This document shows, piece after piece, positions 1-64,000 of a stretch of 64,000 bases of DNA. Every line of letters starts with the position of its first letter. Within the stretch, counting starts at the first letter, position 1. Under the pieces are notes generated by a model, which saw nothing but the letters and a program-made list of their open reading frames with translations, did not search any database and had not been told where the DNA came from. Source of the stretch: Cyanidioschyzon merolae (taxonomy: Eukaryota); assembly GCA_000091205.1 (NCBI GenBank), contig AP006491.2. One strand, 5' to 3'. A program made the translations under genes and the position numbers.

Positions 1-170
1 TAAGAAGGTCTCGGATGGATGTTTTTCATGGAGAAAACGTTTCCTAAGGCCAGCGTTCTCCGATTATGCGCATTTTTCTTTTCTTTTTGGGTTTGTTTTC
101 AGTGCGCGGTGAGGTATCCACCGAATGCTCTACCTCCAAGTAACATTATCTAAGAAGGTCTCGGATGGAT
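1..170 (-). repeat. Partial copy of the SINE-like dispersed repeat family (A-rich-tail end at left). Bases 1-20 are repeated perfectly at 151-170.
   Basis: Bases 21-170 are homologous to the tail-proximal parts of 49335-49500 and 16020-16170 (revcomp). Shared segments include ttttcatgga..acgtt, gtgcgcggtgaggtatcca and ctacctccaagt.acatta. The 20-mer taagaaggtctcggatggat occurs twice. Confidence 0.55.
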
Positions 171-1094
171 GATGGATTCTGCATTGCGCGATGGATACCG
201 GTAAACAAGTTCCATGACCTATGCTTCCACACGGATGTCCTGATCGTATTACATGGAACGGGTCCAGGTTCGTGACTCGGACGTACTCGCGGAGGTGTGG
301 CTCTGTTTCGACGTTCATCGGCACGAGTCTCTCTGTGGGATTTTTATGTGTGAATGCCTCCTCTTCGGTTCGATCATCTGCAGCCTGAAGTATTCCGGTC
401 GATCCATTTCGTCTGGTGCTATTATCAGACGCCAAATGATCGTGATGGCAGCGTTCAAGTCCCGTTGTCTCTGTTCTTTGTTGTTGTGCACGCATTACCT
501 GGACGGGCGGTGGTCGCGATCTGCGCTTTCCGTGCCATGTTCATCTTCTTTGTCTGAAACTTCGGTGTGCCTTTCGACGCGGTGATGCTTTGCAATACCA
601 GGGTTTTCCCGTAAACGCACCAAAACATTCTTCTTCGAGGAATGAAATATGGAGCGTGAACGCTTCTTTTAGCGATCGGTGCACGCTCTTGACGAGTGCA
701 CACGGCTAACCTGAGTAGGTCCCTCGGGTTCCGCGCCCGGTGCTGTGCCCCGAGATCCAGGAACTCCTCAGGGGAATGCCCTCGGCGAGTACGCTACCTG
801 CTGCATACGCAAGCGAACGCTGTTTGATTCAATAAGGTATTTGTAAAATGCAAGTTTGTCAACGATGAAACATGCAGCAGATGGAAACTCCATACTGGAG
901 AACAAGCCGAGAAATAAACCTCGATAAGTGTATGCTCCACTCGTGCGAAGCAGAGACGCATGCTCCATCAGAGGCGATCGCTGGGATGACGAAGATCCGA
1001 CTCCAAAACCTCGCTCGATGTAAACGTAAGAGAGGGAATGCCCTGGCAGATGTCATGCTGCTGTTGAATTCCGGGTCCTCGATGGCCACAACGA

Positions 1095-1190
1095 GTGGAC
1101 GATTTGTCTTTCAAAGATAATTCACTTTGTGACGGAACAAGTTCAGTGAGCTTTTGGTAAGAACTTGTGAACAAGTCGTGAAGGCATGAC
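1095..1190. repeat. Short dispersed repeat, family 2 (~90 bp), also at 29485-29590
   Basis: Shared core gtctttc.aa..a..ttat..gaca.ga..agctcagtg.gcttttggta.gaacttgtgaacaagtcgt.aa.g, seen directly. The ORFs 968..1525(-) and 29314..29592(-) share the peptide DLFTSSYQK.TEL as an artefact of this repeat. Confidence 0.6.
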
Positions 1191-2680
1191 TTCAAGTTGC
1201 ATACGTCGTCCATCCGGCGCCGGCGATGACTTTTCGACGGCATGCTTTGAAACAGAGGGTTCGAAAATTTTGAAGAATCCGTGATCTGAGCATGCCATAC
1301 GTAAGGCAAGGACAAGGCCGAGGGGTCGTACCCATGCATGGGATTATGATATCGATTCCCTGATGAACCCGTGCTCGTGTTCGTCGTGAACCATCTTGAT
1401 CCCGGTGACCTAAAGAATTCCAACGGCGTCGAAGAAGCCTCTCCAAAACGAATGCCGAAAATCCTGAAACGACGTATCAATTCATTAGCCCTTATTGCTG
1501 GACTTCGAGGTTCGATGCGCAACATCTATACAAGCTCGGAAAGTGATCGAAATGCTCGAACAGAGCGAGCTTCTCATTGTTCCATTTTCATTTGATACAA
1601 GTGTCAGCAGCAATGTTCTCATCCGAGGCGATCAGTGCATCGGGGATGTCCACCGCGGCGCTTGGCGATCCGCTGGGATTTATCCGTACATCGGGCGAGC
1701 AATCTTTTACCCAGAGACTTAGGATCCAAGGTTACAGACACATCTGGGATGCGCCCGGTAGCATCGTCTACTCACGTATGCCCAATCGTACATGTAATTC
1801 GATTTTCATACAGCGACGTTGTCACCCAAGGCGCTATGTACATCTCAAATGTCCTTGCTGGGTTTTCAAGTCTCGGTGCACTCCGCTGATGACACTGCTC
1901 AACGCGTTCAGTTCAGGCTCTACCAGAGACCAACACGACAATCGCAAGATCAGGTCAGACGCAAGCAATACCAAATGGATACCGTCGAGCTGGCACGCGC
2001 CGTCGCGTGTTCCCGTCGGCTCCAGCACATGCTGCAACAGTAAGTCGCATCGTACAGGGGCGCCATTCGGGCTGCGTTTCGATCGTCTGAGCTATCATTA
2101 CATGACCAGTGCGAGAAACACGAGATTCGCACGATGGCTATGCGTGCTGGTTCCAGCCAGCTCTCAGCGTGGCTGTCGATCTATGTACACGGAACCGGAA
2201 ATGCACATGCGCTCCTTGCGTTGAATACCGAAGCGGTGAGTGAATCCTGCAGTTCACGCTGATACCTCGGTTCTCAATTCCTGATCCATGCGAGCACTCC
2301 AAGACACTATGCACAGCTCCGAGCTTCGCTCATGCCGCGAACCAAGCCCAGTATAACCATCTGCATCCCGAGTCATACGCGGATTCGAAAAAACGAACGA
2401 CGACCTAAGCCGTACCCCCGCATCAGCCTGAACCAGATTCCGAATACAAAGCTTACCATTGTAGAAGGCTGATGCCCTGCACTGAGCGAAACCCAGTAAA
2501 CCCTGACTCAGCATACTCGCGTACACCAGCGAAGGCCTTATGGCGCATGTCCGTGACAAGAGTCGTGTGGCAATGCGCATCCATGCGAACATGCCGTGTG
2601 GAGCTGCGCTGTACCCGCAAGGCTCGATACCGCCGCCATAACCCGGCAGCTACGAAACGTCAGCTCGCCTCGTGTACAAT

Positions 2681-3574
2681 CTACAAATGATTTGTTCCCG
2701 TCCCATGGCAGCGCTTACAGGTCAGCATACCCTTGTGTTGGCAGACGGGGCACGGTCGACACACGGTCGACGGATTTCCAAGACGCTCGCGTGCCTCTGC
2801 GTCACCCGCTTGCGCCCGCTCAACGAGCTGATTCATCTCCTCATAGCTGGGAAACGCGGAAACGTATCGGCAGCCAGCACCGCGACACCACGGGCACTGC
2901 CGCGCGCCCGCGCCGTCGCACCAGATACAGCGATCCATGTAGCTACTGAGCGGCGAGCCGAACCCGTCACTCGGATTCCGCTTTCGCCGGTAATACACAA
3001 CCGAGACTCCCCGCGATGCCGCACTGTCCGCAGCACCCGAGCCGGAACGTCTGCACGTGCAATCGTCAACGTCCTGAGCACAGGAACCGGTCCGTGCCTG
3101 CAGGGTGCTGCCTTCACAAGCACAGTCCGTCACTCCAGCAGCTGAAGCGTCCACAAGCGGTGCACGGTTGCCGGACGGCTGCGGACTCGACTGACTCTCT
3201 GGCGTAGCGGCTCCTGTTTCTGTACCTGTGCTTCTGTTTGGGTTCACCGTACGCGTGCCCGTAAGTACGCTCTGCCGCAGCTCGGACGCGAAGCGTGCCT
3301 GGAAACTAACTTCCGGGTGATACACGCCCGGACGCTCAGCCCACGCCGACAACTCCATCGCCACCGAGACCGCGTCGCGCTCATACGCTCGCTCCAGGCT
3401 GCGCCGCGTCGTCGCCCCGCCCTCGCCCAGCGCTCGTAGCTGCTGCCACCGACTCGAGTATCGACTCCGTTTCTCTACTGTCTGACCATAAATGCGCCAA
3501 CTATGTCTACTCGAAAGAAGTCTATCACCTTTCGTTCCGAGAACAAACATTGTCGTTCCCTCGGAGCTGTGCAC
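2681..3574 (-). CDS. DnaJ-like zinc-finger protein (BSD2/PSA2/LQY1 type). Four CxxCxGxG repeats at the C-terminus and a low-complexity N-terminal region. Start uncertain.
   Basis: C-terminal peptide carries CIWCDGAG, CPWCRGAG, CPVCQHKG and CKRCHGTG, i.e. four CxxCxGxG units in two pairs. The ORF is 297 aa. Confidence 0.5.
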   Translation of the reverse strand: MHSSEGTTMFVLGTKGDRLLSSRHSWRIYGQTVEKRSRYSSRWQQLRALGEGGATTRRSLERAYERDAVSVAMELSAWAERPGVYHPEVSFQARFASELRQSVLTGTRTVNPNRSTGTETGAATPESQSSPQPSGNRAPLVDASAAGVTDCACEGSTLQARTGSCAQDVDDCTCRRSGSGAADSAASRGVSVVYYRRKRNPSDGFGSPLSSYMDRCIWCDGAGARQCPWCRGAGCRYVSAFPSYEEMNQLVERAQAGDAEARERLGNPSTVCRPCPVCQHKGMLTCKRCHGTGTNHL

Positions 3575-3789
3575 AAAACACCGAACACTTTTGAAATGCT
3601 AGCAACTTTAGAAGCAACTGCAGAGGCGTTCACCACAATGTCAACGGAAGCCGCTACCCGCGAACGGTGATGGCGCTCTTGCCGGCAAAGCGCCTCCGTC
3701 AAAACGCCGCCATCACCGCTGACGCGCGTCGCCATCTCCATCGACACGCCATCGATCGCCAAGATCTTACACCACGCAGCGGCCTGCGT

Positions 3790-4007
3790 TACCCCGAGCT
3801 GGGCGCTTGGTATCAGTGCACGGTGTAGCATCCATCGACCGACGCCCAAGCCCCATAACCGATACTTCTGCTCGGATATACTGGTTGCTTTGTAGGTTCT
3901 ATCGTGCGCCAAGTGTGTGTCGTGAGCGTCCGCGGCAGCGCCCATAGCGCCGGTGCGGTCGCTGCACGGAGACAGAACATCGTTTCCGTACCACTGAGGG
4001 CGTCGGA
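3790..4007 (-). repeat. SINE-like dispersed repeat copy, head-proximal two thirds, no A-tail
   Basis: Segment-by-segment homology to 49430-49640: gtgcacggtg.agcatccatc ... ctcggatatactggttgctttgtaggttctatcgtgcgcc ... ccactgagggcgtcgga. Confidence 0.6.
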
Positions 4008-4309
4008 TCAAGGAATGCTACGCCTGACACGGACTCGGGGCTGGTTATCATTCTGGGAGCCTGCAAGCTACACATACAGAAATACTGCCTGGGGAAGCGC
4101 GAAAAATGATATGCTTGGAGTCCACTAGGAACAACGCGACGCCCAAACGCACACGAAACACCTCCAGTCCCAGAATGAAATGCCTTGCGTACGAGTTGCT
4201 CAGATCTCGCTGAAGCGTCCGTCGCTGGGCAAATCATGAAGCACAATCCTGGTAACTCGTCCGGCTCGCAGGAGCTTCCGCCTAGGAGATAAACTTTCGG
4301 CAATGCGGA

Positions 4310-6900
4310 AAGCTTTTCGACTTTTAAAGATAACCGTGGTGGCGGAAAGAAATCCTTTTCTCGTTATTACTAGGTGTCTAGTTTCTGTTCTTTTTTTCTA
4401 AAGTGCGCTCGATACGCGCACCTCTATATCTGGCAGGCATCAGACACGACGCGCATGCCGCCGTTGAAGGAAAACGCTATTCTGATCCTTCGCGTGTTGT
4501 TCTAAACTACAAGATGCATTTGCGTTAGAGCCCCAGCAAAGTATAGATTTTAGTTCTAGTGTGTTTCAACCCTAAGATTAACGTATGCAAGAGTTTTTCG
4601 CGGTTTATAACGGAAGCGTTCAAAATGCGTTCATTTTCAAAAATCAACATATACAGGAATTTTATGGGGATGCAGGTCGAGGACCCTGGGAGCACCGCTG
4701 TCGCCGACTGCCGGAAGAAAACCAAAACCAATGCCGAACCCAGAGGAACAAGACGACACCAAGGAGCAAAAGCGTGAGGCTCGGCGTCAGAAGCTGCGAG
4801 AAAGTCGACACTACCACGAGATAATTGTGAACGCATGTCTACTTGGACATACCAAGAATCCGTACAAGGAAAGGTTGCGGGACGCCATCAGAAACCGTAA
4901 CGAGTCGTACTCCAGGGGCATTATAAAGGCTTCGTCAGGGCTGATGCATTCGGTGGAGACGTATCGCGACGTGACGCACATCAAAACAGTCGAGGTTCCG
5001 GAGGAGGTTTTCGACAGGACCTTCATTAGGCACCTAATGCTTGGCAGAGAAGGAACCTCGATGAGAAATGAGCGAGTGCATGCCCTCCATGAAAACTGCG
5101 GCGAACAGCGCTTCAACGGTACTCGGTACGGCGAGAACTGGAAGATTTGCTGGTACGGGACGATGGAGTACCTCAGGAACCTGAAGAACCATTTGAACGT
5201 GAACCTCGGACGTTTCATGATACGCTCTATTTTTTTCGCTGTATCCGGGTCTCTCTCGCAAAGGGATATGGATCATCATCGATGGCATCTTTAACGATCG
5301 TAAGAATGAAGAGGAGATCGACTTTGGCGACTAGTAGACATCACGCTGGAGAAGGAATGCGGCTTCTGTAATCCGTACGGCTATTCAAGAGCACCGTGCG
5401 GTCTTGGCGCTGGCGAATCCAGTAGAAAAGATATCAGAGTTGAAAAAAGATGAAATGTACGTTATGCCCTCATCCTCCGCAATTTCGTGTTTTTGGACCG
5501 AGAACTCGAACGCAAAGCGGAGCTGAAGCTGAGTGAGTGGACAAATGACGAATCGGAGACACGGAAGGGTGCCCTAATGGGGAAGCGCTTCAACGTCGTT
5601 CCGTTGTGCAACATCAAGTCGCACTTTGTGAGTATCGACTCTGGCGTCCTTTACTGCATCAAGAAGGAGATCTGTCCGGAGTTCGATGTAAGGAAGATAG
5701 AGTTCACCGGCGAGAACCGGGAGACGTGCTGGAAGATCATCTTCGATTTCAAAAGTGTCAGATTGCGCAAGAAAACGGTATGCACTGGGATTATCGAAAG
5801 CGAATGGGTATGCATATGTGTTCACAACAGGCGCTTGAAGGTAAATCATCTTGTTCCGTCTTCGTTGGCGCCCTCGGCGAAGCGTGAAGAAAACAACGAG
5901 ACGCGCTCTGGAACACATGATCCGCAGGAGAGCGACTCTGTCGCTGGCGCGGACCCTGGGAATACGAACATCGTGACCATCGCTGCACCTTTTGTTGGGT
6001 AGATGGCAATGACCGCAACCTACGTCAGAAAGACATGCGTGTTCTAAAGTTCTCAGGAGCGAGGTACTATCGAGAATCGGGAATAATGAATGCGAGGAAG
6101 AAAACAGAGAAATGGAACGCAGAAGTGCAAGAGCACCTGGTAGCGATCAGCCAGGTGACGAAGCGCGGAGCGAACTTTCGAGCTTTTCTGGAGTTCATGA
6201 AAATTCTTGCTGCTGATGACGAGGCGCATTGGAAAGCGTATCCAAAAGCCCAGGTAAGCCCGTCAGCGTTTGAATCTGTACAGAGGGAAGCAGCGTACAT
6301 TCGTCACCTTTTCAATGAGTTGAGCGCCCTCAAAGAGCATGAAAGTCAAAGGCTCGTGGTGGCAAACTGAGCAGGGCGTCGGGTGCCCTGCCCAAAGGGT
6401 GTACACCAGCCCCGTCGACATGAGCGTACAACGAATGCGCACAGCGTTTTCACACCATACCGATGGATGAGTTCCGAGCATCCTATACACACCATGCATT
6501 GGGTTGTACGCTTCAGAGGGTCGATATGGAAAAGTGTCAGCGGAGCCCTGAGGGTGTAAAAAAGTCCGGAGCGCTGACGGTACAGCGAATGGAACCGAGG
6601 GCGCAAGTTCGAGGACTGCTTGCATTCGTAAGTACAAGCAATGATGGCAAGAAACGTATGCAGTTTGTGAACCAAGACTTTCATGCCGCTATCAATACCA
6701 GACGAGGAGTTTTCATGAACATGAGACCCGCAGCGCAGACAGAATCCAACTTTGTGGGGCCACCTCCCAAAGCTGCGTTCTACAAGGAGAAGCTGAAACC
6801 GACAGCGGACGGCGGGTCCATGAAAAACGCTACGAGCCGTCTGTTTGTGGGCGCACCAGTACACCGCACATAGGCGCGAGACATTTTTTGCTCTGCAGGT
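4310..6900 (+). mobile_element. Fanzor/TnpB-like RNA-guided nuclease element, copy 1. Decayed: the reading frame is split over 4 ORFs (4731-5294, 5487-6002, 6035-6370, 6463-6873) by a stop and frameshifts. Preceded by an AT-rich 5' block.
   Basis: K/R-rich N-terminus. RuvC-I-like [15 protein letters not shown] resembles GIDLGxxNxAT. The C-terminus has HHALGC..EKC followed by QDFHAAINT, the D.NAA.NI RuvC-III hallmark. Homologous to copies at 60100-62133 and 57125-57720. The frame breaks differ between copies, so they are lesions and not introns. Confidence 0.75.
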
Positions 6901-7111
6901 CACATATATTGGCGCTCATCAAACGTCGAGGCTGGATATCTACATCAAATTCGCAAAAAATACTCAAGACAGGAACAGAGCGAGCAGATGCATGTTCCAG
7001 TTTAGACAAAAGCGAAAGTAGGGTGCTGCGCGCTCGACCACTCGTCTACCGGTATACGAGTCCGAGGAACGAGCCTGCACCGGGGAAAGCTCGTGCCAAA
7101 ACAACGCACCC

Positions 7112-10100
7112 TTACCGACGAAAACGATAGCGTACAAATGGTACCTCAACTTCCTCACCAGTGGAGGCATCTTCTGCCATGACTTCGAAAACCAGGAAGC
7201 GGTCCTTGTCGGTCAGTTGTATTTTTCCAACGGCTTGCGCAAGCTCAGTAAGCGGCGTCGCGCGGCGTTCCGCGGCCTTTTTCGGTGCTAACCAGCCTGA
7301 AAAGAGGATCGCAACGCCACACGACATCATGCTGATATGGAGACCAAGCTCGCGCTCAAAATGCTCCATGAACTCGGCCAACGTCAGATCGTGTCCATTT
7401 CCATCTACCTCGATACGATCCCACAGCGAGAACGTACGGTTACCGCTGGGTGACATGGGCTGCAACGGGGCCTGGATTGGTTCGCTAAAGTTGAAAAGTG
7501 AAAGTGCCAGGTTCACGTAGCTGTTGCGGAAGCGCTCGAGCACCTTGACGCGATCGACGAGCGGGACGCTCGTTCCGTTCGTCACAGCGGAGCTCGTGCT
7601 GATCGCGGAGAAACTCGAAGCTGAAAGCGCCCGTGGATTCGTCCTCAAGATCGGACGGATCTGAGCGAGCTTGTAGATCTCGAGACACACGAGCCCTGCC
7701 ACCAGCGCGGTACTCGTGGCAATCGCGGGTATGATTCGCCCCGCGATGCCTCGTGACTTGTGCTTGTCCGCCAGCGGTATCCCATAATTCAAAGCGCGCA
7801 AATTGCTCGCAGCGGTGACGAAATCCATGTCCCAGCGATCCTCGTCGTCTTTCTCGAACTCCAACGGATAGAGGGACAAGCTGGCAAATGATTCGGGTGG
7901 CGGCAAGCGCGCCAACAGCTGCTCAATGCGTTGTTGGTCGACATTGGCGGTCACAGCGGCGCCGCTTGCTTGCGCCTCCTCCTCAGAAGCGGCAATCTTG
8001 ACACCAGAACTCGGTTGGAAAGCAGGTACCGAAACATTCGCAACGATCGCTCGTACCTGCTCGCGATCTGTGCAGAGAGGTATTCCGAACGTCTCTGCGC
8101 GCAGGTTTGCCGCCGCTACAATGAACTCAAGGTGCAACGGATCTGCAGGATCGAAACGAAGCGGCGTCGGCGCCCGTTTCGTCCCGCTCCAAAATGGCTG
8201 TCCCGAGCTGTCAACCATATCTGGCGGAAACGCGTGAAGTAGCTGGCGAATATTGTTGACGTAGAGTTCTTCGAACTTGTTGCGCGCCCAAACCACGCAG
8301 TCCTTGAAGTTTTGCGGGCGATACGTCTGCAGGTTCTCAAGTACGTTCTCCAAAGCTCCAGAAAATATGCCGGGTCCCTGTTTCTCTAGCTCTGCGATGT
8401 ACTCAGAGCCTCGCTCCAGGTACTGCTTGGTATCCTCGATGGAGGCCTTGAAGAGGCCCTCAAACAAATCGCGAGCCCATTGAAGCGTATGTTCGATTCT
8501 GTAGGGGAAATTTTTCAGCGTACACATGGGAATGCTTCGCTCCGGCGGGTCGCGCGACGATCCGTATGACTCGGTGAGATAGGGAACCACCACTTGGGTG
8601 CTGCCTTTGGTGCCTAGCGTGCCGGAATCCAGCAGAGGTTTCAGATAGTAAACGCAGCGCTGATCGATATATAAACGAGCGTCAACATTATCCAAGGCCG
8701 TGCAAACCCCATCGAGCGGCTCCCAGAAATCATCGCTGAAGACATGCTCGGTGTCCGGTCCAACGCGCATCTCGAGCGCTCGAACGTTGAGCTCCGGATT
8801 CAGCCGCAGAGCGGCATCGCGTGCCGCCAGGGACTTGCTGCGGCCAATGTCGGTTGCTCGGAAGAGAAACTGCCGATTCAGATTGCTCCGTTCTATCGTG
8901 TCCATATCGGTAATTGCAATCGATCCACCATGACTCGCGAGTCCCAGTCCCATGCACGCCCAACATTTGAGGAGCTCTGCAGCAATCGCTCCGGCCCCAA
9001 CACAAAAGTAGGCCAGATCGTGAATCGTATCCTGCAACGCACGGCCAAAGACTGCAATCTGTCCGTCATAGCGTGTCCCCCGGGGAGCGCACTCCAGCTC
9101 GTTTGGCAACGGCGTCGGTAACGCCTCCATGGCGTTGAACGAAAAGATCTGGTGAATGGGGGTAAACTTGCCGGTGACTGCCTTGAGAACCTCCTGTGCG
9201 GCGATCCCACCAAGAATCGATGCCATCGGAGCGAGCTCCCCGTATACGGTTCTGACAAACGCGTTAAGCAATGCATCGTGCTTTTCTTGAATATCGGCGG
9301 GTAGCATGCGCTTGAACGCCGCAACTTCAGCCTCAGTACCAGGCGCAGGCAACCGTCCGAATTTTGATAGAGCCTGAAACATGGCATGCAATGCAAAGGT
9401 TCGCTCCTCATTCATAAAGTCCAGCGATGCAAACCAATTCGGGTCCACCACGTCTGAGAGCGTGGCGCTCTCTGGATCCCATGTCGACGCTGCCATTCTA
9501 TACAGCAGCTCAACCGGGTGAAAGTGCACCGTGCGGGGTACTTTCACTTCAGTGACGATGCCACCCCGTCGGTAGACGCCGGCCTCACGGGTGTCAGCGT
9601 CAATCACAAAAGTATACGGACTCGTGATCTGAACGACACGAAACATCCGGTTGGGTTCATTGAACATGGGCATTCCGTCCACCTCGGTGAACATGACATA
9701 CATTCCTTCCTCCAGGTCATGCCGCTGATCATCGAGGCAGGTGACGCACGCCTTTTCCTCATTCGAAATATGGCTGATATGCGCGGATCGTGGCTCCTCT
9801 CCGTTGTCATCGATAACTGTATGGGCGTCGCCAAAATCGTTGAGGACGTAGCCGAATACTCCTCGTGACTGAACGATCGTCAGTGGCACCCTAACCGATC
9901 GGCAGACGCGATCGAGCTCGATGTGCCTATCGATGGAGAGCTCGTTCACTAGCACAACTGCTGCAAACCCACGAATACGATCTGGATCAATGAGTTCCGC
10001 CCAGGACGCCGCGTCCTCCGTGTACACGTGACAGTACGGGTTCAGCTCCACTAGGTGCGGTACCACGACCGTATGAAGTGGTGTCCCCAGCAGTGACGCA

Positions 10101-10552
10101 TCGCAAGCGTAAAAATTGGCGGCCATATGCTGCAAAGCTAGTGGTGCTGGATCATAGACGTGGAGCGCATGGAAGCCAGCCAGCGCCAGGTCTTTCGCGA
10201 TCTCCGTTCCCGTCCCTGTGAGTCCAATCACCAGCACTGAAGCTCCTGCGAGGCGACGTTGCGCCTCGTGACCCAGCACGTACAGTTGACGCGAGTACAG
10301 GGACTCGTCTATGGCCCCGCTCTCTGCTTGCGTGCGCGACACGCGTTCCGGTGGGACAGAGTCCCCCAGCCGCAACATGCTTGTCCGGCGGTTTTTCCAA
10401 CTACCCGAAGGCGACTCACCGTCAGGGCCCCGTAACAGACGTTTGCTTCCGGTTCCCGTCTTGACGCTTTTCGCTTTTTCGCACAAACCTGCGCACAAAT
10501 ACAGCTGAAGACGACGCCTGCCGCTGATCGCTTTGTCGACTTTGTTCACCAC
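7112..10552 (-). CDS. UBA1: Ubiquitin-activating enzyme E1 (UBA1-like), single exon. The true start may be the internal Met at ~10378 (MLRLGDSV..).
   Basis: 1146-aa ORF. IDESLYSRQLYVLGHEA and VLVIGLTGTGTEIAKDLALAG form the ThiF/MoeB adenylation fold. A second adenylation domain and the catalytic Cys context PMCTLKNFP are present. The UFD-like C-terminus is present. Confidence 0.95.
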   Translation of the reverse strand: MVNKVDKAISGRRRLQLYLCAGLCEKAKSVKTGTGSKRLLRGPDGESPSGSWKNRRTSMLRLGDSVPPERVSRTQAESGAIDESLYSRQLYVLGHEAQRRLAGASVLVIGLTGTGTEIAKDLALAGFHALHVYDPAPLALQHMAANFYACDASLLGTPLHTVVVPHLVELNPYCHVYTEDAASWAELIDPDRIRGFAAVVLVNELSIDRHIELDRVCRSVRVPLTIVQSRGVFGYVLNDFGDAHTVIDDNGEEPRSAHISHISNEEKACVTCLDDQRHDLEEGMYVMFTEVDGMPMFNEPNRMFRVVQITSPYTFVIDADTREAGVYRRGGIVTEVKVPRTVHFHPVELLYRMAASTWDPESATLSDVVDPNWFASLDFMNEERTFALHAMFQALSKFGRLPAPGTEAEVAAFKRMLPADIQEKHDALLNAFVRTVYGELAPMASILGGIAAQEVLKAVTGKFTPIHQIFSFNAMEALPTPLPNELECAPRGTRYDGQIAVFGRALQDTIHDLAYFCVGAGAIAAELLKCWACMGLGLASHGGSIAITDMDTIERSNLNRQFLFRATDIGRSKSLAARDAALRLNPELNVRALEMRVGPDTEHVFSDDFWEPLDGVCTALDNVDARLYIDQRCVYYLKPLLDSGTLGTKGSTQVVVPYLTESYGSSRDPPERSIPMCTLKNFPYRIEHTLQWARDLFEGLFKASIEDTKQYLERGSEYIAELEKQGPGIFSGALENVLENLQTYRPQNFKDCVVWARNKFEELYVNNIRQLLHAFPPDMVDSSGQPFWSGTKRAPTPLRFDPADPLHLEFIVAAANLRAETFGIPLCTDREQVRAIVANVSVPAFQPSSGVKIAASEEEAQASGAAVTANVDQQRIEQLLARLPPPESFASLSLYPLEFEKDDEDRWDMDFVTAASNLRALNYGIPLADKHKSRGIAGRIIPAIATSTALVAGLVCLEIYKLAQIRPILRTNPRALSASSFSAISTSSAVTNGTSVPLVDRVKVLERFRNSYVNLALSLFNFSEPIQAPLQPMSPSGNRTFSLWDRIEVDGNGHDLTLAEFMEHFERELGLHISMMSCGVAILFSGWLAPKKAAERRATPLTELAQAVGKIQLTDKDRFLVFEVMAEDASTGEEVEVPFVRYRFRR

Positions 10553-12131
10553 CGTTTAGGGCAAGCGAGCAACCTAACCAGCTTATGAGACGTCCCAGAG
10601 CAACTTTTCCGTTCAAACGCTTGTCACCTGAGCACTTCCCCGATGAACTATGGGCACACAGTCAATTTAGACGATCCTGAACACAACGTCAGTCCCGAAC
10701 ATGCACCTGCACTCATTCGGCGCACGCAGGCAACGCACCGACTCCTGTCGTCACGCTGGCAGCGCTGGCGCCGCCTTTCGGGCGCGCGCTGCGGCGATTG
10801 CGTGCGGCTGTCGATGATGCGTGACAGCGCATTCGTGGCGTGGCACGACGCGCGGGAACATTCGCACATTCACCACCACAAACGCACACACGCATATCCC
10901 GTATGCATGCCACACACGTCTTGCTATTTTGGAAGACTGCAGAAGGCAGGCAGCGTGCCTCATATGCCGGCACGAAACCGGTGATCAGCAACGAGACGTC
11001 AACGCTCCCGCAGACGTTTTTCTCGCATGAATACCAGTCCAGTGGCACTCTGGGGACAAAGTGCTTGAGCGATCAGATGGCGTCCCTGGTGCCGAGTCTC
11101 CGGCAGATGCCGCACCGAGCCAGGGCCGCGCTCCTCTGCCTGCGCAGGTGACGGATCGAGGCATGCCGGGCAAGTCCGCCGTCGACGCCGCAGGAACATG
11201 AACAGGCGATGCCGAGCGCGTCCATCAGATTTTTTGTGGCGGATGACTGAAGAACCTGATGAAAACTCCCCGGATGCGCGTGCGCTACAAGCGATCAGGG
11301 CAGAGACCGCATCACCTCAAGGGATGCGATGAGGCGCTATGAGTCCCAGAATGGTGCGCTCCTCAGGCGTATCGGCTTGATGGGTCGTGTGTAATCTCCC
11401 GGATACCGAGGATGCCTCACAGGTATGCTGTGGTGCCCCAACTGTCGCCCTGCAGCGACAGATGGGCATTCCGATTCGTGTCCAGGCGTCGTTTCATGGG
11501 CAGGTGGCCAGGTGCGTATGCAGGAGCACGGCGACTATTACGTGCAGCGGGCACCGAGGACCACTGGAATGATCGCGCTTGCTTGCGTGGCGCGTATCAG
11601 AGGACGGGCGCGAGTCTTCTGGTATAGACCTGATCCAGAGGTAACGATTATTCCACACGAATGAACCTGGACTAGATGCACTGCGTAACAACCGTCCGCT
11701 TACGGGCTCTGTGCACACTTTCGTCCATCGTTGCATACCGGAACAGCAGAACAGTAGTGTCCGAAATCATCCATGTTTCGAAGCCGCTGCACGCAGAACT
11801 GAATGACTCGAGACTGTGCCGCCGGAACGCCCCTTCAAGCGCAGCATTGCCATACGAGTGCACCGGTGTACGTCAAGCGCGCTGTGCCCCCGCGTCTCTC
11901 TCCATTCCATGAGGACAGAACGACAACATCCCGAAATCGTCCTTGCCCTAGTAGAGAGGCCGCGCGAACAAGCGGATCATGCCGCTGCACCTGAGGCGCC
12001 GACACATGCAACCAGCAGCAGGGGCAGCAGTGTGGCGAAGGCAGTACGCGATCACCGGCATGGATCCTCCTCCAGACGCCGACGCCCAAAGCGCTGCCCT
12101 TAAATTAGGGCGGATCCGGCCTCTAAGGCCA

Positions 12132-12914
12132 ATGTGGTTGCGAACGTTTACCGCAGCGCGTTTTCGCAACGCGAACGCACGAGCGACGGGCCTGCTTCAC
12201 CACAGCCGGCTACGAGTCCGACATCGGCTGCATATGTCTGGGGCTGGCCAACCGATACCACTTGTGGCGGTGCTGGCGTTCGACCGCCCGGACGCTCGCG
12301 AGTTGCGTCGCGCGAACCGCACTGCACACTTGGAGTGGGCGACGCAGCAGCCGTGGATACGGCTCGGTGGCCCTTTGAGTGACACTAGCGCCACGGAACG
12401 CGAAAAAGAAAAAGTCATAGGCTCCTTCCTTGGTTTACAGACGGGATTTGTGGAACATCTCAAACAAGATCCATACACACAAGTTGGTCTCTTCGAACGA
12501 AGCGAGCGTTACGTGTGGCGCGTTTCCGTCGGCTCTCTTGCCAGTTTCCCACCAGACGCTGTGGAGCTCTCGCCACGTCATCAGGACAGATTTTATCTTA
12601 TCTGGGGTGTTGATAAGCCCGGTGCCCTCGAACGCCGGCTCGCTCAACGCGAAAAGCATCTAGCTTGGCTCCGAGCCAGCGAAACGCGCTGTGTGATTGC
12701 CGGTGCCGTTTTCGAGGAGGCACCTCCCAGTGGCGACGCGGCAAGTGCAAGTAAGCCACGAGGAACGATTTTAATTGTTCGGGGCTTTAACGATGTGCAT
12801 GAGTTGCGTTCATGGCTCGCAGGGGATCCGTACCAAGAGAGCAACGTCTTCGAGCACATCCATATTTTCGGGTTCCAGCCGATTATTTGTCGCGTTGATT
12901 CAAATTCGCCGTGA
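12132..12914 (+). CDS. Tandem YciI-like (Dabb/DGPF) domain protein with a putative transit peptide. The ORF extends upstream to 11979. The alternative start Met is at 12234.
   Basis: Two repeats of the YciI pattern. The first contains HLEWAT..RLGGPL...DPYTQVGLFE and the second contains HLAWL...GDPYQESNVFEHIHIFGFQP. The N-terminus is MWLRTFTAARFRNANARATG, R-rich with an early Phe. Confidence 0.6.
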   Translation: MWLRTFTAARFRNANARATGLLHHSRLRVRHRLHMSGAGQPIPLVAVLAFDRPDARELRRANRTAHLEWATQQPWIRLGGPLSDTSATEREKEKVIGSFLGLQTGFVEHLKQDPYTQVGLFERSERYVWRVSVGSLASFPPDAVELSPRHQDRFYLIWGVDKPGALERRLAQREKHLAWLRASETRCVIAGAVFEEAPPSGDAASASKPRGTILIVRGFNDVHELRSWLAGDPYQESNVFEHIHIFGFQPIICRVDSNSP

Positions 12915-14020
12915 ATGGAAGCGGATGCCGAAGCACAGGATATACAAGCTGCATGCGTTCTTGCACCAGCACCGGCACCGTTCGAAGGCGGCAGGCGACG
13001 CCGAGGCACGCGCTTCCATGGCAGCTTCGAATGCGTGCCGGACACGCGACGCTCGTGCATGCACCTATGGCGGGCATTCCACGGACCAGGCTCGCTGCGC
13101 TGCACAAGCAGACACCTGGGGGATAGACAGCTGTCGTGGGAACGTCGTATTGGCGCCTTGGTACGTCATGTCGCTTGGATGCACCAGAAAACGCCCACTC
13201 GTACGGTGCGTCACAGCCGAAAATTGCAGGACACGCACGGAGACTTGTTGCTGTTCCCGCTTTGATGAAGTAGCGGGAGGAAGCGCGCATTGCGTTGGAT
13301 TTGAGCTCTGCGTAGGCGGTGCCAAATGGATCTACTGGTTCAGTGGTGACGCGCGCTGTAGTTACGTGCGAGGCGCTCGAATTAAGACTCTAGCGCAACA
13401 TTCGCGGATAGTCGAAACGTATACAAGTCTCTAGGCGGTGTATATAAAGAAGAGCATTCCAGCCGTAAAACACGCGCTCAGATACAGTGCGCAACACGTC
13501 TACTCCAGCTAGTCGACTGCGTTTGCAACTCTCAATGGACGTTATCGCGTGTGCGCGCGTTCCCTAGGGCTGGACTCGAAGCGACGCTCTCTCGCTCTTG
13601 TTCGACGAGGAGAGGTATCGGTATTGATCAAGAAACACGTAAACATAGCGCCGCTCTGCAGTCTGCGGCGTTGTGGTACATCCAACGTTCGTGTGATTCG
13701 CACCCGGTTCTTCCAACGCAGACATAAATAACCCTCGATGCCGCCGTCGTTCTGTACCAGCTTGCTCAAGCATCCATCTGTTGATCAAGGACACGCGTGA
13801 GGCATCGAGGCGATTCTGCAATCCACATACGCAGGTGCCTCGCTCGATAACATCCGGAGCATCGACGGACACTGTGCTATATTCCATGGAGAGCCACTGC
13901 TAGGCAGGACACCTGGAACGCCTCTCCCAGGATCCCAAGTCAGATGCAGCGTGAGCGCTCCACAATGCCCAAGCGCAGCTTCCAATGAAGCATCGGTGAT
14001 CACGCGCTCTAGGCCATGAA

Positions 14021-14677
14021 CTAGATATTAGCCAGCGCCTCGTCACTGGGAGTTGGTCGTTTGAGCATCGGCCTCGTGAGCACAACAGCAGCGCCGACCA
14101 TAGCTCCAAGTGAATTCGCAAGCACATCCGCAAGCTCGAACCGGCGACGCACAAAGGGAATCAACGCTTGCAGTGTTTCAACTGCCAAACCTAGAAGAAC
14201 TGAAACAGCAACACTACGCCAAAATAGTGTCCATAGCGAAAGCTTCGTTCGGGTGGCGCTCGCGGAGACACGGTCAGCCGCTGCGGGCAACCGCTTCCAG
14301 TTGCCGCAAGTGCCGACCGTGCCCGCCTCAAGCTCCAGACCAGGCTCGATGTGAGCCGGCGCGAACCGCTCGCGGCCAACTTGGTAAGACTCACAAAGTT
14401 GTGTCGTCGTCAGCTCGGAACCTCGGGACTCAGAGGTGCTCGAAACGTCGTCCAGGAACACCGGTCGCTGCCAAGACAGCAAAGCTACGAGTGCGGCGAC
14501 CACAGCGTATGCCAGAAAGTGGAGTTGGAGGTCCACACGCCACGGCCAGTGCTGCAACAGTCCCTGCGCTGTAAACGAAGTAGGGCACAACGAGCCACCA
14601 ACCACTAAAAAAGTCCAACACGCGAGGCCAAAGCTCAGCCACCGGAGGCGCCGGGCGTCCATGGCTGCAGCGAGCAC
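14021..14677 (-). CDS. VanZ-like small membrane protein
   Basis: 218-aa ORF with about 4 hydrophobic helices. The C-terminal motif ETLQALIPFVRRRFELADVLANSLGAMVG resembles the VanZ family signature. Assignment is from memory of the family, not a search. Confidence 0.45.
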   Translation of the reverse strand: MLAAAMDARRLRWLSFGLACWTFLVVGGSLCPTSFTAQGLLQHWPWRVDLQLHFLAYAVVAALVALLSWQRPVFLDDVSSTSESRGSELTTTQLCESYQVGRERFAPAHIEPGLELEAGTVGTCGNWKRLPAAADRVSASATRTKLSLWTLFWRSVAVSVLLGLAVETLQALIPFVRRRFELADVLANSLGAMVGAAVVLTRPMLKRPTPSDEALANI

Positions 14678-15870
14678 TGTGGCCCCGCCAGTTCTGGACG
14701 AGATGTTGGCTCTGCGCTTCGTCTACGAAGCACATGAGCCTGACGCTGTGTTGCGCATTCAGAGGGCCGGCTTGCGCGTCTTCAGAGTACTGCTTCCCGG
14801 ACGCCGTTGCTCAGGAGCAGCTGGAACTTTTGCTGCGCTATCGGCGACCTTGTGATAGACGCAGCGTGCAGCCATTGCATCCCGGTTCGGTGTGCTGACG
14901 CTAGGCACTCGACACCCAGAGGATCGCACAAGCGAACCAGTGCTATGATCTCCAGAGGTAAGTTTGTGTGATGGTGAAAGTGATGGTGATGATGGTTTTG
15001 GTTGTTGCCCAAGGACCCTGGAGGTCTGTTGCTGAACGTTGGACGTTCTCTCGGATGCAGGTAACCCGCTTGCAATTGAGAATCCCCGATACCTGTTTAA
15101 ACGATCCGACATCCGAAAAACTATCGTCCGCAGCGCTGCCCCTCTGAGACGGTCATTGATGGATCACGCAGATCTTCCAGTCAGAAGCGCAGCTTCTCGG
15201 TCGGTGCTGAGAGTGAAGCATCTATCGCGTATGTGTCTTCATGGAAAAAGCGACGCACTCCTGTCTCTTCGCACATGCTCACGGTCACGCGTTGCTGCGG
15301 AATATGCACCAGTTGACCGCACCGCCTGATCAGCGCCTGAGGCGAACATGAGAACGTGCTGCGCAGCGCATGTGCGGCCCCGAAACGATTCCTCTCTAGC
15401 GCTCGATCCACTGATGGAATGAAGGTCGCGTCCGAGACTCCGCCACCGCGACGAAGCGATGCTACCAAGATGACGCATCTGATGATGCTGAGCGGTGAAC
15501 GGGTTCTCGCCTGCGTCCATGCGTGCGTGCGTCCTCGTATAGCGCCCCAGTTTTCCATACTGGACGGTAACGTGGCATTTACTGATCGCTTCGCACACAG
15601 GCAGTGTCAATGTGCACACGAACGCGTGTATGAGCATCGACTCTGGGGCGCGCTACTCTTCTGGCTCGCGACCACGTCCAGGCCGGTAACCGGGCACGCA
15701 CACCGGTCTTCCATATAGCGCTTTTCCGAATTCCGTAAACACTTTTCCAGAAGGTTTCCCTTGCCGCTGTTTGTCCCAACGCATGGCTGAAGCTTTGAAG
15801 CGCCCGGAGCTCATCAGATGAGCGCAGGCGTGGAAGCGAGCGCGACTCGATCGCGATGCACGGCGTCTCC

Positions 15871-16170
15871 CTCGAGTCGGCGCCCTCTGTGTGGTATAGA
15901 AAAGCCGTTCTAGCTCTATGAACTATCTGCTCCAGCGGTTCAGGCGCAAAGGCGGAGACGGAACTGCAGGTTCTAGGCACACACGATAGGTCGTATGAAC
16001 CGACCAGAATATCCTAGAAGAAGTATAGGTCGTGTAACTTGGAGGTAGGGTGTTTCATGGATACTTCACCGTGCACTGAAAAAAACACAAAAAGAAAGGA
16101 AAAAGCGCACAATCGGAGAACGCTGGCACAAGTAAACGTCTTGTCCATGAAAAAACAAGAAGAAAAAAAT
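15871..16170 (+). repeat. SINE-like dispersed repeat, near full-length copy in sense orientation. The head is ctcgagtcggcgccctctgtgtggtatag and the A-rich tail is gaaaaaacaagaagaaaaaaa. It is flanked by an imperfect ~12-bp direct repeat.
   Basis: Reverse-complement homology to 49335-49640 along the whole length. Flank cacggcgtctcc (15859-15870) matches catggcgtctgc (16172-16183) at 10 of 12 positions. Confidence 0.65.
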
Positions 16171-16503
16171 GCATGGCGTCTGCGCGAACAGCCGCTGCGG
16201 AGCAGCGTACCCGCCACGTCAACCGATATTGAACGAGGTGTTGGAGTCTCGAATGCCTGGGAGCGTGCCCCTACTCAGGTGCTTATCTATTAAATAAACG
16301 TCGCTGGAGCTATCGAATATTGGAGCGAGGTGCTCGCTATACTTGCTTGTGAATCGAACCGGCGAAGCGGGCGCTTTGCTCGGAGGTTCTCGCGAGGTCG
16401 GGTGGGCCGCTACCTCTGCCACAGGCATCGGCAGGTGCAGCGCACCGTGCACGTGGTGCCTCTTGGAGACGCGGCCCGCGTAGCGCTGGCCTTCTCGTCG
16501 CCG

Positions 16504-16535
16504 GTGTGTGTGTGTGTGTTTGTGTGTGTGTGTGA
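16504..16535. repeat. (GT)n microsatellite
   Basis: gtgtgtgtgtgtgtgtttgtgtgtgtgtgtg, seen directly. Confidence 0.95.
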
Positions 16536-17058
16536 GAGGACTATGGGGCTTTTGCGAGACCTCTACGGGACGCCGTTTCCGCTCTACCTAGCCGCCTTCA
16601 CTGCGGTATTTCTGGTTCAGCTCCGTGCAGCTCGTCTTGATTTGAATCTCGTGCGCCAACGGCTTCGACAAAGGTTTTCGGAAACCGCGCGAAATCTCGG
16701 CTCGGCAACGACCGGAGCCTCCGTATCAACAACGGCTACTCCGACCGAGGCGGGCGCGTCGGTGAGAAACCCTCCACAAGCGTCGCCGGCGTCACAGTCG
16801 AAAAAGTCTGGCTCACGTACAGCGGGACAGTTCGGACGAGTTGAATAGCCTCAGCGCCGAGAAACTCGGCCTATGCGAGATGGAACCATAGGCCGCATAA
16901 CACGCCTCATCGCACATTCTCGTGAACAAGTCGGGTACAGCGCGGCTCATTTGACTGAAAGACGGATGCATTTACTCCGGTTACAGCCGGGTTGACGTAC
17001 GCTCGGAACCAAGGCTCGCATTGGAGGTTGTTTTTTTCAACCTTGCGCCCTGGATGCA

Positions 17059-17937
17059 TCACCGAATAGCTTCGAGAACCTTGCTGAAATAGAAGCGCGT
17101 CGCCGTGAATGCCGACGACTGCACCCGCCAACCGTTGCGTTCTAGGGTCTCGCGAATTTCCTTCTCTGAATGTAAGTAAGCTCGAGTCGCCTTACTGGGA
17201 CCGGGGAAAAAGTCCCCAATGCGTTTCAGCAGCACGTAGTAAAGCGTTCGGGGTGCAAACGAAAGAATCAAGCGCTGCCGGGCGATTTTCGACAAGTGGT
17301 CGATCATGTCCGCAGCCTGCGCTGTAGGATAGTGGATCAGGACGTCTATGCAGCACACAGTATCGAAGCGCTCAGTTTCGGGGATGGACTCGAGGTCTGC
17401 GGTGCGAAACGCACAACGAGCAAACTGGTCAGCGGTGAGCAGCTGCTCTGCCCGCGTACGCGCCTCTGTAGTCATGGCAGTCGAGATGTCGCATGCCAGG
17501 AGATACCTGGGGTTGCGCTGCGCGATAGGAATGGCCAGAGAGCCGACCCCGCAACCAACGTCCAGAACAGTGTGTGTAGCCCAGTCCACGGAGGCTGCAT
17601 CAAGCATACCCAGTACCTTGTGTACGGTTTCCGCGTGCCCTAACCGGATGTCACGCTGAACGCGGTTTACCTGTTCGGAATCGGAGTAAATTCGACGCCA
17701 GCGCTCGAATCCAGTGGTGTTAAAGTAGTCCGTAACAACTTGTTTGTCATCAAGCTTTCGACAAAGCAGCCTAGGACGCGGAGCGCTTCTTGCTACTCGT
17801 CGCCCGTGCACTGAAACTCTCCGAGCGCCAAACGGGGCGCAACCTAGCGGTGAGCAGCGCACTGGGGGTTCGCGTTCACCCGAAGGATTCTGTTTCGCTA
17901 ACGCGCTACGGACAGCAGACGCCTGAATGATGAACAT
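17059..17937 (-). CDS. chlM: Mg-protoporphyrin IX methyltransferase (ChlM) with N-terminal transit-peptide-like extension
   Basis: YFNTTGFERWRRIY motif. SAM motif I is VLDVGCGVGSLAIPIA. The C-terminal Mg-por_mtran_C-like region is present. The N-terminus MFIIQASAVRSALAK is Ser/Arg-rich. Confidence 0.85.
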   Translation of the reverse strand: MFIIQASAVRSALAKQNPSGEREPPVRCSPLGCAPFGARRVSVHGRRVARSAPRPRLLCRKLDDKQVVTDYFNTTGFERWRRIYSDSEQVNRVQRDIRLGHAETVHKVLGMLDAASVDWATHTVLDVGCGVGSLAIPIAQRNPRYLLACDISTAMTTEARTRAEQLLTADQFARCAFRTADLESIPETERFDTVCCIDVLIHYPTAQAADMIDHLSKIARQRLILSFAPRTLYYVLLKRIGDFFPGPSKATRAYLHSEKEIRETLERNGWRVQSSAFTATRFYFSKVLEAIR

Positions 17938-19556
17938 GGAATCCCCAGGCGCTTCTACCGAAGATCGCTTACAACGATAGCAAGAGACGTCTGCGTTGCC
18001 TATATCGTGGAAACCTCGTCCGTGGATACCCCTATGAGTAAGGGATTGGCGACGGAGCTGGGATTGTCTGTCTTACACCAGCGGCGGCATCGCCCGGCGA
18101 GTACCGCTATCGACGCGACGCTGGGATACGGCAAGAGCGCAGCAGATGCTTTCGCTTCTGCAGGGTGCCGCTTCTGGAATGCCGTAGATAGTCACTGGCA
18201 ACGAGACCGGGTAGAGGTAGCGGTGGCGCGATTTCCAGCTGTATACGGGTTGCTTGGAAACTTCCGGGGGAGTCTGGAACGGTTTAGAGATCCTCAAGCC
18301 CGAAACCTATGGACGTGGTGCTCGGCGGCGATCGGTGTCTGCGCTGCTGCCTGACGCTGCAGAGACCGCAAGGGAGCTCGCGTATCCGGTCTTCTTCCGT
18401 TCTCCAGTGCGACCGGGTTTGAAAAGCGTGACACGTGAACTCTCGGGGTTACACTATTGCCCTCGAACGTAAAGTTTTCTCAGGAGAGTGGCCTCGGAAC
18501 CCCATGAGGCTGGATTGTGGCATGATAATCTCGTCATTTATATCGAGTAATAGTACAGTATTCTCGTTCACCCTTTCCCCAGGAAAACCTTTCCAGTTGT
18601 ATCTGAACCCCGCCCGAGTCTCGTTGCATGGCCCAGCCCATACCATTGCAGTATCGTGCTGCGGGACGTCATGCAACTCTGTGGCTCCAGGCCACTGATT
18701 TCTTCATCGCAAGCCTTTTGCGTTGCAGCACACTGCCCATACGGTGTACGGAACGATTCCCGGGGAAGTTCGCTCCACACAGCGCCGCTAGACGCTGCCC
18801 ATGCGCGAGGACTATATCGTAAGATCGATTCTCTTTGCTGTCGATGTCAGGCGCACACATACACACACCAGACCGACTTGCCCACAGCGCCGCACAGTGT
18901 CGCGTCCATAAGCGCGCCGCCGCTGCTACTCGAATACTGGACCAGCACCAGCAGCAAATCAAATGCCTTTACGTTGACTAGGTGAACACATAGGGTCGAT
19001 CCATTTGCACACGCGCAATATCCTTTGCCAGAGATTCGTGCCTATGATACAGGAAGGTTGACGGCTTTGGCCCGAGGAGGTCGCCTGTGGAACATCGGCC
19101 TGGTTCCCGCTTTCTGCTTATCGACGACGTTAGCACGACCGCCTTGCAGGATGCTCTCGAATGCGGCACCGTCCCCGTAGATCCGCATGGTACGAGACGC
19201 ACTCGGCGATATTGAAATGAGTCTGCATGGGGTTGCCCGCGCACACGCAGTGGCAGCACGTCTGATGCCGTGTAGCCAATTGCTGCCGCTGTAGACGAAG
19301 GCGCTGGAGCAGCGCCAAACAGACCCGCAACCCCTTGGCGGCCGAGAGCGGACGGCATGATCAGCTGTGTTGGGGTTGCTCGGCGCGGTTCGGCATCATC
19401 CCCCGAGGCAAGCCTCCGACGTGATTCCCTGTGCAGTGGCGGTCATTACATCATTCGACGCCGACGGGCGGGCGTATGGCAACTCGAAGCAGAAGGCAAC
19501 GAGGCTCCCACCCGTGTCGCTGTGACGTTTGTTAAATGGTGTGCGCATAGGCATCT

Positions 19557-21611
19557 CTACGAAGGTGGCGCTGCCGCAGACTTGAGATTTGGATCCTTCT
19601 TGATAAGCTCTTCTGCCTCGCGTTGCTCCCGTGCCATCGCCTCGGTGAACTGCCGATCCAAGCTACGAGCCGCAGCCAGCCACATGATGATGATGGATGC
19701 GAGAAAGACCGCGAGGAATGGCGTGCTGGCGGCCAAGGATCCAGTAGCGAAAATAAGGGCTTGCTGGATGAATGAGCCTCCCGACTTGCCCAGCGGGTTC
19801 CCGATCACATCGATGGCAGCTTTGCCCTTGCTCTTCGACTCTGCATCCAGTGGGATATACGCCATCTCCTTGCAAGGATCAAACAGGGAATACTTGCTGC
19901 CCTTTGAAGCGATGTTCTGCGCCGCACCGATGAGTACCGCCAGGAAGAGAGGCGTCGTGCCGAGCGCGGCAACGACTGGGCTCAGCTGCTTTGCGAATAG
20001 GGTTAGCGCAAAGAACATCATGCCCGTGATGCCTAGCGTAATCGGAGTGATCATTGCAGCCACGCCCCATCCGAAGCGGCGGAAGATGATACGGCTTGCC
20101 AACATCATGATAATGGTGAACGAGCCCGTGCAAGTCGAGAACCAGCCCATGAAGGTCGAATATGCGTTCGGGTCTGGATACTGCTCACGGAGCTTGCTCT
20201 TCCACGAGACCTCCACAATATTGATGGACATGCCGTACGCGATCACCAGAAGGGCCAAGTTGCGAATATACGGCGACGCGGCCAGAAACTTGGCTGACTC
20301 GACAAGACCCAGCTTGGTTTTCGTCTTGGCTTTCTTCTGACGCGCCGGATCGACCAATGTCGGATCCGTCATTACTTTGCGCTGCATGTAGTAGAAAACT
20401 CCCACGATGATTGATCCGCATACCGCCACTGCCCCCATTAAATAGCGCAAGCTCACGAGCCATCCGTCAACACCGGGCGGCAGATGTTGACGTATATCCG
20501 ATACGAAACGAACGTACTGACCCGAAAAGATCAGCGCAACGTTAGCCATCAGACCAAACACAGGGTACCACTTCTTCGCCTCGTCTACGGTGGTCACCTC
20601 ATTCGCAAATCCCCAGAACAAGAGCGAAACCACCACGGAACCCCAAAGCTCCGCGAGCGTATAGAACACTGCGGATGTCCAGTGCCCGATAATCGCCAGC
20701 GGAGGCGCGAATGTCGGTGGCAAATACTGCAGCGCCCAGCTCACAAACCCGCTAGGGTGCAAAAACGCCCTATTGGGATAAAGAAACCACGCATAGCTCA
20801 AGAAGAAAAGGAGGAAAGGCGCTATGCAGATGTAGAAAACAGTCTCCCGAGAGAACACATTCGTGAGCTTCGAGTACAAAATCGTAAACAGCACTGCACC
20901 GGGCAAGTTCGCATAGGTCTTCAAAAAGGGAATAATCTCTGCACCGGCCGCAGTTACAACCAGCACGTCCTTTGTATCACGCAGGATAGTGTAGTTGAAG
21001 AGAATGAGGAAGAACATAAGACCAAGGGGTATGATTTTGCGCAGCTCCCGGCTCGGCGGTGCAGGCGAGCTACTCCCGTTCGTACCGACCATGCCGTCAC
21101 CGTTCGTGCCGTACGCACTCGAGCCTGCTGCGGAAGCATCGGCCTTCAGAACGAGGCCCTCTTTTGCCTGGTCCTCTGGCTTCTGCAACCCATCCTTCTT
21201 TTGGGAACCCTTCTGCCACGAAGCCAGCAGCGCCGCTACCCCACCAAGCGCCAAGCCTACCAGTGCGCCAAGCGGCGTACCCCAGAGACGTGATGCCGGC
21301 GCCGCCGCTGCCGCCGCTGTCGCAAGTTGCGGCTGCTGAATAGACTTTTCAACTTTGGCCTCGCGATTCTGGACGATGCCAGTGCGTGGCACCACAACAA
21401 TCTGCGTCGATGTCGAGGCGGCGTTCTCTGCACCCGTGCCTGTACCTGCGCCAACACCCTCAGAGACTGCCACCAGTACGTGCCCAACGCGGGTTTTGGA
21501 ACGGTTGCGGGTACAGCTTCCGCGCTGCACACCAAGAAACCCCCTGTTCCGATAAGTCCCTCGAGGAAGAGACTGAAACGCTCTGAATGTCGTTGTGAAA
21601 CCAAGCATCAT
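19557..21611 (-). CDS. NTT: Plastid-type ATP/ADP (nucleotide) translocase, TLC/NTT family, with ~190-aa N-terminal presequence/linker
   Basis: IIPLGLMFFLILFNYTILRDTKDVLVVTAAGAEIIPFLKTY and 11-12 predicted TM helices, typical of the TLC family. The N-terminus MMLGFTTTFRAF has no signal peptide and contains Phe. The antisense ORFs 19357-20340 and 20484-21293 are treated as spurious. Confidence 0.9.
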   Translation of the reverse strand: MMLGFTTTFRAFQSLPRGTYRNRGFLGVQRGSCTRNRSKTRVGHVLVAVSEGVGAGTGTGAENAASTSTQIVVVPRTGIVQNREAKVEKSIQQPQLATAAAAAAPASRLWGTPLGALVGLALGGVAALLASWQKGSQKKDGLQKPEDQAKEGLVLKADASAAGSSAYGTNGDGMVGTNGSSSPAPPSRELRKIIPLGLMFFLILFNYTILRDTKDVLVVTAAGAEIIPFLKTYANLPGAVLFTILYSKLTNVFSRETVFYICIAPFLLFFLSYAWFLYPNRAFLHPSGFVSWALQYLPPTFAPPLAIIGHWTSAVFYTLAELWGSVVVSLLFWGFANEVTTVDEAKKWYPVFGLMANVALIFSGQYVRFVSDIRQHLPPGVDGWLVSLRYLMGAVAVCGSIIVGVFYYMQRKVMTDPTLVDPARQKKAKTKTKLGLVESAKFLAASPYIRNLALLVIAYGMSINIVEVSWKSKLREQYPDPNAYSTFMGWFSTCTGSFTIIMMLASRIIFRRFGWGVAAMITPITLGITGMMFFALTLFAKQLSPVVAALGTTPLFLAVLIGAAQNIASKGSKYSLFDPCKEMAYIPLDAESKSKGKAAIDVIGNPLGKSGGSFIQQALIFATGSLAASTPFLAVFLASIIIMWLAAARSLDRQFTEAMAREQREAEELIKKDPNLKSAAAPPS

Positions 21612-22094
21612 AGCGACCTCTATAACGATTGAACTTGTTCGACGTGCGTGTATGTCCTACAACAACCCGACACGCATTCGAATTCGCATACGCACGCATC
21701 CGGCGCACGCATGCACCGACGGTGATGAAACGCCATCGCGATGCGTGCGCAGCATGCGGCGGTGGTGGCGGTGGCGGTGCCGGTGGCGATGCCGGTGGCC
21801 AACTCCCGTACGTTGGGTCTGTAGGCGGCATCGCGATCGCCCTGCGATGCGGCTACGGCGGCGTCGGTACGCTTCCGCCGCGGCCCGATGCGCTACGAAA
21901 TCCGTTGACAGCGCGGTGACGTCGCGCGCGTCGAGCCTCGGATGCGGCGTTCTATCGCGTGTAGCGATGCTGCTGATTTTTTTCATTGACAAAACGCTTA
22001 ATTTGACCACGGGTCCTCGAATGAACGATGATCATTGACGACTAGGGTGATCGGCCATCGTAAAGCACCCTGCATCCGGGTTCCATCACCTGTT

Positions 22095-22200
22095 CTCTGA
22101 TGTAATGATCGTTTTTACGTTCTATCGTGCGCCGAGTACCTGCTTTTGAGCGCCTGATAGAACGCCTGTAGCGTCACGCATGGAGTAGCGGGAGCACCGA
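22095..22200 (-). repeat. Short fragment of the SINE-like repeat family
   Basis: gatcgtttttacgttctatcgtgcgccgagtacctgc..gagcgcctgatagaacgcc aligns to ggtcgtttcatacgttctatcgggtgcgcttagtacc of the 49335 copy. Confidence 0.45.
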
Positions 22201-22779
22201 CGCGTCCTGCATGCTATCCTGCGGAATCCTGGTGATGCAGCTCTGAAAAGCGGTATCTATGGCGGTCGCGCTGAAATATGTGCTTTCGACGGATTCGCTG
22301 CAACCGTTGAAGGTTCGGTTCCAGATGGTGTCGGTGTTCTGCGTGCTCGAGCGAGCAGGCTCTGGTGTATGATGCGGGCTGCCTGGTGCTTAGCGTCTGG
22401 ATGCAACGGATGCGCTTTCGCAAACAGTTCGTTATGTGCCGTTTGCGTTCGAAACTTGTTACCTTTCAGGAGCGAATGAAGCTTTCCACAGTACCCGTTT
22501 GAAAGGGTCTTTTAGAATGTAAAATCGGGGAATCTGAACAGAATACACGGGATTTGCGGTTGCTGTGCGCAAGCGAGGAAGAGCGCTTGATCAGCGCTGC
22601 TTCGTGGCATGTCGGGCTGGTCAGCATCGATTGTGCTCGTCCCAGCGAATCCAACCGCGCTTCTACACAGGATCACGCCCGGTCAGCGGCTCTGAATCGA
22701 ACTTTTTCTGTCGACTGCTCCGAGTCGCATGTCGTTTTCTGTTTCGCACATGCACATCAACCATGGTTTTCAGTGGATT

Positions 22780-23409
22780 TTAGCATAAACCATTATCTGA
22801 TCTGTAGCAGCGAAGTGCCCAGACTGCAGCCTCCAGGGACAAACCGAAGGCCACACCGACAGCCGCGCCTACCCAAGAGAGTGGCACTGCCCGCAAGCCA
22901 GTTGCACCGTCCACAACCTGTTCATGGATGAGATCCGTGAGCACAGCTCCGAGCCACCAGCCGAACGCGCCGAGGGCCAGACTGCCGAAAAGGAGCTGGC
23001 TAAGGAGGAGGGCGTCTCGGTTCCCGGAACCCGTGTGCAACGGGGCAGTCGCCTGTTTCCTCAGAGACTGCGTACACTGCTCATACTCGAGTCGTGCGAG
23101 GAACGCTCGGAACCTTTGCCGCGCTTCATCGTCAGCGCTTAACGAAGTGTCATCCTGCGGCAACTGCCAGCGCACGAGCGTGCTCTGAACGAGTTCACGC
23201 ACCGCATCCTGGGTGTATCCCGAACCGAGCGCGACGTCCAGCAGCTCTCTGTGCGATATCCAGCACTTCTCGAAGGTCGCTGTGTCGTCAAGCACTGAAC
23301 CAGGCCCGGAAATGACATCGCGCTGGCTGCGCCCCTGAGTCGCTGCTCTCAGAAAGGCGCGAACTTTGGGGTCTGTGGCGTCGAGCCACGGCATAGAGCC
23401 GACCAGCAA
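22780..23409 (-). CDS. Hypothetical protein with two C-terminal transmembrane helices. No recognisable domain.
   Basis: 209-aa ORF. The C-terminus LLFGSLALGAFGWWLGAVLT...WVGAAVGVAFGLSLEAAVWAL is hydrophobic. Divergently oriented to the guanylate kinase gene, 457 bp away. Confidence 0.35.
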   Translation of the reverse strand: MLVGSMPWLDATDPKVRAFLRAATQGRSQRDVISGPGSVLDDTATFEKCWISHRELLDVALGSGYTQDAVRELVQSTLVRWQLPQDDTSLSADDEARQRFRAFLARLEYEQCTQSLRKQATAPLHTGSGNRDALLLSQLLFGSLALGAFGWWLGAVLTDLIHEQVVDGATGLRAVPLSWVGAAVGVAFGLSLEAAVWALRCYRSDNGLC

Positions 23410-23866
23410 ACCTCTCCACGAACTGACGACGATTCGCTGCTCGTGTACTCCTGGCTCGCGCAGCCGGTGTCCGTGTCACGCTTCACAGGGCAGACACAAC
23501 GCAGTGTTCGTGTCCTACGGAACGGTAACGGTCGAGTCAGACGTCGCGTACGACAGCAGGCAGCGCGCAAGCTTGTCTGCTGAAGCAACACCACCGCTTA
23601 ACGCACACTAGTTCGACTCGAGTGACACGCTCGAGTACGTCTCTTTGTTGTGTGTGCGTACGCATCGAGGTTTCGTGAACGTTTATAGTGCATGTTTGCA
23701 GCACCGACACTCACGGCACCCGCTCGACCGTAGCATCTAGCCAACTCGCTACGTTGCACCAGTGTCGTGCGTCACGGAACGCCACGTTGCGGAGCGCACC
23801 TGGACCCTAACGACGACTGCTGCCTGCTCATCACCGTTGCTTTATTGGAAGCACACCAATAGTTTT

Positions 23867-24508
23867 ATGGGTGCAGCGGCAGCAGCGCCTCGTTGCCTTG
23901 TGCTTGCCGGCCCTTCGGGTGTCGGCAAGGGAACCGTGCTTGCGCGTCTCAGTCAAGTGCTCCCGGACGTCTTCGGCTTCTCCGTATCGCATACGACGCG
24001 GGCACCGCGTCCTGGTGAGTGCGACGGGCGCGAATATCACTTTGTCACGGAGGAGGAGTTTCAGCGAGCCCGCGCTGAAGGCCGCTTCCTCGAAACTGCA
24101 TCCGTGCATGGTCAGTGGTACGGAACGAGCTGGGAGGCCATTGAACGTGTACGTCGCACTGGACGAATCTGCGTACTGGACATTGATGTGCAGGGCGTGC
24201 GCAGCATCCGAGCTGCAAAGCTTCCAGCGCTCGTCGTTTTCTTGCGACCGCCGAGCATGGCGGAGCTGGAGCGACGTCTCCGTGGTCGCGGGACGGAGGA
24301 CGAGGCCAAAATCCAACGCCGCCTCGAGACTGCTGCCGAAGAGCTGCGGATAGCACATGAAGAACCCTCGCTCTTCGATGCTATTATCGAGAACCAGGAT
24401 CTCGAAGAGACCTGCGCACAGATACGAAAACTGCTTGACGAGGACGTGCAGGCGCTTCGCGGTGTGCGCGAGGCTGGAGCAGCATCCGCTGCACAGCGAA
24501 CGAGTTGA
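23867..24508 (+). CDS. GUK1: Guanylate kinase. The ORF extends upstream to 23762. The Met at 23867 precedes the P-loop.
   Basis: P-loop LVLAGPSGVGKGT. FSVSHTTRAPRPGECDGREYHFV. LDIDVQGVRSIR. The LID/NMP-binding arrangement is typical of GMP kinase. Confidence 0.9.
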   Translation: MGAAAAAPRCLVLAGPSGVGKGTVLARLSQVLPDVFGFSVSHTTRAPRPGECDGREYHFVTEEEFQRARAEGRFLETASVHGQWYGTSWEAIERVRRTGRICVLDIDVQGVRSIRAAKLPALVVFLRPPSMAELERRLRGRGTEDEAKIQRRLETAAEELRIAHEEPSLFDAIIENQDLEETCAQIRKLLDEDVQALRGVREAGAASAAQRTS

Positions 24509-25632
24509 AAGCATTAGTGTGTGCTATGCAGCTGGATCAGGTTTGAGCACTGAACTGGAATCTGGAAAGGCACCGTTGGAGCTGGTGTTGGATCATGAGT
24601 TCGCGTGGATGGAGCGGTAAGCGCAGACGCGTCCGGCGGTACGACAATGGGCCTTTGCACCTCATTTTCTGGATGCGAGCAGGGATCCCCTGGACTGTCG
24701 ATCGTGCAGTGGCATCAGAGAGCCTGCTGAGGCACTTGCTCTGGTCGCTTTGCTTTCATTTGTGCGCGCCAGGCCTATGCTATAGAGCTGGATGCACACG
24801 AACTCGTGCGTCATCGCGCAGGCTGATGACCTGAATCGACAGCGTGCTTATCACTTCGCTTATCATCGCGGGAGCGCATGGAATGCCTCTGGTTCAGTGC
24901 TCGATGGACCATACGGAGGCGTTGCGCTCGCCACGAGTGATTGCTCGCTTTCCTGTTATGGTGGCAACAGGATACCATGCTCTCAAACGACTGCATTAAG
25001 TAAGGGTGCTTTTTGGTATACGTGGTGTGATCCGGGAGCTGCAGGGCGCTGCGAACGCATGAGCGACAAGCGTTTGTGCTTTTTCATATAGGATAAGGAC
25101 GTACCGCTCGAATGGAGATTGCCCGAATACATCGACAATCTGATACTGACAGTACTTGTATTCGTCAAAGTCATTTATCTAGCGAACGACCTGGCGTTTT
25201 GAATAGAGCTTGACGGAATGCATAAACGAGCTGACACCTTTGGCATTCCATCTATTCGACTTCTCTTTACGACGAATAACAACGCATCCTTCAAAAAGGG
25301 ATTCCTCGAATGCGTAGACGAACTGATACCGTCCACCACTGCCAGATCCAATCTAACGCATACGAACCTACACCACGACGCGGAAACGCTGATTTACGCT
25401 ACAGAAAATGGCGGCCACACCTGCACCTTAACGCTGCACCAAACCAAGTCGCTTGGACAAACCCTATATCATAAGCGGATGAGGACGAGGCACCAGGCAC
25501 TGACGGAATCGGAAGCTTCCGCGTCCCCGAGCGCAGCGATACCCAGACTGGTCTGTTCACGGGCTCGCAAACAACACAGCCTGCTACTCGGACGTTACCC
25601 CATCGCTGGGCAACCCGCAGCACACCTGGCGT

Positions 25633-27429
25633 TCAGCGAATCGTGCCTCCTTGAATGGTGGCGGCTCGACACGGTCCTTTATCCGTCGTAAACGGAATGT
25701 CACCGTAACGAGCCTCACAAGACGGATCCGTGCTCGTGCGGAAATGTTCTGCAACTTTCTCGAATATTTTCTTCTTCGGATTCAGCTGCGCATCCGGCTG
25801 GTTATCGCGGTCTGCATCTGTACCGGGAAAGTAGACGCGGTCTCCGGGCTTGGCTCCAGGAGGCGGCTTGACGAGTTCCACTTGTGTCCCGTCGGCTGAG
25901 GTGGCGCAGAGCACCATCGCCTCGGAAACAATACCGCGCATTTTCACGGGTTTGAGGTTTGCCACCACGATACACGGCCCGAGTAGCTCTGCTGCATCGG
26001 GGATGTACTTGCGGAGGCCACTGCACACCGTAACGGGACCGCTGTCTCGACCAATATCGATTTCCTCGACATAGAGTGCGTCGGCATCGGGGTGCGGCTT
26101 TGCAGTGAGAATCTCCCCGACCCGAATATCGACGCGAGCGAGCGGAGACCGGTCCTCTTTTGTGGATGTGGGCGATGGACCAGCAGCTTTCGGTGGTGGT
26201 GCTTCAGGAGTCTTGGTTTTTGAGAGTTTCATTGCGGGAGCTGCGTTCTCCATAGACGCAGGAGGCGTCTCGTGATCGACTTGTTCAGAGCGCGTCTCTG
26301 TATCCTCTGAGGCAGCCTTTGTGGTCGACATGGTATCGGCGGCGTTTGCCTGCGCAGGTCGAGGCGATACGCTATTGTATTCCGAGTCGTTACCACTGGC
26401 ATCATCAGTGGCGCGCTTCCGCTCTCCAAGCGATGCCGTATCCGCCGCCTGTGCTTGTCCAGAACCGCCAGTCGCTGATGCCTGGCTACGGCGCTGCTTC
26501 GTGGTTGCCTTACCCCAAGCGCTTACTTGTTTTGCCCCATTTGCACTTTCGTTTGCGGTACCGATGCCGCCGCTGACGTCAACGGCATTGGCAACGGCCT
26601 CGAATGCTGCCTCTTCGTCGTCCACGTTGCTCACTGCTCGACTGCTAGCATCAGCTGATGCCTGGCGGCCCCGAGTGCCCTTGGTTTTGCGCCTCGTTCC
26701 TGAACCAGCACCCACACCTGCGCCGCTATCGCGCTCGCTGTCCTTCACCGCAGAGGTGATTCCCGCTGTGGCATCTGATGCTGCCTCGTCTGGGATGGAA
26801 CTAAACACGAGCCGTATTTCACCCGCATTCTGGTTGTCGCTGTCCGGAGACCACAGCTTATCGATCAGCGCCTCATCCTGCAAATCCAGGATCTCGTAGT
26901 CGAAGAGCGCGTGTGCCACCGGCGGAAGCACGATATGGAACGTCTCCTGGTCGCCGAATTCATGCACAGCGTGCTGTGTGAAATCAAACCAATCCCAGAG
27001 ATTCAGCATCTCCTCCGAATCGTACCTGGTTTCCGATGAACGATTCCACCGTGCAATTACCGGCCGAACGGCAAAGAGGGCGACGACGTCTGCAACGGTT
27101 AATTTGGTACCCATGAGGAAACGTTTCCTCTCCCGGTTTATCATGGACGGCAGGATCTCTTTGGCCAATCGTTCCGGATCCTCGCGCCGCAGCCTGTGCA
27201 GAAACTGTTGCACTGCTTGGCCGCGCTCCGTCACGTCAGACTTGCTTCCCCAGAGTTCAGAGTTCTCCGGGATAGCGCTTCTGCAGGTCTCAATGATCGC
27301 GTCGAGGTCAGTGTAGTCTGGTAGCGCAGTAACTTGGGAGCAGAGAGCGCGCCAGTGGGTGCGCGCTAGTGGCGGTACGCCATAGAAGGTCGTAATCGCG
27401 CCTGTATCGTACCGGTCCGTGAACATCAT
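25633..27429 (-). CDS. Arc1p/AIMP1(p43)-like tRNA-binding protein. It has an N-terminal GST-C-like domain, a long Ala/Ser/Asp-rich disordered linker and a C-terminal EMAP-II/Trbp111-type tRNA-binding domain. The ORF extends upstream to 27729.
   Basis: The C-terminus RVDIRVGEILTAKPHPDADALYVEEIDIG...VCSGL...ANLKPVKMRGIVSEAMVLCA is an OB-fold tRNA-binding domain. The N-terminus LMGTKLTVADVVALFAV is GST-C-like. No synthetase catalytic core is present. Confidence 0.8.
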   Translation of the reverse strand: MMFTDRYDTGAITTFYGVPPLARTHWRALCSQVTALPDYTDLDAIIETCRSAIPENSELWGSKSDVTERGQAVQQFLHRLRREDPERLAKEILPSMINRERKRFLMGTKLTVADVVALFAVRPVIARWNRSSETRYDSEEMLNLWDWFDFTQHAVHEFGDQETFHIVLPPVAHALFDYEILDLQDEALIDKLWSPDSDNQNAGEIRLVFSSIPDEAASDATAGITSAVKDSERDSGAGVGAGSGTRRKTKGTRGRQASADASSRAVSNVDDEEAAFEAVANAVDVSGGIGTANESANGAKQVSAWGKATTKQRRSQASATGGSGQAQAADTASLGERKRATDDASGNDSEYNSVSPRPAQANAADTMSTTKAASEDTETRSEQVDHETPPASMENAAPAMKLSKTKTPEAPPPKAAGPSPTSTKEDRSPLARVDIRVGEILTAKPHPDADALYVEEIDIGRDSGPVTVCSGLRKYIPDAAELLGPCIVVANLKPVKMRGIVSEAMVLCATSADGTQVELVKPPPGAKPGDRVYFPGTDADRDNQPDAQLNPKKKIFEKVAEHFRTSTDPSCEARYGDIPFTTDKGPCRAATIQGGTIR

Positions 27430-28575
27430 TCGAAGTCGCAAGCAGTCACCGGGATCTGTGTTAGAGTACCTCGCTTTATTGGCGTGTTTCCGTGCGCGCA
27501 CAGTAGTACCGGGGAGCCAGCATATCTGCAGACCAGCTGCGTTCACCCTGTGGTGTACGAACGCACTCGCACAACGCATCTTGAATCGGACGCGGGCAGA
27601 AGCAGTTGCAGAGGCAGGCGCTAGCGCCGCGCCCGACCGGGCCACAATGCAGCCGCGCCAGCTTACCTCGACACCAGTCCAGTGGCAGTATCCTAGCCCG
27701 TGGCAACCCCGGAATCGACCCGCTTCCATCCTGTGTACGTCCAGCCACGCAAATGGCTTTTTTGCTCGACGCTCGAATCGGTTTCACAAGTCGTCTGTGA
27801 ACGCTCACACACCAACGGGCAAGATTCGATGCTGCGTACGCGCTCGATCAGCGCCGGAGCGGCCACGCTGAAAGGCGTCGAGCGCCCAGCACGGCCAGCG
27901 ATCTTCCGAATAAGATGAGACATAACTTCCATATACGGACCGTACCTGTTGCGGGGCATCGCGAGGCCCGCAGCAATGCTCCCCCACTAGACCGACGTTG
28001 ACGAAGGGGATCACAAAAATGCACCACCCAAGAGGTTGTGGTGCAGAATCCAAGCACCCGTTTCATTTGATGGCTTGTCAGCGCGGAGAGTGCTGCTTTC
28101 CGGCGTGCACACGGGCCCGTGTTTCACCGCTGAGCCTCTAAACGATCCGCTCGCGCGCGCACACACATACACACCCCAGGGCTGGGAGCGTGCCGGCATT
28201 GCTGCATGCATGGGTGCATGCCTGTCAGTGCCGCTTTGGATGCACGCATGAAAGATTTTGGTGTTACATCGGAATTGCCGACTATAGCTACCGGGAGGAC
28301 GCTCCGGTGTGTGCTCCAGTCTAGCGGTATCTTGCGCTTTACCGCCAGTGTAACTAACCTGTTCTGTCTGGTTCGTCGCGAAGGTGCAAAACCAGTCATG
28401 AGAGCGAGCGAGCGAGCGCATTGGAAGCGACTCGGACACCGGCGCCGCACGCCCGTTTCACTTGCAGCCCATGCATCCTGCACCGAGGAACAGCGGCTGT
28501 CATCTCAGCAGCGAGCACCGTCTCGATCACGCAGCGCAGCCATGCATCGGTTGATGCGGCTTGTAACTCTGCCCA

Positions 28576-28630
28576 CATATACACACACACACACACAGAC
28601 ACAGACACAGACACAGACACAGACACACAG
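28576..28630. repeat. Compound (CA)n/(CAGACA)n microsatellite
   Basis: cacacacacacacagacacagacacagacacagacacagacacacag, seen directly. Confidence 0.95.
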
Positions 28631-29484
28631 ACCGATGTCAGAGCCATATGGAACAGTTGCTGTAACCTGCATCGGTCCTATGCACCAAAGCTTGAGCACC
28701 TGTTGACTGTCTACGACAACAGCTTTTGCGGGCGTTTAAGCGACGACTCCAATTCCTCTATCCAGTGTTCGGCTGTTAGATACGCAGATGTGTTCTGTCG
28801 TTCCAGCTCCATTGTCAGCAGTCGAGGGATGTTCAAATAAGCGTTCACGTCTGGATTTCGCTGCTTGCGGCCATGGTCGACGCAATCATGCGCAGACGGA
28901 TGTTGCGATCTACGTTTTGCATGCCATTTTCATCTTCTTTGTATAAAGCCTCGGTGCGCCTTTCACAATGGCGACGCCTAACTGTGGTCAGGTTTCTGTG
29001 CATCTCCAACACACCTCGTCCTCCAAAGTATGCTCGGCGACGCGTCAGCGCTTGTTTCATCGCTTAGTCCATGGCCCCTAATGGGCCCAGATGCCTCCCC
29101 TCTGATATCCTCCCCCATTTCCACTCCCAGCGCAGTACCCAACGATCATGTGCTTCTTCCGGGCGATCGCTTTGGGGATGACGCTGTCTGCTGCACGCGC
29201 ATGCGTATGCTGTCGCATCCGCTGGAGGATTTGAGGATCGCGATATTGTTTTTGATGAAAAAAAAACTGAAAAGACGAACCGGTCTTGCGAACGAGTCAA
29301 GAGACCTCGACCCCTATACGCTGCCCTCGTAGAAAGCGGTGCCGCACGCTCCACCGACAGCCATCCCTCTCATCATTGAATCCCAAGTCCAAGATCCTTT
29401 TCTATGCAAACAGAATATACTAAAGCCTCTCAGAGCATTTACGTGACAGGTATCATGGTCGTGCGGAATGCGCTTTCGTCCACG

Positions 29485-29590
29485 GCAGCATGGAGTGTGG
29501 GGTTTGTCTTTCGAATGGAACCCATTATATGACATGAGAAGCTCAGTGGACTTTTGGTATGAGCTTGTGAACAAGTCGTCAACGGAGAGC
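29485..29590. repeat. Short dispersed repeat, family 2 (second copy, see 1095-1190)
   Basis: ~85-bp alignment with 1095-1190, including cttttggta.ga.cttgtgaacaagtcgt. Confidence 0.6.
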
Positions 29591-29755
29591 ATATATGTCT
29601 ATCTTCGACAATCCAGTAGCTTGCAAAGCTGCCTTGAGGAAAGGCAAAACATGGAGGCCTATACCTGCGAGCTAAATAGGGGTATCGATTCGTTCACAAA
29701 GTCCTGTTCGAGAGCGTCGCGAATGAACTCGTTTCCGATGACGTAGGGAATTCAA

Positions 29756-30330
29756 GTTCCAAAGAGTCAGCGAACCGAATCCGAGAAGACCACCAAACAT
29801 CCTCGAACGACTTGCAGGTCAGGAAACCCTCATTGCCGGACTTGGAATGTCGAGGCCGCACGCTTAGAATGTGCCCTGGAAAGATGCTCAAGGCCAGGAG
29901 CAGTGCGATAAGTCCAGGGCAGCAACTTCAGGTAGAACAGGTTCACAAGTTCCAAAGAGTCAGCGAACCGCATCCGAGAAGACCACCAAACATCCTCAAA
30001 CGACTTGCAGGTCAGGAAACCCTCATTGCCGGACTTGGAATGTCGAGGCCGCACGCTTAGAATGTGCCCTGGAAAGATGCTCAAGGCCAGGAGCAGTGCG
30101 ATAAGTCCAGGGCAGCAACTTCAGGTAGAACAGGTTCACAAGTTCCAAAGAGTCAGCGAACCGAATCCGAGAAGACCACCAAACATCCTCGAACGACTTG
30201 CAGGTCAGGAAACCCTCATTGCCGGACTTGGAATGTCGAGGCCGCACGCTTAGAATGTGCCCTGGAAAGATGCTCAAGGCCAGGAGCAGTGCGATAAGTC
30301 CAGGGCAGCAACTTCATGTAGAACAGGTTC
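29756..30330. repeat. Tandem array, 193-bp unit x ~3, satellite-like and intergenic
   Basis: The unit gttccaaagagtcagcgaaccgaatccgagaagaccacc starts at 29756, 29949 and 30142, period exactly 193. Near-identical ORFs tile both strands (MQVRKPSLPDLECRGRTLRM.. x3) because the unit lacks stops. Confidence 0.9.
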
Positions 30331-30768
30331 AAATGTGTACAATGGAATCCCGCGTCGATCGCGGCGCTGGCGAGTGGCTTGTCGTTTTTTTCGAACATAG
30401 GGTTCGGTTCTCGCTGATCCCTCACGCCGTAGGCAGGCGTCTCGCGTTGCGCTGCTCGTTTCCAGGCCGCTGCTGAGCCACTTTCGGGGCACGGGCCGGT
30501 GCTATGTTTTTCAAGTCACCACGCGCACCGCTGGCTTCCGCTGTGCTTTTTCTAGGCTGGAACTTGGTGTTGTGTTTGTCGGCGGTCCCGGTGGCGCGCT
30601 TCGTCTACGAACTCCCTGTCTGGGACCTCCGGGCGGAGCGCTTAGTGGCCAGAGAAACGCGCGCTGCGCTGCTTGCGCAGCTCCAGGAGTCGGCAGCGAC
30701 GACTTCGCCGAGCTCTAGCAAGTAGCCGTGACGAGACTTGAAGCACAGGCGGCGGCCGCAACAGCTCC

Positions 30769-32667
30769 ATGCCGCCTGCTGACAACGACTCGCTCGCGGG
30801 TTTCCTGCGTCAGCGTGCCGCGATCGCTCGCGCTCGCGGTTCATCTAGAGAGGCGCAAATACTCGAGCGCTCCGCCAAGTCGCTTGAGTGCTTCCCGGTA
30901 GTTGTCGGAGACCTTCGCTCAGCCCGTCAAGTGCCCGGGGTTGGCGCGACGGCTCTGAGGCACTTGCGGGACTTGTCTGCGGAGTTCGCAGCAAGCGAAG
31001 AAGTGACGCGAAGCGCTGCGCCACCAACGGCTTGCTCGGGAGCGAGCAACACATTCCAGCAACCACAAAAGGCACTGCATGATGCTCTGCAACCCTGCAC
31101 ACGATCATCGAGCAGTACCAGCGATACCGTACATGGAAAGAATAGCTACTCGGATGCTCAGCGAGCAGAGCATTCAGCAAAGAAACATACACAAAGCGTT
31201 GATCTAAACACGCCGAGTGCCGCCACAGACAAGAGCTTGCGGCGCTATTGCCCACGCGTCGGCACTGCAGCTGCGGCACTGCTACTTGGCCTGTGGGATC
31301 TGGACGGAGGGCCAGCTACCAAGTCGGAAATCGTCAACGCAGCGCAACGCTATACCATGGTGCCGCTGGTGCGCCTTCATCGCGGCTGGAGGAATTACCA
31401 CCGGCGCGAGGCTGAGGATCACGCTTCGACGGCGCCTTTCACGTGGTATGACGGCTGGTCGTCTATGAACAGCGCCCTCATTCGACGAGGTTTGGTGGTG
31501 GTCAGCCAGTCAACGCGGCCCCGAAGCTATATGCTCACGGAGACCGGCGCTACGGTTGCGACATCCCTAATACAACGCAGGCCCGCAGTGGACGACGATA
31601 CGCAAACATCAGTGGATGATCCGGCTACGAGCCGAGTCGATGGCGCGGGAGCCGTTCCTCCGCTGGTAACGCTACGCGGTACCGCAGAGCAGCGAGTGCC
31701 GGGTCGCGATCCGCTTCGTGCTGCAACCGGCGTGCGCGAGCGCGTCCCTGCACAGTACCCAGCCTGCGGCACAGGGCATGCACACTGCCCAGCAGAGGTC
31801 CCGAGTCGGCTGCGGGTTCACCTAGTACTGGACTCGCGGGAGAAACCAGAATTCCAAGCGCTTCTGCGGCAACTGGGTATCGTGTTCTGGGTGCGTTCGT
31901 TACCAGCCGGTGACGCGCTCTGGGTTGCAAGCAAGGACGCATCCATGGAGCAGACGACCACTGCGACGCCAGGAACGACGCCTCCCGAACAAGCCCACGT
32001 GTGCCAGGTGCTCGTGGAGCGCAAACCCCTCCCTGATCTGGTTGCTTCTATTCGAGATCAGCGATATCGCCTGCAGAAAGCGCGGATGCGGACATCAGGT
32101 TTCAGACGCCTCGTGTACCTTATCGAGGGCACTGCTCGAGCGGAAAGCGCGGGTGCCACCGCTGAACACGAGCGATTATGGCGCACGATCGAGAAAGCAG
32201 CACTGCATACCAAAGTGCGAGACGGCTTTCATATCGTCCGGGTTCCGAATGCCGTCGTCACTGCCCACTGGTACCAGCAGATGACGCGACACCTTCAGCA
32301 GCGACTCGATGCTGGCGATGCATCAGTTTTGGTGAGGGCGTCCGCTTGTCCGGACGCTCCAGTAGCGCCGCTCACGCTGGACCAGTGGCGATACACCATG
32401 CAACAACGGGAACAAGTGGTCTCTCTGCAGGCGATGCTGTGTCGACAATTGCAGGCTTTACCCGGTATACGAGAGCGGATCGCGCAGGAGGTCCTCCGTT
32501 GCACAGGAGCGACCTGTGCGCACGAGCTTTACGACTGGTTCAAGCTGCATGCCCGGCACCAAGACGGGCCCGCGAAACTCGTCCAGGCATCCAGAAGCGA
32601 TGGTAACCGTGGGTCGCGTCCCGTGCCCGCGACAGTGGCAGCGCTACTCTGGCAGCTGTTCACGTGA
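30769..32667 (+). CDS. MUS81: MUS81-like structure-specific endonuclease (ERCC4/XPF nuclease family)
   Basis: N-terminal HhH-like region. ERCC4 nuclease core LVLDSREKPEF ... GDALWVASK ... VLVERKPLPDLVASIRDQRYRLQKARMRTSGFRRLVYLIEG with the ERK motif. C-terminal winged-helix-like region. Confidence 0.85.
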   Translation: MPPADNDSLAGFLRQRAAIARARGSSREAQILERSAKSLECFPVVVGDLRSARQVPGVGATALRHLRDLSAEFAASEEVTRSAAPPTACSGASNTFQQPQKALHDALQPCTRSSSSTSDTVHGKNSYSDAQRAEHSAKKHTQSVDLNTPSAATDKSLRRYCPRVGTAAAALLLGLWDLDGGPATKSEIVNAAQRYTMVPLVRLHRGWRNYHRREAEDHASTAPFTWYDGWSSMNSALIRRGLVVVSQSTRPRSYMLTETGATVATSLIQRRPAVDDDTQTSVDDPATSRVDGAGAVPPLVTLRGTAEQRVPGRDPLRAATGVRERVPAQYPACGTGHAHCPAEVPSRLRVHLVLDSREKPEFQALLRQLGIVFWVRSLPAGDALWVASKDASMEQTTTATPGTTPPEQAHVCQVLVERKPLPDLVASIRDQRYRLQKARMRTSGFRRLVYLIEGTARAESAGATAEHERLWRTIEKAALHTKVRDGFHIVRVPNAVVTAHWYQQMTRHLQQRLDAGDASVLVRASACPDAPVAPLTLDQWRYTMQQREQVVSLQAMLCRQLQALPGIRERIAQEVLRCTGATCAHELYDWFKLHARHQDGPAKLVQASRSDGNRGSRPVPATVAALLWQLFT

Positions 32668-32763
32668 GGCGCCCCATTTTCGTATTCGTACGCGATCGGA
32701 TGGTGCTGCTGTAAAAGTTTGATGCCCCGTTCCCATGGGCTACCTCCAAAATGACACATACGT

Positions 32764-32792
32764 ACACACACACACACACACAGAGACAGAGA
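32764..32792. repeat. (CA)n(GA)n microsatellite in the 137-bp spacer between convergent MUS81 and SNF7 stops
   Basis: cacacacacacacacacagagacagagag, seen directly. Confidence 0.9.
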
Positions 32793-32804
32793 GCGTACGC
32801 TCTT

Positions 32805-33752
32805 TCAAATGCGTGGCTCCGCGATAGCTGCCAGTTCTTCCAACTCGCGGTCGACGGTCGTGTCAACAGGGCTGCAGGATGCCGCAGTAGCACCCAGTGA
32901 CGTGGCCCGTGTACCCCTATCGGCAGACTGGATCGACTGGGGAGGCTCCGGCAGCCGTGCCGCAATACGGTCCGTGCGTCTCGTGAGGGTGCCGGCTTCG
33001 CTGCGCACCTCGACCGCAGCTCGCTCCATACGACCGTTCTGAGCGACCGCAGCACGCGACCGCCCAGGAGCTTGAGCAGCAGCCAACTGGGCCCCCTGGA
33101 TTGGTATTTCGTGGAGAAGGCGGTCCTCATCGACCTCGAACTGGAGTTCCACCATTTGTCGCTCAATCTCACCTTCATCGACAATGTCCGTGGTGATCGG
33201 TTGCTGCAGCGCCATAGTTATCTCGTCGACTCTACCGGTGTGTTCCTGCAAGTCCAACATGGTGCGATCGACTTGTTCCAGAGTCAAGCCCTGATTCATG
33301 CGCTGCAGCACTCCGTTGCCCATTCGTAGCGCCTCGTAGGTTTCCTGGTTATTTCGGGCTGTCTCTATGGCCAGGATTTGCTCTTCGATGCGTTCACGGG
33401 CAGCCATGGTCGTGCGAATCTGCGCCTCCAGTCGCGTTCGTCGCCGCAGACACATCACTGCTCCATCGCGGTTATTCCGTCGAACTTCCTGTCGCGCAGC
33501 CTCCTGTGCTTCCTCTACTCGTCCCCGGAGCAACTGTTCGCGCATATTCAACAAGTTGATGCGCTCACGCATCTGGATGATGGTCTGGCGAACGTCGTCG
33601 CCGGTGACGGCGCCCCGAACACCACCTCTGCCCGCAGGTGACCGTTCCTGGGTGGTACCATTCGTGAGACCTCTCGTCGTTAGCGGGGCTACGGCGCCGC
33701 TGGTCTCCGTGCGCCGCCCACGACGGTTCAACCAGGAAAATAGGTGAGCCAT
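32805..33752 (-). CDS. SNF7: ESCRT-III Snf7/CHMP-family protein (Vps32/CHMP4-like)
   Basis: N-terminal MAHLFSWLNRRGRR. A basic helical region is followed by an acidic region. LEAQIRTTMAARERIEEQILAIETARNNQETYEALRMGNGVLQRMNQGLTLEQVDRTMLDLQEH shows the Snf7-family pattern. Confidence 0.8.
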   Translation of the reverse strand: MAHLFSWLNRRGRRTETSGAVAPLTTRGLTNGTTQERSPAGRGGVRGAVTGDDVRQTIIQMRERINLLNMREQLLRGRVEEAQEAARQEVRRNNRDGAVMCLRRRTRLEAQIRTTMAARERIEEQILAIETARNNQETYEALRMGNGVLQRMNQGLTLEQVDRTMLDLQEHTGRVDEITMALQQPITTDIVDEGEIERQMVELQFEVDEDRLLHEIPIQGAQLAAAQAPGRSRAAVAQNGRMERAAVEVRSEAGTLTRRTDRIAARLPEPPQSIQSADRGTRATSLGATAASCSPVDTTVDRELEELAAIAEPRI

Positions 33753-34264
33753 AGCGCCTTGTCGGTAACGCTACGTTCTTGTGTGAAAATAACCTCTCTC
33801 CTGGAAAACGCTGTACTCGTTGGAAAACCCGGGGTCTCGAGTCACAGACTCGACTGAAGGCCAAGAGACACACTGGCACAAAAAAACGTGTCTTCGTTAC
33901 GCCTGGTCACGTACACGACCGCAGCGGTTCAAGGCGCCCGTGCGAAATGATCCCAGCGGCGCTACACCCCGTAGCGTCCCTGATGCGACAGCAGCAACCA
34001 CAGAAACACACACCTTGGACTCAAGAGCTCACAATGAACAAGTACGCAGGTCGAAAGTCCACGATACCACAGTCTGGCAACGAGACAGCACACACAAGCG
34101 GCAGCGCGAACAAAACGCACACGCTGTCCCTAGAGCTCGGCAGCGCCGGTTACAATTTTTTTTAATTTCATAAAGCGTTGACGAAGGCCGGCATTTCCCG
34201 ATTGACTGCTGGGGCGCTTGATACCAGCGTGCGGAGCAGCATTCATGATTCCACGTCCGACTTC

Positions 34265-34425
34265 TAAGCTCCATAAGCCATACCGTGTCGTGGGTATACT
34301 GGTTGCTTCGTATATTCTATCGTTTGCTGAGTGCGTGTCCTGATCATCCGCGACACCGCCTATAGCGCCGGTGCGGGCGTAGCACGGCGACAAAACGGCG
34401 TTGCCGTACCTCGGAGGGCGTCTGC
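34265..34425 (-). repeat. SINE-like dispersed repeat, head-proximal fragment
   Basis: gtatactggttgcttcgtatattctatcgtttgctgagtg...cgcctatagcgccggtgcgggcg...ccgtacctcggagggcgtc aligns to 3860-4000 and to 50560-50700 (revcomp). Confidence 0.6.
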
Positions 34426-37400
34426 TCGAGACGGTAGACAGGTACGCTAGCGCAGCCAGTTGCCCGCCTTTTCTGGCCGGCAGACTGCAGTAGGTTTCAG
34501 CTTGTGCTTGCATACTTCGAGCCTGAGAAGCTGTCCGACAAATCTAGATGGCGGCAGCTCCTTGGGTCCCGTCTTCAGCGCGGCAAAACTCCTGATATAG
34601 ATAGCAGCGTTAAAGTCTCATTTCACAAACTCCATGCGTTTATTGCCGCTGCTCGAGCTGACCAATGGAAGGAGGCATCGGACTCGTGCCCGCTGTGCCA
34701 CTTGGTTCGCTGTCAGCAACTCGTACTTTTCTGTGGCCGAAGGTCTCCGCTGTCTTCTCTCCGTATCGACCCTCTGGCGTGTACATCTGTGCTGATTCCT
34801 TAGATTTTACTTGCTTCATATGAACGCACTTTTTTATGCTCTTAGGTGAAGACCTTCCCCCGGCGAGAGGGACTTGCGGAAGAAAGAAGGCATATGTCCA
34901 AACGTCAGCGTGTGCTAGAAGCCGCAGCGATTCTGTCTGAAGAGCGATCATTACGTTTCAGGACTGAAAACGCTCTTTCGATGGAGTTGAGCCACGGAGA
35001 GTACGAAGGAATGAAAAGCAGCTCTACTCCCGGATAGAATCAGCGAAAAGCTCGAACGCGAAGGGCAATGGTGAAATGCTATGTTGTCCAGTAGAAGGAC
35101 GTCGCCAGACCTGCGGGGAAAAGTCTTCGATCATTCGACGAAAGGGTTGCTGTTGTATGAGCGTTCCCTACGAGCGAAACTCAGGCCGTCAAATGAATCC
35201 ATTCTAGCTAGAACAGATGATGATGTCCTCGTTCTCCTCGAGTTCTACCGAACATTGCACGGGCTCCGTCTCCGCAAATACCCATCTACGCTTCAACCGC
35301 TTCATCCGAAGCAAGTCTCATCGACTGAAACAAACCGACATGACTCCGCTTCATGCTCATCGCGACGTTCCAGCAACGCTATCCTTGCGATTTCGGTGCA
35401 AGATGGTCGCGCGTGAACTACGACTCTTTTTGCGACTATATCCCAGTGTTTTCAGGACGACACGAACAAGCCGTTCAGAAACAGAGACGCCCGTGGTGGC
35501 TGTTACCGTCGCTTTTGCTTTCCATTACATGATCAACGGCTCGTTTTCTATCATTGGCCGAAAGCAGTCTTTCACAGTACCAGTTTCTGGCGCGTGACGC
35601 GTATACTTCTTTCTTTCAGTTTCCCCAACCATCTGAGTGCTGTGGTACATCTGACCTGAATGCGGAATGCAGTCCTCGTTCCACTATTCAGTAAAGAATC
35701 TTTCCTAAAGAAAGTTCGTCGTCAATCTACAATATACATTGCGTAGTGTTTCCGATCTCCTGCAACACACCACGAAAAGCATTCAATTAAATGCAGCGAA
35801 GTTTGAACAATGTTGAGTGGAAACACTATGAACAGGTGGATCTCCTCTGGTCTGGATGCAGCAAGTCGCAGATATGTCGCAGGATGTAACATTTGGTTTC
35901 AGGGAACTGTTATCGAGCTTTGGGACGATTCCAGATCTCCTGAACGCTCTCGATTTGGCATTGTTCTGAATTGTCCATTGCTGCAGCGTATGGACGTGGA
36001 GCCGTTCTCTGAGGAATTCCGATAAAACGCTTTCGAGTGCGTCTCAATTCGACCTAGGCATGAACAGCCGGGGCGTTGGAAGCGCCTCGGAAACGTCAGG
36101 CTGTGTGCAGCATATTAGCATTTGCTTGGGCAGGAAGCAAGGATTCCGCCTCGCATCACCTACATCGAAAGTGATCAAAGCATACAAGCAACGCATTCGC
36201 CAGCTCAAATTCCAAAGTGCCAGCGAATGGACGGCCCAGTCGCGCTGGCGAACCTTGTGCGCAAGCCTCATGAGGAATCCCCAAACCTCTGGCGTATCCT
36301 GGCATCTGCACTTACCGATTCGCTTCACGAACATTCACCCATGCGCCCGCAAGCAAACGCATTCCTGGCAGCAATGCTTTGTATGCGGATATTTCGTTAA
36401 TATCGCAGCTTACAGGTTATCTTTCGCTGCAGCGACAGAACAGGGCATGCCGTGCAGCTCCGGCTGTCGCAAGCTTATTTGCAACCCTTCTCCTGAATCA
36501 CGTATAGGCGACTGCGAACCGGCAACTACAGATTGCAGCTTCCGAGACGCGAACCAGCTTCTAATCGATGCCGGCGACGTTGCTCGCTATCGCACGCTGG
36601 CGGCAGCGCGTACCAGTCTCCCGTCGACGCATGGGGAACGAGCATACGCAATCCAAATGCTCGTGTTTCTGTGCGTCATTTCCAAAATATATAGCTTTGT
36701 CTCTATCATTTGTCTGCCGATCCATGCACGCCAGTGCTGCTCGCATCGCACCGTTTTCTCGACTGCACCATCAATCGATCATTCGAGCCGAATTCCCTGC
36801 ATGCACTGCGATTGCCGTTCGCAACCAGGGAAGCGCGAAGACACCTCCATGCCTTTCGGGGGCGCATGCAGCTCGCATAAGACCCCGATCACTCGTCACG
36901 TTGCGTAGAACGCATGAACCCAGCGAATGCGCCATTGTTCAGCGCCATTTGAACCCCCCGCTGCGTCGCCGAAAGCGCCATCCACGCGATACCCGCCCAG
37001 CAACAGCGCAGCAGCGTCGACTCGAGACACGCCTCCGGTTGCCGTGTGATCGACGAGCTCCCGCAGCGCGTGCAGATCACCGGCGAAGGCAACGAAGAAG
37101 CCGCAAGGGGCATTGCGCTCCGGATTCGAGCTGCCAACGGACGCGCGCGCCCAGCGATGCGATGCGACGCCCTGGGGATCACGACGGCACGCATCGCCTT
37201 CGATTTTCTCCCAAACGCGTTCATTTCTACCACAAGTTTCGCGGGCTCCAACGGCGAAATCCATTTTTGGTGGGGACACGTGTCCGTCGTGATGGTGCGT
37301 TCCTGGCCAATGATATATCGAACGAAAACAGTGCTTGAGACCTTTCCTCTGTATTCTTCTGCGGCGCGGCTGTTATGGATGGACACCGTCGGCTACGTGG

Positions 37401-37540
37401 CATCACGTGGTGACGCGAACTTGTGAAGTACACCAAAATTTTGCATTTGATTGGCGTTGTCATCGTTCGGAAAGAAGACGTGACATATCCCATTACGATT
37501 TAGAGTATACTACGCAAGTATTCGACGAGAAGGATAATAC

Positions 37541-38410
37541 ATGATGCAGTACAAACTCCAAGTGCGCAACTTTATCTTCGTAGTGCTCAGTCTGGCGTTG
37601 CTGGTGGGCCTTGCCTCGAGCGTGGCCGCTGAAACCCTGGACACTGAGGGTCGCTGGTATCAACAGCAAGTGACGGTGACTCCACAGGTGCAGTGCACAC
37701 CTGTGACGTACACGGCAACTTGTGTGCCGAAGCAGGCGTGCGTTCAGTACACGACACAACAGGTTTGCGAGAAAAAGCAGACCGTATGCCAGCAGGTGCA
37801 GCAGGTGCAACAAGTGCAGAAGACGGTGGTTCCGGTGAAGAAGACCGTCATGCCCATGAAGAAACAGCCCTTATATCGCTGGTACCAGTATGAGCAGGTT
37901 CAAGCAACGGCTACGCCAACGCCGATTTGCACTCAGGTGTGTCAGTACGCGAACGTGCAGGTCTGTGCTGCCTATGAGCAATACGAGGTTTGCAAGGTTT
38001 GCACGCAACAGTACGAGGAAGTTCAGAAATGTCAGCAGCAGTACCAGCAGCAGTACCAGCAGATGTATCGGTGGTATCAGCAGGTGCAGGTGACCCAGTG
38101 CCCGGTTGAATGCCAGGCGGGTCAGGTGCAGTGCCAGTACGTGAAGCAGGTGATCTCGACACCGAAGGTACCGTTGACGAAATTGCCGCCACCACCACCA
38201 CCAAGTGTGACGCCAGTGCCAACGGTAATCCCTACGGTCATCCCGACGACCGTCATTCCTACGGTCATCCCGACGACAGTTATTCCTACGGTCATCCCGA
38301 CGACAGTTATTCCAACGATCGTGCCAACGACCGTCATTCCGACAGTCGTCTCGACGACGATCACTACGGCGCCTACAACGTCAGTGCTGCCGTCTGCATC
38401 ACCACTGTAA
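37541..38410 (+). CDS. Secreted Cys/Gln-rich repetitive protein. It has a signal peptide, a C/Q/V/Y-rich domain, a PPPPPP hinge and a (T)VIPTVIPT 9-aa tandem repeat x ~5 (27-bp coding repeat). Novel, no family assignable.
   Basis: N-terminal signal MMQYKLQVRNFIFVVLSLALLVGLASSVAAE. About 20 Cys in QQ/YQQ context. The DNA tandem unit acggtcatcccgacgacagttattcct is repeated at 38230-38340. Confidence 0.6.
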   Translation: MMQYKLQVRNFIFVVLSLALLVGLASSVAAETLDTEGRWYQQQVTVTPQVQCTPVTYTATCVPKQACVQYTTQQVCEKKQTVCQQVQQVQQVQKTVVPVKKTVMPMKKQPLYRWYQYEQVQATATPTPICTQVCQYANVQVCAAYEQYEVCKVCTQQYEEVQKCQQQYQQQYQQMYRWYQQVQVTQCPVECQAGQVQCQYVKQVISTPKVPLTKLPPPPPPSVTPVPTVIPTVIPTTVIPTVIPTTVIPTVIPTTVIPTIVPTTVIPTVVSTTITTAPTTSVLPSASPL

Positions 38411-40284
38411 GTTACGTAGCCGACGAGCGTACATTGAAGTACATCAGGAGTGCCGGGTTGAGCCCAGATGGAGGCAGAGGGGTACGAGGCCAAGATTGGC
38501 CTTTCGTATGGAGAGAACGAATTAGAGAAATTGGAATCGGGGTAGAATTTCAGGCGATGGAGCTGGTCAATGAATACATTACTTCTCTGAAACGGAAAGA
38601 ATGTCTCTCGGTCGCAGTGCCGAGGCGAGAACGTGTGACGAAAAGCACCAAAGTGAACAACCAGCAGCGAGGGAGACGTGTGCTCCAGTCTCTGGCTTTC
38701 TGCACAGCACTCATTTGCGCCTTTCTGGATTTCCATTATAGTCTTTCACCTTAATTGTATTCCATCATCAGGTGCGTATACTCAAATGCCTTTTCGCATT
38801 TCATAGCCAGAAGTGTTCGGATTGCGTTCATTTTGAAAAAATAAAGAGCCCGATGGAAAGTTACGGACACGAAAGTCGAGGATCCTACAGGGCCATCCTC
38901 GCCAGGTTCCGCTAAAAACCCGAAAAGAATGTTGTTTTTGCCTGTGAACGAGGGAAGAAGAGCAAGTGACAAAGAAGACGAAGATGGAGATGTTGATGGG
39001 TGATAGGCGGGACCAGGTGTTCGCGAGACTCGGCGATAACGAGACTGGAATCGCACTGAGGGCTCGAGCTTTGGCAATTCCTGCATTGATGAGTTCAGCC
39101 ACGGGCAATAAACACAAGGAATTTGTGAATTGAGACTTCAACGCCACCATCATTAGCAGACGCTCTACAGTGCTGAAGACGACGAGACCCGAGGAGCTAC
39201 GGCGATCCGAATACGTGTGGTATCCTCCCAGGCTCGTAGTGAACTGGTAGAAACGGATGCCGATACCAGACTGCCGGTCAAAAATGCAAGGAGTCGTCGG
39301 TGCATGGGTAGATCTATTTATTCACCGTTCTTGTAGAACGTTTTCTGTTTTATTGAGAGCAACGATTATCTTCTGCTGCTGCATCCTCAGCACTTTTCTG
39401 CAGTCACGACAGCAGGCAAGTTTCGGCAGCCGAAAGCGCCCCTGCTGCCGCGTTCTCGATCCGCCATGAAAAAGCGTACGCAGATCATGCGATCCGGACG
39501 AGTGTGCATCTCCGGATGCTTGACTCTAGGTATGCCTATGTATTTGTATGAGTATGTGTGCCAAGAGCTGCAGCGATCTGATCACGAGAGTTACCGCTCC
39601 TCGAAGCTGCATGCGGTACAGCGACGGCTGGTCAAGGCGACAAGCAACCTGCGTACCAGAGGCATACGCTCGTGTACCAGCAGAGAAATTGCGGATGCAG
39701 CCGGGTGTGTACGTTTCAAGCGTTCGTGCACGCTACCAGTGAGCTTGTCGCTTTTGCACCCGACTGAATACAATTGGGGTAACGGACTTACAGGCCTCAT
39801 ACGGGCACTCCAAGTCGCAGATGCCAGCGCACAGGGCCTGCTGGTCGCCGGCCCGTCACACCGCTCGCTGCCTGGAATCGCTTCGTACGCCTTTGCACAC
39901 AGGCAGTGTCGAGGCGAGATCTCCACTAAATTCATGCACTCTACATGGAAACATCAAATGATGCTGCCTGTATGGATCCGAATATCATTTGATGCATCCA
40001 GACATGCTGTCGAATGCGGTGGAAGCACGACGTGTCCGATTTATCTTCCTGGAATGTGCACCAGTGCAGCAAGTACCCGAACGCTTGTTATACGGACGCA
40101 CGCCCTCGCCCGTTTCGTGGCGATGATTCCGTTTCCAGTGGCTAGCAGCGTCATGAGACTGGTATCCTCCCCGAGCGCCGGTTTGCTGAGGTCACTACAT
40201 CCCTTCCGTTCTGCCTGCATCCAGGCAAAACGCGGGCGCACAGCGCCCCCATTTCCACATCCGATACCGACACATCCATCTGGA

Positions 40285-42762
40285 TCAGGGTGCTTCTGCG
40301 GTCGATGCGTTCGCGCCACCCGGTACATTCGAAGATGGAATACGGTTGTGCAGCAGCAGCATGTCGAGATAGTCCAACGCTCTGCTCAAGATCAAGTCCT
40401 GGTCCTGGGTAGCGTGGCACATTCCTTCGATCAGGCGATGGAGCGTCGCGAGTTGGGCCAGACGGATGCTATCCGATGTGCGGGCCTGCAGAGATCCAAT
40501 GTACAGAAGCAGGGATCGAACCTGTTCTTGCAGCGATCCGCTGGCGAGATCGTCGGGAGCGGCTTCGTCCTGCTCGGCGCTTCGGAGGGGTCGCGTTTCA
40601 TTGGGACGCGCTGGGAACCTGCGAGCAACACTGTCGGAAGGCAGCGCTGTCATCGATGACGCGGTGCGCCCGATGGACCACAACGAGCGGGGTAACGCGT
40701 CCGAGCGCCCAGAGACATGCCAACGCCCGCCGTCGTCACCCTGTGCTTCGTGGCTCGGGGTGTGCACGCCTGCATTCGACGACCGGGTAGCGCTCGGTGC
40801 TGGTGGTCTTTCGCTGCCATCAGACGCCAACTGCGGCGCCATCGGAGCGACCCCTGCGGCTCCAGCAGCCTGCGCATGCGTCCGTGGCATACCCTCGCGT
40901 TGTTGCGGTGCGGAAATGCGCTGCGTTCGCGAATGCGTAGGATCCGCTAGCCCCAGCGCTCGGTCATGATTCGCATCTGCTGGCGGCATGCTGTCGAATG
41001 CGTCGTACGCTTCTGGTTCCCATGGGTCCACGGTCGTGCCCCAGCGGTCTGCAGATGTCACGGGAAACCCGCGTGCTTTCCGATAATCGACCGCGGAATC
41101 GGGTATCGCTGGAGCGAGACGTGGCGCATCTTCAAACCCGCTCAGATTGGAGCGAGCTTGGATCAAACGAATGTCGGGCGTGGAGCGTTTGTCAGCAGTA
41201 CCTGTCTGCGAGTGATGCGCGGTGCAAGCAGAGACGTGCGCTGTGCGCTTCCGCGTCTGCTCAGCGAGCTGTTGTCGCAGTCCAGCAAGCTCCTGCTGCA
41301 ACCACGCAAAGCGCCGTAACCAGCATTGCTCGGCAGTGGGTTGATCAGGCGTTGCTGTGCAAAAACAAAGCCGAGCATCGAGCGCTGTCCCGTGCTCGAT
41401 GCCGTCGTCGGGAGTCGTACCTGCTGAAGCCCAACGCGCTGCAGTCGAGGGGTTTTCCAGTCGCGCTGGATCCGTCTGCTTGTTCTGATGCGGTGACGTT
41501 GCTGCATGCTCGTTGCGCTGCTTCGAGGCGATGCCCACTTTGTTGTTAGTTCGTTCAGATTCTGCGATCTGCTGGTACTGCATGCCCATACAGTCCTGAA
41601 ACCGATCTTCGATACGTTGCAAGAGTCGGACTGCTTGTCGCTGCAGATTTGTCGTGAACTCGCGGAATATTTGGACATCTCGCGCGAGGTCTGCACGCGA
41701 CTCCGCCAGCGCCTGGGTTTCCTTCTCGAGCTGCTGCCACCAATGGCGACAACCAGCGAGTACGGTGAGTACATCACGTGCAAGTCGCTCGCGGTCAGTG
41801 CGCAAGCCCTCGAAGGCTCGGCTGAGCGCAGTGAACTCGTGCTGGGCGCGCTCAAAGAGACCACGCCACTCCAGGTCGACGCTGGCCGGCTCTCGTGCTG
41901 GGGACAATAGGCTCGCGGGCCGGTTCCGCTGAGCATCGCGGTATCGCATGTGCTCTGTTGCCATGTGTTTGCCCTCGCAACGGTCAGGTGTGAACAACCA
42001 GCATTCGGTACCTGCATCGTTCGGCGAAGGTACAGCGGCCAGTGTCGAGGGTTCGGTCGGCTCGATTGTGAGCAAAGGCATGGAGCTCTTCGATTTTGCT
42101 TCTGGAGCGATGACTTGCTCACGAGGCACCTGACTGTTAGCGTCATCTGCAGTGTATCTTGCGCGATACACGCCGCGAAGCTCCTGCAATGAAGTCAGCG
42201 GTTGGTCTCTGTTTCGAGACGAAAGCGGTTGAAAGCGTACGCCAGCCGGATTATTTCGTATTGGCCTGGAGGTAAGCGCTTCCGCGAGACCTGGCAGAGT
42301 ATCCGCGTTTTCCTTGCAGGCAACATCGAGCGCAGCCGGCACGCTCTCGCATGGTTCACCCTCGGTGATGGTAACGGCCGCAGCAACGCTTGCTCTTGGC
42401 GGGCTCTCGGAGCAGACCGGGCCCTGATGATAATGAGCATGTCCCCGAGCACCTCCTGACACGCCCTGAAGAGCGGTTTCACAGCGCTTGGCTCCAGCTC
42501 TCCCGCGCATAGGCTCGGTGTGCGCTATTTCACGGGAAGAAGCGTGATCTTCCGAGCGCTGCAACTCTTGTAAACCTGGTTCGCTACCGTCTACTTCATT
42601 AGAATTCTGGGCTGTTCGAGAGCTCGTTTCACTTCGGGCCGGGTGCTTCTTTGGCCCTAGTTCGATGTCTCGTCGCCGGAGAAAGGTCTCTCGGCGCCTG
42701 CGCAACTCGTTTTCCCAACGAGCACATGCGTCAAGAACTTGCGTTTCCATAGCGTACATCAA
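40285..42762 (-). CDS. Hypothetical large protein (825 aa) with a central coiled-coil and low-complexity regions. No recognised domain.
   Basis: Longest ORF in the 39.4-42.8 kb interval. Coiled-coil-like stretch RDVLTVLAGCRHWWQQLEKETQALAESRADLARDVQIF. The overlapping + strand ORF 39466-40659 has junk-like R/S/C composition. Confidence 0.35.
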   Translation of the reverse strand: MMYAMETQVLDACARWENELRRRRETFLRRRDIELGPKKHPARSETSSRTAQNSNEVDGSEPGLQELQRSEDHASSREIAHTEPMRGRAGAKRCETALQGVSGGARGHAHYHQGPVCSESPPRASVAAAVTITEGEPCESVPAALDVACKENADTLPGLAEALTSRPIRNNPAGVRFQPLSSRNRDQPLTSLQELRGVYRARYTADDANSQVPREQVIAPEAKSKSSMPLLTIEPTEPSTLAAVPSPNDAGTECWLFTPDRCEGKHMATEHMRYRDAQRNRPASLLSPAREPASVDLEWRGLFERAQHEFTALSRAFEGLRTDRERLARDVLTVLAGCRHWWQQLEKETQALAESRADLARDVQIFREFTTNLQRQAVRLLQRIEDRFQDCMGMQYQQIAESERTNNKVGIASKQRNEHAATSPHQNKQTDPARLENPSTAARWASAGTTPDDGIEHGTALDARLCFCTATPDQPTAEQCWLRRFAWLQQELAGLRQQLAEQTRKRTAHVSACTAHHSQTGTADKRSTPDIRLIQARSNLSGFEDAPRLAPAIPDSAVDYRKARGFPVTSADRWGTTVDPWEPEAYDAFDSMPPADANHDRALGLADPTHSRTQRISAPQQREGMPRTHAQAAGAAGVAPMAPQLASDGSERPPAPSATRSSNAGVHTPSHEAQGDDGGRWHVSGRSDALPRSLWSIGRTASSMTALPSDSVARRFPARPNETRPLRSAEQDEAAPDDLASGSLQEQVRSLLLYIGSLQARTSDSIRLAQLATLHRLIEGMCHATQDQDLILSRALDYLDMLLLHNRIPSSNVPGGANASTAEAP

Positions 42763-42944
42763 GTCGACGACTTGTCACTTGCAATGACCAGCATCGAAAA
42801 CCTGTCTTGCAGTCGAATCAATCGAATCGACTGCTTGTTCCTGGCAAATGGAAGCGTTTCTCAGTTTACGCGTCGGTAACGTAACGCGCCTCGCCTCGCG
42901 TCAGCGTTGGCGCCAACGCTGCTTACCTAACGGTTTCGCTGAGA

Positions 42945-44591
42945 ATGCGCTTTCGACGGGAGCAGTCACCAAGGACCCAGCCTCTGCTCCTGTTTGGGCT
43001 TGTGATCGGTGCTCTAGTCCTTTGGGACTGCTGGTGGCAGCTATACTGGAAAGCTCCGCTCACAAATGACGCCAGCGCTCGACCACAACTACTTCCGCAG
43101 CAATGGTTCACCCGAACACGGACAGGTCAGTTGCGATCGCTTGCCCAGGAGTACTTGTCGCCCTGGTTGCTTTTGGGTATTCCACGAACCATGTTGGATG
43201 CTGCTGAGGTTCCTTTTCACGGTGCTGGTGTACATATTCGGGTGCCGGTAAACCTGAGCGCCTCAAAGCGTGAGCCGTATATCCTCTACAGAGTTCTTGA
43301 TCATTTTCCGCAGACGTATCGAGACCAGCGCCTGCGCTGGATCCTGCAGCTGACGTTGGACGCTTTGCCGCTTCCACCAGGTACAGAGTTCTACGTTAAT
43401 CTCGGTGATTGTCCGCGCTCGACAGCAGACTCCTCCGGGCGAGCAGCATTCGCCGGGATGCCGATTTTCTCGTTTCGTACAGGCGCAGCGTACATCGATA
43501 TCCCTATTCCAGATCCGGCAGAATACGGCGCTTACGGTAACTACCAGCTGGTCGATCGTAGCAGTCGTGAAACACGACACGACGACTTGAACGGCTCCGA
43601 TGAGGATGCTGGCGGCGCGAGTATCCGCAGCGACGAGGCGATGCGCGGTACTGCAGCCTCGACTAGCGCAGACTGGAAGCACCGCGATGCACGGGCATTC
43701 TTTCGCGGAGTCACATCTGCATTCGAGCACCACGATGGCAATGAAGTTGCCGATGTACGTATCCAGCTGCACGTTCTCGCTTCGCGTCACCCGGATCTGT
43801 TCGACGCTGGCGTGGTGGCGTTCACCAAGTTCGAAAACAGCTCGCTGGCGCTATCACCAGCAGCATACAACACCGCACGTGTTCCTGAGACGCCGATGGA
43901 GCAGCGGTACCCTCCATTGCTGCCACGAACACCGTTATCCAGCATGCAACGCTATCGCTATGTGCTTGATGTGGATGGCGGACTAGGTTCCTCACGCAAG
44001 AGATCTATACTTCTGTCGAGCGGGGCCGTGCCCCTCTTTCAGCAATCGCCCTGGAAACAATGGTACGAGCCGCTGCTGGTGCCAAATGTGCATTACCTGC
44101 CGGTGGACCGCTGGCTCCGCAACCTGACGAAAATCGTGCGCTTGTTGCATCACCAGGATCGCGAAGCGCAGCGGATAGCGATTCGAGCCAGCACTTTCGC
44201 TCGCCACTACCTCAGCTACGAGGTAGCCGTGTCGTACTATCGTATTCTGCTACTTCAGTATGCGCAGCTGCTCCAACCTCGCCGTGAAACAAACGGCGAG
44301 CTCAGGGATGCTCAAGTGCCGTGGCACCATTGTGCGCAGCGTCCGGGTCTGCGTAACGGCCCCATGGGGTGCTGGCGCGGCTGGTTCGTCTACCGCTCGG
44401 GCGATGCGTTACCCTTCGGGTGCTCGTATCGACGAGACCGTACGCCGACGCATCAGTGCTGGCGAACACTACCTCGTGACCCGAGCATGATAACGCTTTT
44501 TTCGCCATGGAACGCCTCAGGATCGCCCTGGTTGCGACAGGAGAAGCGTGGAATCCACGAATCGTACCCGACGGAAGCAAGCGCTGGCTAG
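42945..44591 (+). CDS. CAP10-domain (GT90) glycosyltransferase with N-terminal signal anchor. The C-terminal ~100 aa are low confidence.
   Basis: TM anchor PLLLFGLVIGALVLW. The motif YVNLGDCP. DVDGGLGSSRKRSILLSSGAVPLFQQSPWKQWYEPLLVPNVHYLPVDRWLRNL matches the CAP10/KDELC/POGLUT family core. Confidence 0.8.
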   Translation: MRFRREQSPRTQPLLLFGLVIGALVLWDCWWQLYWKAPLTNDASARPQLLPQQWFTRTRTGQLRSLAQEYLSPWLLLGIPRTMLDAAEVPFHGAGVHIRVPVNLSASKREPYILYRVLDHFPQTYRDQRLRWILQLTLDALPLPPGTEFYVNLGDCPRSTADSSGRAAFAGMPIFSFRTGAAYIDIPIPDPAEYGAYGNYQLVDRSSRETRHDDLNGSDEDAGGASIRSDEAMRGTAASTSADWKHRDARAFFRGVTSAFEHHDGNEVADVRIQLHVLASRHPDLFDAGVVAFTKFENSSLALSPAAYNTARVPETPMEQRYPPLLPRTPLSSMQRYRYVLDVDGGLGSSRKRSILLSSGAVPLFQQSPWKQWYEPLLVPNVHYLPVDRWLRNLTKIVRLLHHQDREAQRIAIRASTFARHYLSYEVAVSYYRILLLQYAQLLQPRRETNGELRDAQVPWHHCAQRPGLRNGPMGCWRGWFVYRSGDALPFGCSYRRDRTPTHQCWRTLPRDPSMITLFSPWNASGSPWLRQEKRGIHESYPTEASAG

Positions 44592-45059
44592 TTCTCAGGG
44601 ATGCCGTGGCCGGCAGCTGATGCACAAGGGATCTCACCTGATTTGCATCCTAGTCTTACCCGGAATGCAGTGGTTAATGCACCAGCATCTTTAGGCGTGT
44701 AATGTGCCGCTGGTTCGTTTTAAGGGACGCACTGGCCGGTAGTGGATGCCCATCGATCTCGGCTGCTTCGCGTCTTCGGTGGACCGAAAATTCACTCAGA
44801 TATACGCCGAAATGTTTCGGTCTCTTTCGCTTTTCAAAGCATGCAATGCTCGTATGGAGCCAAATTCAGGCACTAGGACTTGCGGAATACTCTGAGGTGT
44901 CCCTTGGGCCAACCCTGCTTTGCAGTGTTTCGTGGAGACTGCTTACAGGCAGCGGCTAGTCTTGCTGATGCCGCTCGACACGGGTCTCGAAAAGGCGCTC
45001 GCGGTTCCGTGCGCGTCTGCGTCTGGAATGCCTTGGAGGTTTTCGTCTTTCCAAATATG

Positions 45060-45450
45060 CTGCACGAACCGGAATGCCTCAAGAGTTTCTTGGTCTGCAG
45101 CCTCTACATTCACATTAGAGCAATACGGGTCAACGGTTTCTTACATAGTTCTGGGATTCTTGAACCCGGCAAGCTTCTAGAGTATCTTGGTCTGCAGCCT
45201 CTACATTCACATTAGAGCAATACGGGCCAACGGTTTCTTACATAGTTCTGGGATTCTTGAACCCGGCAAGCTTCTAGAGTTTCTTGGTCTGCAGCCTCTA
45301 CATTCACATTAGAGCAATACGGGCCAACGGTTTCTTACATAGTTCTGGGATTCTTGAACCCGGCAAGCTTCTAGAGTTTCTTGGTCTGCAGCCTCTACAT
45401 TCACATTAGAGCAATACGGGCCAACGGTTGCTTACATAGTTCTGGGATTC
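45060..45450. repeat. Tandem array, 97-bp unit x ~3.7, intergenic
   Basis: cttggtctgcagcctctacattcacattagagcaatacgggccaacggtttcttacatagttctgggattcttgaacccggcaagcttctagagtttc starts at 45089, 45186, 45283 and 45380, period 97. Confidence 0.9.
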
Positions 45451-47820
45451 TCAGCGGCGTTTCGAAATGACTTGTTAGGCTTTTTGCCGCAGCAACACGT
45501 TACGTCACTGCGTTCAAGATCATTCGCGAGACTCTCAAGCAGGCATTTGGTGTAATGACCGATATCGCCATCCAATTCCCGTATATAAGACTCCACTCTT
45601 CTTCTTTCCGTCTGCGCACCATGCTCAAATCACGCGTTTCTTTCAATTTTTCGATCTCTGTTTTTCAGGGAAACAGGCTGGAACAGCGATTCGCGGCGCT
45701 GGACTGATGAAGAAACATACCCGACCTTGTCCCTGGACGACCTGTCCACAAACTCATGCTGAAAGCGCACTGGACATGCCGCGCCGAATGATCGATTCCG
45801 TTTCAAGAGAAAGTCTTTCTCTATTTGTGGCTATCGACGATACAGTACTCGACAGCATCAGCACGGTACTTTACACGGGAACTGCTTCAAGAGGATCCCG
45901 GCTCTTCGGTTTCCATGGAAAAGCGTCTTTCTTGGGTTTGAGTCGTCGAAGCAATTGCTGTTTCGGGAGATTTTGTCACCGCTTGCACGACGGGAAGGCA
46001 GACGGATCGAGATTTATGGAGTTGTTCTCCATTATGGGCTTTCCATCCGGTATTTAATGCATCATGGACAACCTCGCGTTCAGCAAAATTCTTTCTCTAA
46101 TGGGACCGCATGCGCTGGCATGTGCAGTGGACACAGTACTCGACGCCGGACTCGCCTAGAAGACGCCCGTGAACATAGCATATGGCACTGGGCACAGAAA
46201 CGGAGGAGGGCATTTCTGGAAGCCTTCTGCCCGTGTCGATGGCCATCTATCGGGCGATCTAGCAAGCCTGTATGGACTGTAGAGCGGCGCTCCGGGCATG
46301 CGGTCTAGTCGACACATGAGAACCCCTAACCACGGTTACGTTTCATTGTTGCAACGGGCAAGCCGACGTTGTCCCCGAACAAGATGAATTTGGTCATCGA
46401 AGCGAAGCTCGCAGATTCTTCCCCTGCATGAAATGCATAGACACCAGCCGGAAGCGGTGAAATCTCAACAAGCACGCCGCGATCATTACCTATCGACCGC
46501 AGACAACGGAACTGCAATGAAACGAGAGACCTTCGTATTTAAAGCCAGAGAAATACGAGCGGAATCGCGGCCAACAGCACAAAAAAATCCGCAAAGGTCT
46601 GTGTTGATGACCAATGGAAGCGGTGTAGACTTTAGGGTGTACACTCGAGCTACAGGACGCGTTCCACTGCATCCTAATACGGTTGCAGTGCCGGCGACTC
46701 GGACCTCTACACCTGCACATCTTTCGCGAGAGTCGTCGGCCTCAAACCCGCAGAAAGGTTGGAACGAAACCGTTGAGTGTGCACGGTATATGCCGCAATG
46801 CATCTGGTTCCACAGCAAGTGTCTGCTATCGCCTCAACGCCTTTGAAGTCACCAGATCAGACACCCACTTTCGCAGCATCACACCGGTTGTGGACGAGAT
46901 AGATCCTGGAAGCGTCTGCGGAAGCAGTGAACACGACGCATCGGGAAGCGGCAGGGTTCGTACATTCGGACTAACCTGGGACGATCCACTGATTCTCTGG
47001 GTGATCCAGGACAGGTATCATCGAAAGTGAGGATACATGCACACGTGCTAGAACGCGGTGTTGCGTTGCGCTCTGGTACAGGACTGAAGCATGGAACCCG
47101 GGTTTGCTCTGAATGTGCAGTTGCTGCTGAGCGTCAGAGAGGAGATGCTGGCCACTTTACAAGCGCTTCTGCATACAGCAACTCTGCAGCAGTGCTTCTC
47201 TTGAGACTGGAAGCTGGATTGATCCAGCGAGCCGTCCGCTGCAGTGCCGGAGCTGCCGACGTTTCTGTATTCGTGGTTGAGGTTGCCGCTGATCAACGAC
47301 TTGTTGCCTTGGCACAGCTCGCGTACTGGCGATCGCTTCAACCGAGCAGGCGCTCAACACTGTACCCTGCATTTTGATCAAAAAACCTTGATACTGACTA
47401 GAGAGTCCCGATGACGATATCATTGTCGGTAACCGAGAAAACTTCCCGGGAAAGGCGACGCAGTCATTGCCTCGGACGCCGGTGCGCCGCGTTGTGTCAA
47501 GTGGGGTGACGTCCACGCGCGCACCACCGTGCAGCACGTGCGACTCGGGTCTGCGGTACTCATGTGGATGTCTGTGGTGGATGAACGCACGGGCAAAGCG
47601 ACCGAGTTGGGCAACGCGGAAACGCAAGCGTGGGATAGAGATGGAAATAGGTGACGGAGAGTGCGCGACGATAAGGACTCGTTGGCGTTGGCGTTGCCAC
47701 AGGGTTTCCAGCAACGTACCCAAGTATTCGAATGTGGATGATTAAGCATGCTTTTACCGATGACGCAGTGTTCTGTGTGTACCCTCACCAACCCATTACT
47801 CAAGATCTGAACGCATCCAT

Positions 47821-49044
47821 TTAGTATTTGTAGCCAGCCTCAAACGTACCAGTTACATCCAGTGTCGGCTCTGAACCCGGAACGTATTTGCCCAGACTCG
47901 CCTTGCTGTTGGCTCGCGCCCGTGCAAGAAGCGCCTCCTGAGCCGCCCGCACATTCTCATCCTTACCCATCCACGATTTGAGGCACGACTGCTGCAGCGC
48001 GCGCCCATATGAGAAGGACAGCGCCCACGGTCCCTTGCGTGGACGGCTGTTCAGGGCGTTCAGGTTGATCGTGGCCTCTTCCTCCGTCATGCCACCAGAC
48101 AAGAACATGATACCAGGCACCGCTGCAGGGATCGTCCGCTCCAGCGTGCGAACCGTCATCTCAGCAATCACATCCGGCTTGACCTGCTGCTTGCTATCGG
48201 CACCAGGGAGCGTCATGGATGGTTTGAGAAGCGAGCCCTCCAGGAAGACTCCCTGTTGTTGGCACAAGTTATAAAGAATGGAGTAGACCTCCTCCTGGAC
48301 CTCAGCACACCTCTCGATGGTGTGGTCGCCATCCAGCAGAACCTCGGGCTCGATGATCGGCACCAGGCCCTGATCCTGCACAGTTCGGGCGTACCGCGCG
48401 AGACCGTAGCAGTTCTCGAAAATTGCCTGGCGAGTCGGACCGCCTGGTGCAATCTGGATAACCGCACGCCATTTGGCAAAGCGCGCACCCTGAGCGTAAT
48501 ACGCGGCTGCTCGCTCCGACAACCCGTCCAGGCCGGTGCACCAGGTCTCGTGCGCGAGCGCTGCGCCATGGAGCGGCGCCAAACCCTTGTCCACCTTGAT
48601 GCCTGGAATCACGCCAATGTTCCGCAGGCAGTCCACAAATGGACGACCATCCCGAGTGCTCTGATACAATGTCTCTTCGTACAGGATAGCACCGCTGATG
48701 TACTCACCGAGCCCCTGGCACGTGAAGAGGAGCTCGCGGTACCCACGCCGGTGCGTCTCCGTGTTCTCCACACCAATCGTTGCCAAGCGCTTTCCGATGG
48801 TTTTCGTGCTCTCGTCCACTGCAAGAATACCACGACCAGGCGATGCTATCTTGTTTGCAGTCTCCACCAGCTCGTCTGCGAATTTCTCCACCCCGCCCGG
48901 GCGCACGCCCCATGAGCGCATGCGCAGCGTCACAGAACGCGCCACTCGCGCACGAGGAGCGCCAAGAGACTTTTGACGCAAGTTAAGCTTCACATTCTGT
49001 TGGAAGAAAGAGGAATTAACTGGAATCTGAACGAATGCCTCCAT
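47821..49044 (-). CDS. FBA: Class I fructose-1,6-bisphosphate aldolase with N-terminal transit-peptide-like extension. The ORF extends upstream to 49314.
   Basis: [24 protein letters not shown]. Schiff-base Lys context [13 protein letters not shown]-terminal [10 protein letters not shown]...Y. The presequence [14 protein letters not shown] precedes it. Confidence 0.92.
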
Positions 49045-49334
49045 ATTGCCAGGTCTCAGCTCGCGCTCGCTGCGTGTCTTCGTGCCGCGCACACACCACA
49101 ACACCAACACGCAGTCAACGTCGCGTGTGGCAGGCATCGCTCGTCGACGCCTACCGTCACGACGCCGCCGGCGATGCGTCGCCGACGCCGCACGCATCGC
49201 GTTTTTGGTGCGTGCATGCGTGCGTGCTGGACGCCCGGCGCTGCGGCATCGAGCATCGTCGACGGTGCAGCGATCGGGGCAGCGAGATGCGGTGCGCGCA
49301 GACCTGGACATCATCGCCTCGGATGCGTCGCGAA

Positions 49335-49640
49335 CGTTCGATTTTTTTCATAGACAAGACGTTTACTTGTGCCAGCTTTCTCCGATTATGCGCATTTATG
49401 TTTTCTTACCTCTTTTGTGTGTTATTTTTTGTGCGCGGTGAGGTATCCATCAAACGTCCTACCTCCAAGTTACATTACCTATACTGATTCTCGGATATTC
49501 TGGTCGTTTCATACGTTCTATCGGGTGCGCTTAGTACCTAACCTAATCATACGCCTTTGGAACTTAACCGCTGGAGCAGATAGTTCATAGAGTTAGGAGG
49601 GCTTTTCCATACCACAGAGGGCGTCGGTTCGAGGCGTGGT
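49335..49640 (-). repeat. SINE-like dispersed repeat, near full-length copy. The A-tail complement ttttttt is at 49336 and the head complement ..gagggcgtcggttcgagg is at ~49640. It lies immediately upstream of the aldolase gene.
   Basis: Reference copy for the family alignments. Reverse-complement homology to 15871-16170. Internal segments are shared with the 1-170, 3790-4007, 22095-22200, 34265-34425 and 50545-50720 copies. Confidence 0.65.
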
Positions 49641-50544
49641 TCACCCGACGTAGAACTGGGATTCGTCGTCAGTGTGTGCTCGGACAGTCTGCGGATGCAG
49701 GCTTGCCTTCGCTGCACGACACGCTGGAGAAACTTCACTGTTAGGATATATCGTGGGGGCCGCCTCTCTCCTTCGTGATCATGCATGGAATGCGTTGTTG
49801 TCGGTTGGCAATGCGGGTTTGTGCTCGACACTCATACAGAAGGTAGGCGCAGAAAGCGCACTAAACCCGTGTGCGCATCCGATTCGCTGGACCATCCGCC
49901 TAGAAGGTAGCATGTGAGTTTGTTCGCCACTAGTGAGCGCTGAGGCTCTGTTAGCGGACCATCAGTTGCCAGTGCTGCACTCAAAGTGAGTGTCCGGCCG
50001 TCGACTATCACGGTGATGCCCAGCTGCTGCTGTCCTTCAAGGAGATCGCTGCGCTCCTGCTTTCAGCGCGGCCACTGTAACAGTAAATATGTCAGCGTCT
50101 CGGGGATCTCGTCTCGACAGCAGGGACAGTGTGATTCCCAGTGCGATTCCAGTGCTCCTATCCGGCTTAGAGCCGGTGCTGCTAGTCAGAAACCACCAAC
50201 GTGGATTTTGGCGAGCCACTGGGTACCGCGAGCAAGTCCCGGGAATTCCAGCGCCTCCCACCAGTACTTGCATGTGTATGCTAGGTTGTAGTTCCGGTAT
50301 AGAGTCAAGCCGGCGTTACGGGCGCGACTGGTTCCGTGTCTACGTTCCCATATTGGTGTTCGGACCGTTCGCTTGAGGCGTCTGAAGTCTTCTACATTCC
50401 TGGGGAACGATTGGAGCGGACAGCCTGCTTCTGGGCGTCGCGCTGGTCCGAGTGGACTCCGAGTACGTCGCTTCGTGCTGCTGCAAGCATTAGGTCTGTC
50501 TGCGCAGCTTACTGGCTCCCAGCATGATTATGTAGTCCGAACCC

Positions 50545-50720
50545 GTATCCAATGAACCACAACTTGAGGCGACGCCCTCACTGGCATGGCAAAGCCGTTC
50601 TGTCTCCGTGCCGCATCTGCTCCAGGGGTGTAAGCGCGATTGCGAATGCTCAAGGAAGGTTACGTGCACAGTGGAATGCACGAAATAACCAGTACATCCG
50701 AAAGGAAGTACAAGTAATGG
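50545..50720 (+). repeat. SINE-like dispersed repeat, head-proximal fragment in sense orientation
   Basis: cttgaggcgacgccctcactggcatggcaaagccgttctgtctccgtgc... is the revcomp homolog of 3900-4007. The CTCAGTGGTA-like stretch resembles a Pol III box A. Confidence 0.55.
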
Positions 50721-51071
50721 AACCTGAAGGTAGGGTCCAGCAGCATGATGGGCGCTTTCCCGAATGTCAATACCGATCTATCGCGCAATCTGGCCTCCAT
50801 GGTCCATAGAAGCGCTTTGGCATCGGCGGGAGAACCGGGCGTCGCCCCGCGCTGCGCTCCATGGAACAATGCTCAAATCACGAATAAATTGTACTTTATT
50901 AAATCTGTATGTACTATGATGTACAAAATAGCATTCCAGGAATCCCGAGATCACACACGCGCTCGAGACGTGAACTGTCTCGTCACTCTCGGCTACGGCT
51001 TCATCTTCCTCGTATTTCTTCGCCATTAGATACGAGTGCGGTAAGATTCTGGGCTGAAGTTTTCAATATTA

Positions 51072-52565
51072 GTGATGGACCCAACCAAGTATACACCACG
51101 CGATACTTTTGACGTGAACGTGCTTACCACGAACGCTGGGCAGCCGGTGACGAACAACCAGTCTTCACGCACTGTGGGGCCGCGTGGACCGGTGCTGCTT
51201 GAGGACTACCACCTCTTGGAGAAGCTGGCTAACTTTGACCGTGAACGGCAACCGGAGCGTGTTGTACACGCGCGCGGTGTGACTGCCAAGGGTTACTTTG
51301 AGGTGACACACGATATCACAGACTTAACCTGCGCGGACATGTTCGCGGAGGTTGGTCGCCGTACGCCGGTGGCTGTCCGGTTTTCGACGGTCATTCACTC
51401 GCGTCATTCACCGGAAACCTTGCGTGATCCGCGCGGTTTTGCTGTCAAGTTCTACACTCGTGAAGGAATCTGGGACCTCGTCGGAAATAATCTGCCGGTC
51501 TTCTTTATCAGGGATGCGATCAAGTTCCCGGACTTAATTCACGCGTTCAAACCAAACCCGCGGACAGAGGCGCAGGAATCCTGGAGGATTCTCGACTTTT
51601 TAAGCAACCAACACGAAAGCCTGAATATGCTCACGTTCCTTTTCGACGACGAGGGTATCCCGAAGGACTATCGGCATATGCGCGGCAGCGGAGTGCACTC
51701 GTTCCGCCTTGTAACCAGGGACGGACGCTCGACGTACGTGCGCTTCCACTGGCGCCCCAAGTGCGGTATGGAAAACTTGTTGGACGAAGAGGCTGCCGTT
51801 GTGTGTGGTCAGGATTTTTCTCACGCAACGCATGACTTGATCCGGGCAATTGACCGAGGCGACTATCCCGAATGGGCGCTCTATATCCAAACCATGGACC
51901 CGGCAATGGTTGAGAACCACGTGTTCCCGTGGGGCGATCCACTCGACGCGACGAGAGAGTGGCCTGAGAAGGACTTTCCGCTTCGCCCTGTGGGTCGCAT
52001 GGTGCTGAATCAGAACTGCGATAACCAGTTCTTGGAGAATGAGCAAATTGCCTTCTCGCCGGCACTCGTTGTCCCAGGTATCTACTATTCAGACGATAAG
52101 CTGTTGCAGGGTCGCCTTTTCAGTTACGCCGACACGCAGCGATACCGTATTGGTGCCAATTATCTGCAGCTGCCGATCAACGCACCAAAGAATCCGTTCC
52201 ATAATAACCATTATGATGGCCAGCAGAACTGGATGCTGCGTCAGGGCGAAGTGAACTACTACCCCAGCCGCGTAGACCCGGTGCCGGAGGCGCCCCCGGC
52301 CGCATTCCCAACGCCTCGCGATGAACTACGTGGTCAGCGGGTGAAGCAGCTGGTTCCAAATCAGTGCGACTTTGTGCAGCCTGGAGAACGTTACCGCTCT
52401 TTCGATCCGGCGCGCAAGGAGCGGTTCGTGAACCGGATCGCGAAACTGCTAACAGATGAGCGCGTGACCCCAGAGCTGCGAGCCATCTGGCTGGAGCTCT
52501 GGAGCAAATGCGATGCTGAACTGGGCGCAGCGCTGGCGACCAGAGTGAAGCAGTGTACAATGTGA
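51072..52565 (+). CDS. CAT: Catalase (monofunctional, small-subunit clade-3-like), single exon
   Basis: [15 protein letters not shown] (distal His signature). [14 protein letters not shown] (proximal Tyr heme-ligand signature). 497 aa. A (GTC)n microsatellite follows the stop at 52567-52600. Confidence 0.97.
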
Positions 52566-52995
52566 ATGTCGTTGTCGTCGTCGTTGTCGTCGTCGTCGCT
52601 GTGCGCTTGAACGGTCGCTCCAAGCTCAAATAAAGACTGACAAACCAGATGCAGTGCCGATGCGTATATAGCCGCTGCAACCATATGACGGGGCTGGGTG
52701 CGCATCTCCGGCAAAGCGTGTTGACGGCATGTGCGTCTGTCTGAACGCGATCGGACGTAGACGCTTCTTTGCAACCCGCGAGGAAGTCATGATTGGTCGA
52801 TTGAACAGTTGGTATGGTTCAATTTGCGTTAGATCGAAGGAATGGGTGTTTTTCGGTTTGTTTAAACAGAACGCTGATCGGTTTCCACGTGTCGCGCCCT
52901 AGCATGATCCGAAACGACCGCCGCCGCCACCGCCACCGCCACCACCACCACCACGGTGACGGCCATAACCACCATCGTAAACACAAGTCACCCTT

Positions 52996-55950
52996 TCACC
53001 AGTCTGCATTTGGATAGAGAAGGCTGTCCCCTTGACTGATATCGCGATCCCTGTACGCGTCCACGGTCTCAAGCGGCTCCGAGTACGCATCCGAGGCGAC
53101 CGGATCAATGACGTCACTGTCGAGCGCGTCCGAGTCCGACAGCAGCGCCTCTGCCGCAGCCAGGCGTGATCGAGCGGGCGCTGCCGACGCACGTCTCGCA
53201 GCTCGCAGGGCTTGTCGCGGACTGGTGACCTCGACAACGGCGGCCGGATTCCCCGTCCGACGCATGGACTGGCGCTTCGCCGCGGCCGGCGACATCGGCC
53301 GCCGCATTGGTCGACTAACACCGCGGATGCCGCTGTGCACGTGAGGATTCCGTCGGCGTATCACGAACGGCCCATCCGCGGAAACAGCATCGATAGGCGC
53401 TGCAGCACGAGCGGCTGTCGGTTTTGGCTCGGCTGCGAGCTTTCCCGATGCCACAGACGCTGCAAGGTCAGCGCGTCCGCGATCGCCTGCCAGCTGTGCA
53501 TCATCTTCGGTCACCAGAACGGTATCCATAGCTTCCAACCGATGCACCAAAGAGCGCAGCTGCTGCTCTAACTCCAATAACGCGGATTTCGGAGGCTGCT
53601 CATAGGCATCGTGCTCCTCATCGGCGCTAGACGCGTTCATTTGCTCGGAATCGTCTTCGGCATCCGTCGCGACGGTGCCGGGTGGCGCAGCGCGCGCCCG
53701 CCGTGCGTGCAATCCGCCGCTCGCGCGTTGCCATGCGTGTCGCCGCTGCAGCGCCATCACGCGTCCGTGCGCCGCTGCCGCCTCCGTGTCATCGAGCGCC
53801 GTGCCGCGTGCTGCAACCGCTGATTCCGAGCGTAGCGCGCGACGTTGCCGCCGCTGGCGATCACGTGGCGGGAAATCGGGGACAGCACGCGACGCGCGCT
53901 GCTGCTGCTGCTGCTGCTGTCGATGACGCCGCTGGTGGCGGCCGATGCGTGCGCCGCTGCACGCATCATCGGCGGACACGTATGCTGCGGATGCATCCGA
54001 GTCGTCGTATCGCGATGCTGCTGAAGCATCGCTGTCGAGCGTTCGGGGCGCAATGAACAGCTTACGCCACCAGCGACCGAAGCGGACACCTACCTCCCAA
54101 AGGCTGTCGTTCAGGGCACGTCGGCGCCGCCGCTCACGACGGTGTCGCTCGGGAGCGCGGCGACTGCGAGCGCGTGAGCGCTCCTCATCGGAGCAGGCAT
54201 TGCGCGCCAGCGGATCGCGATAGCGCCCGGCGCCGTGGCGCACGCTCCCGGTATGGCGCGGGACGTTCTCCGCCAGCGCCGCCTCACGTCGAATGAGCTG
54301 ACGGAGTCGCATGACGCGCGCTATAAGCGCATCGCGATCTCGAGCCAGGGCTGAGCGCTCGCTATGGAGCTGGGCACGCTCCGCGCGTACCGAGTCACGC
54401 TCTTTCTCGATACCACTCAGTTTCTTGAGCAGCAGACGGTGTTCACGACGAGCCTCTTCGAGCTCGGCGCGTATCTGGGCGACATGCAGTGGCGTGCGTC
54501 CGTCGGCGCTCGCGTGCGAGGTATCGCGAGTGCGCGTCGCCGCCTCCTGCCGCGCCTCGTCCATGCGTTCAGGTTTGGCGTCGGCGGTGCGCCCAGGGTC
54601 GTGCGCTTCCTGCTGGACGCCGTTCGCTCCCGCTCCGGTATCGGATGCGGACAGCGGCGGTGGCGGCACCGTGCGCTCACCAGCTGCGGCATTCGATGCA
54701 TCCGGATTCGCTGGCGTCGAAACAGGCCGCCCAGTGTCGTCCGTGGAGAGCGCTGCCGCCGGTGCCGCTGCTGCCACTGCCTCCGTTCCAAGACGCTGCA
54801 GCTCAGGTGCAGCGTTTCCAGCGGCCAGCGCCGGTGCCGGACGTGCCACGCTCGGTGCGCGCGGCGGTGGACCAGCGGGCGATTCTGTCGATGCTGCGGC
54901 TCTGAGTTCCCCGGGCCGCATCGGTGCAGCAGATGCGGTCTGCAGTGCAGTGCCACCAAGCTCATTGTCCGTGGCGAATGCTTGGAATTTTCGGATGAAC
55001 GTGGTGCCAGCAGGAAGCGGCTGCTCTTCTGTCACTCGATCTCTGGCTGCATCCTGAGTTGGACCCGGATTCACTGGCGGTTTGCGCACGCTCGGTCGCG
55101 GGCCAGGCTCGGGTCCCGTCGACGCTTCAATCGTTTGAAAACGTCGACGGAACATCTCTTCGCCCTTGCCTCCGCCGAAAACTGCGCCAGCACCCGCATC
55201 ATTCAGTACCGGTGCCGTACTGGCGGCAGTCTCGACCGCGGCACTCGTCGTTGACGGCGGTCTGTCGTCGGTGCCGGGCGGCCAACGAGCACGCGCACCG
55301 CGCTGCGCCTGCCCGGGGAGCGGTCGTACAGCCGCCGGGGGCGCTCGTGAGCGCTCCCGCTGCGATACGGTGCTGAGCTCGTTCGCAGGCTCGGCTTCGG
55401 TAGGCGCTATACCGAGTTTCTGGTTATGGCGCTCGACTGCACGTTTCCACCTCTGCATCGGGTTGAGATTCTCCTGCTCGAAGGAGTCGTCGGCTTTGCC
55501 GATATTCGTCGCAGTTGCTGCAGCGAGAACTTCCGCTGTAGGTCGTATAACGGATATATTCCCCGCATTAAAAGGACGTAAAGGAGCTGCATTCGGTGCC
55601 CCTGTTGACGCTTCAGATCTGCCAGCGGCGAGCGCCGGTTTGCGAAACACCGATGGCGCACCTGCAGCTGTACCCAGCCGGCTCGTAGGGACGCTTTTCC
55701 CACTAGTCGTGTTCGTCCCATCCCCTTTTGGTGCCGGGGGTTTATTGGCTATGTTCGATGTAGAGAGTGTGCTGTATATCGGTCTCATCCTGTGAGCGAA
55801 GTAAAAGAGAGACGGTGAGAACGCCAAAGCACAACCGGGATCGGTTTGAAAATTTGAATCGGAGGGAAAACGCTGCGGACACCTGCATGCCGATCGATCG
55901 CGCACGCGCGCACCCGTCCGGCGCACGGTGTCGCCGCTGGCAGCGGACAT
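52996..55950 (-). CDS. Hypothetical large (984 aa) Ala/Pro/Arg/Ser-rich, mostly disordered protein with a central coiled-coil. A polyQ tract is encoded by (CAG)n.
   Basis: By far the longest ORF across 53-56 kb. Coiled-coil AELEEARREHRLLLKKLSGIEKERDSVRAERAQLHSERSALARDRDAL. The repeat (GCT)n at 53898-53919 encodes QQQQQQQ. Several overlapping opposite-strand ORFs are typical GC-rich artefacts. Confidence 0.4.
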   Translation of the reverse strand: MSAASGDTVRRTGARVRDRSACRCPQRFPSDSNFQTDPGCALAFSPSLFYFAHRMRPIYSTLSTSNIANKPPAPKGDGTNTTSGKSVPTSRLGTAAGAPSVFRKPALAAGRSEASTGAPNAAPLRPFNAGNISVIRPTAEVLAAATATNIGKADDSFEQENLNPMQRWKRAVERHNQKLGIAPTEAEPANELSTVSQRERSRAPPAAVRPLPGQAQRGARARWPPGTDDRPPSTTSAAVETAASTAPVLNDAGAGAVFGGGKGEEMFRRRFQTIEASTGPEPGPRPSVRKPPVNPGPTQDAARDRVTEEQPLPAGTTFIRKFQAFATDNELGGTALQTASAAPMRPGELRAAASTESPAGPPPRAPSVARPAPALAAGNAAPELQRLGTEAVAAAAPAAALSTDDTGRPVSTPANPDASNAAAGERTVPPPPLSASDTGAGANGVQQEAHDPGRTADAKPERMDEARQEAATRTRDTSHASADGRTPLHVAQIRAELEEARREHRLLLKKLSGIEKERDSVRAERAQLHSERSALARDRDALIARVMRLRQLIRREAALAENVPRHTGSVRHGAGRYRDPLARNACSDEERSRARSRRAPERHRRERRRRRALNDSLWEVGVRFGRWWRKLFIAPRTLDSDASAASRYDDSDASAAYVSADDACSGARIGRHQRRHRQQQQQQQRASRAVPDFPPRDRQRRQRRALRSESAVAARGTALDDTEAAAAHGRVMALQRRHAWQRASGGLHARRARAAPPGTVATDAEDDSEQMNASSADEEHDAYEQPPKSALLELEQQLRSLVHRLEAMDTVLVTEDDAQLAGDRGRADLAASVASGKLAAEPKPTAARAAAPIDAVSADGPFVIRRRNPHVHSGIRGVSRPMRRPMSPAAAKRQSMRRTGNPAAVVEVTSPRQALRAARRASAAPARSRLAAAEALLSDSDALDSDVIDPVASDAYSEPLETVDAYRDRDISQGDSLLYPNADW

Positions 55951-56181
55951 GTGCGTCGGTTCATCGCGGGCAGTGGTGTCTATATTGTGCCAGAAATGGA
56001 AACAAGGTACAGTGTTTCATGATGCGCCGTCCCGCAGATGACGTCGCTGGGGGCGTGTCCGTGAAAAGCCGCCTGCGAAGCGGTGTCCGTATTGTTCATC
56101 TAAAAGCAGGTATGTCTAGACGCTGATCGTTGCCCGCGCGCGCCGAGGATCGGGCTCCGCGCGGGACTCGCGCAGTGCCGA

Positions 56182-56880
56182 CTAGGGCTCCATTGGTGCG
56201 CCCGCATCAGGTAGAATGCGATGACGCACGAGCGCTCTGTAATGCTCGGGACGAAAGCGTCTAATGTACTCCGCTAATTTTCCCCGCACGATTGTCTCTG
56301 TCGATGCAATGCCTATCTCATCCGCGAATGACTGAATCAGCGTTTTCGCTGACGCAACGGCCTCCTGCATGATTGGACTGGTTCCGCTAAGCAATCGATC
56401 GTTATCGCGATATAGAACCAGTACTTCAATTTCGCCAACGGTGTAACCGTAATCCGTCCGATCCAGATCGATGTTCAAGGTCTGCCCGCGATAAACGACT
56501 TGTAAAGTTTCGCGCTCTGTCACGATCCGGGCAAACGGTGCTATGCGGCCTTCCCGAAGAGCCGTGTCCGGGCTCCACCCGAGCGCAGCCTCCACGTCTG
56601 CGAACTCGTCCAACTCTCGGTAAGTGTCCAGCGTAGCTGTGCGTGGCGTTTTTCCCCAAGGTATTTTGAGCTGCCACTGCAGCTCACGTTGCCGTAGCCA
56701 CCAGTCGCGCAGTGTTAGCGCCCAGGCATCTGGTACGTCAAAATAGGTATCCGTAAAGCAGGCAGTACGCAGCCGACGTTTCTCTGACACGATCGACGTC
56801 GACTCGAGCCTCTCCAGCAACCGTTGGGTCAGTTCTGGAGACAGCACAAACTTGCGCTCTACTTCAATGCTAGCCGTCAT
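56182..56880 (-). CDS. CYTH-domain protein (thiamine-triphosphatase/CyaB-like triphosphate tunnel metalloenzyme). The ORF extends upstream to 57111.
   Basis: MTASIEVERKFVLSP carries the ExExK hallmark. Downstream acidic/basic tunnel residues are present. ~230 aa from the Met at 56880. Confidence 0.75.
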   Translation of the reverse strand: MTASIEVERKFVLSPELTQRLLERLESTSIVSEKRRLRTACFTDTYFDVPDAWALTLRDWWLRQRELQWQLKIPWGKTPRTATLDTYRELDEFADVEAALGWSPDTALREGRIAPFARIVTERETLQVVYRGQTLNIDLDRTDYGYTVGEIEVLVLYRDNDRLLSGTSPIMQEAVASAKTLIQSFADEIGIASTETIVRGKLAEYIRRFRPEHYRALVRHRILPDAGAPMEP

Positions 56881-57124
56881 GGAGCAGGCGAGCGGACCAA
56901 CTCCAACCGGCCTGCGCAGTTTCGCGTACCCCCAGCAGACACTTCGGAAACGCCCGACAAACAGCCGCTCCTGGCGTCCCGGGTGCGAAACGCCTCGCGC
57001 ACACAGACGCGTTCGTGCTGCACACCCGTGTCGACTTGAGCTCGCGGGCGCAACGAAGCCAGCCAGACTCGGTCTCGAATCAGCAAAGAGGTACCCCTCG
57101 CCAAACGCCATTCTTAAGTCGAAC

Positions 57125-57720
57125 GACGCCAGCGGTGTACAGTAGTGGCGACCGGGCCGCCCTAGAAGAAATGTCTCCGACTGATGTGCAGAAGCCTGCC
57201 CGTCTTTTTGGACCGGCCACCTACTACTGCTTCAAACTTTTTCTCATATAGTTTAACTTTGAGCGGTTTTCCAACCAAATTCTCTATCGTCGACCCGAGA
57301 GGTCTTTCCTCTCTCACCGCACATTTCCTTATATTGATTGCGGCGTTAAAGTCTCGGTTCACAAACTCCATACGTTTCTTGCCATTGATTGTACTTACTA
57401 ACGCAAGCAATCCTCGAACTTTCGCTATCCTTTCCATTTGCTCTTCTGTCAGCGGTCCGTACTTTTTTTATATCCTCAGGTCCCCGCTGGCACTTTTCCA
57501 TCTCGACCCTCTGAAGTGTACAGCCCAGTTCATGGTGTGTATACAATGCTCGAAATCCATCTACCGGTATTATAACAAAACGCCGTGCGCACTCCTTATA
57601 CGTTCTCGTCGTGGGATCTGGTGTACACCCTTGTTGGGTCGTCCAGCGCCTTGCTTCGTACGCTACTACGAGCCTTTGACTTTCATCCTCCTTCAAGGCA
57701 CTCAACTCACTGAAAAAAAA
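57125..57720 (-). mobile_element. Fanzor/TnpB-like element, copy 3. This is a 3' fragment: the C-terminal RuvC-III region plus the conserved 3' non-coding tail. It is inserted between divergent CYTH and SulP genes.
   Basis: ORFs 57346-57705(-) and 57162-57437(-) encode ...YTHHELGCTLQRVEMEKCQRGPEDIKK and ..KKRMEFVNRDFNAAINIRKCAV. The tail ..ccactactgtacaccgctggcg matches the copy-2 tail. Confidence 0.7.
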
Positions 57721-59904
57721 ATGCGAATGCCCGATACTCCCTACATTATAGATTCATGCGGAGATCAAACTGCCCGCCATCCGAGATTGCATGTACGGAT
57801 CTCAGCGCTCGCGTCGGAAGCATCGGCAGTGGACGAGCGCCTTGTTGTGCACTGCCTGTCCACTGGACACGCAAGGTACTTTCGTCGGAACATGGGCGTT
57901 GAGAATGCTTTAGGCGGTTTCATAGTAACGAATACCTTCAGCGGTAGCGGTGTACGTTTCGTCGTACGGAACCGGAGCCAGTGCAACTCGCTGGTGGTGC
58001 CTGGGTTCCGCGCGAGGCGGCGTACGCGCTGCGGAGCACTTGCTCGCGTACGGGGGACAGATTCGGCGCCAGAGGGTACCCCCGACGCCGAAGCGAGGCA
58101 CCGTCCCAAGCCTGGTGAGCGAGGGCTCTTCCCGCTCGTTGCACCGCGTGAGGATATCGGGCGCTATTTCGTTGGAGAGCGTCGGATTTTGGACGAACGC
58201 ACAGCGCGCTATCCGCTACGCTCGACGGTAGAGGAAGTGCTGGCGGGCATTACGGTGGCGATGGCGCTGCTGCCTGCGGCGGTGTCTTGCGCGTTGGCCA
58301 CGGGCGTGCCGCCGCTCGCTGGAATCGTCTCGACTGGTCTCCTGTGTGCGATAACTGCCGCACTGGGAGGACGCCCTGGCATGATCTCAGGAACATCTGC
58401 AGCGCTCATTATTCTGCAAGCGCCTCTCTATCAACAGTACGGCGCAGCAGCGGTCGCTGCCGCCGTGGTGCTCAGCGGTATACTCCAGCTTTTCTTCGGG
58501 ATCTATCGTTTGGGAAAGTTTGTGCGGCTGATATCGTACCCTACCTTTCTGGGATTCATCAGCGGCATCGCCATCTTGACGGCGACAAGTCAGGTCTATG
58601 CGTTTCAGCTTCCAGCGGGAACCGGGCTGAGCCCGGGCGCACCCTGGCTCCAGGGTAACATGTTGCGTGCAGCGTTGATCGTCGCAGCGCTCGCCGCTGG
58701 AGTCGCCCATGTATGGCCCTTGATCATTCAGCGACTACAGCGCCGGCGCCCCGATAGTACCCATCGGTGGCAGCACCGCCTCGCTGAGCTGTTGCGTTGG
58801 CTCCCAAGCCCACTAGCGGGCATCCTCGTGGCATCCATTTATGCGGAGGTGACGCAAGCGCCTGTGCGGCGGCTTGGCGACTTTTTGCGCGACACGCTGG
58901 CACAGTCAGGGGCCATTGGCGTATCCTGGGCAGCCCTGCCGTCAACACCGCTGGCATGGATGGCCATTCTGAGCACCGCGCTTGGTCTCGCATTCATCGG
59001 TCTTTTGGAATCTCTGTTAACCATGACTTTGGTAGACGAAGTCACGGAATCGAGGGGTAGCACGCGTCGGGAGTGTCTAGCGCTTGGGGCAGGGAATATC
59101 GCCGCGGGCTTATTCGGTGGCGTGGGCGGCTGCGGCCTCCTGGGCCAGTCGCTCCTGAACACGAAATCAGGGGGACGCGGGCGTCTCTCTGGACTGACTG
59201 CGGCGCTGTGTCTTCTCGTGTTGGCGAGAAATCCGAGCGGACTGATGATTCGGATTCCCGTCCCAGCCATTGCAAGCCTTATGGTGCTGGTGGCGCTGGG
59301 CTCGTTCGAATGGGCATCGCTGCGCTTGTTTCGTGCCATACCTCTCGCTGATTCGCTGACCATTGTGAGCGTTGCCCTGATGACTGTAGCAACGCGCAAC
59401 GTCGCCCTGGCGGTCCTGTTTGGTGTGGTATTCTCGGCGCTGGTCTTTGCCTATAAAGCGTCGCGACGCATTACCGCCCAGAGCTTTATTTCGGAGGACG
59501 AGCAAACGCGCGGATGGCGGGGATACCGGATTGACGGTCCGCTGTTCTTTGGCACGGCGGAGCGCTTCAGTCGTCTGTTCGACCCAGCACGGGATCGTGC
59601 CGAAGGCCATGAGCACGTGATCATCGACTTCTCTGGTAGCCGCATCTGGGACGCGACAGCGCTAGAGGCGCTAGACTCCCTAGCCCGTCAGTATAGGAGC
59701 TATGGTATTCGGCTGCATCTGTGGGGTCTGTCTCGAGATAGCGCACGTCTGCTGCGCGAGGCACGCGCCTACATCGACGAGAGTGTCACGAACGAGAAAG
59801 CGCTCTACTTGTACGAGCGGGTTGTAGCCGACTATCCCACAAACGATAGTCTAGAGGTTGAGTACGAGCTTTTCGCGAAAAGAGAATCGGGGAATGCAGC
59901 GTAA
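57721..59904 (+). CDS. SulP-family sulfate/anion transporter with C-terminal STAS domain. The start is taken at the Met at 57721 (alternative 57886). The longer ORF from 57184 overlaps the Fanzor fragment and is rejected.
   Basis: Sulfate_transp-like N-terminus LAGITVAMALLPAAVSCALATGVPPLAGIVSTGLL. Multiple TM helices. The STAS domain is HVIIDFSGSRIWDATALEALDSLARQYRSYGIRLHLWGL. Confidence 0.88.
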   Translation: MRMPDTPYIIDSCGDQTARHPRLHVRISALASEASAVDERLVVHCLSTGHARYFRRNMGVENALGGFIVTNTFSGSGVRFVVRNRSQCNSLVVPGFRARRRTRCGALARVRGTDSAPEGTPDAEARHRPKPGERGLFPLVAPREDIGRYFVGERRILDERTARYPLRSTVEEVLAGITVAMALLPAAVSCALATGVPPLAGIVSTGLLCAITAALGGRPGMISGTSAALIILQAPLYQQYGAAAVAAAVVLSGILQLFFGIYRLGKFVRLISYPTFLGFISGIAILTATSQVYAFQLPAGTGLSPGAPWLQGNMLRAALIVAALAAGVAHVWPLIIQRLQRRRPDSTHRWQHRLAELLRWLPSPLAGILVASIYAEVTQAPVRRLGDFLRDTLAQSGAIGVSWAALPSTPLAWMAILSTALGLAFIGLLESLLTMTLVDEVTESRGSTRRECLALGAGNIAAGLFGGVGGCGLLGQSLLNTKSGGRGRLSGLTAALCLLVLARNPSGLMIRIPVPAIASLMVLVALGSFEWASLRLFRAIPLADSLTIVSVALMTVATRNVALAVLFGVVFSALVFAYKASRRITAQSFISEDEQTRGWRGYRIDGPLFFGTAERFSRLFDPARDRAEGHEHVIIDFSGSRIWDATALEALDSLARQYRSYGIRLHLWGLSRDSARLLREARAYIDESVTNEKALYLYERVVADYPTNDSLEVEYELFAKRESGNAA

Positions 59905-60099
59905 AGACAACGGGCATCGCTAGAGGGCATCGCAGAGGAGCAACGGACCCCCGCAGGGCGCGAGCGGGTCGTGCGCTCGCTCCTGTATCATTTTCGGTGC
60001 CGTTTGGTTACATCCGCTTACGCAGATCGATAAGTCGAAACAGACAGCGGTGATTGCCAAGCATCGCGTCGTTCCTGTGCGCCCGAACGGAGATGTTGT

Positions 60100-62133
60100 C
60101 AGCGTTCCGCTCCGCAACGTTCCATCCATTGCACCGAAGTGCGCCCCGTCGACAACACATTCCAGCGTGGGATCAGGCGCACGAAGTTTCCCTGGCACAG
60201 CAGCAGTGACGGACATCAAAACAGTCGAGGTTTCGGAAGCGTTTTCGACAGGACCTTGATTTGTCGCCTGATGCTTGGCACAGGGGAAACGCGGAGGGGA
60301 AATGAGCGGGTTCATGCCCTCCACGAGAATCACGCCGAGTACCGCCCTGAGGGTACTCGATTCAGGGGTGATTCGGATCTTTAAACCTACGGGACGATCA
60401 AGTACCATACGGACCTGAAGAACCATTTGACGATGAACCTCGAACGCTTCATGAAACGCTCCGTCTATGCACTCTACCCGGGCATCGCTCGCAAAGGAAT
60501 ATGGGCGATTATCAATGGCATCACGAAGGATTGCCAGAATGAACAGGAGATCGAATTCTTCGACAAGAAGACATCACGCAGGAGAAAGAATGAAGCTCCT
60601 GTAATCCATTGGGTTATACAAGAGCATCGTGCCGTACTGGGGCTGGCGAACCCAACAGAAAAGTTATCAGAGATGAAAAAAAGATAAGAAAAGATACGAT
60701 CGCCTCATCCTGCGCTATTTCGTGTTCCTGGACCAAGGACTGGAACGCGAGGCATAGATGAAGCTGAGTGAGGAGAAAAATGATGCGTCGGAGAAACGAA
60801 AGGCTTTCCTAATGGGGAAGCACCCTAACGTCGTTCCGTTGAACAACATCGAGTCACACTGTGTGACTATCGACTCCAGAGTCCTTCAAGGCATCATGAA
60901 GGAGATCAGTCCCGAGTTCGATGTTAGCAGGGAGGAGTTCTCCGGTGAAAATCGGGAGATGTACGGGAAGAACATCTTCGATGTCAATCGTCTCAAAGTG
61001 AGCAAATAAAAGGTATTCGCTGGGATGATCGAAACCGATGGAGTAGCCATGTGTGTACAGTATCGGAGGTTGAAGGTGGATCGTCCCATCGCGCCTTGGG
61101 CTTCGCCCGTGACGAAGCATGAAGATAAGATGGAGATGGGCCCTGAAACGTGTAATCCCCAGGATAACGACCTTGTCGTTGGCGCGGACCCCGGGAACAC
61201 GAATATCGTAACCATCGCAGTACCCAAGCGTGCGGAAGATGGCATTGACGGTAACTTGCCTCAGAAAGACATGCGTCTGTTGAGATTCTCGAGAGCGAGA
61301 TACCATCGAGAATCGGGAATCATGAATGCAAGCAAGAAAATCGAGACGTAGAATGCAGGAATGAAAGAGCACCTGGAAGCTATGACCAAGTTGACTAGCC
61401 GAGGAGCGGACTCGGAAGCTTTTCGGAAATTCATGGAAGTTCGTGTTGCTCACTGGAAGGCGCTGTGGAAAGAGTATACAAAGTCCCGGTAGGCTTGTCT
61501 GCGTATGAGTCTATTCCGTGGGATGCAGCGGGCGTTCGCAAACTTTTTCAATGGGTTGAGCGCCTTGAAGGAGGACGCAAGTCAGAGGCTCCTGGTAGCA
61601 CACGGAGCAGGGCGCTGGAAGACCCGAAAAGGATGTACACCAGCTCCAACGACAAGAACGTACATGGAGTGCGCAAGGCGTTTCGTTACGATACCGGTAG
61701 ATGAGTTTCGAGCGTCCTATACGTACCATGAACTGGGGTGTACGCTCCAGAGAGTCGAGATAGAAGAGTGCCAGCGGAGCCCTGAAGATATAAAAAAGTA
61801 CGGACGGCTGGCGGAAGAGCAAATGGAAAGGAGGGCGAATGTTCGAGGACTACTTGCATCAGTAAGAACAACCAATGGCAAGAAACGTATGGATTTTGTG
61901 AACCGAGACTTTAACGCAGCCGTCAATATAAGGAGATGTGCGGTGATGGAAAGAAGACCTCCAGGATGAACAAGAGTGAACTTTGTTGGACAATCATCTA
62001 AAGTGGAACTATATGAGAAAAAGTTGAAACGAGTAGTAGGTGGCCGGTCGAAAAACCTGGGAGGCGTCTGCACATCAGTTGGGGACGTCTTGTCTAGGGC
62101 GGGTTTCCCGCCACTACTGTGCACCGCTGGCGG
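60100..62133 (+). mobile_element. Fanzor/TnpB-like element, copy 2. It is decayed, with in-frame stops and frameshifts across ORFs 60139-60384, 60427-60687, 60758-61009, 61025-61351 and 61505-61969. Its conserved 3' tail ends ~90 bp before the RCC1 gene start.
   Basis: [15 protein letters not shown] (RuvC-I-like). YTYHELGCTLQRVEIEECQRSPED. MDFVNRDFNAAVNIRRCAV (RuvC-III). ~75-80% nucleotide identity to copy 1 over ~2 kb. Confidence 0.75.
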
Positions 62134-62222
62134 CAGCGTTTTTCTTTGAAAGGCGTGCGGTGTGCGCAGCATATCGACATAGTTCGTTATCGTGCACCAT
62201 AGTCTCTGTTCACTGCACCGGC

Positions 62223-63821
62223 ATGGTACACCCAAACGCTGGCGCGCAGGGCGCCGAGCTCCTGTTCTGTGGCTCCTGCAAATGGGACACACAGGGGCGC
62301 GACCGCAAAGGCGCCATCGAGTACGGGGAAGAGGTACTAGCGCCACATCGTCTCACGGGCTCGGTCACACTGGGAGGTCTCACGACACCAGCTGACCGAG
62401 CACAGATGCTGCGGATCGTTAGCGGACCGGTGGCAGCGCACGCCGTGCTCATTTTAACTGACGGACGTGCGCTGGCAATAGGGCGAAACACGCACGGTGA
62501 GCTCGGTATAGGTACAGCGCGGCGCTTTGCTCCAGTGTTTATGCCTGTCGTCTTCATCAAGGGCGGGCGCTGCACCGGCGCCGCCTGTGGTCGCACACAC
62601 ACGCTCTTCCTCATGGACGACGGCGTGGTGTACGCGACCGGGGCGAACGATGCAGGTCAGCTTGGTGTCGGTGCGCGGGGCATCAGCGCCAGCGGGGCCA
62701 ATGTACCGGCAGCTGTGACCCCGATCCGCCTGACGTACCTCGCAGAACATATGGGCGTGCGAGCAGCCCAGGTAGGATGTGGAGAACAGTTCTCCGTCGT
62801 GCTCGCTGATGACGGCTCGCTCTACACTTTTGGAACACATCGGGACGGTGTCCTGGGACTGGGCACCACCGGCGAAGTCATTGGCAAACAACGCATGGAG
62901 GTGGAGAGCGAACCCCTGCCGCGACGGGTCACGCGCTTCGTGCGCTCGGACGGCATCGTCGTTGCTCTCGATGAGTCCAAAAGCATGGACGAACAAAGCG
63001 AGGATATACCCCGCTTCACACAGGTAGTTTGTGGTCAGCGGCATGTGGTTGCTCTAGACTCCCGCCACCGCGTCTGGTCGTGGGGATTCGGTGGTTATGG
63101 TCGTTTAGGTCATCGAACGCCGAACGATGAGCTGCGTCCCCGATGCATGGAGTTTTTCGAGCGTTTGCGCGACGACCGCCGGCGATGTGTCAAGCTATAC
63201 GCTGGCGCCTCCTGCTGCTATGCGCTGACCGAAATGGGCACCGTGTACTTTTGGGGCATCACAAAAATGACCGGTGAAGCGACGACATCGCCGCAGATGC
63301 TCTACGATTTGCACGGCTGGAAAATTCGAGATATCGCCGTGGGCATCTCATCGACGATGATCGCTTGTGAGGAGTGCACGACGATCGCCTGGGGTCCGTC
63401 ACCCGCCTACGGCGAGATGGGTTTCGGTGAGACCGTCGTTGGAAGGAGTTTTGCAGGCAGGACAGGCGTACTCAAAAGCAGTACCCAACCACGGATTGTC
63501 GATCCGCTGAAAGGCGTCCAAGTGAGTCAGCTTGCGATGGGGGCTTTTTTCACGTTCCTCCTGCTTCGACCCGAGGAGGTGCAAGCGTCAGACGACCAAG
63601 GCACGAAGGTGCAAGCACTCCCGACGCTCTCGTGGGATGCGCATGCCAATATCGGCGCGCAGCCTGTACGCGGTTTGACGATCCTCGACGCAAGCTCGTT
63701 GGGGTCCCGGCGCGGTCGGAAACCCGGCAAGGTCGCTGCTCGAGCGACCAGCAGCGCGACTAAAACCCGCGTAACCTCAGTGTCCGCGGTCGTTGTTCCG
63801 GAAAAGAGGCGCCGCACCTAG
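62223..63821 (+). CDS. RCC1-repeat (RLD) protein. The ORF extends upstream to 62040.
   Basis: Repeated beta-propeller blade motifs GELGIGT, GQLGVGA, GVLGLGTTG, GRLGHRT and GEMGFGE at ~50-aa spacing. Confidence 0.8.
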   Translation: MVHPNAGAQGAELLFCGSCKWDTQGRDRKGAIEYGEEVLAPHRLTGSVTLGGLTTPADRAQMLRIVSGPVAAHAVLILTDGRALAIGRNTHGELGIGTARRFAPVFMPVVFIKGGRCTGAACGRTHTLFLMDDGVVYATGANDAGQLGVGARGISASGANVPAAVTPIRLTYLAEHMGVRAAQVGCGEQFSVVLADDGSLYTFGTHRDGVLGLGTTGEVIGKQRMEVESEPLPRRVTRFVRSDGIVVALDESKSMDEQSEDIPRFTQVVCGQRHVVALDSRHRVWSWGFGGYGRLGHRTPNDELRPRCMEFFERLRDDRRRCVKLYAGASCCYALTEMGTVYFWGITKMTGEATTSPQMLYDLHGWKIRDIAVGISSTMIACEECTTIAWGPSPAYGEMGFGETVVGRSFAGRTGVLKSSTQPRIVDPLKGVQVSQLAMGAFFTFLLLRPEEVQASDDQGTKVQALPTLSWDAHANIGAQPVRGLTILDASSLGSRRGRKPGKVAARATSSATKTRVTSVSAVVVPEKRRRT

Positions 63822-64000
63822 TGCGGTGTACGCTCGCGATACAGAGGCCTCGCGAACACCGTTGAGGCTAGCCTGATCCGCTGCTGCGCTGAGAGATGCG
63901 CATGCCTCCATTCTGTAACCGCTGTGTAAATCTACCGCTCACGTGTGCATCCTTGCACCGATGAAGTATGATTCGTGACTTGGCCGGCGCGACACAGGCG

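Follow-up and report, generated by a model that had tools for sequence, protein, structure and literature searches.

Decayed Fanzor1 copies in a Cyanidiales locus end in a coding tail followed by a candidate ωRNA right end

Does the DNA just downstream of the apparent stop codon of a decayed Fanzor copy encode the scaffold of a guide RNA? The original prediction placed a conserved, non-coding ωRNA scaffold at positions 61970-62133 of the window (the whole 64-kb stretch of DNA that was analysed). In published Fanzor1 systems the ωRNA is encoded at the 3' side of the element and extends across its right end (PMC10432273, PMC11423790); it comprises a 7-bp stem-loop (SL1), a second stem-loop (SL2) and the guide, amounting in PpFz1 and SpuFz1 to totals of 75-90 nt (PMC11423790), and the ωRNA of GtFz1 overlaps 17 codons (PMC10432273). 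Analysis of the sequence makes the idea plausible for a smaller interval than the one flagged, from 62095 to ~62163. The flagged block itself is probably the 3' end of decayed Fanzor1 copies, composed of a coding tail and a candidate ωRNA right end. The system is of a known kind and the locus an ordinary new example of it, namely a Fanzor1 with a putative ωRNA at its right end.

The copies in the window are Fanzor1 genes, and the Fanzor identity first proposed for them was upheld by both a family profile and a fold search. The profile, built from 39 sequences, matches the solved structures 9cf0/PpFz1 (E = 9e-20), 8gkh/SpuFz1 (3e-12) and 9cer/GtFz1 (3e-5); searches of PDB sequences with single-sequence phmmer and with a seven-sequence profile returned nothing, and Fanzor1 was reached only once all 39 sequences were used. 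The AF2 model (pLDDT 86) of the homologue P0067, which matches the window family at E about 1e-106, has PpFz, SpuFz and GtFz as its top Foldseek matches (E 1e-17 to 1e-13, TM 0.55-0.70). Pfam gave a sub-threshold Cas12f1-like TNB match as the only result for the open reading frames of the window, and detected TNB in five of the 39 homologues. RuvC motifs, including NRDFNAAVNI, are visible in copy 2, NRDFNAA(I/V)NI is found in the copies and the consensus, and the RuvC residues D416, E593 and D662 do not vary across the 39 aligned sequences. A metagenome scan yielded 416 relatives, and a scan of viral contigs gave none. Family copies are mutually ~80% identical (median 0.81), and four of them lie within the 64-kb window:

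60206..62097, plus strand: copy 2, a Fanzor1 pseudogene recognized by the family profile match to solved Fanzor1 structures
57091..57768, minus strand: copy 3, a 5'-truncated 3' fragment whose tail frame is open, with stop TAG at 57164-57162
4731..6873, plus strand: copy 1, a full-length frameshifted pseudogene, with its tail at 6700-6873
34583..34785, minus strand: copy 4, a short decayed remnant spanning RuvC-III and the first part of the tail

All four copies are pseudogenes. Stops, frameshifts or truncations interrupt every one of them, and the Fanzor system in the window is therefore a relic. Copy 2 is truncated at its 5' end (60206) and carries in-frame stops at 60755, 61007, 61349, 61490 and 61967; it also has one frameshift (near 60680) and lacks a single nucleotide near 62056. 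The residues left in copy 4 read …DFNAAIYIRS…RFVGQ…KHKLKP….

Local alignment joins copies 2 and 3 in one continuous match (61495-62132 against 57768-57127, minus strand). The sharing of the flagged block between them was confirmed, with 134 of 169 columns identical (79.3%) between 61970-62132 and 57290-57127 (minus strand). Its identity had been described as higher than that of the adjacent coding DNA; the coding part upstream is 82.3% identical and the tail 79.3% (Fisher p = 0.42). The expected signature of non-coding sequence conserved above coding sequence is likewise not seen in the family, where diversity is larger in the tail: among 52 representative copies it goes from 0.13-0.20 (61880-62044) to 0.16-0.32 (62045-62149). 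Past ~62166 in copy 2 and ~57091 in copy 3 the flanks lack similarity, which rules out a larger segmental duplication as the source of the match. The block is also not private to this locus, since 80 metagenome loci yielded 72 distinct copies with the same tail.

Most of the flagged block turned out to be coding sequence, and the features that establish this are as follows:

61967..61969, plus strand: copy-specific nonsense codon TGA, earlier taken as the gene stop, a sense codon in the consensus
61970..62094, plus strand: Fanzor1 C-terminal coding tail (TRVNFVGQSSKVELYEKKLKRVVGGRSK…RRLHISWGRLV), an open family frame that forms the bulk of the flagged block
62095..62097, plus strand: family stop codon TAG, the end of the consensus open reading frame

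Only copy 2 carries the nonsense codon TGA at 61967-61969. At this position copy 3 has TCG, and the other rows of the 52-copy alignment have no stop. The family frame stays open across most of the flagged block in copies 1, 3 and 4 and in the family consensus, derived from 31 copies, where it reads on as …RPPELTRENFVGQPLKVELYEKKLEAVVGGRSKKTGRRLHVSWRRFV* and ends at the TAG at 62095-62097; the longest intact copies likewise continue past the equivalent of 61967-61969. At the equivalent of 62095-62097 a TAG or TAA is present in 48 of 74 copies, and in 38 of the 74 at least 43 open codons lead up to it, the longest open frames in metagenome copies having 739, 606, 551 and 490 codons. The 1-nt deletion puts this TAG into another frame in copy 2, where the private TGA and the deletion together mask the coding tail. 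Thus, Fanzor1 C-terminal coding sequence (61970-62094) accounts for about 125 of the 164 bases flagged. Its motif RP..(L/F).R..F.G is kept in intact homologues of 36-38% identity, the RP..F.R part aligns with the C-termini of PpFz1 and SpuFz1 in a profile alignment, and a predicted structure models the C-terminal strand of the tail at pLDDT ~73-82. The locus illustrates an annotation trap, in which a private nonsense codon in a decayed Fanzor/TnpB copy makes coding conservation mimic a conserved non-coding RNA.

That the whole of 61970-62133 is a non-coding ωRNA scaffold, conserved above coding DNA, as first supposed, is therefore highly improbable. The ωRNAs of TnpB and GtFz1 reach into the 3' part of the open reading frame (PMC10432273), so some of the coding tail could in principle contribute to a scaffold, and the complementary segments AGUAG/CUACU and GGCGUCU/AGACGUU are present in the block; yet it is coding, and its conservation does not exceed that of coding DNA. 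The tail at 61970-62091 has no excess folding energy (z = +0.47), covariation within it does not rise above shuffled or slid controls, and its substitutions show no structure-preserving bias (z = +0.54, -0.15). Candidate helices CCGGUC/GACUGG, GGCGUCU/AGACGUU and the long-range AGUAG/CUACU were rejected, their covariation being no greater than in the shuffled or slid controls.

The structured part of the 3' end begins at the family stop codon. Between the stop and the end of the element lie ~65-70 nt, a short non-coding right end that, on the sense strand, is predicted to fold into a GC-rich hairpin, SL1, followed by a longer terminal hairpin, SL2:

62095..62116, plus strand: SL1, a GC-rich hairpin adjoining the stop, predicted in the minimum-energy folds of most copies
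62122..62163, plus strand: SL2, the terminal right-end hairpin, predicted from folds and substitution patterns
62160..62185, plus strand: right-end boundary at ~62160-62166, followed by flanking DNA, placed by the jump in diversity and the alignment

The right boundary of 62133 did not hold, as family conservation extends to ~62160-62166. In the profile of the 52 copies that defines this end, diversity is ~0.3 to 0.5 at 62150-62164 and ~0.7, the random level, past 62165. By position, the region is what would be expected of an ωRNA, a conserved ~65-70 nt at the 3' end with a variable flank directly after it. What stands of the original prediction is thus a structured element at the right end, and what does not is the interval: the candidate scaffold spans ~62095-62163, with only its first ~38 nt inside the flagged block and its main hairpin (62137-62155) outside.

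Both predicted hairpins recur in the minimum-energy folds of most copies. The SL1 core, GGCGGG/UUU/CCCGCC at 62098-62112, has six supported pairs, and at its apex a G-C pair is swapped for C-G between subfamilies. Its UAG:CUA extension is unsupported, A·C-type departures outnumbering G·U-type ones at the lower three pairs, and the TAG/TAA variation at its base matches coding constraint, not pairing. In SL2, the inner stem pairs 62137-62144 with 62148-62155 (CGUUUUUC/UUU/GAAAGGCG) and is 94% paired in type I copies; departures at inner-stem positions with a Watson-Crick consensus are of the G·U type in 36 cases versus 5 of the A·C type. The outer arm, CACCGCUGGCG opposite CGUGCGGUG, is unsupported and only 52-62% paired. 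SL2 reaches 19 bp in one metagenome copy (L005; fold z = -4.1). Sense-strand fold z-scores were -2.6, -1.8, -4.1 and -2.9, and those of the antisense strand -1.5 and -1.3. Copy 3 has both hairpins, from 57164 to ~57095 on the minus strand (z = -1.8), and is matched there by covariance model R1 (57091-57167, minus strand, 74 bits). The diverged tail attributed to copy 1 is recognizable at the protein level only (NFVGPPPKAAFYKEKLKP…); its post-stop region is degenerate and matches neither R1 nor R2.

Could these hairpins have no role as guide or transposition signal, and belong instead to an mRNA, as a structure of its 3' UTR or of 3'-end formation, or simply be neutral sequence that has yet to decay? 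We consider this quite unlikely. Diversity at 62097-62149 (0.23-0.32) is near that of third codon positions (0.26-0.33), and the primary sequence after the stop is therefore barely constrained. Covariation, the check suggested for the scaffold, was not above shuffles on sequence-based alignments; on a structure-fitted alignment none of 500 shuffles reached the observed values, with the reservation that such an alignment leans towards the structure. When RNAalifold was run on 52 copies aligned over 263 columns, virtually no consensus structure emerged. A search for all helices that 80% or more of the copies could form produced dozens of candidates, as the copies are ~80% identical, and was uninformative. 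A neutral hairpin should nonetheless have decayed, and the copies outfold a randomly mutated consensus on the sense strand only. In this alignment-free comparison, confined within the element and provided with strand and coding controls, the substitutions seen in the copies left the fold more stable than equally many random changes did (sense strand: mean z = -1.08, p = 2e-4, a value that overstates independence as family copies are related); the reverse complement gave z = -0.02 and the coding controls showed no bias. Moreover, SL2 survives in both subfamilies through a register-shifted variant that involves five changes, and the layout matches that of Fanzor1 ωRNAs (PMC11423790). Searched against Rfam, the region hit no credible family, the two matches being at chance level (E = 6.6 and E = 9.6). 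Within 500 kb, all matches to the covariance model fall at 3' ends of Fanzor copies; the model found no match in distant relatives, whose 3' regions are longer (185-230 nt).

The ends of the element bear on a further alternative, and on the family to which it belongs. CMe-1A of Cyanidioschyzon merolae is ~3 kb long, has copies ~80% identical to their consensus, lacks terminal inverted repeats, and has a ~635-bp 5' region in common with the short repeat TE-N2_CMe (PMC3627910). The family analysed here fits these Fanzor1 elements, the comparison being with the published description and not with the Repbase consensus: a Cyanidiales host, elements of ~3 kb, copies ~80% identical (median 0.81), no terminal inverted repeats, a few copies with long open reading frames, and a ~650-bp 5' module common to a separate short repeat. 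The host, in contrast, was read as an uncultured relative of C. merolae and not as that species. Unlike the present analysis, the 2013 description (PMC3627910) predates the ωRNA and gives no 3' RNA element, and in the literature searched we found no guide RNA for a CMe-1A-like family.

A family of this kind might use its right-end hairpins as cis-acting transposition signals in single-stranded top-strand DNA, and not, or not only, as a guide scaffold. This reading, which we judge unlikely, has models in the sub-terminal hairpins of IS200/IS605 and the 3' hairpin of Fanzor1-carrying Chlamydomonas Helitron/Helitron2 elements. Consistent with it, terminal inverted repeats are missing, as Bao & Jurka also stated for CMe-1A (PMC3627910), and a search of three full-length loci revealed no left end that paired consistently with a right end. 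Many copies, among them copy 2, copy 3 and several other loci, are 5'-truncated with their 3' ends intact, foldback derivatives are flanked by two right ends, and a GC palindrome is also found at the core left end. The closest named homologue comes from Gonium, a volvocine (green) alga, and a hairpin on the transferred DNA strand would also predict the observed strand asymmetry. A 10-nt ATIR-like match connects the start of the 5' module with the sequence just upstream of the stop, ~65-70 nt from the 3' end, but the module that it uses is missing from some subfamilies, including subfamily B. Of the Helitron2 traits, the loci show the 3' hairpin and the 5' truncation of copies, but no RepHel, and no Y1 transposase, was seen in them. 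A T-rich stretch upstream of the left end was rejected as a Helitron-like TTTT target, as it belongs to the repeated 5' module. The right end is missing from the short repeat with the common 5' module, and R1 matches only beside Fanzor open reading frames; the hairpins thus accompany the nuclease gene. In addition, the many fixed G·U pairs suit RNA better than DNA. The transposition and ωRNA readings are compatible, because TnpB/Fanzor ωRNAs overlap the transposon end.

A combination of the two is conceivable at a low probability, in which the right end would be both the ωRNA scaffold of a Fanzor1-only family and the cis signal for single-strand, one-ended spread. Such a one-ended mode is undescribed and would yield 5'-truncated copies and foldbacks with two right ends. 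If it operates, the nuclease itself, via homing or repair-mediated copying, would drive the persistence of the family in Cyanidiales.

Returning to the ωRNA right end as the preferred reading, we suggest, by analogy with solved and sequenced Fanzor1 systems, that in active family members the right-end transcript would form the scaffold (SL1, linker, SL2) and that read-through into the first ~15-20 nt of flank would supply the guide for the Fanzor1 RuvC nuclease. The arrangement of SL1, SL2 and then flank matches the published Fanzor1 ωRNA, and a one-to-one correspondence of the hairpins is putative. With SpuFz1 (8GKH), PpFz1 (9CF0) and GtFz1 (9CER) the family shares the fold, the profile match, the RuvC D/E/D residues and a C-terminal RP..F.R motif downstream of RuvC-III, and with the ωRNAs of SpuFz1 and PpFz1 a layout of two stem-loops followed by a variable flank (PMC10432273, PMC11423790). 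In contrast, protein identity to the solved Fanzor1 is only about 12-14%, the 30-nt inverted repeats of the SpuFz1 loci are absent, and the predicted hairpins differ from those of PpFz1 and SpuFz1, with six GC-rich pairs adjoining the stop in SL1 and a much longer SL2 (11-19 bp). Furthermore, the window copies are pseudogenes.

Two other systems offer points of comparison. The Helitron2-borne CRe-1, CRe-2 and CRe-3 (CrFNuc-1) of Chlamydomonas resemble the present family in their frequent 5' truncation, intact 3' ends and 3' terminal hairpin, and green-algal proteins are its nearest named homologues; in C. reinhardtii, a small RNA (fRNA) maps to the Fanzor 3' UTR (PMC10530073). Unlike those elements, this family has no RepHel partner, no confirmed ATIR or TSD and no introns in its genes, and its candidate 3' ATIR is ~65-70 nt from the end, versus 20-30 nt. 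The TnpB ωRNA of IS200/IS605 (ISDra2) is similar in that the guide RNA, putative in the present family, sits at the right end, with end hairpins and the flank as guide. In ISDra2 the ωRNA extensively overlaps the tnpB open reading frame, whereas here the coding overlap has no structural signal; the host here is eukaryotic, the protein is larger and there is no TnpA.

Our analysis assigns a candidate ωRNA (~62095-62185 in copy 2) to an old, abundant Fanzor1 family of extremophilic red algae. If confirmed, it would be a compact ~70-nt Fanzor1 scaffold from a thermo-acidophilic lineage, and would help to explain how intact nuclease genes are kept without terminal inverted repeats or a transposase. 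The host genes in the window are of the Cyanidiales red-alga type; host UBA1 is ~80% identical to its nearest named relatives and has a 100% match in metagenomes only.

The window holds four copies of one repeat:

4731-6873, plus strand, copy 1
60206 to ~62166, plus strand, copy 2
57768-57091, minus strand, copy 3, a 3' fragment
34583-34785, minus strand, copy 4, a remnant

A block common to copies 2 and 3 exists, as originally predicted: 61495-62132 aligns with 57768-57127, and the sequence on either side is unrelated. All four copies are pseudogenes, and the Fanzor1 system within the window is a fossil. Copy 2 is cut off at 60206, the point where its likeness to all other copies starts, and keeps one reading frame over ~1.5 kb (60677-62146), broken by five in-frame stops (60755, 61007, 61349, 61490 and 61967, plus strand).

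Single-sequence searches of PDB sequences gave no match; a 39-sequence profile matched the Fanzor1 proteins of Parasitella (E=9e-20), Spizellomyces (3e-12) and Guillardia (3e-5). The confident AlphaFold model of a homologous protein, P0067 (pLDDT 86), has the Fanzor1 structures of the same three organisms as its best fold matches (E 1e-17 to 1e-13, TM 0.55-0.70), with Cas12 proteins ranked far lower, and RuvC motifs were found in the family. Directly N-terminal of the RuvC-I aspartate sits a tandem peptide repeat, KHEEKKEA…QKVQDND, of one to five units (proteins P0001, P0006 and P0009; window ~61113-61170), and the nucleotide consensus has a frame break because of this variability. The family agrees with CMe-1A of C. 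merolae as described in 2013: an element of ~3 kb with copies ~80% identical to the consensus, without terminal inverted repeats, with a few copies still intact and with a ~635-bp 5' module common to a separate short repeat (PMC3627910). The window case adds a Fanzor1 with a probable 3' guide-RNA region to the known systems.

The host is a red alga of the Cyanidiophyceae. Its UBA1 shares 80% identity with the Cyanidiococcus yangmingshanensis protein and 63% with the Cyanidium caldarium one; it points to an uncultured member of the Cyanidiales, and only JGI metagenome proteins match it at 100%. The host genes, which encode UBA1, a SulP-type transporter and an RCC1-like protein, each consist of a long ORF lacking introns; the second ORF, as called mechanically, begins within copy 3 on the antisense strand:

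7115-10378, minus strand, host-gene ORF
57184-59904, plus strand, host-gene ORF
62223-63821, plus strand, host-gene ORF

The original prediction took 61970-62133 to be a non-coding tail, but most of it is coding. The TGA at 61967-61969 of copy 2 shares its reading frame with the open frame downstream; copy 3 has TCG at the equivalent position, and its frame continues to …STIENLVGKPLKVKLYEKKFEAVVGGRSKKTGRLLHISRRHFF*. Diverged versions of the tail peptide occur in copy 1 (NFVGPPPKAAFYKEKLKP…) and copy 4 (RFVGQ…KHKLKP…). A metagenome scan found 416 relatives, 80 loci of which were retrieved. The consensus ORF of 31 full-length copies is unbroken across the tail and ends in …RPPELTRENFVGQPLKVELYEKKLEAVVGGRSKKTGRRLHVSWRRFV*, at a stop corresponding to the TAG at 62095-62097 of copy 2; in that copy the TAG is out of frame, solely owing to a 1-nt deletion near 62056. 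TAG or TAA occupies this position in 48 of 74 copies, the frame is open across the entire tail in 38 of the 74, and the longest surviving frames (739, 606, 551 and 490 codons) each pass through it. The C-terminal end RP..L.R..F.G……KR* recurs in intact homologues of just 36-38% identity, and in the alignment to the family profile the RP..F.R motif falls at the very C-terminal end of both PpFz1 and SpuFz1, whose structures are solved. Nor is the tail better conserved than the gene, as had been claimed: copies 2 and 3 are 79.3% identical in 61970-62132 and 82.3% in the coding DNA directly upstream (Fisher p=0.42). Over the last ~60 codons, third-position diversity is 1.2-1.6 times that of first and second positions, versus 2-5 times upstream; the peptide is under weaker purifying selection there, and overall diversity is higher, not lower.

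Between the stop and ~62149, diversity among 52 representative copies stands at 0.23-0.32; it is 0.50 at 62150-62164 and ~0.7, the random level, past 62165. This rise places the right end at ~62160-62166, rather than at 62133, where the block had been thought to end. The ~70 non-coding bases after the stop contain two predicted hairpins in most copies:

62095-62116, plus strand, stem-loop SL1, core GGCGGG/UUU/CCCGCC, adjoining the stop codon
~62122-62163, plus strand, stem-loop SL2, inner stem 62137-62144 with 62148-62155

In metagenome locus L005, SL2 extends to 19 bp. Folds of the sense strand have z-scores of -2.6 (copy 2), -1.8 (copy 3), -4.1 (L005) and -2.9 (locus L039), versus just -1.5 and -1.3 for reverse strands; those of the coding part of 61970-62133 (+0.47 in copy 2, -1.63 in copy 3) are not exceptional. 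At locus L026 (685-802) the right-end segment is partly duplicated in tandem, with sequence-only model matches at 685-749 and 750-802.

In all three solved complexes, the guide RNA (ωRNA) has an SL1 of 7 bp, then at least one further stem-loop, then the guide, and the PpFz1 and SpuFz1 ωRNAs total 75-90 nt (PMC11423790); that of GtFz1 overlaps 17 codons (PMC10432273). The interval from 62095 to ~62163, followed by variable flank, matches this layout, and we moderately favor it as the most likely ωRNA scaffold of the window family; the guide in copy 2 would then extend from ~62167 onward. An ωRNA-like element is probably present, but in this interval and not at 61970-62133.

Evidence for selection on the post-stop structure is mixed. 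RNAalifold found no structure in a wide alignment. In a sequence-based alignment of 20 copies of the type I group, the structure is 80% paired, versus 37-55% with slid partners. Covariation, a check proposed with the original prediction, was no higher than in shuffles in this alignment and among 60 distinct copies aligned by a sequence-only model. It was positive for 53 distinct copies aligned by the covariance model, where all five measures lay above each of 500 shuffles and above every slid control; that alignment is structure-fitted and biased to structure. The pairs with the highest mutual information in this stretch fall in the SL1 apex, where G-C is swapped for C-G, and in SL2, which both subfamilies retain despite five changes and a register shift of one base. 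At inner-stem pairs of SL2 with a Watson-Crick consensus, departures are 36 G·U-type versus 5 A·C-type; neither the SL1 base (UAG:CUA) nor the outer stem of SL2 shows this asymmetry, and we therefore count both as unsupported. Substitutions observed in type I copies keep the fold stabler than equal numbers of random ones placed on the consensus (mean z -1.08, 83% of copies below 0, p=2e-4), although p-values of these structure tests are optimistic because the copies are phylogenetically related. No such effect was seen on the reverse complement (z=-0.02) or in two coding-tail windows (z=+0.54 and -0.15).

The main rival explanation, which is compatible with an ωRNA, is that the hairpins act in transposition, as signals on single-stranded DNA. 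Consistent with this, the family lacks terminal inverted repeats, 5'-truncated copies with intact 3' ends are common, foldback derivatives have right ends at both sides, and Chlamydomonas Fanzor1 elements are carried by Helitron2 elements with 3' hairpins (PMC3627910, PMC10530073). Against a pure transposon end, covariance-model matches lie solely beside Fanzor ORFs, and the short repeat with the same 5' module does not have this right end.

The 5' module (~650 bp, starting GATTTTTTTCAT|TGACAAAACGTTT) is attached to copy 1 and subfamily-A elements and also stands alone several times in the window, matching the relationship of CMe-1A to TE-N2_CMe (PMC3627910). Its occurrences in the window include:

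3827-4480, 5' module
21977-22136, 5' module
49352-49521, 5' module
50413-50825, minus strand, 5' module
16003-16146, minus strand, 5' module

The module start GACAAAACGT (339-348 of L046, for example) is the reverse complement of the consensus ACGTTTTGTC directly before the family stop, where the window (~62085-62094) reads ACGTCTTGTC. This match resembles the asymmetric terminal inverted repeat of Helitron2; however, 65-70 nt separate it from the 3' end, and the module is missing from subfamily B. The core common to all subfamilies has a GC-rich palindrome at its left boundary, GCGCTCA-G-TGAGCGC, with subfamily variants such as GCGCTCGATACGCGC; in full-length loci (L045, L038 and L079, for example) this boundary lies ~580 nt upstream of the equivalent of 60206.

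Inverted head-to-head pairs of 5'-truncated copies join at the equivalent of 61160 across a ~177-nt spacer (L023, 1405-2395 minus with 2572-3548 plus; also L004, L005, L014, L015, L069 and L074). Both arms reach the right end in L023; the other loci have an incomplete left arm, in most cases because the contig starts within it. These pairs look like a derivative family of foldback-like type with a right end on each side. The relatives of 36-38% identity (L083-L088, L002 and L089) sit in Tc1/mariner-like elements, and the loci encoding P0076 (L083-L086) have a DDE_3 transposase ORF ~350-400 nt upstream of the Fanzor gene. In each of the three groups of these relatives, 185-230 nt of 3' sequence are conserved up to …GAGTATA or …GGGTATA, after which copies diverge, and a hairpin followed by ACUGUA or ACUGGA recurs after the stop, resembling SL1 plus CUGUA of the window family.
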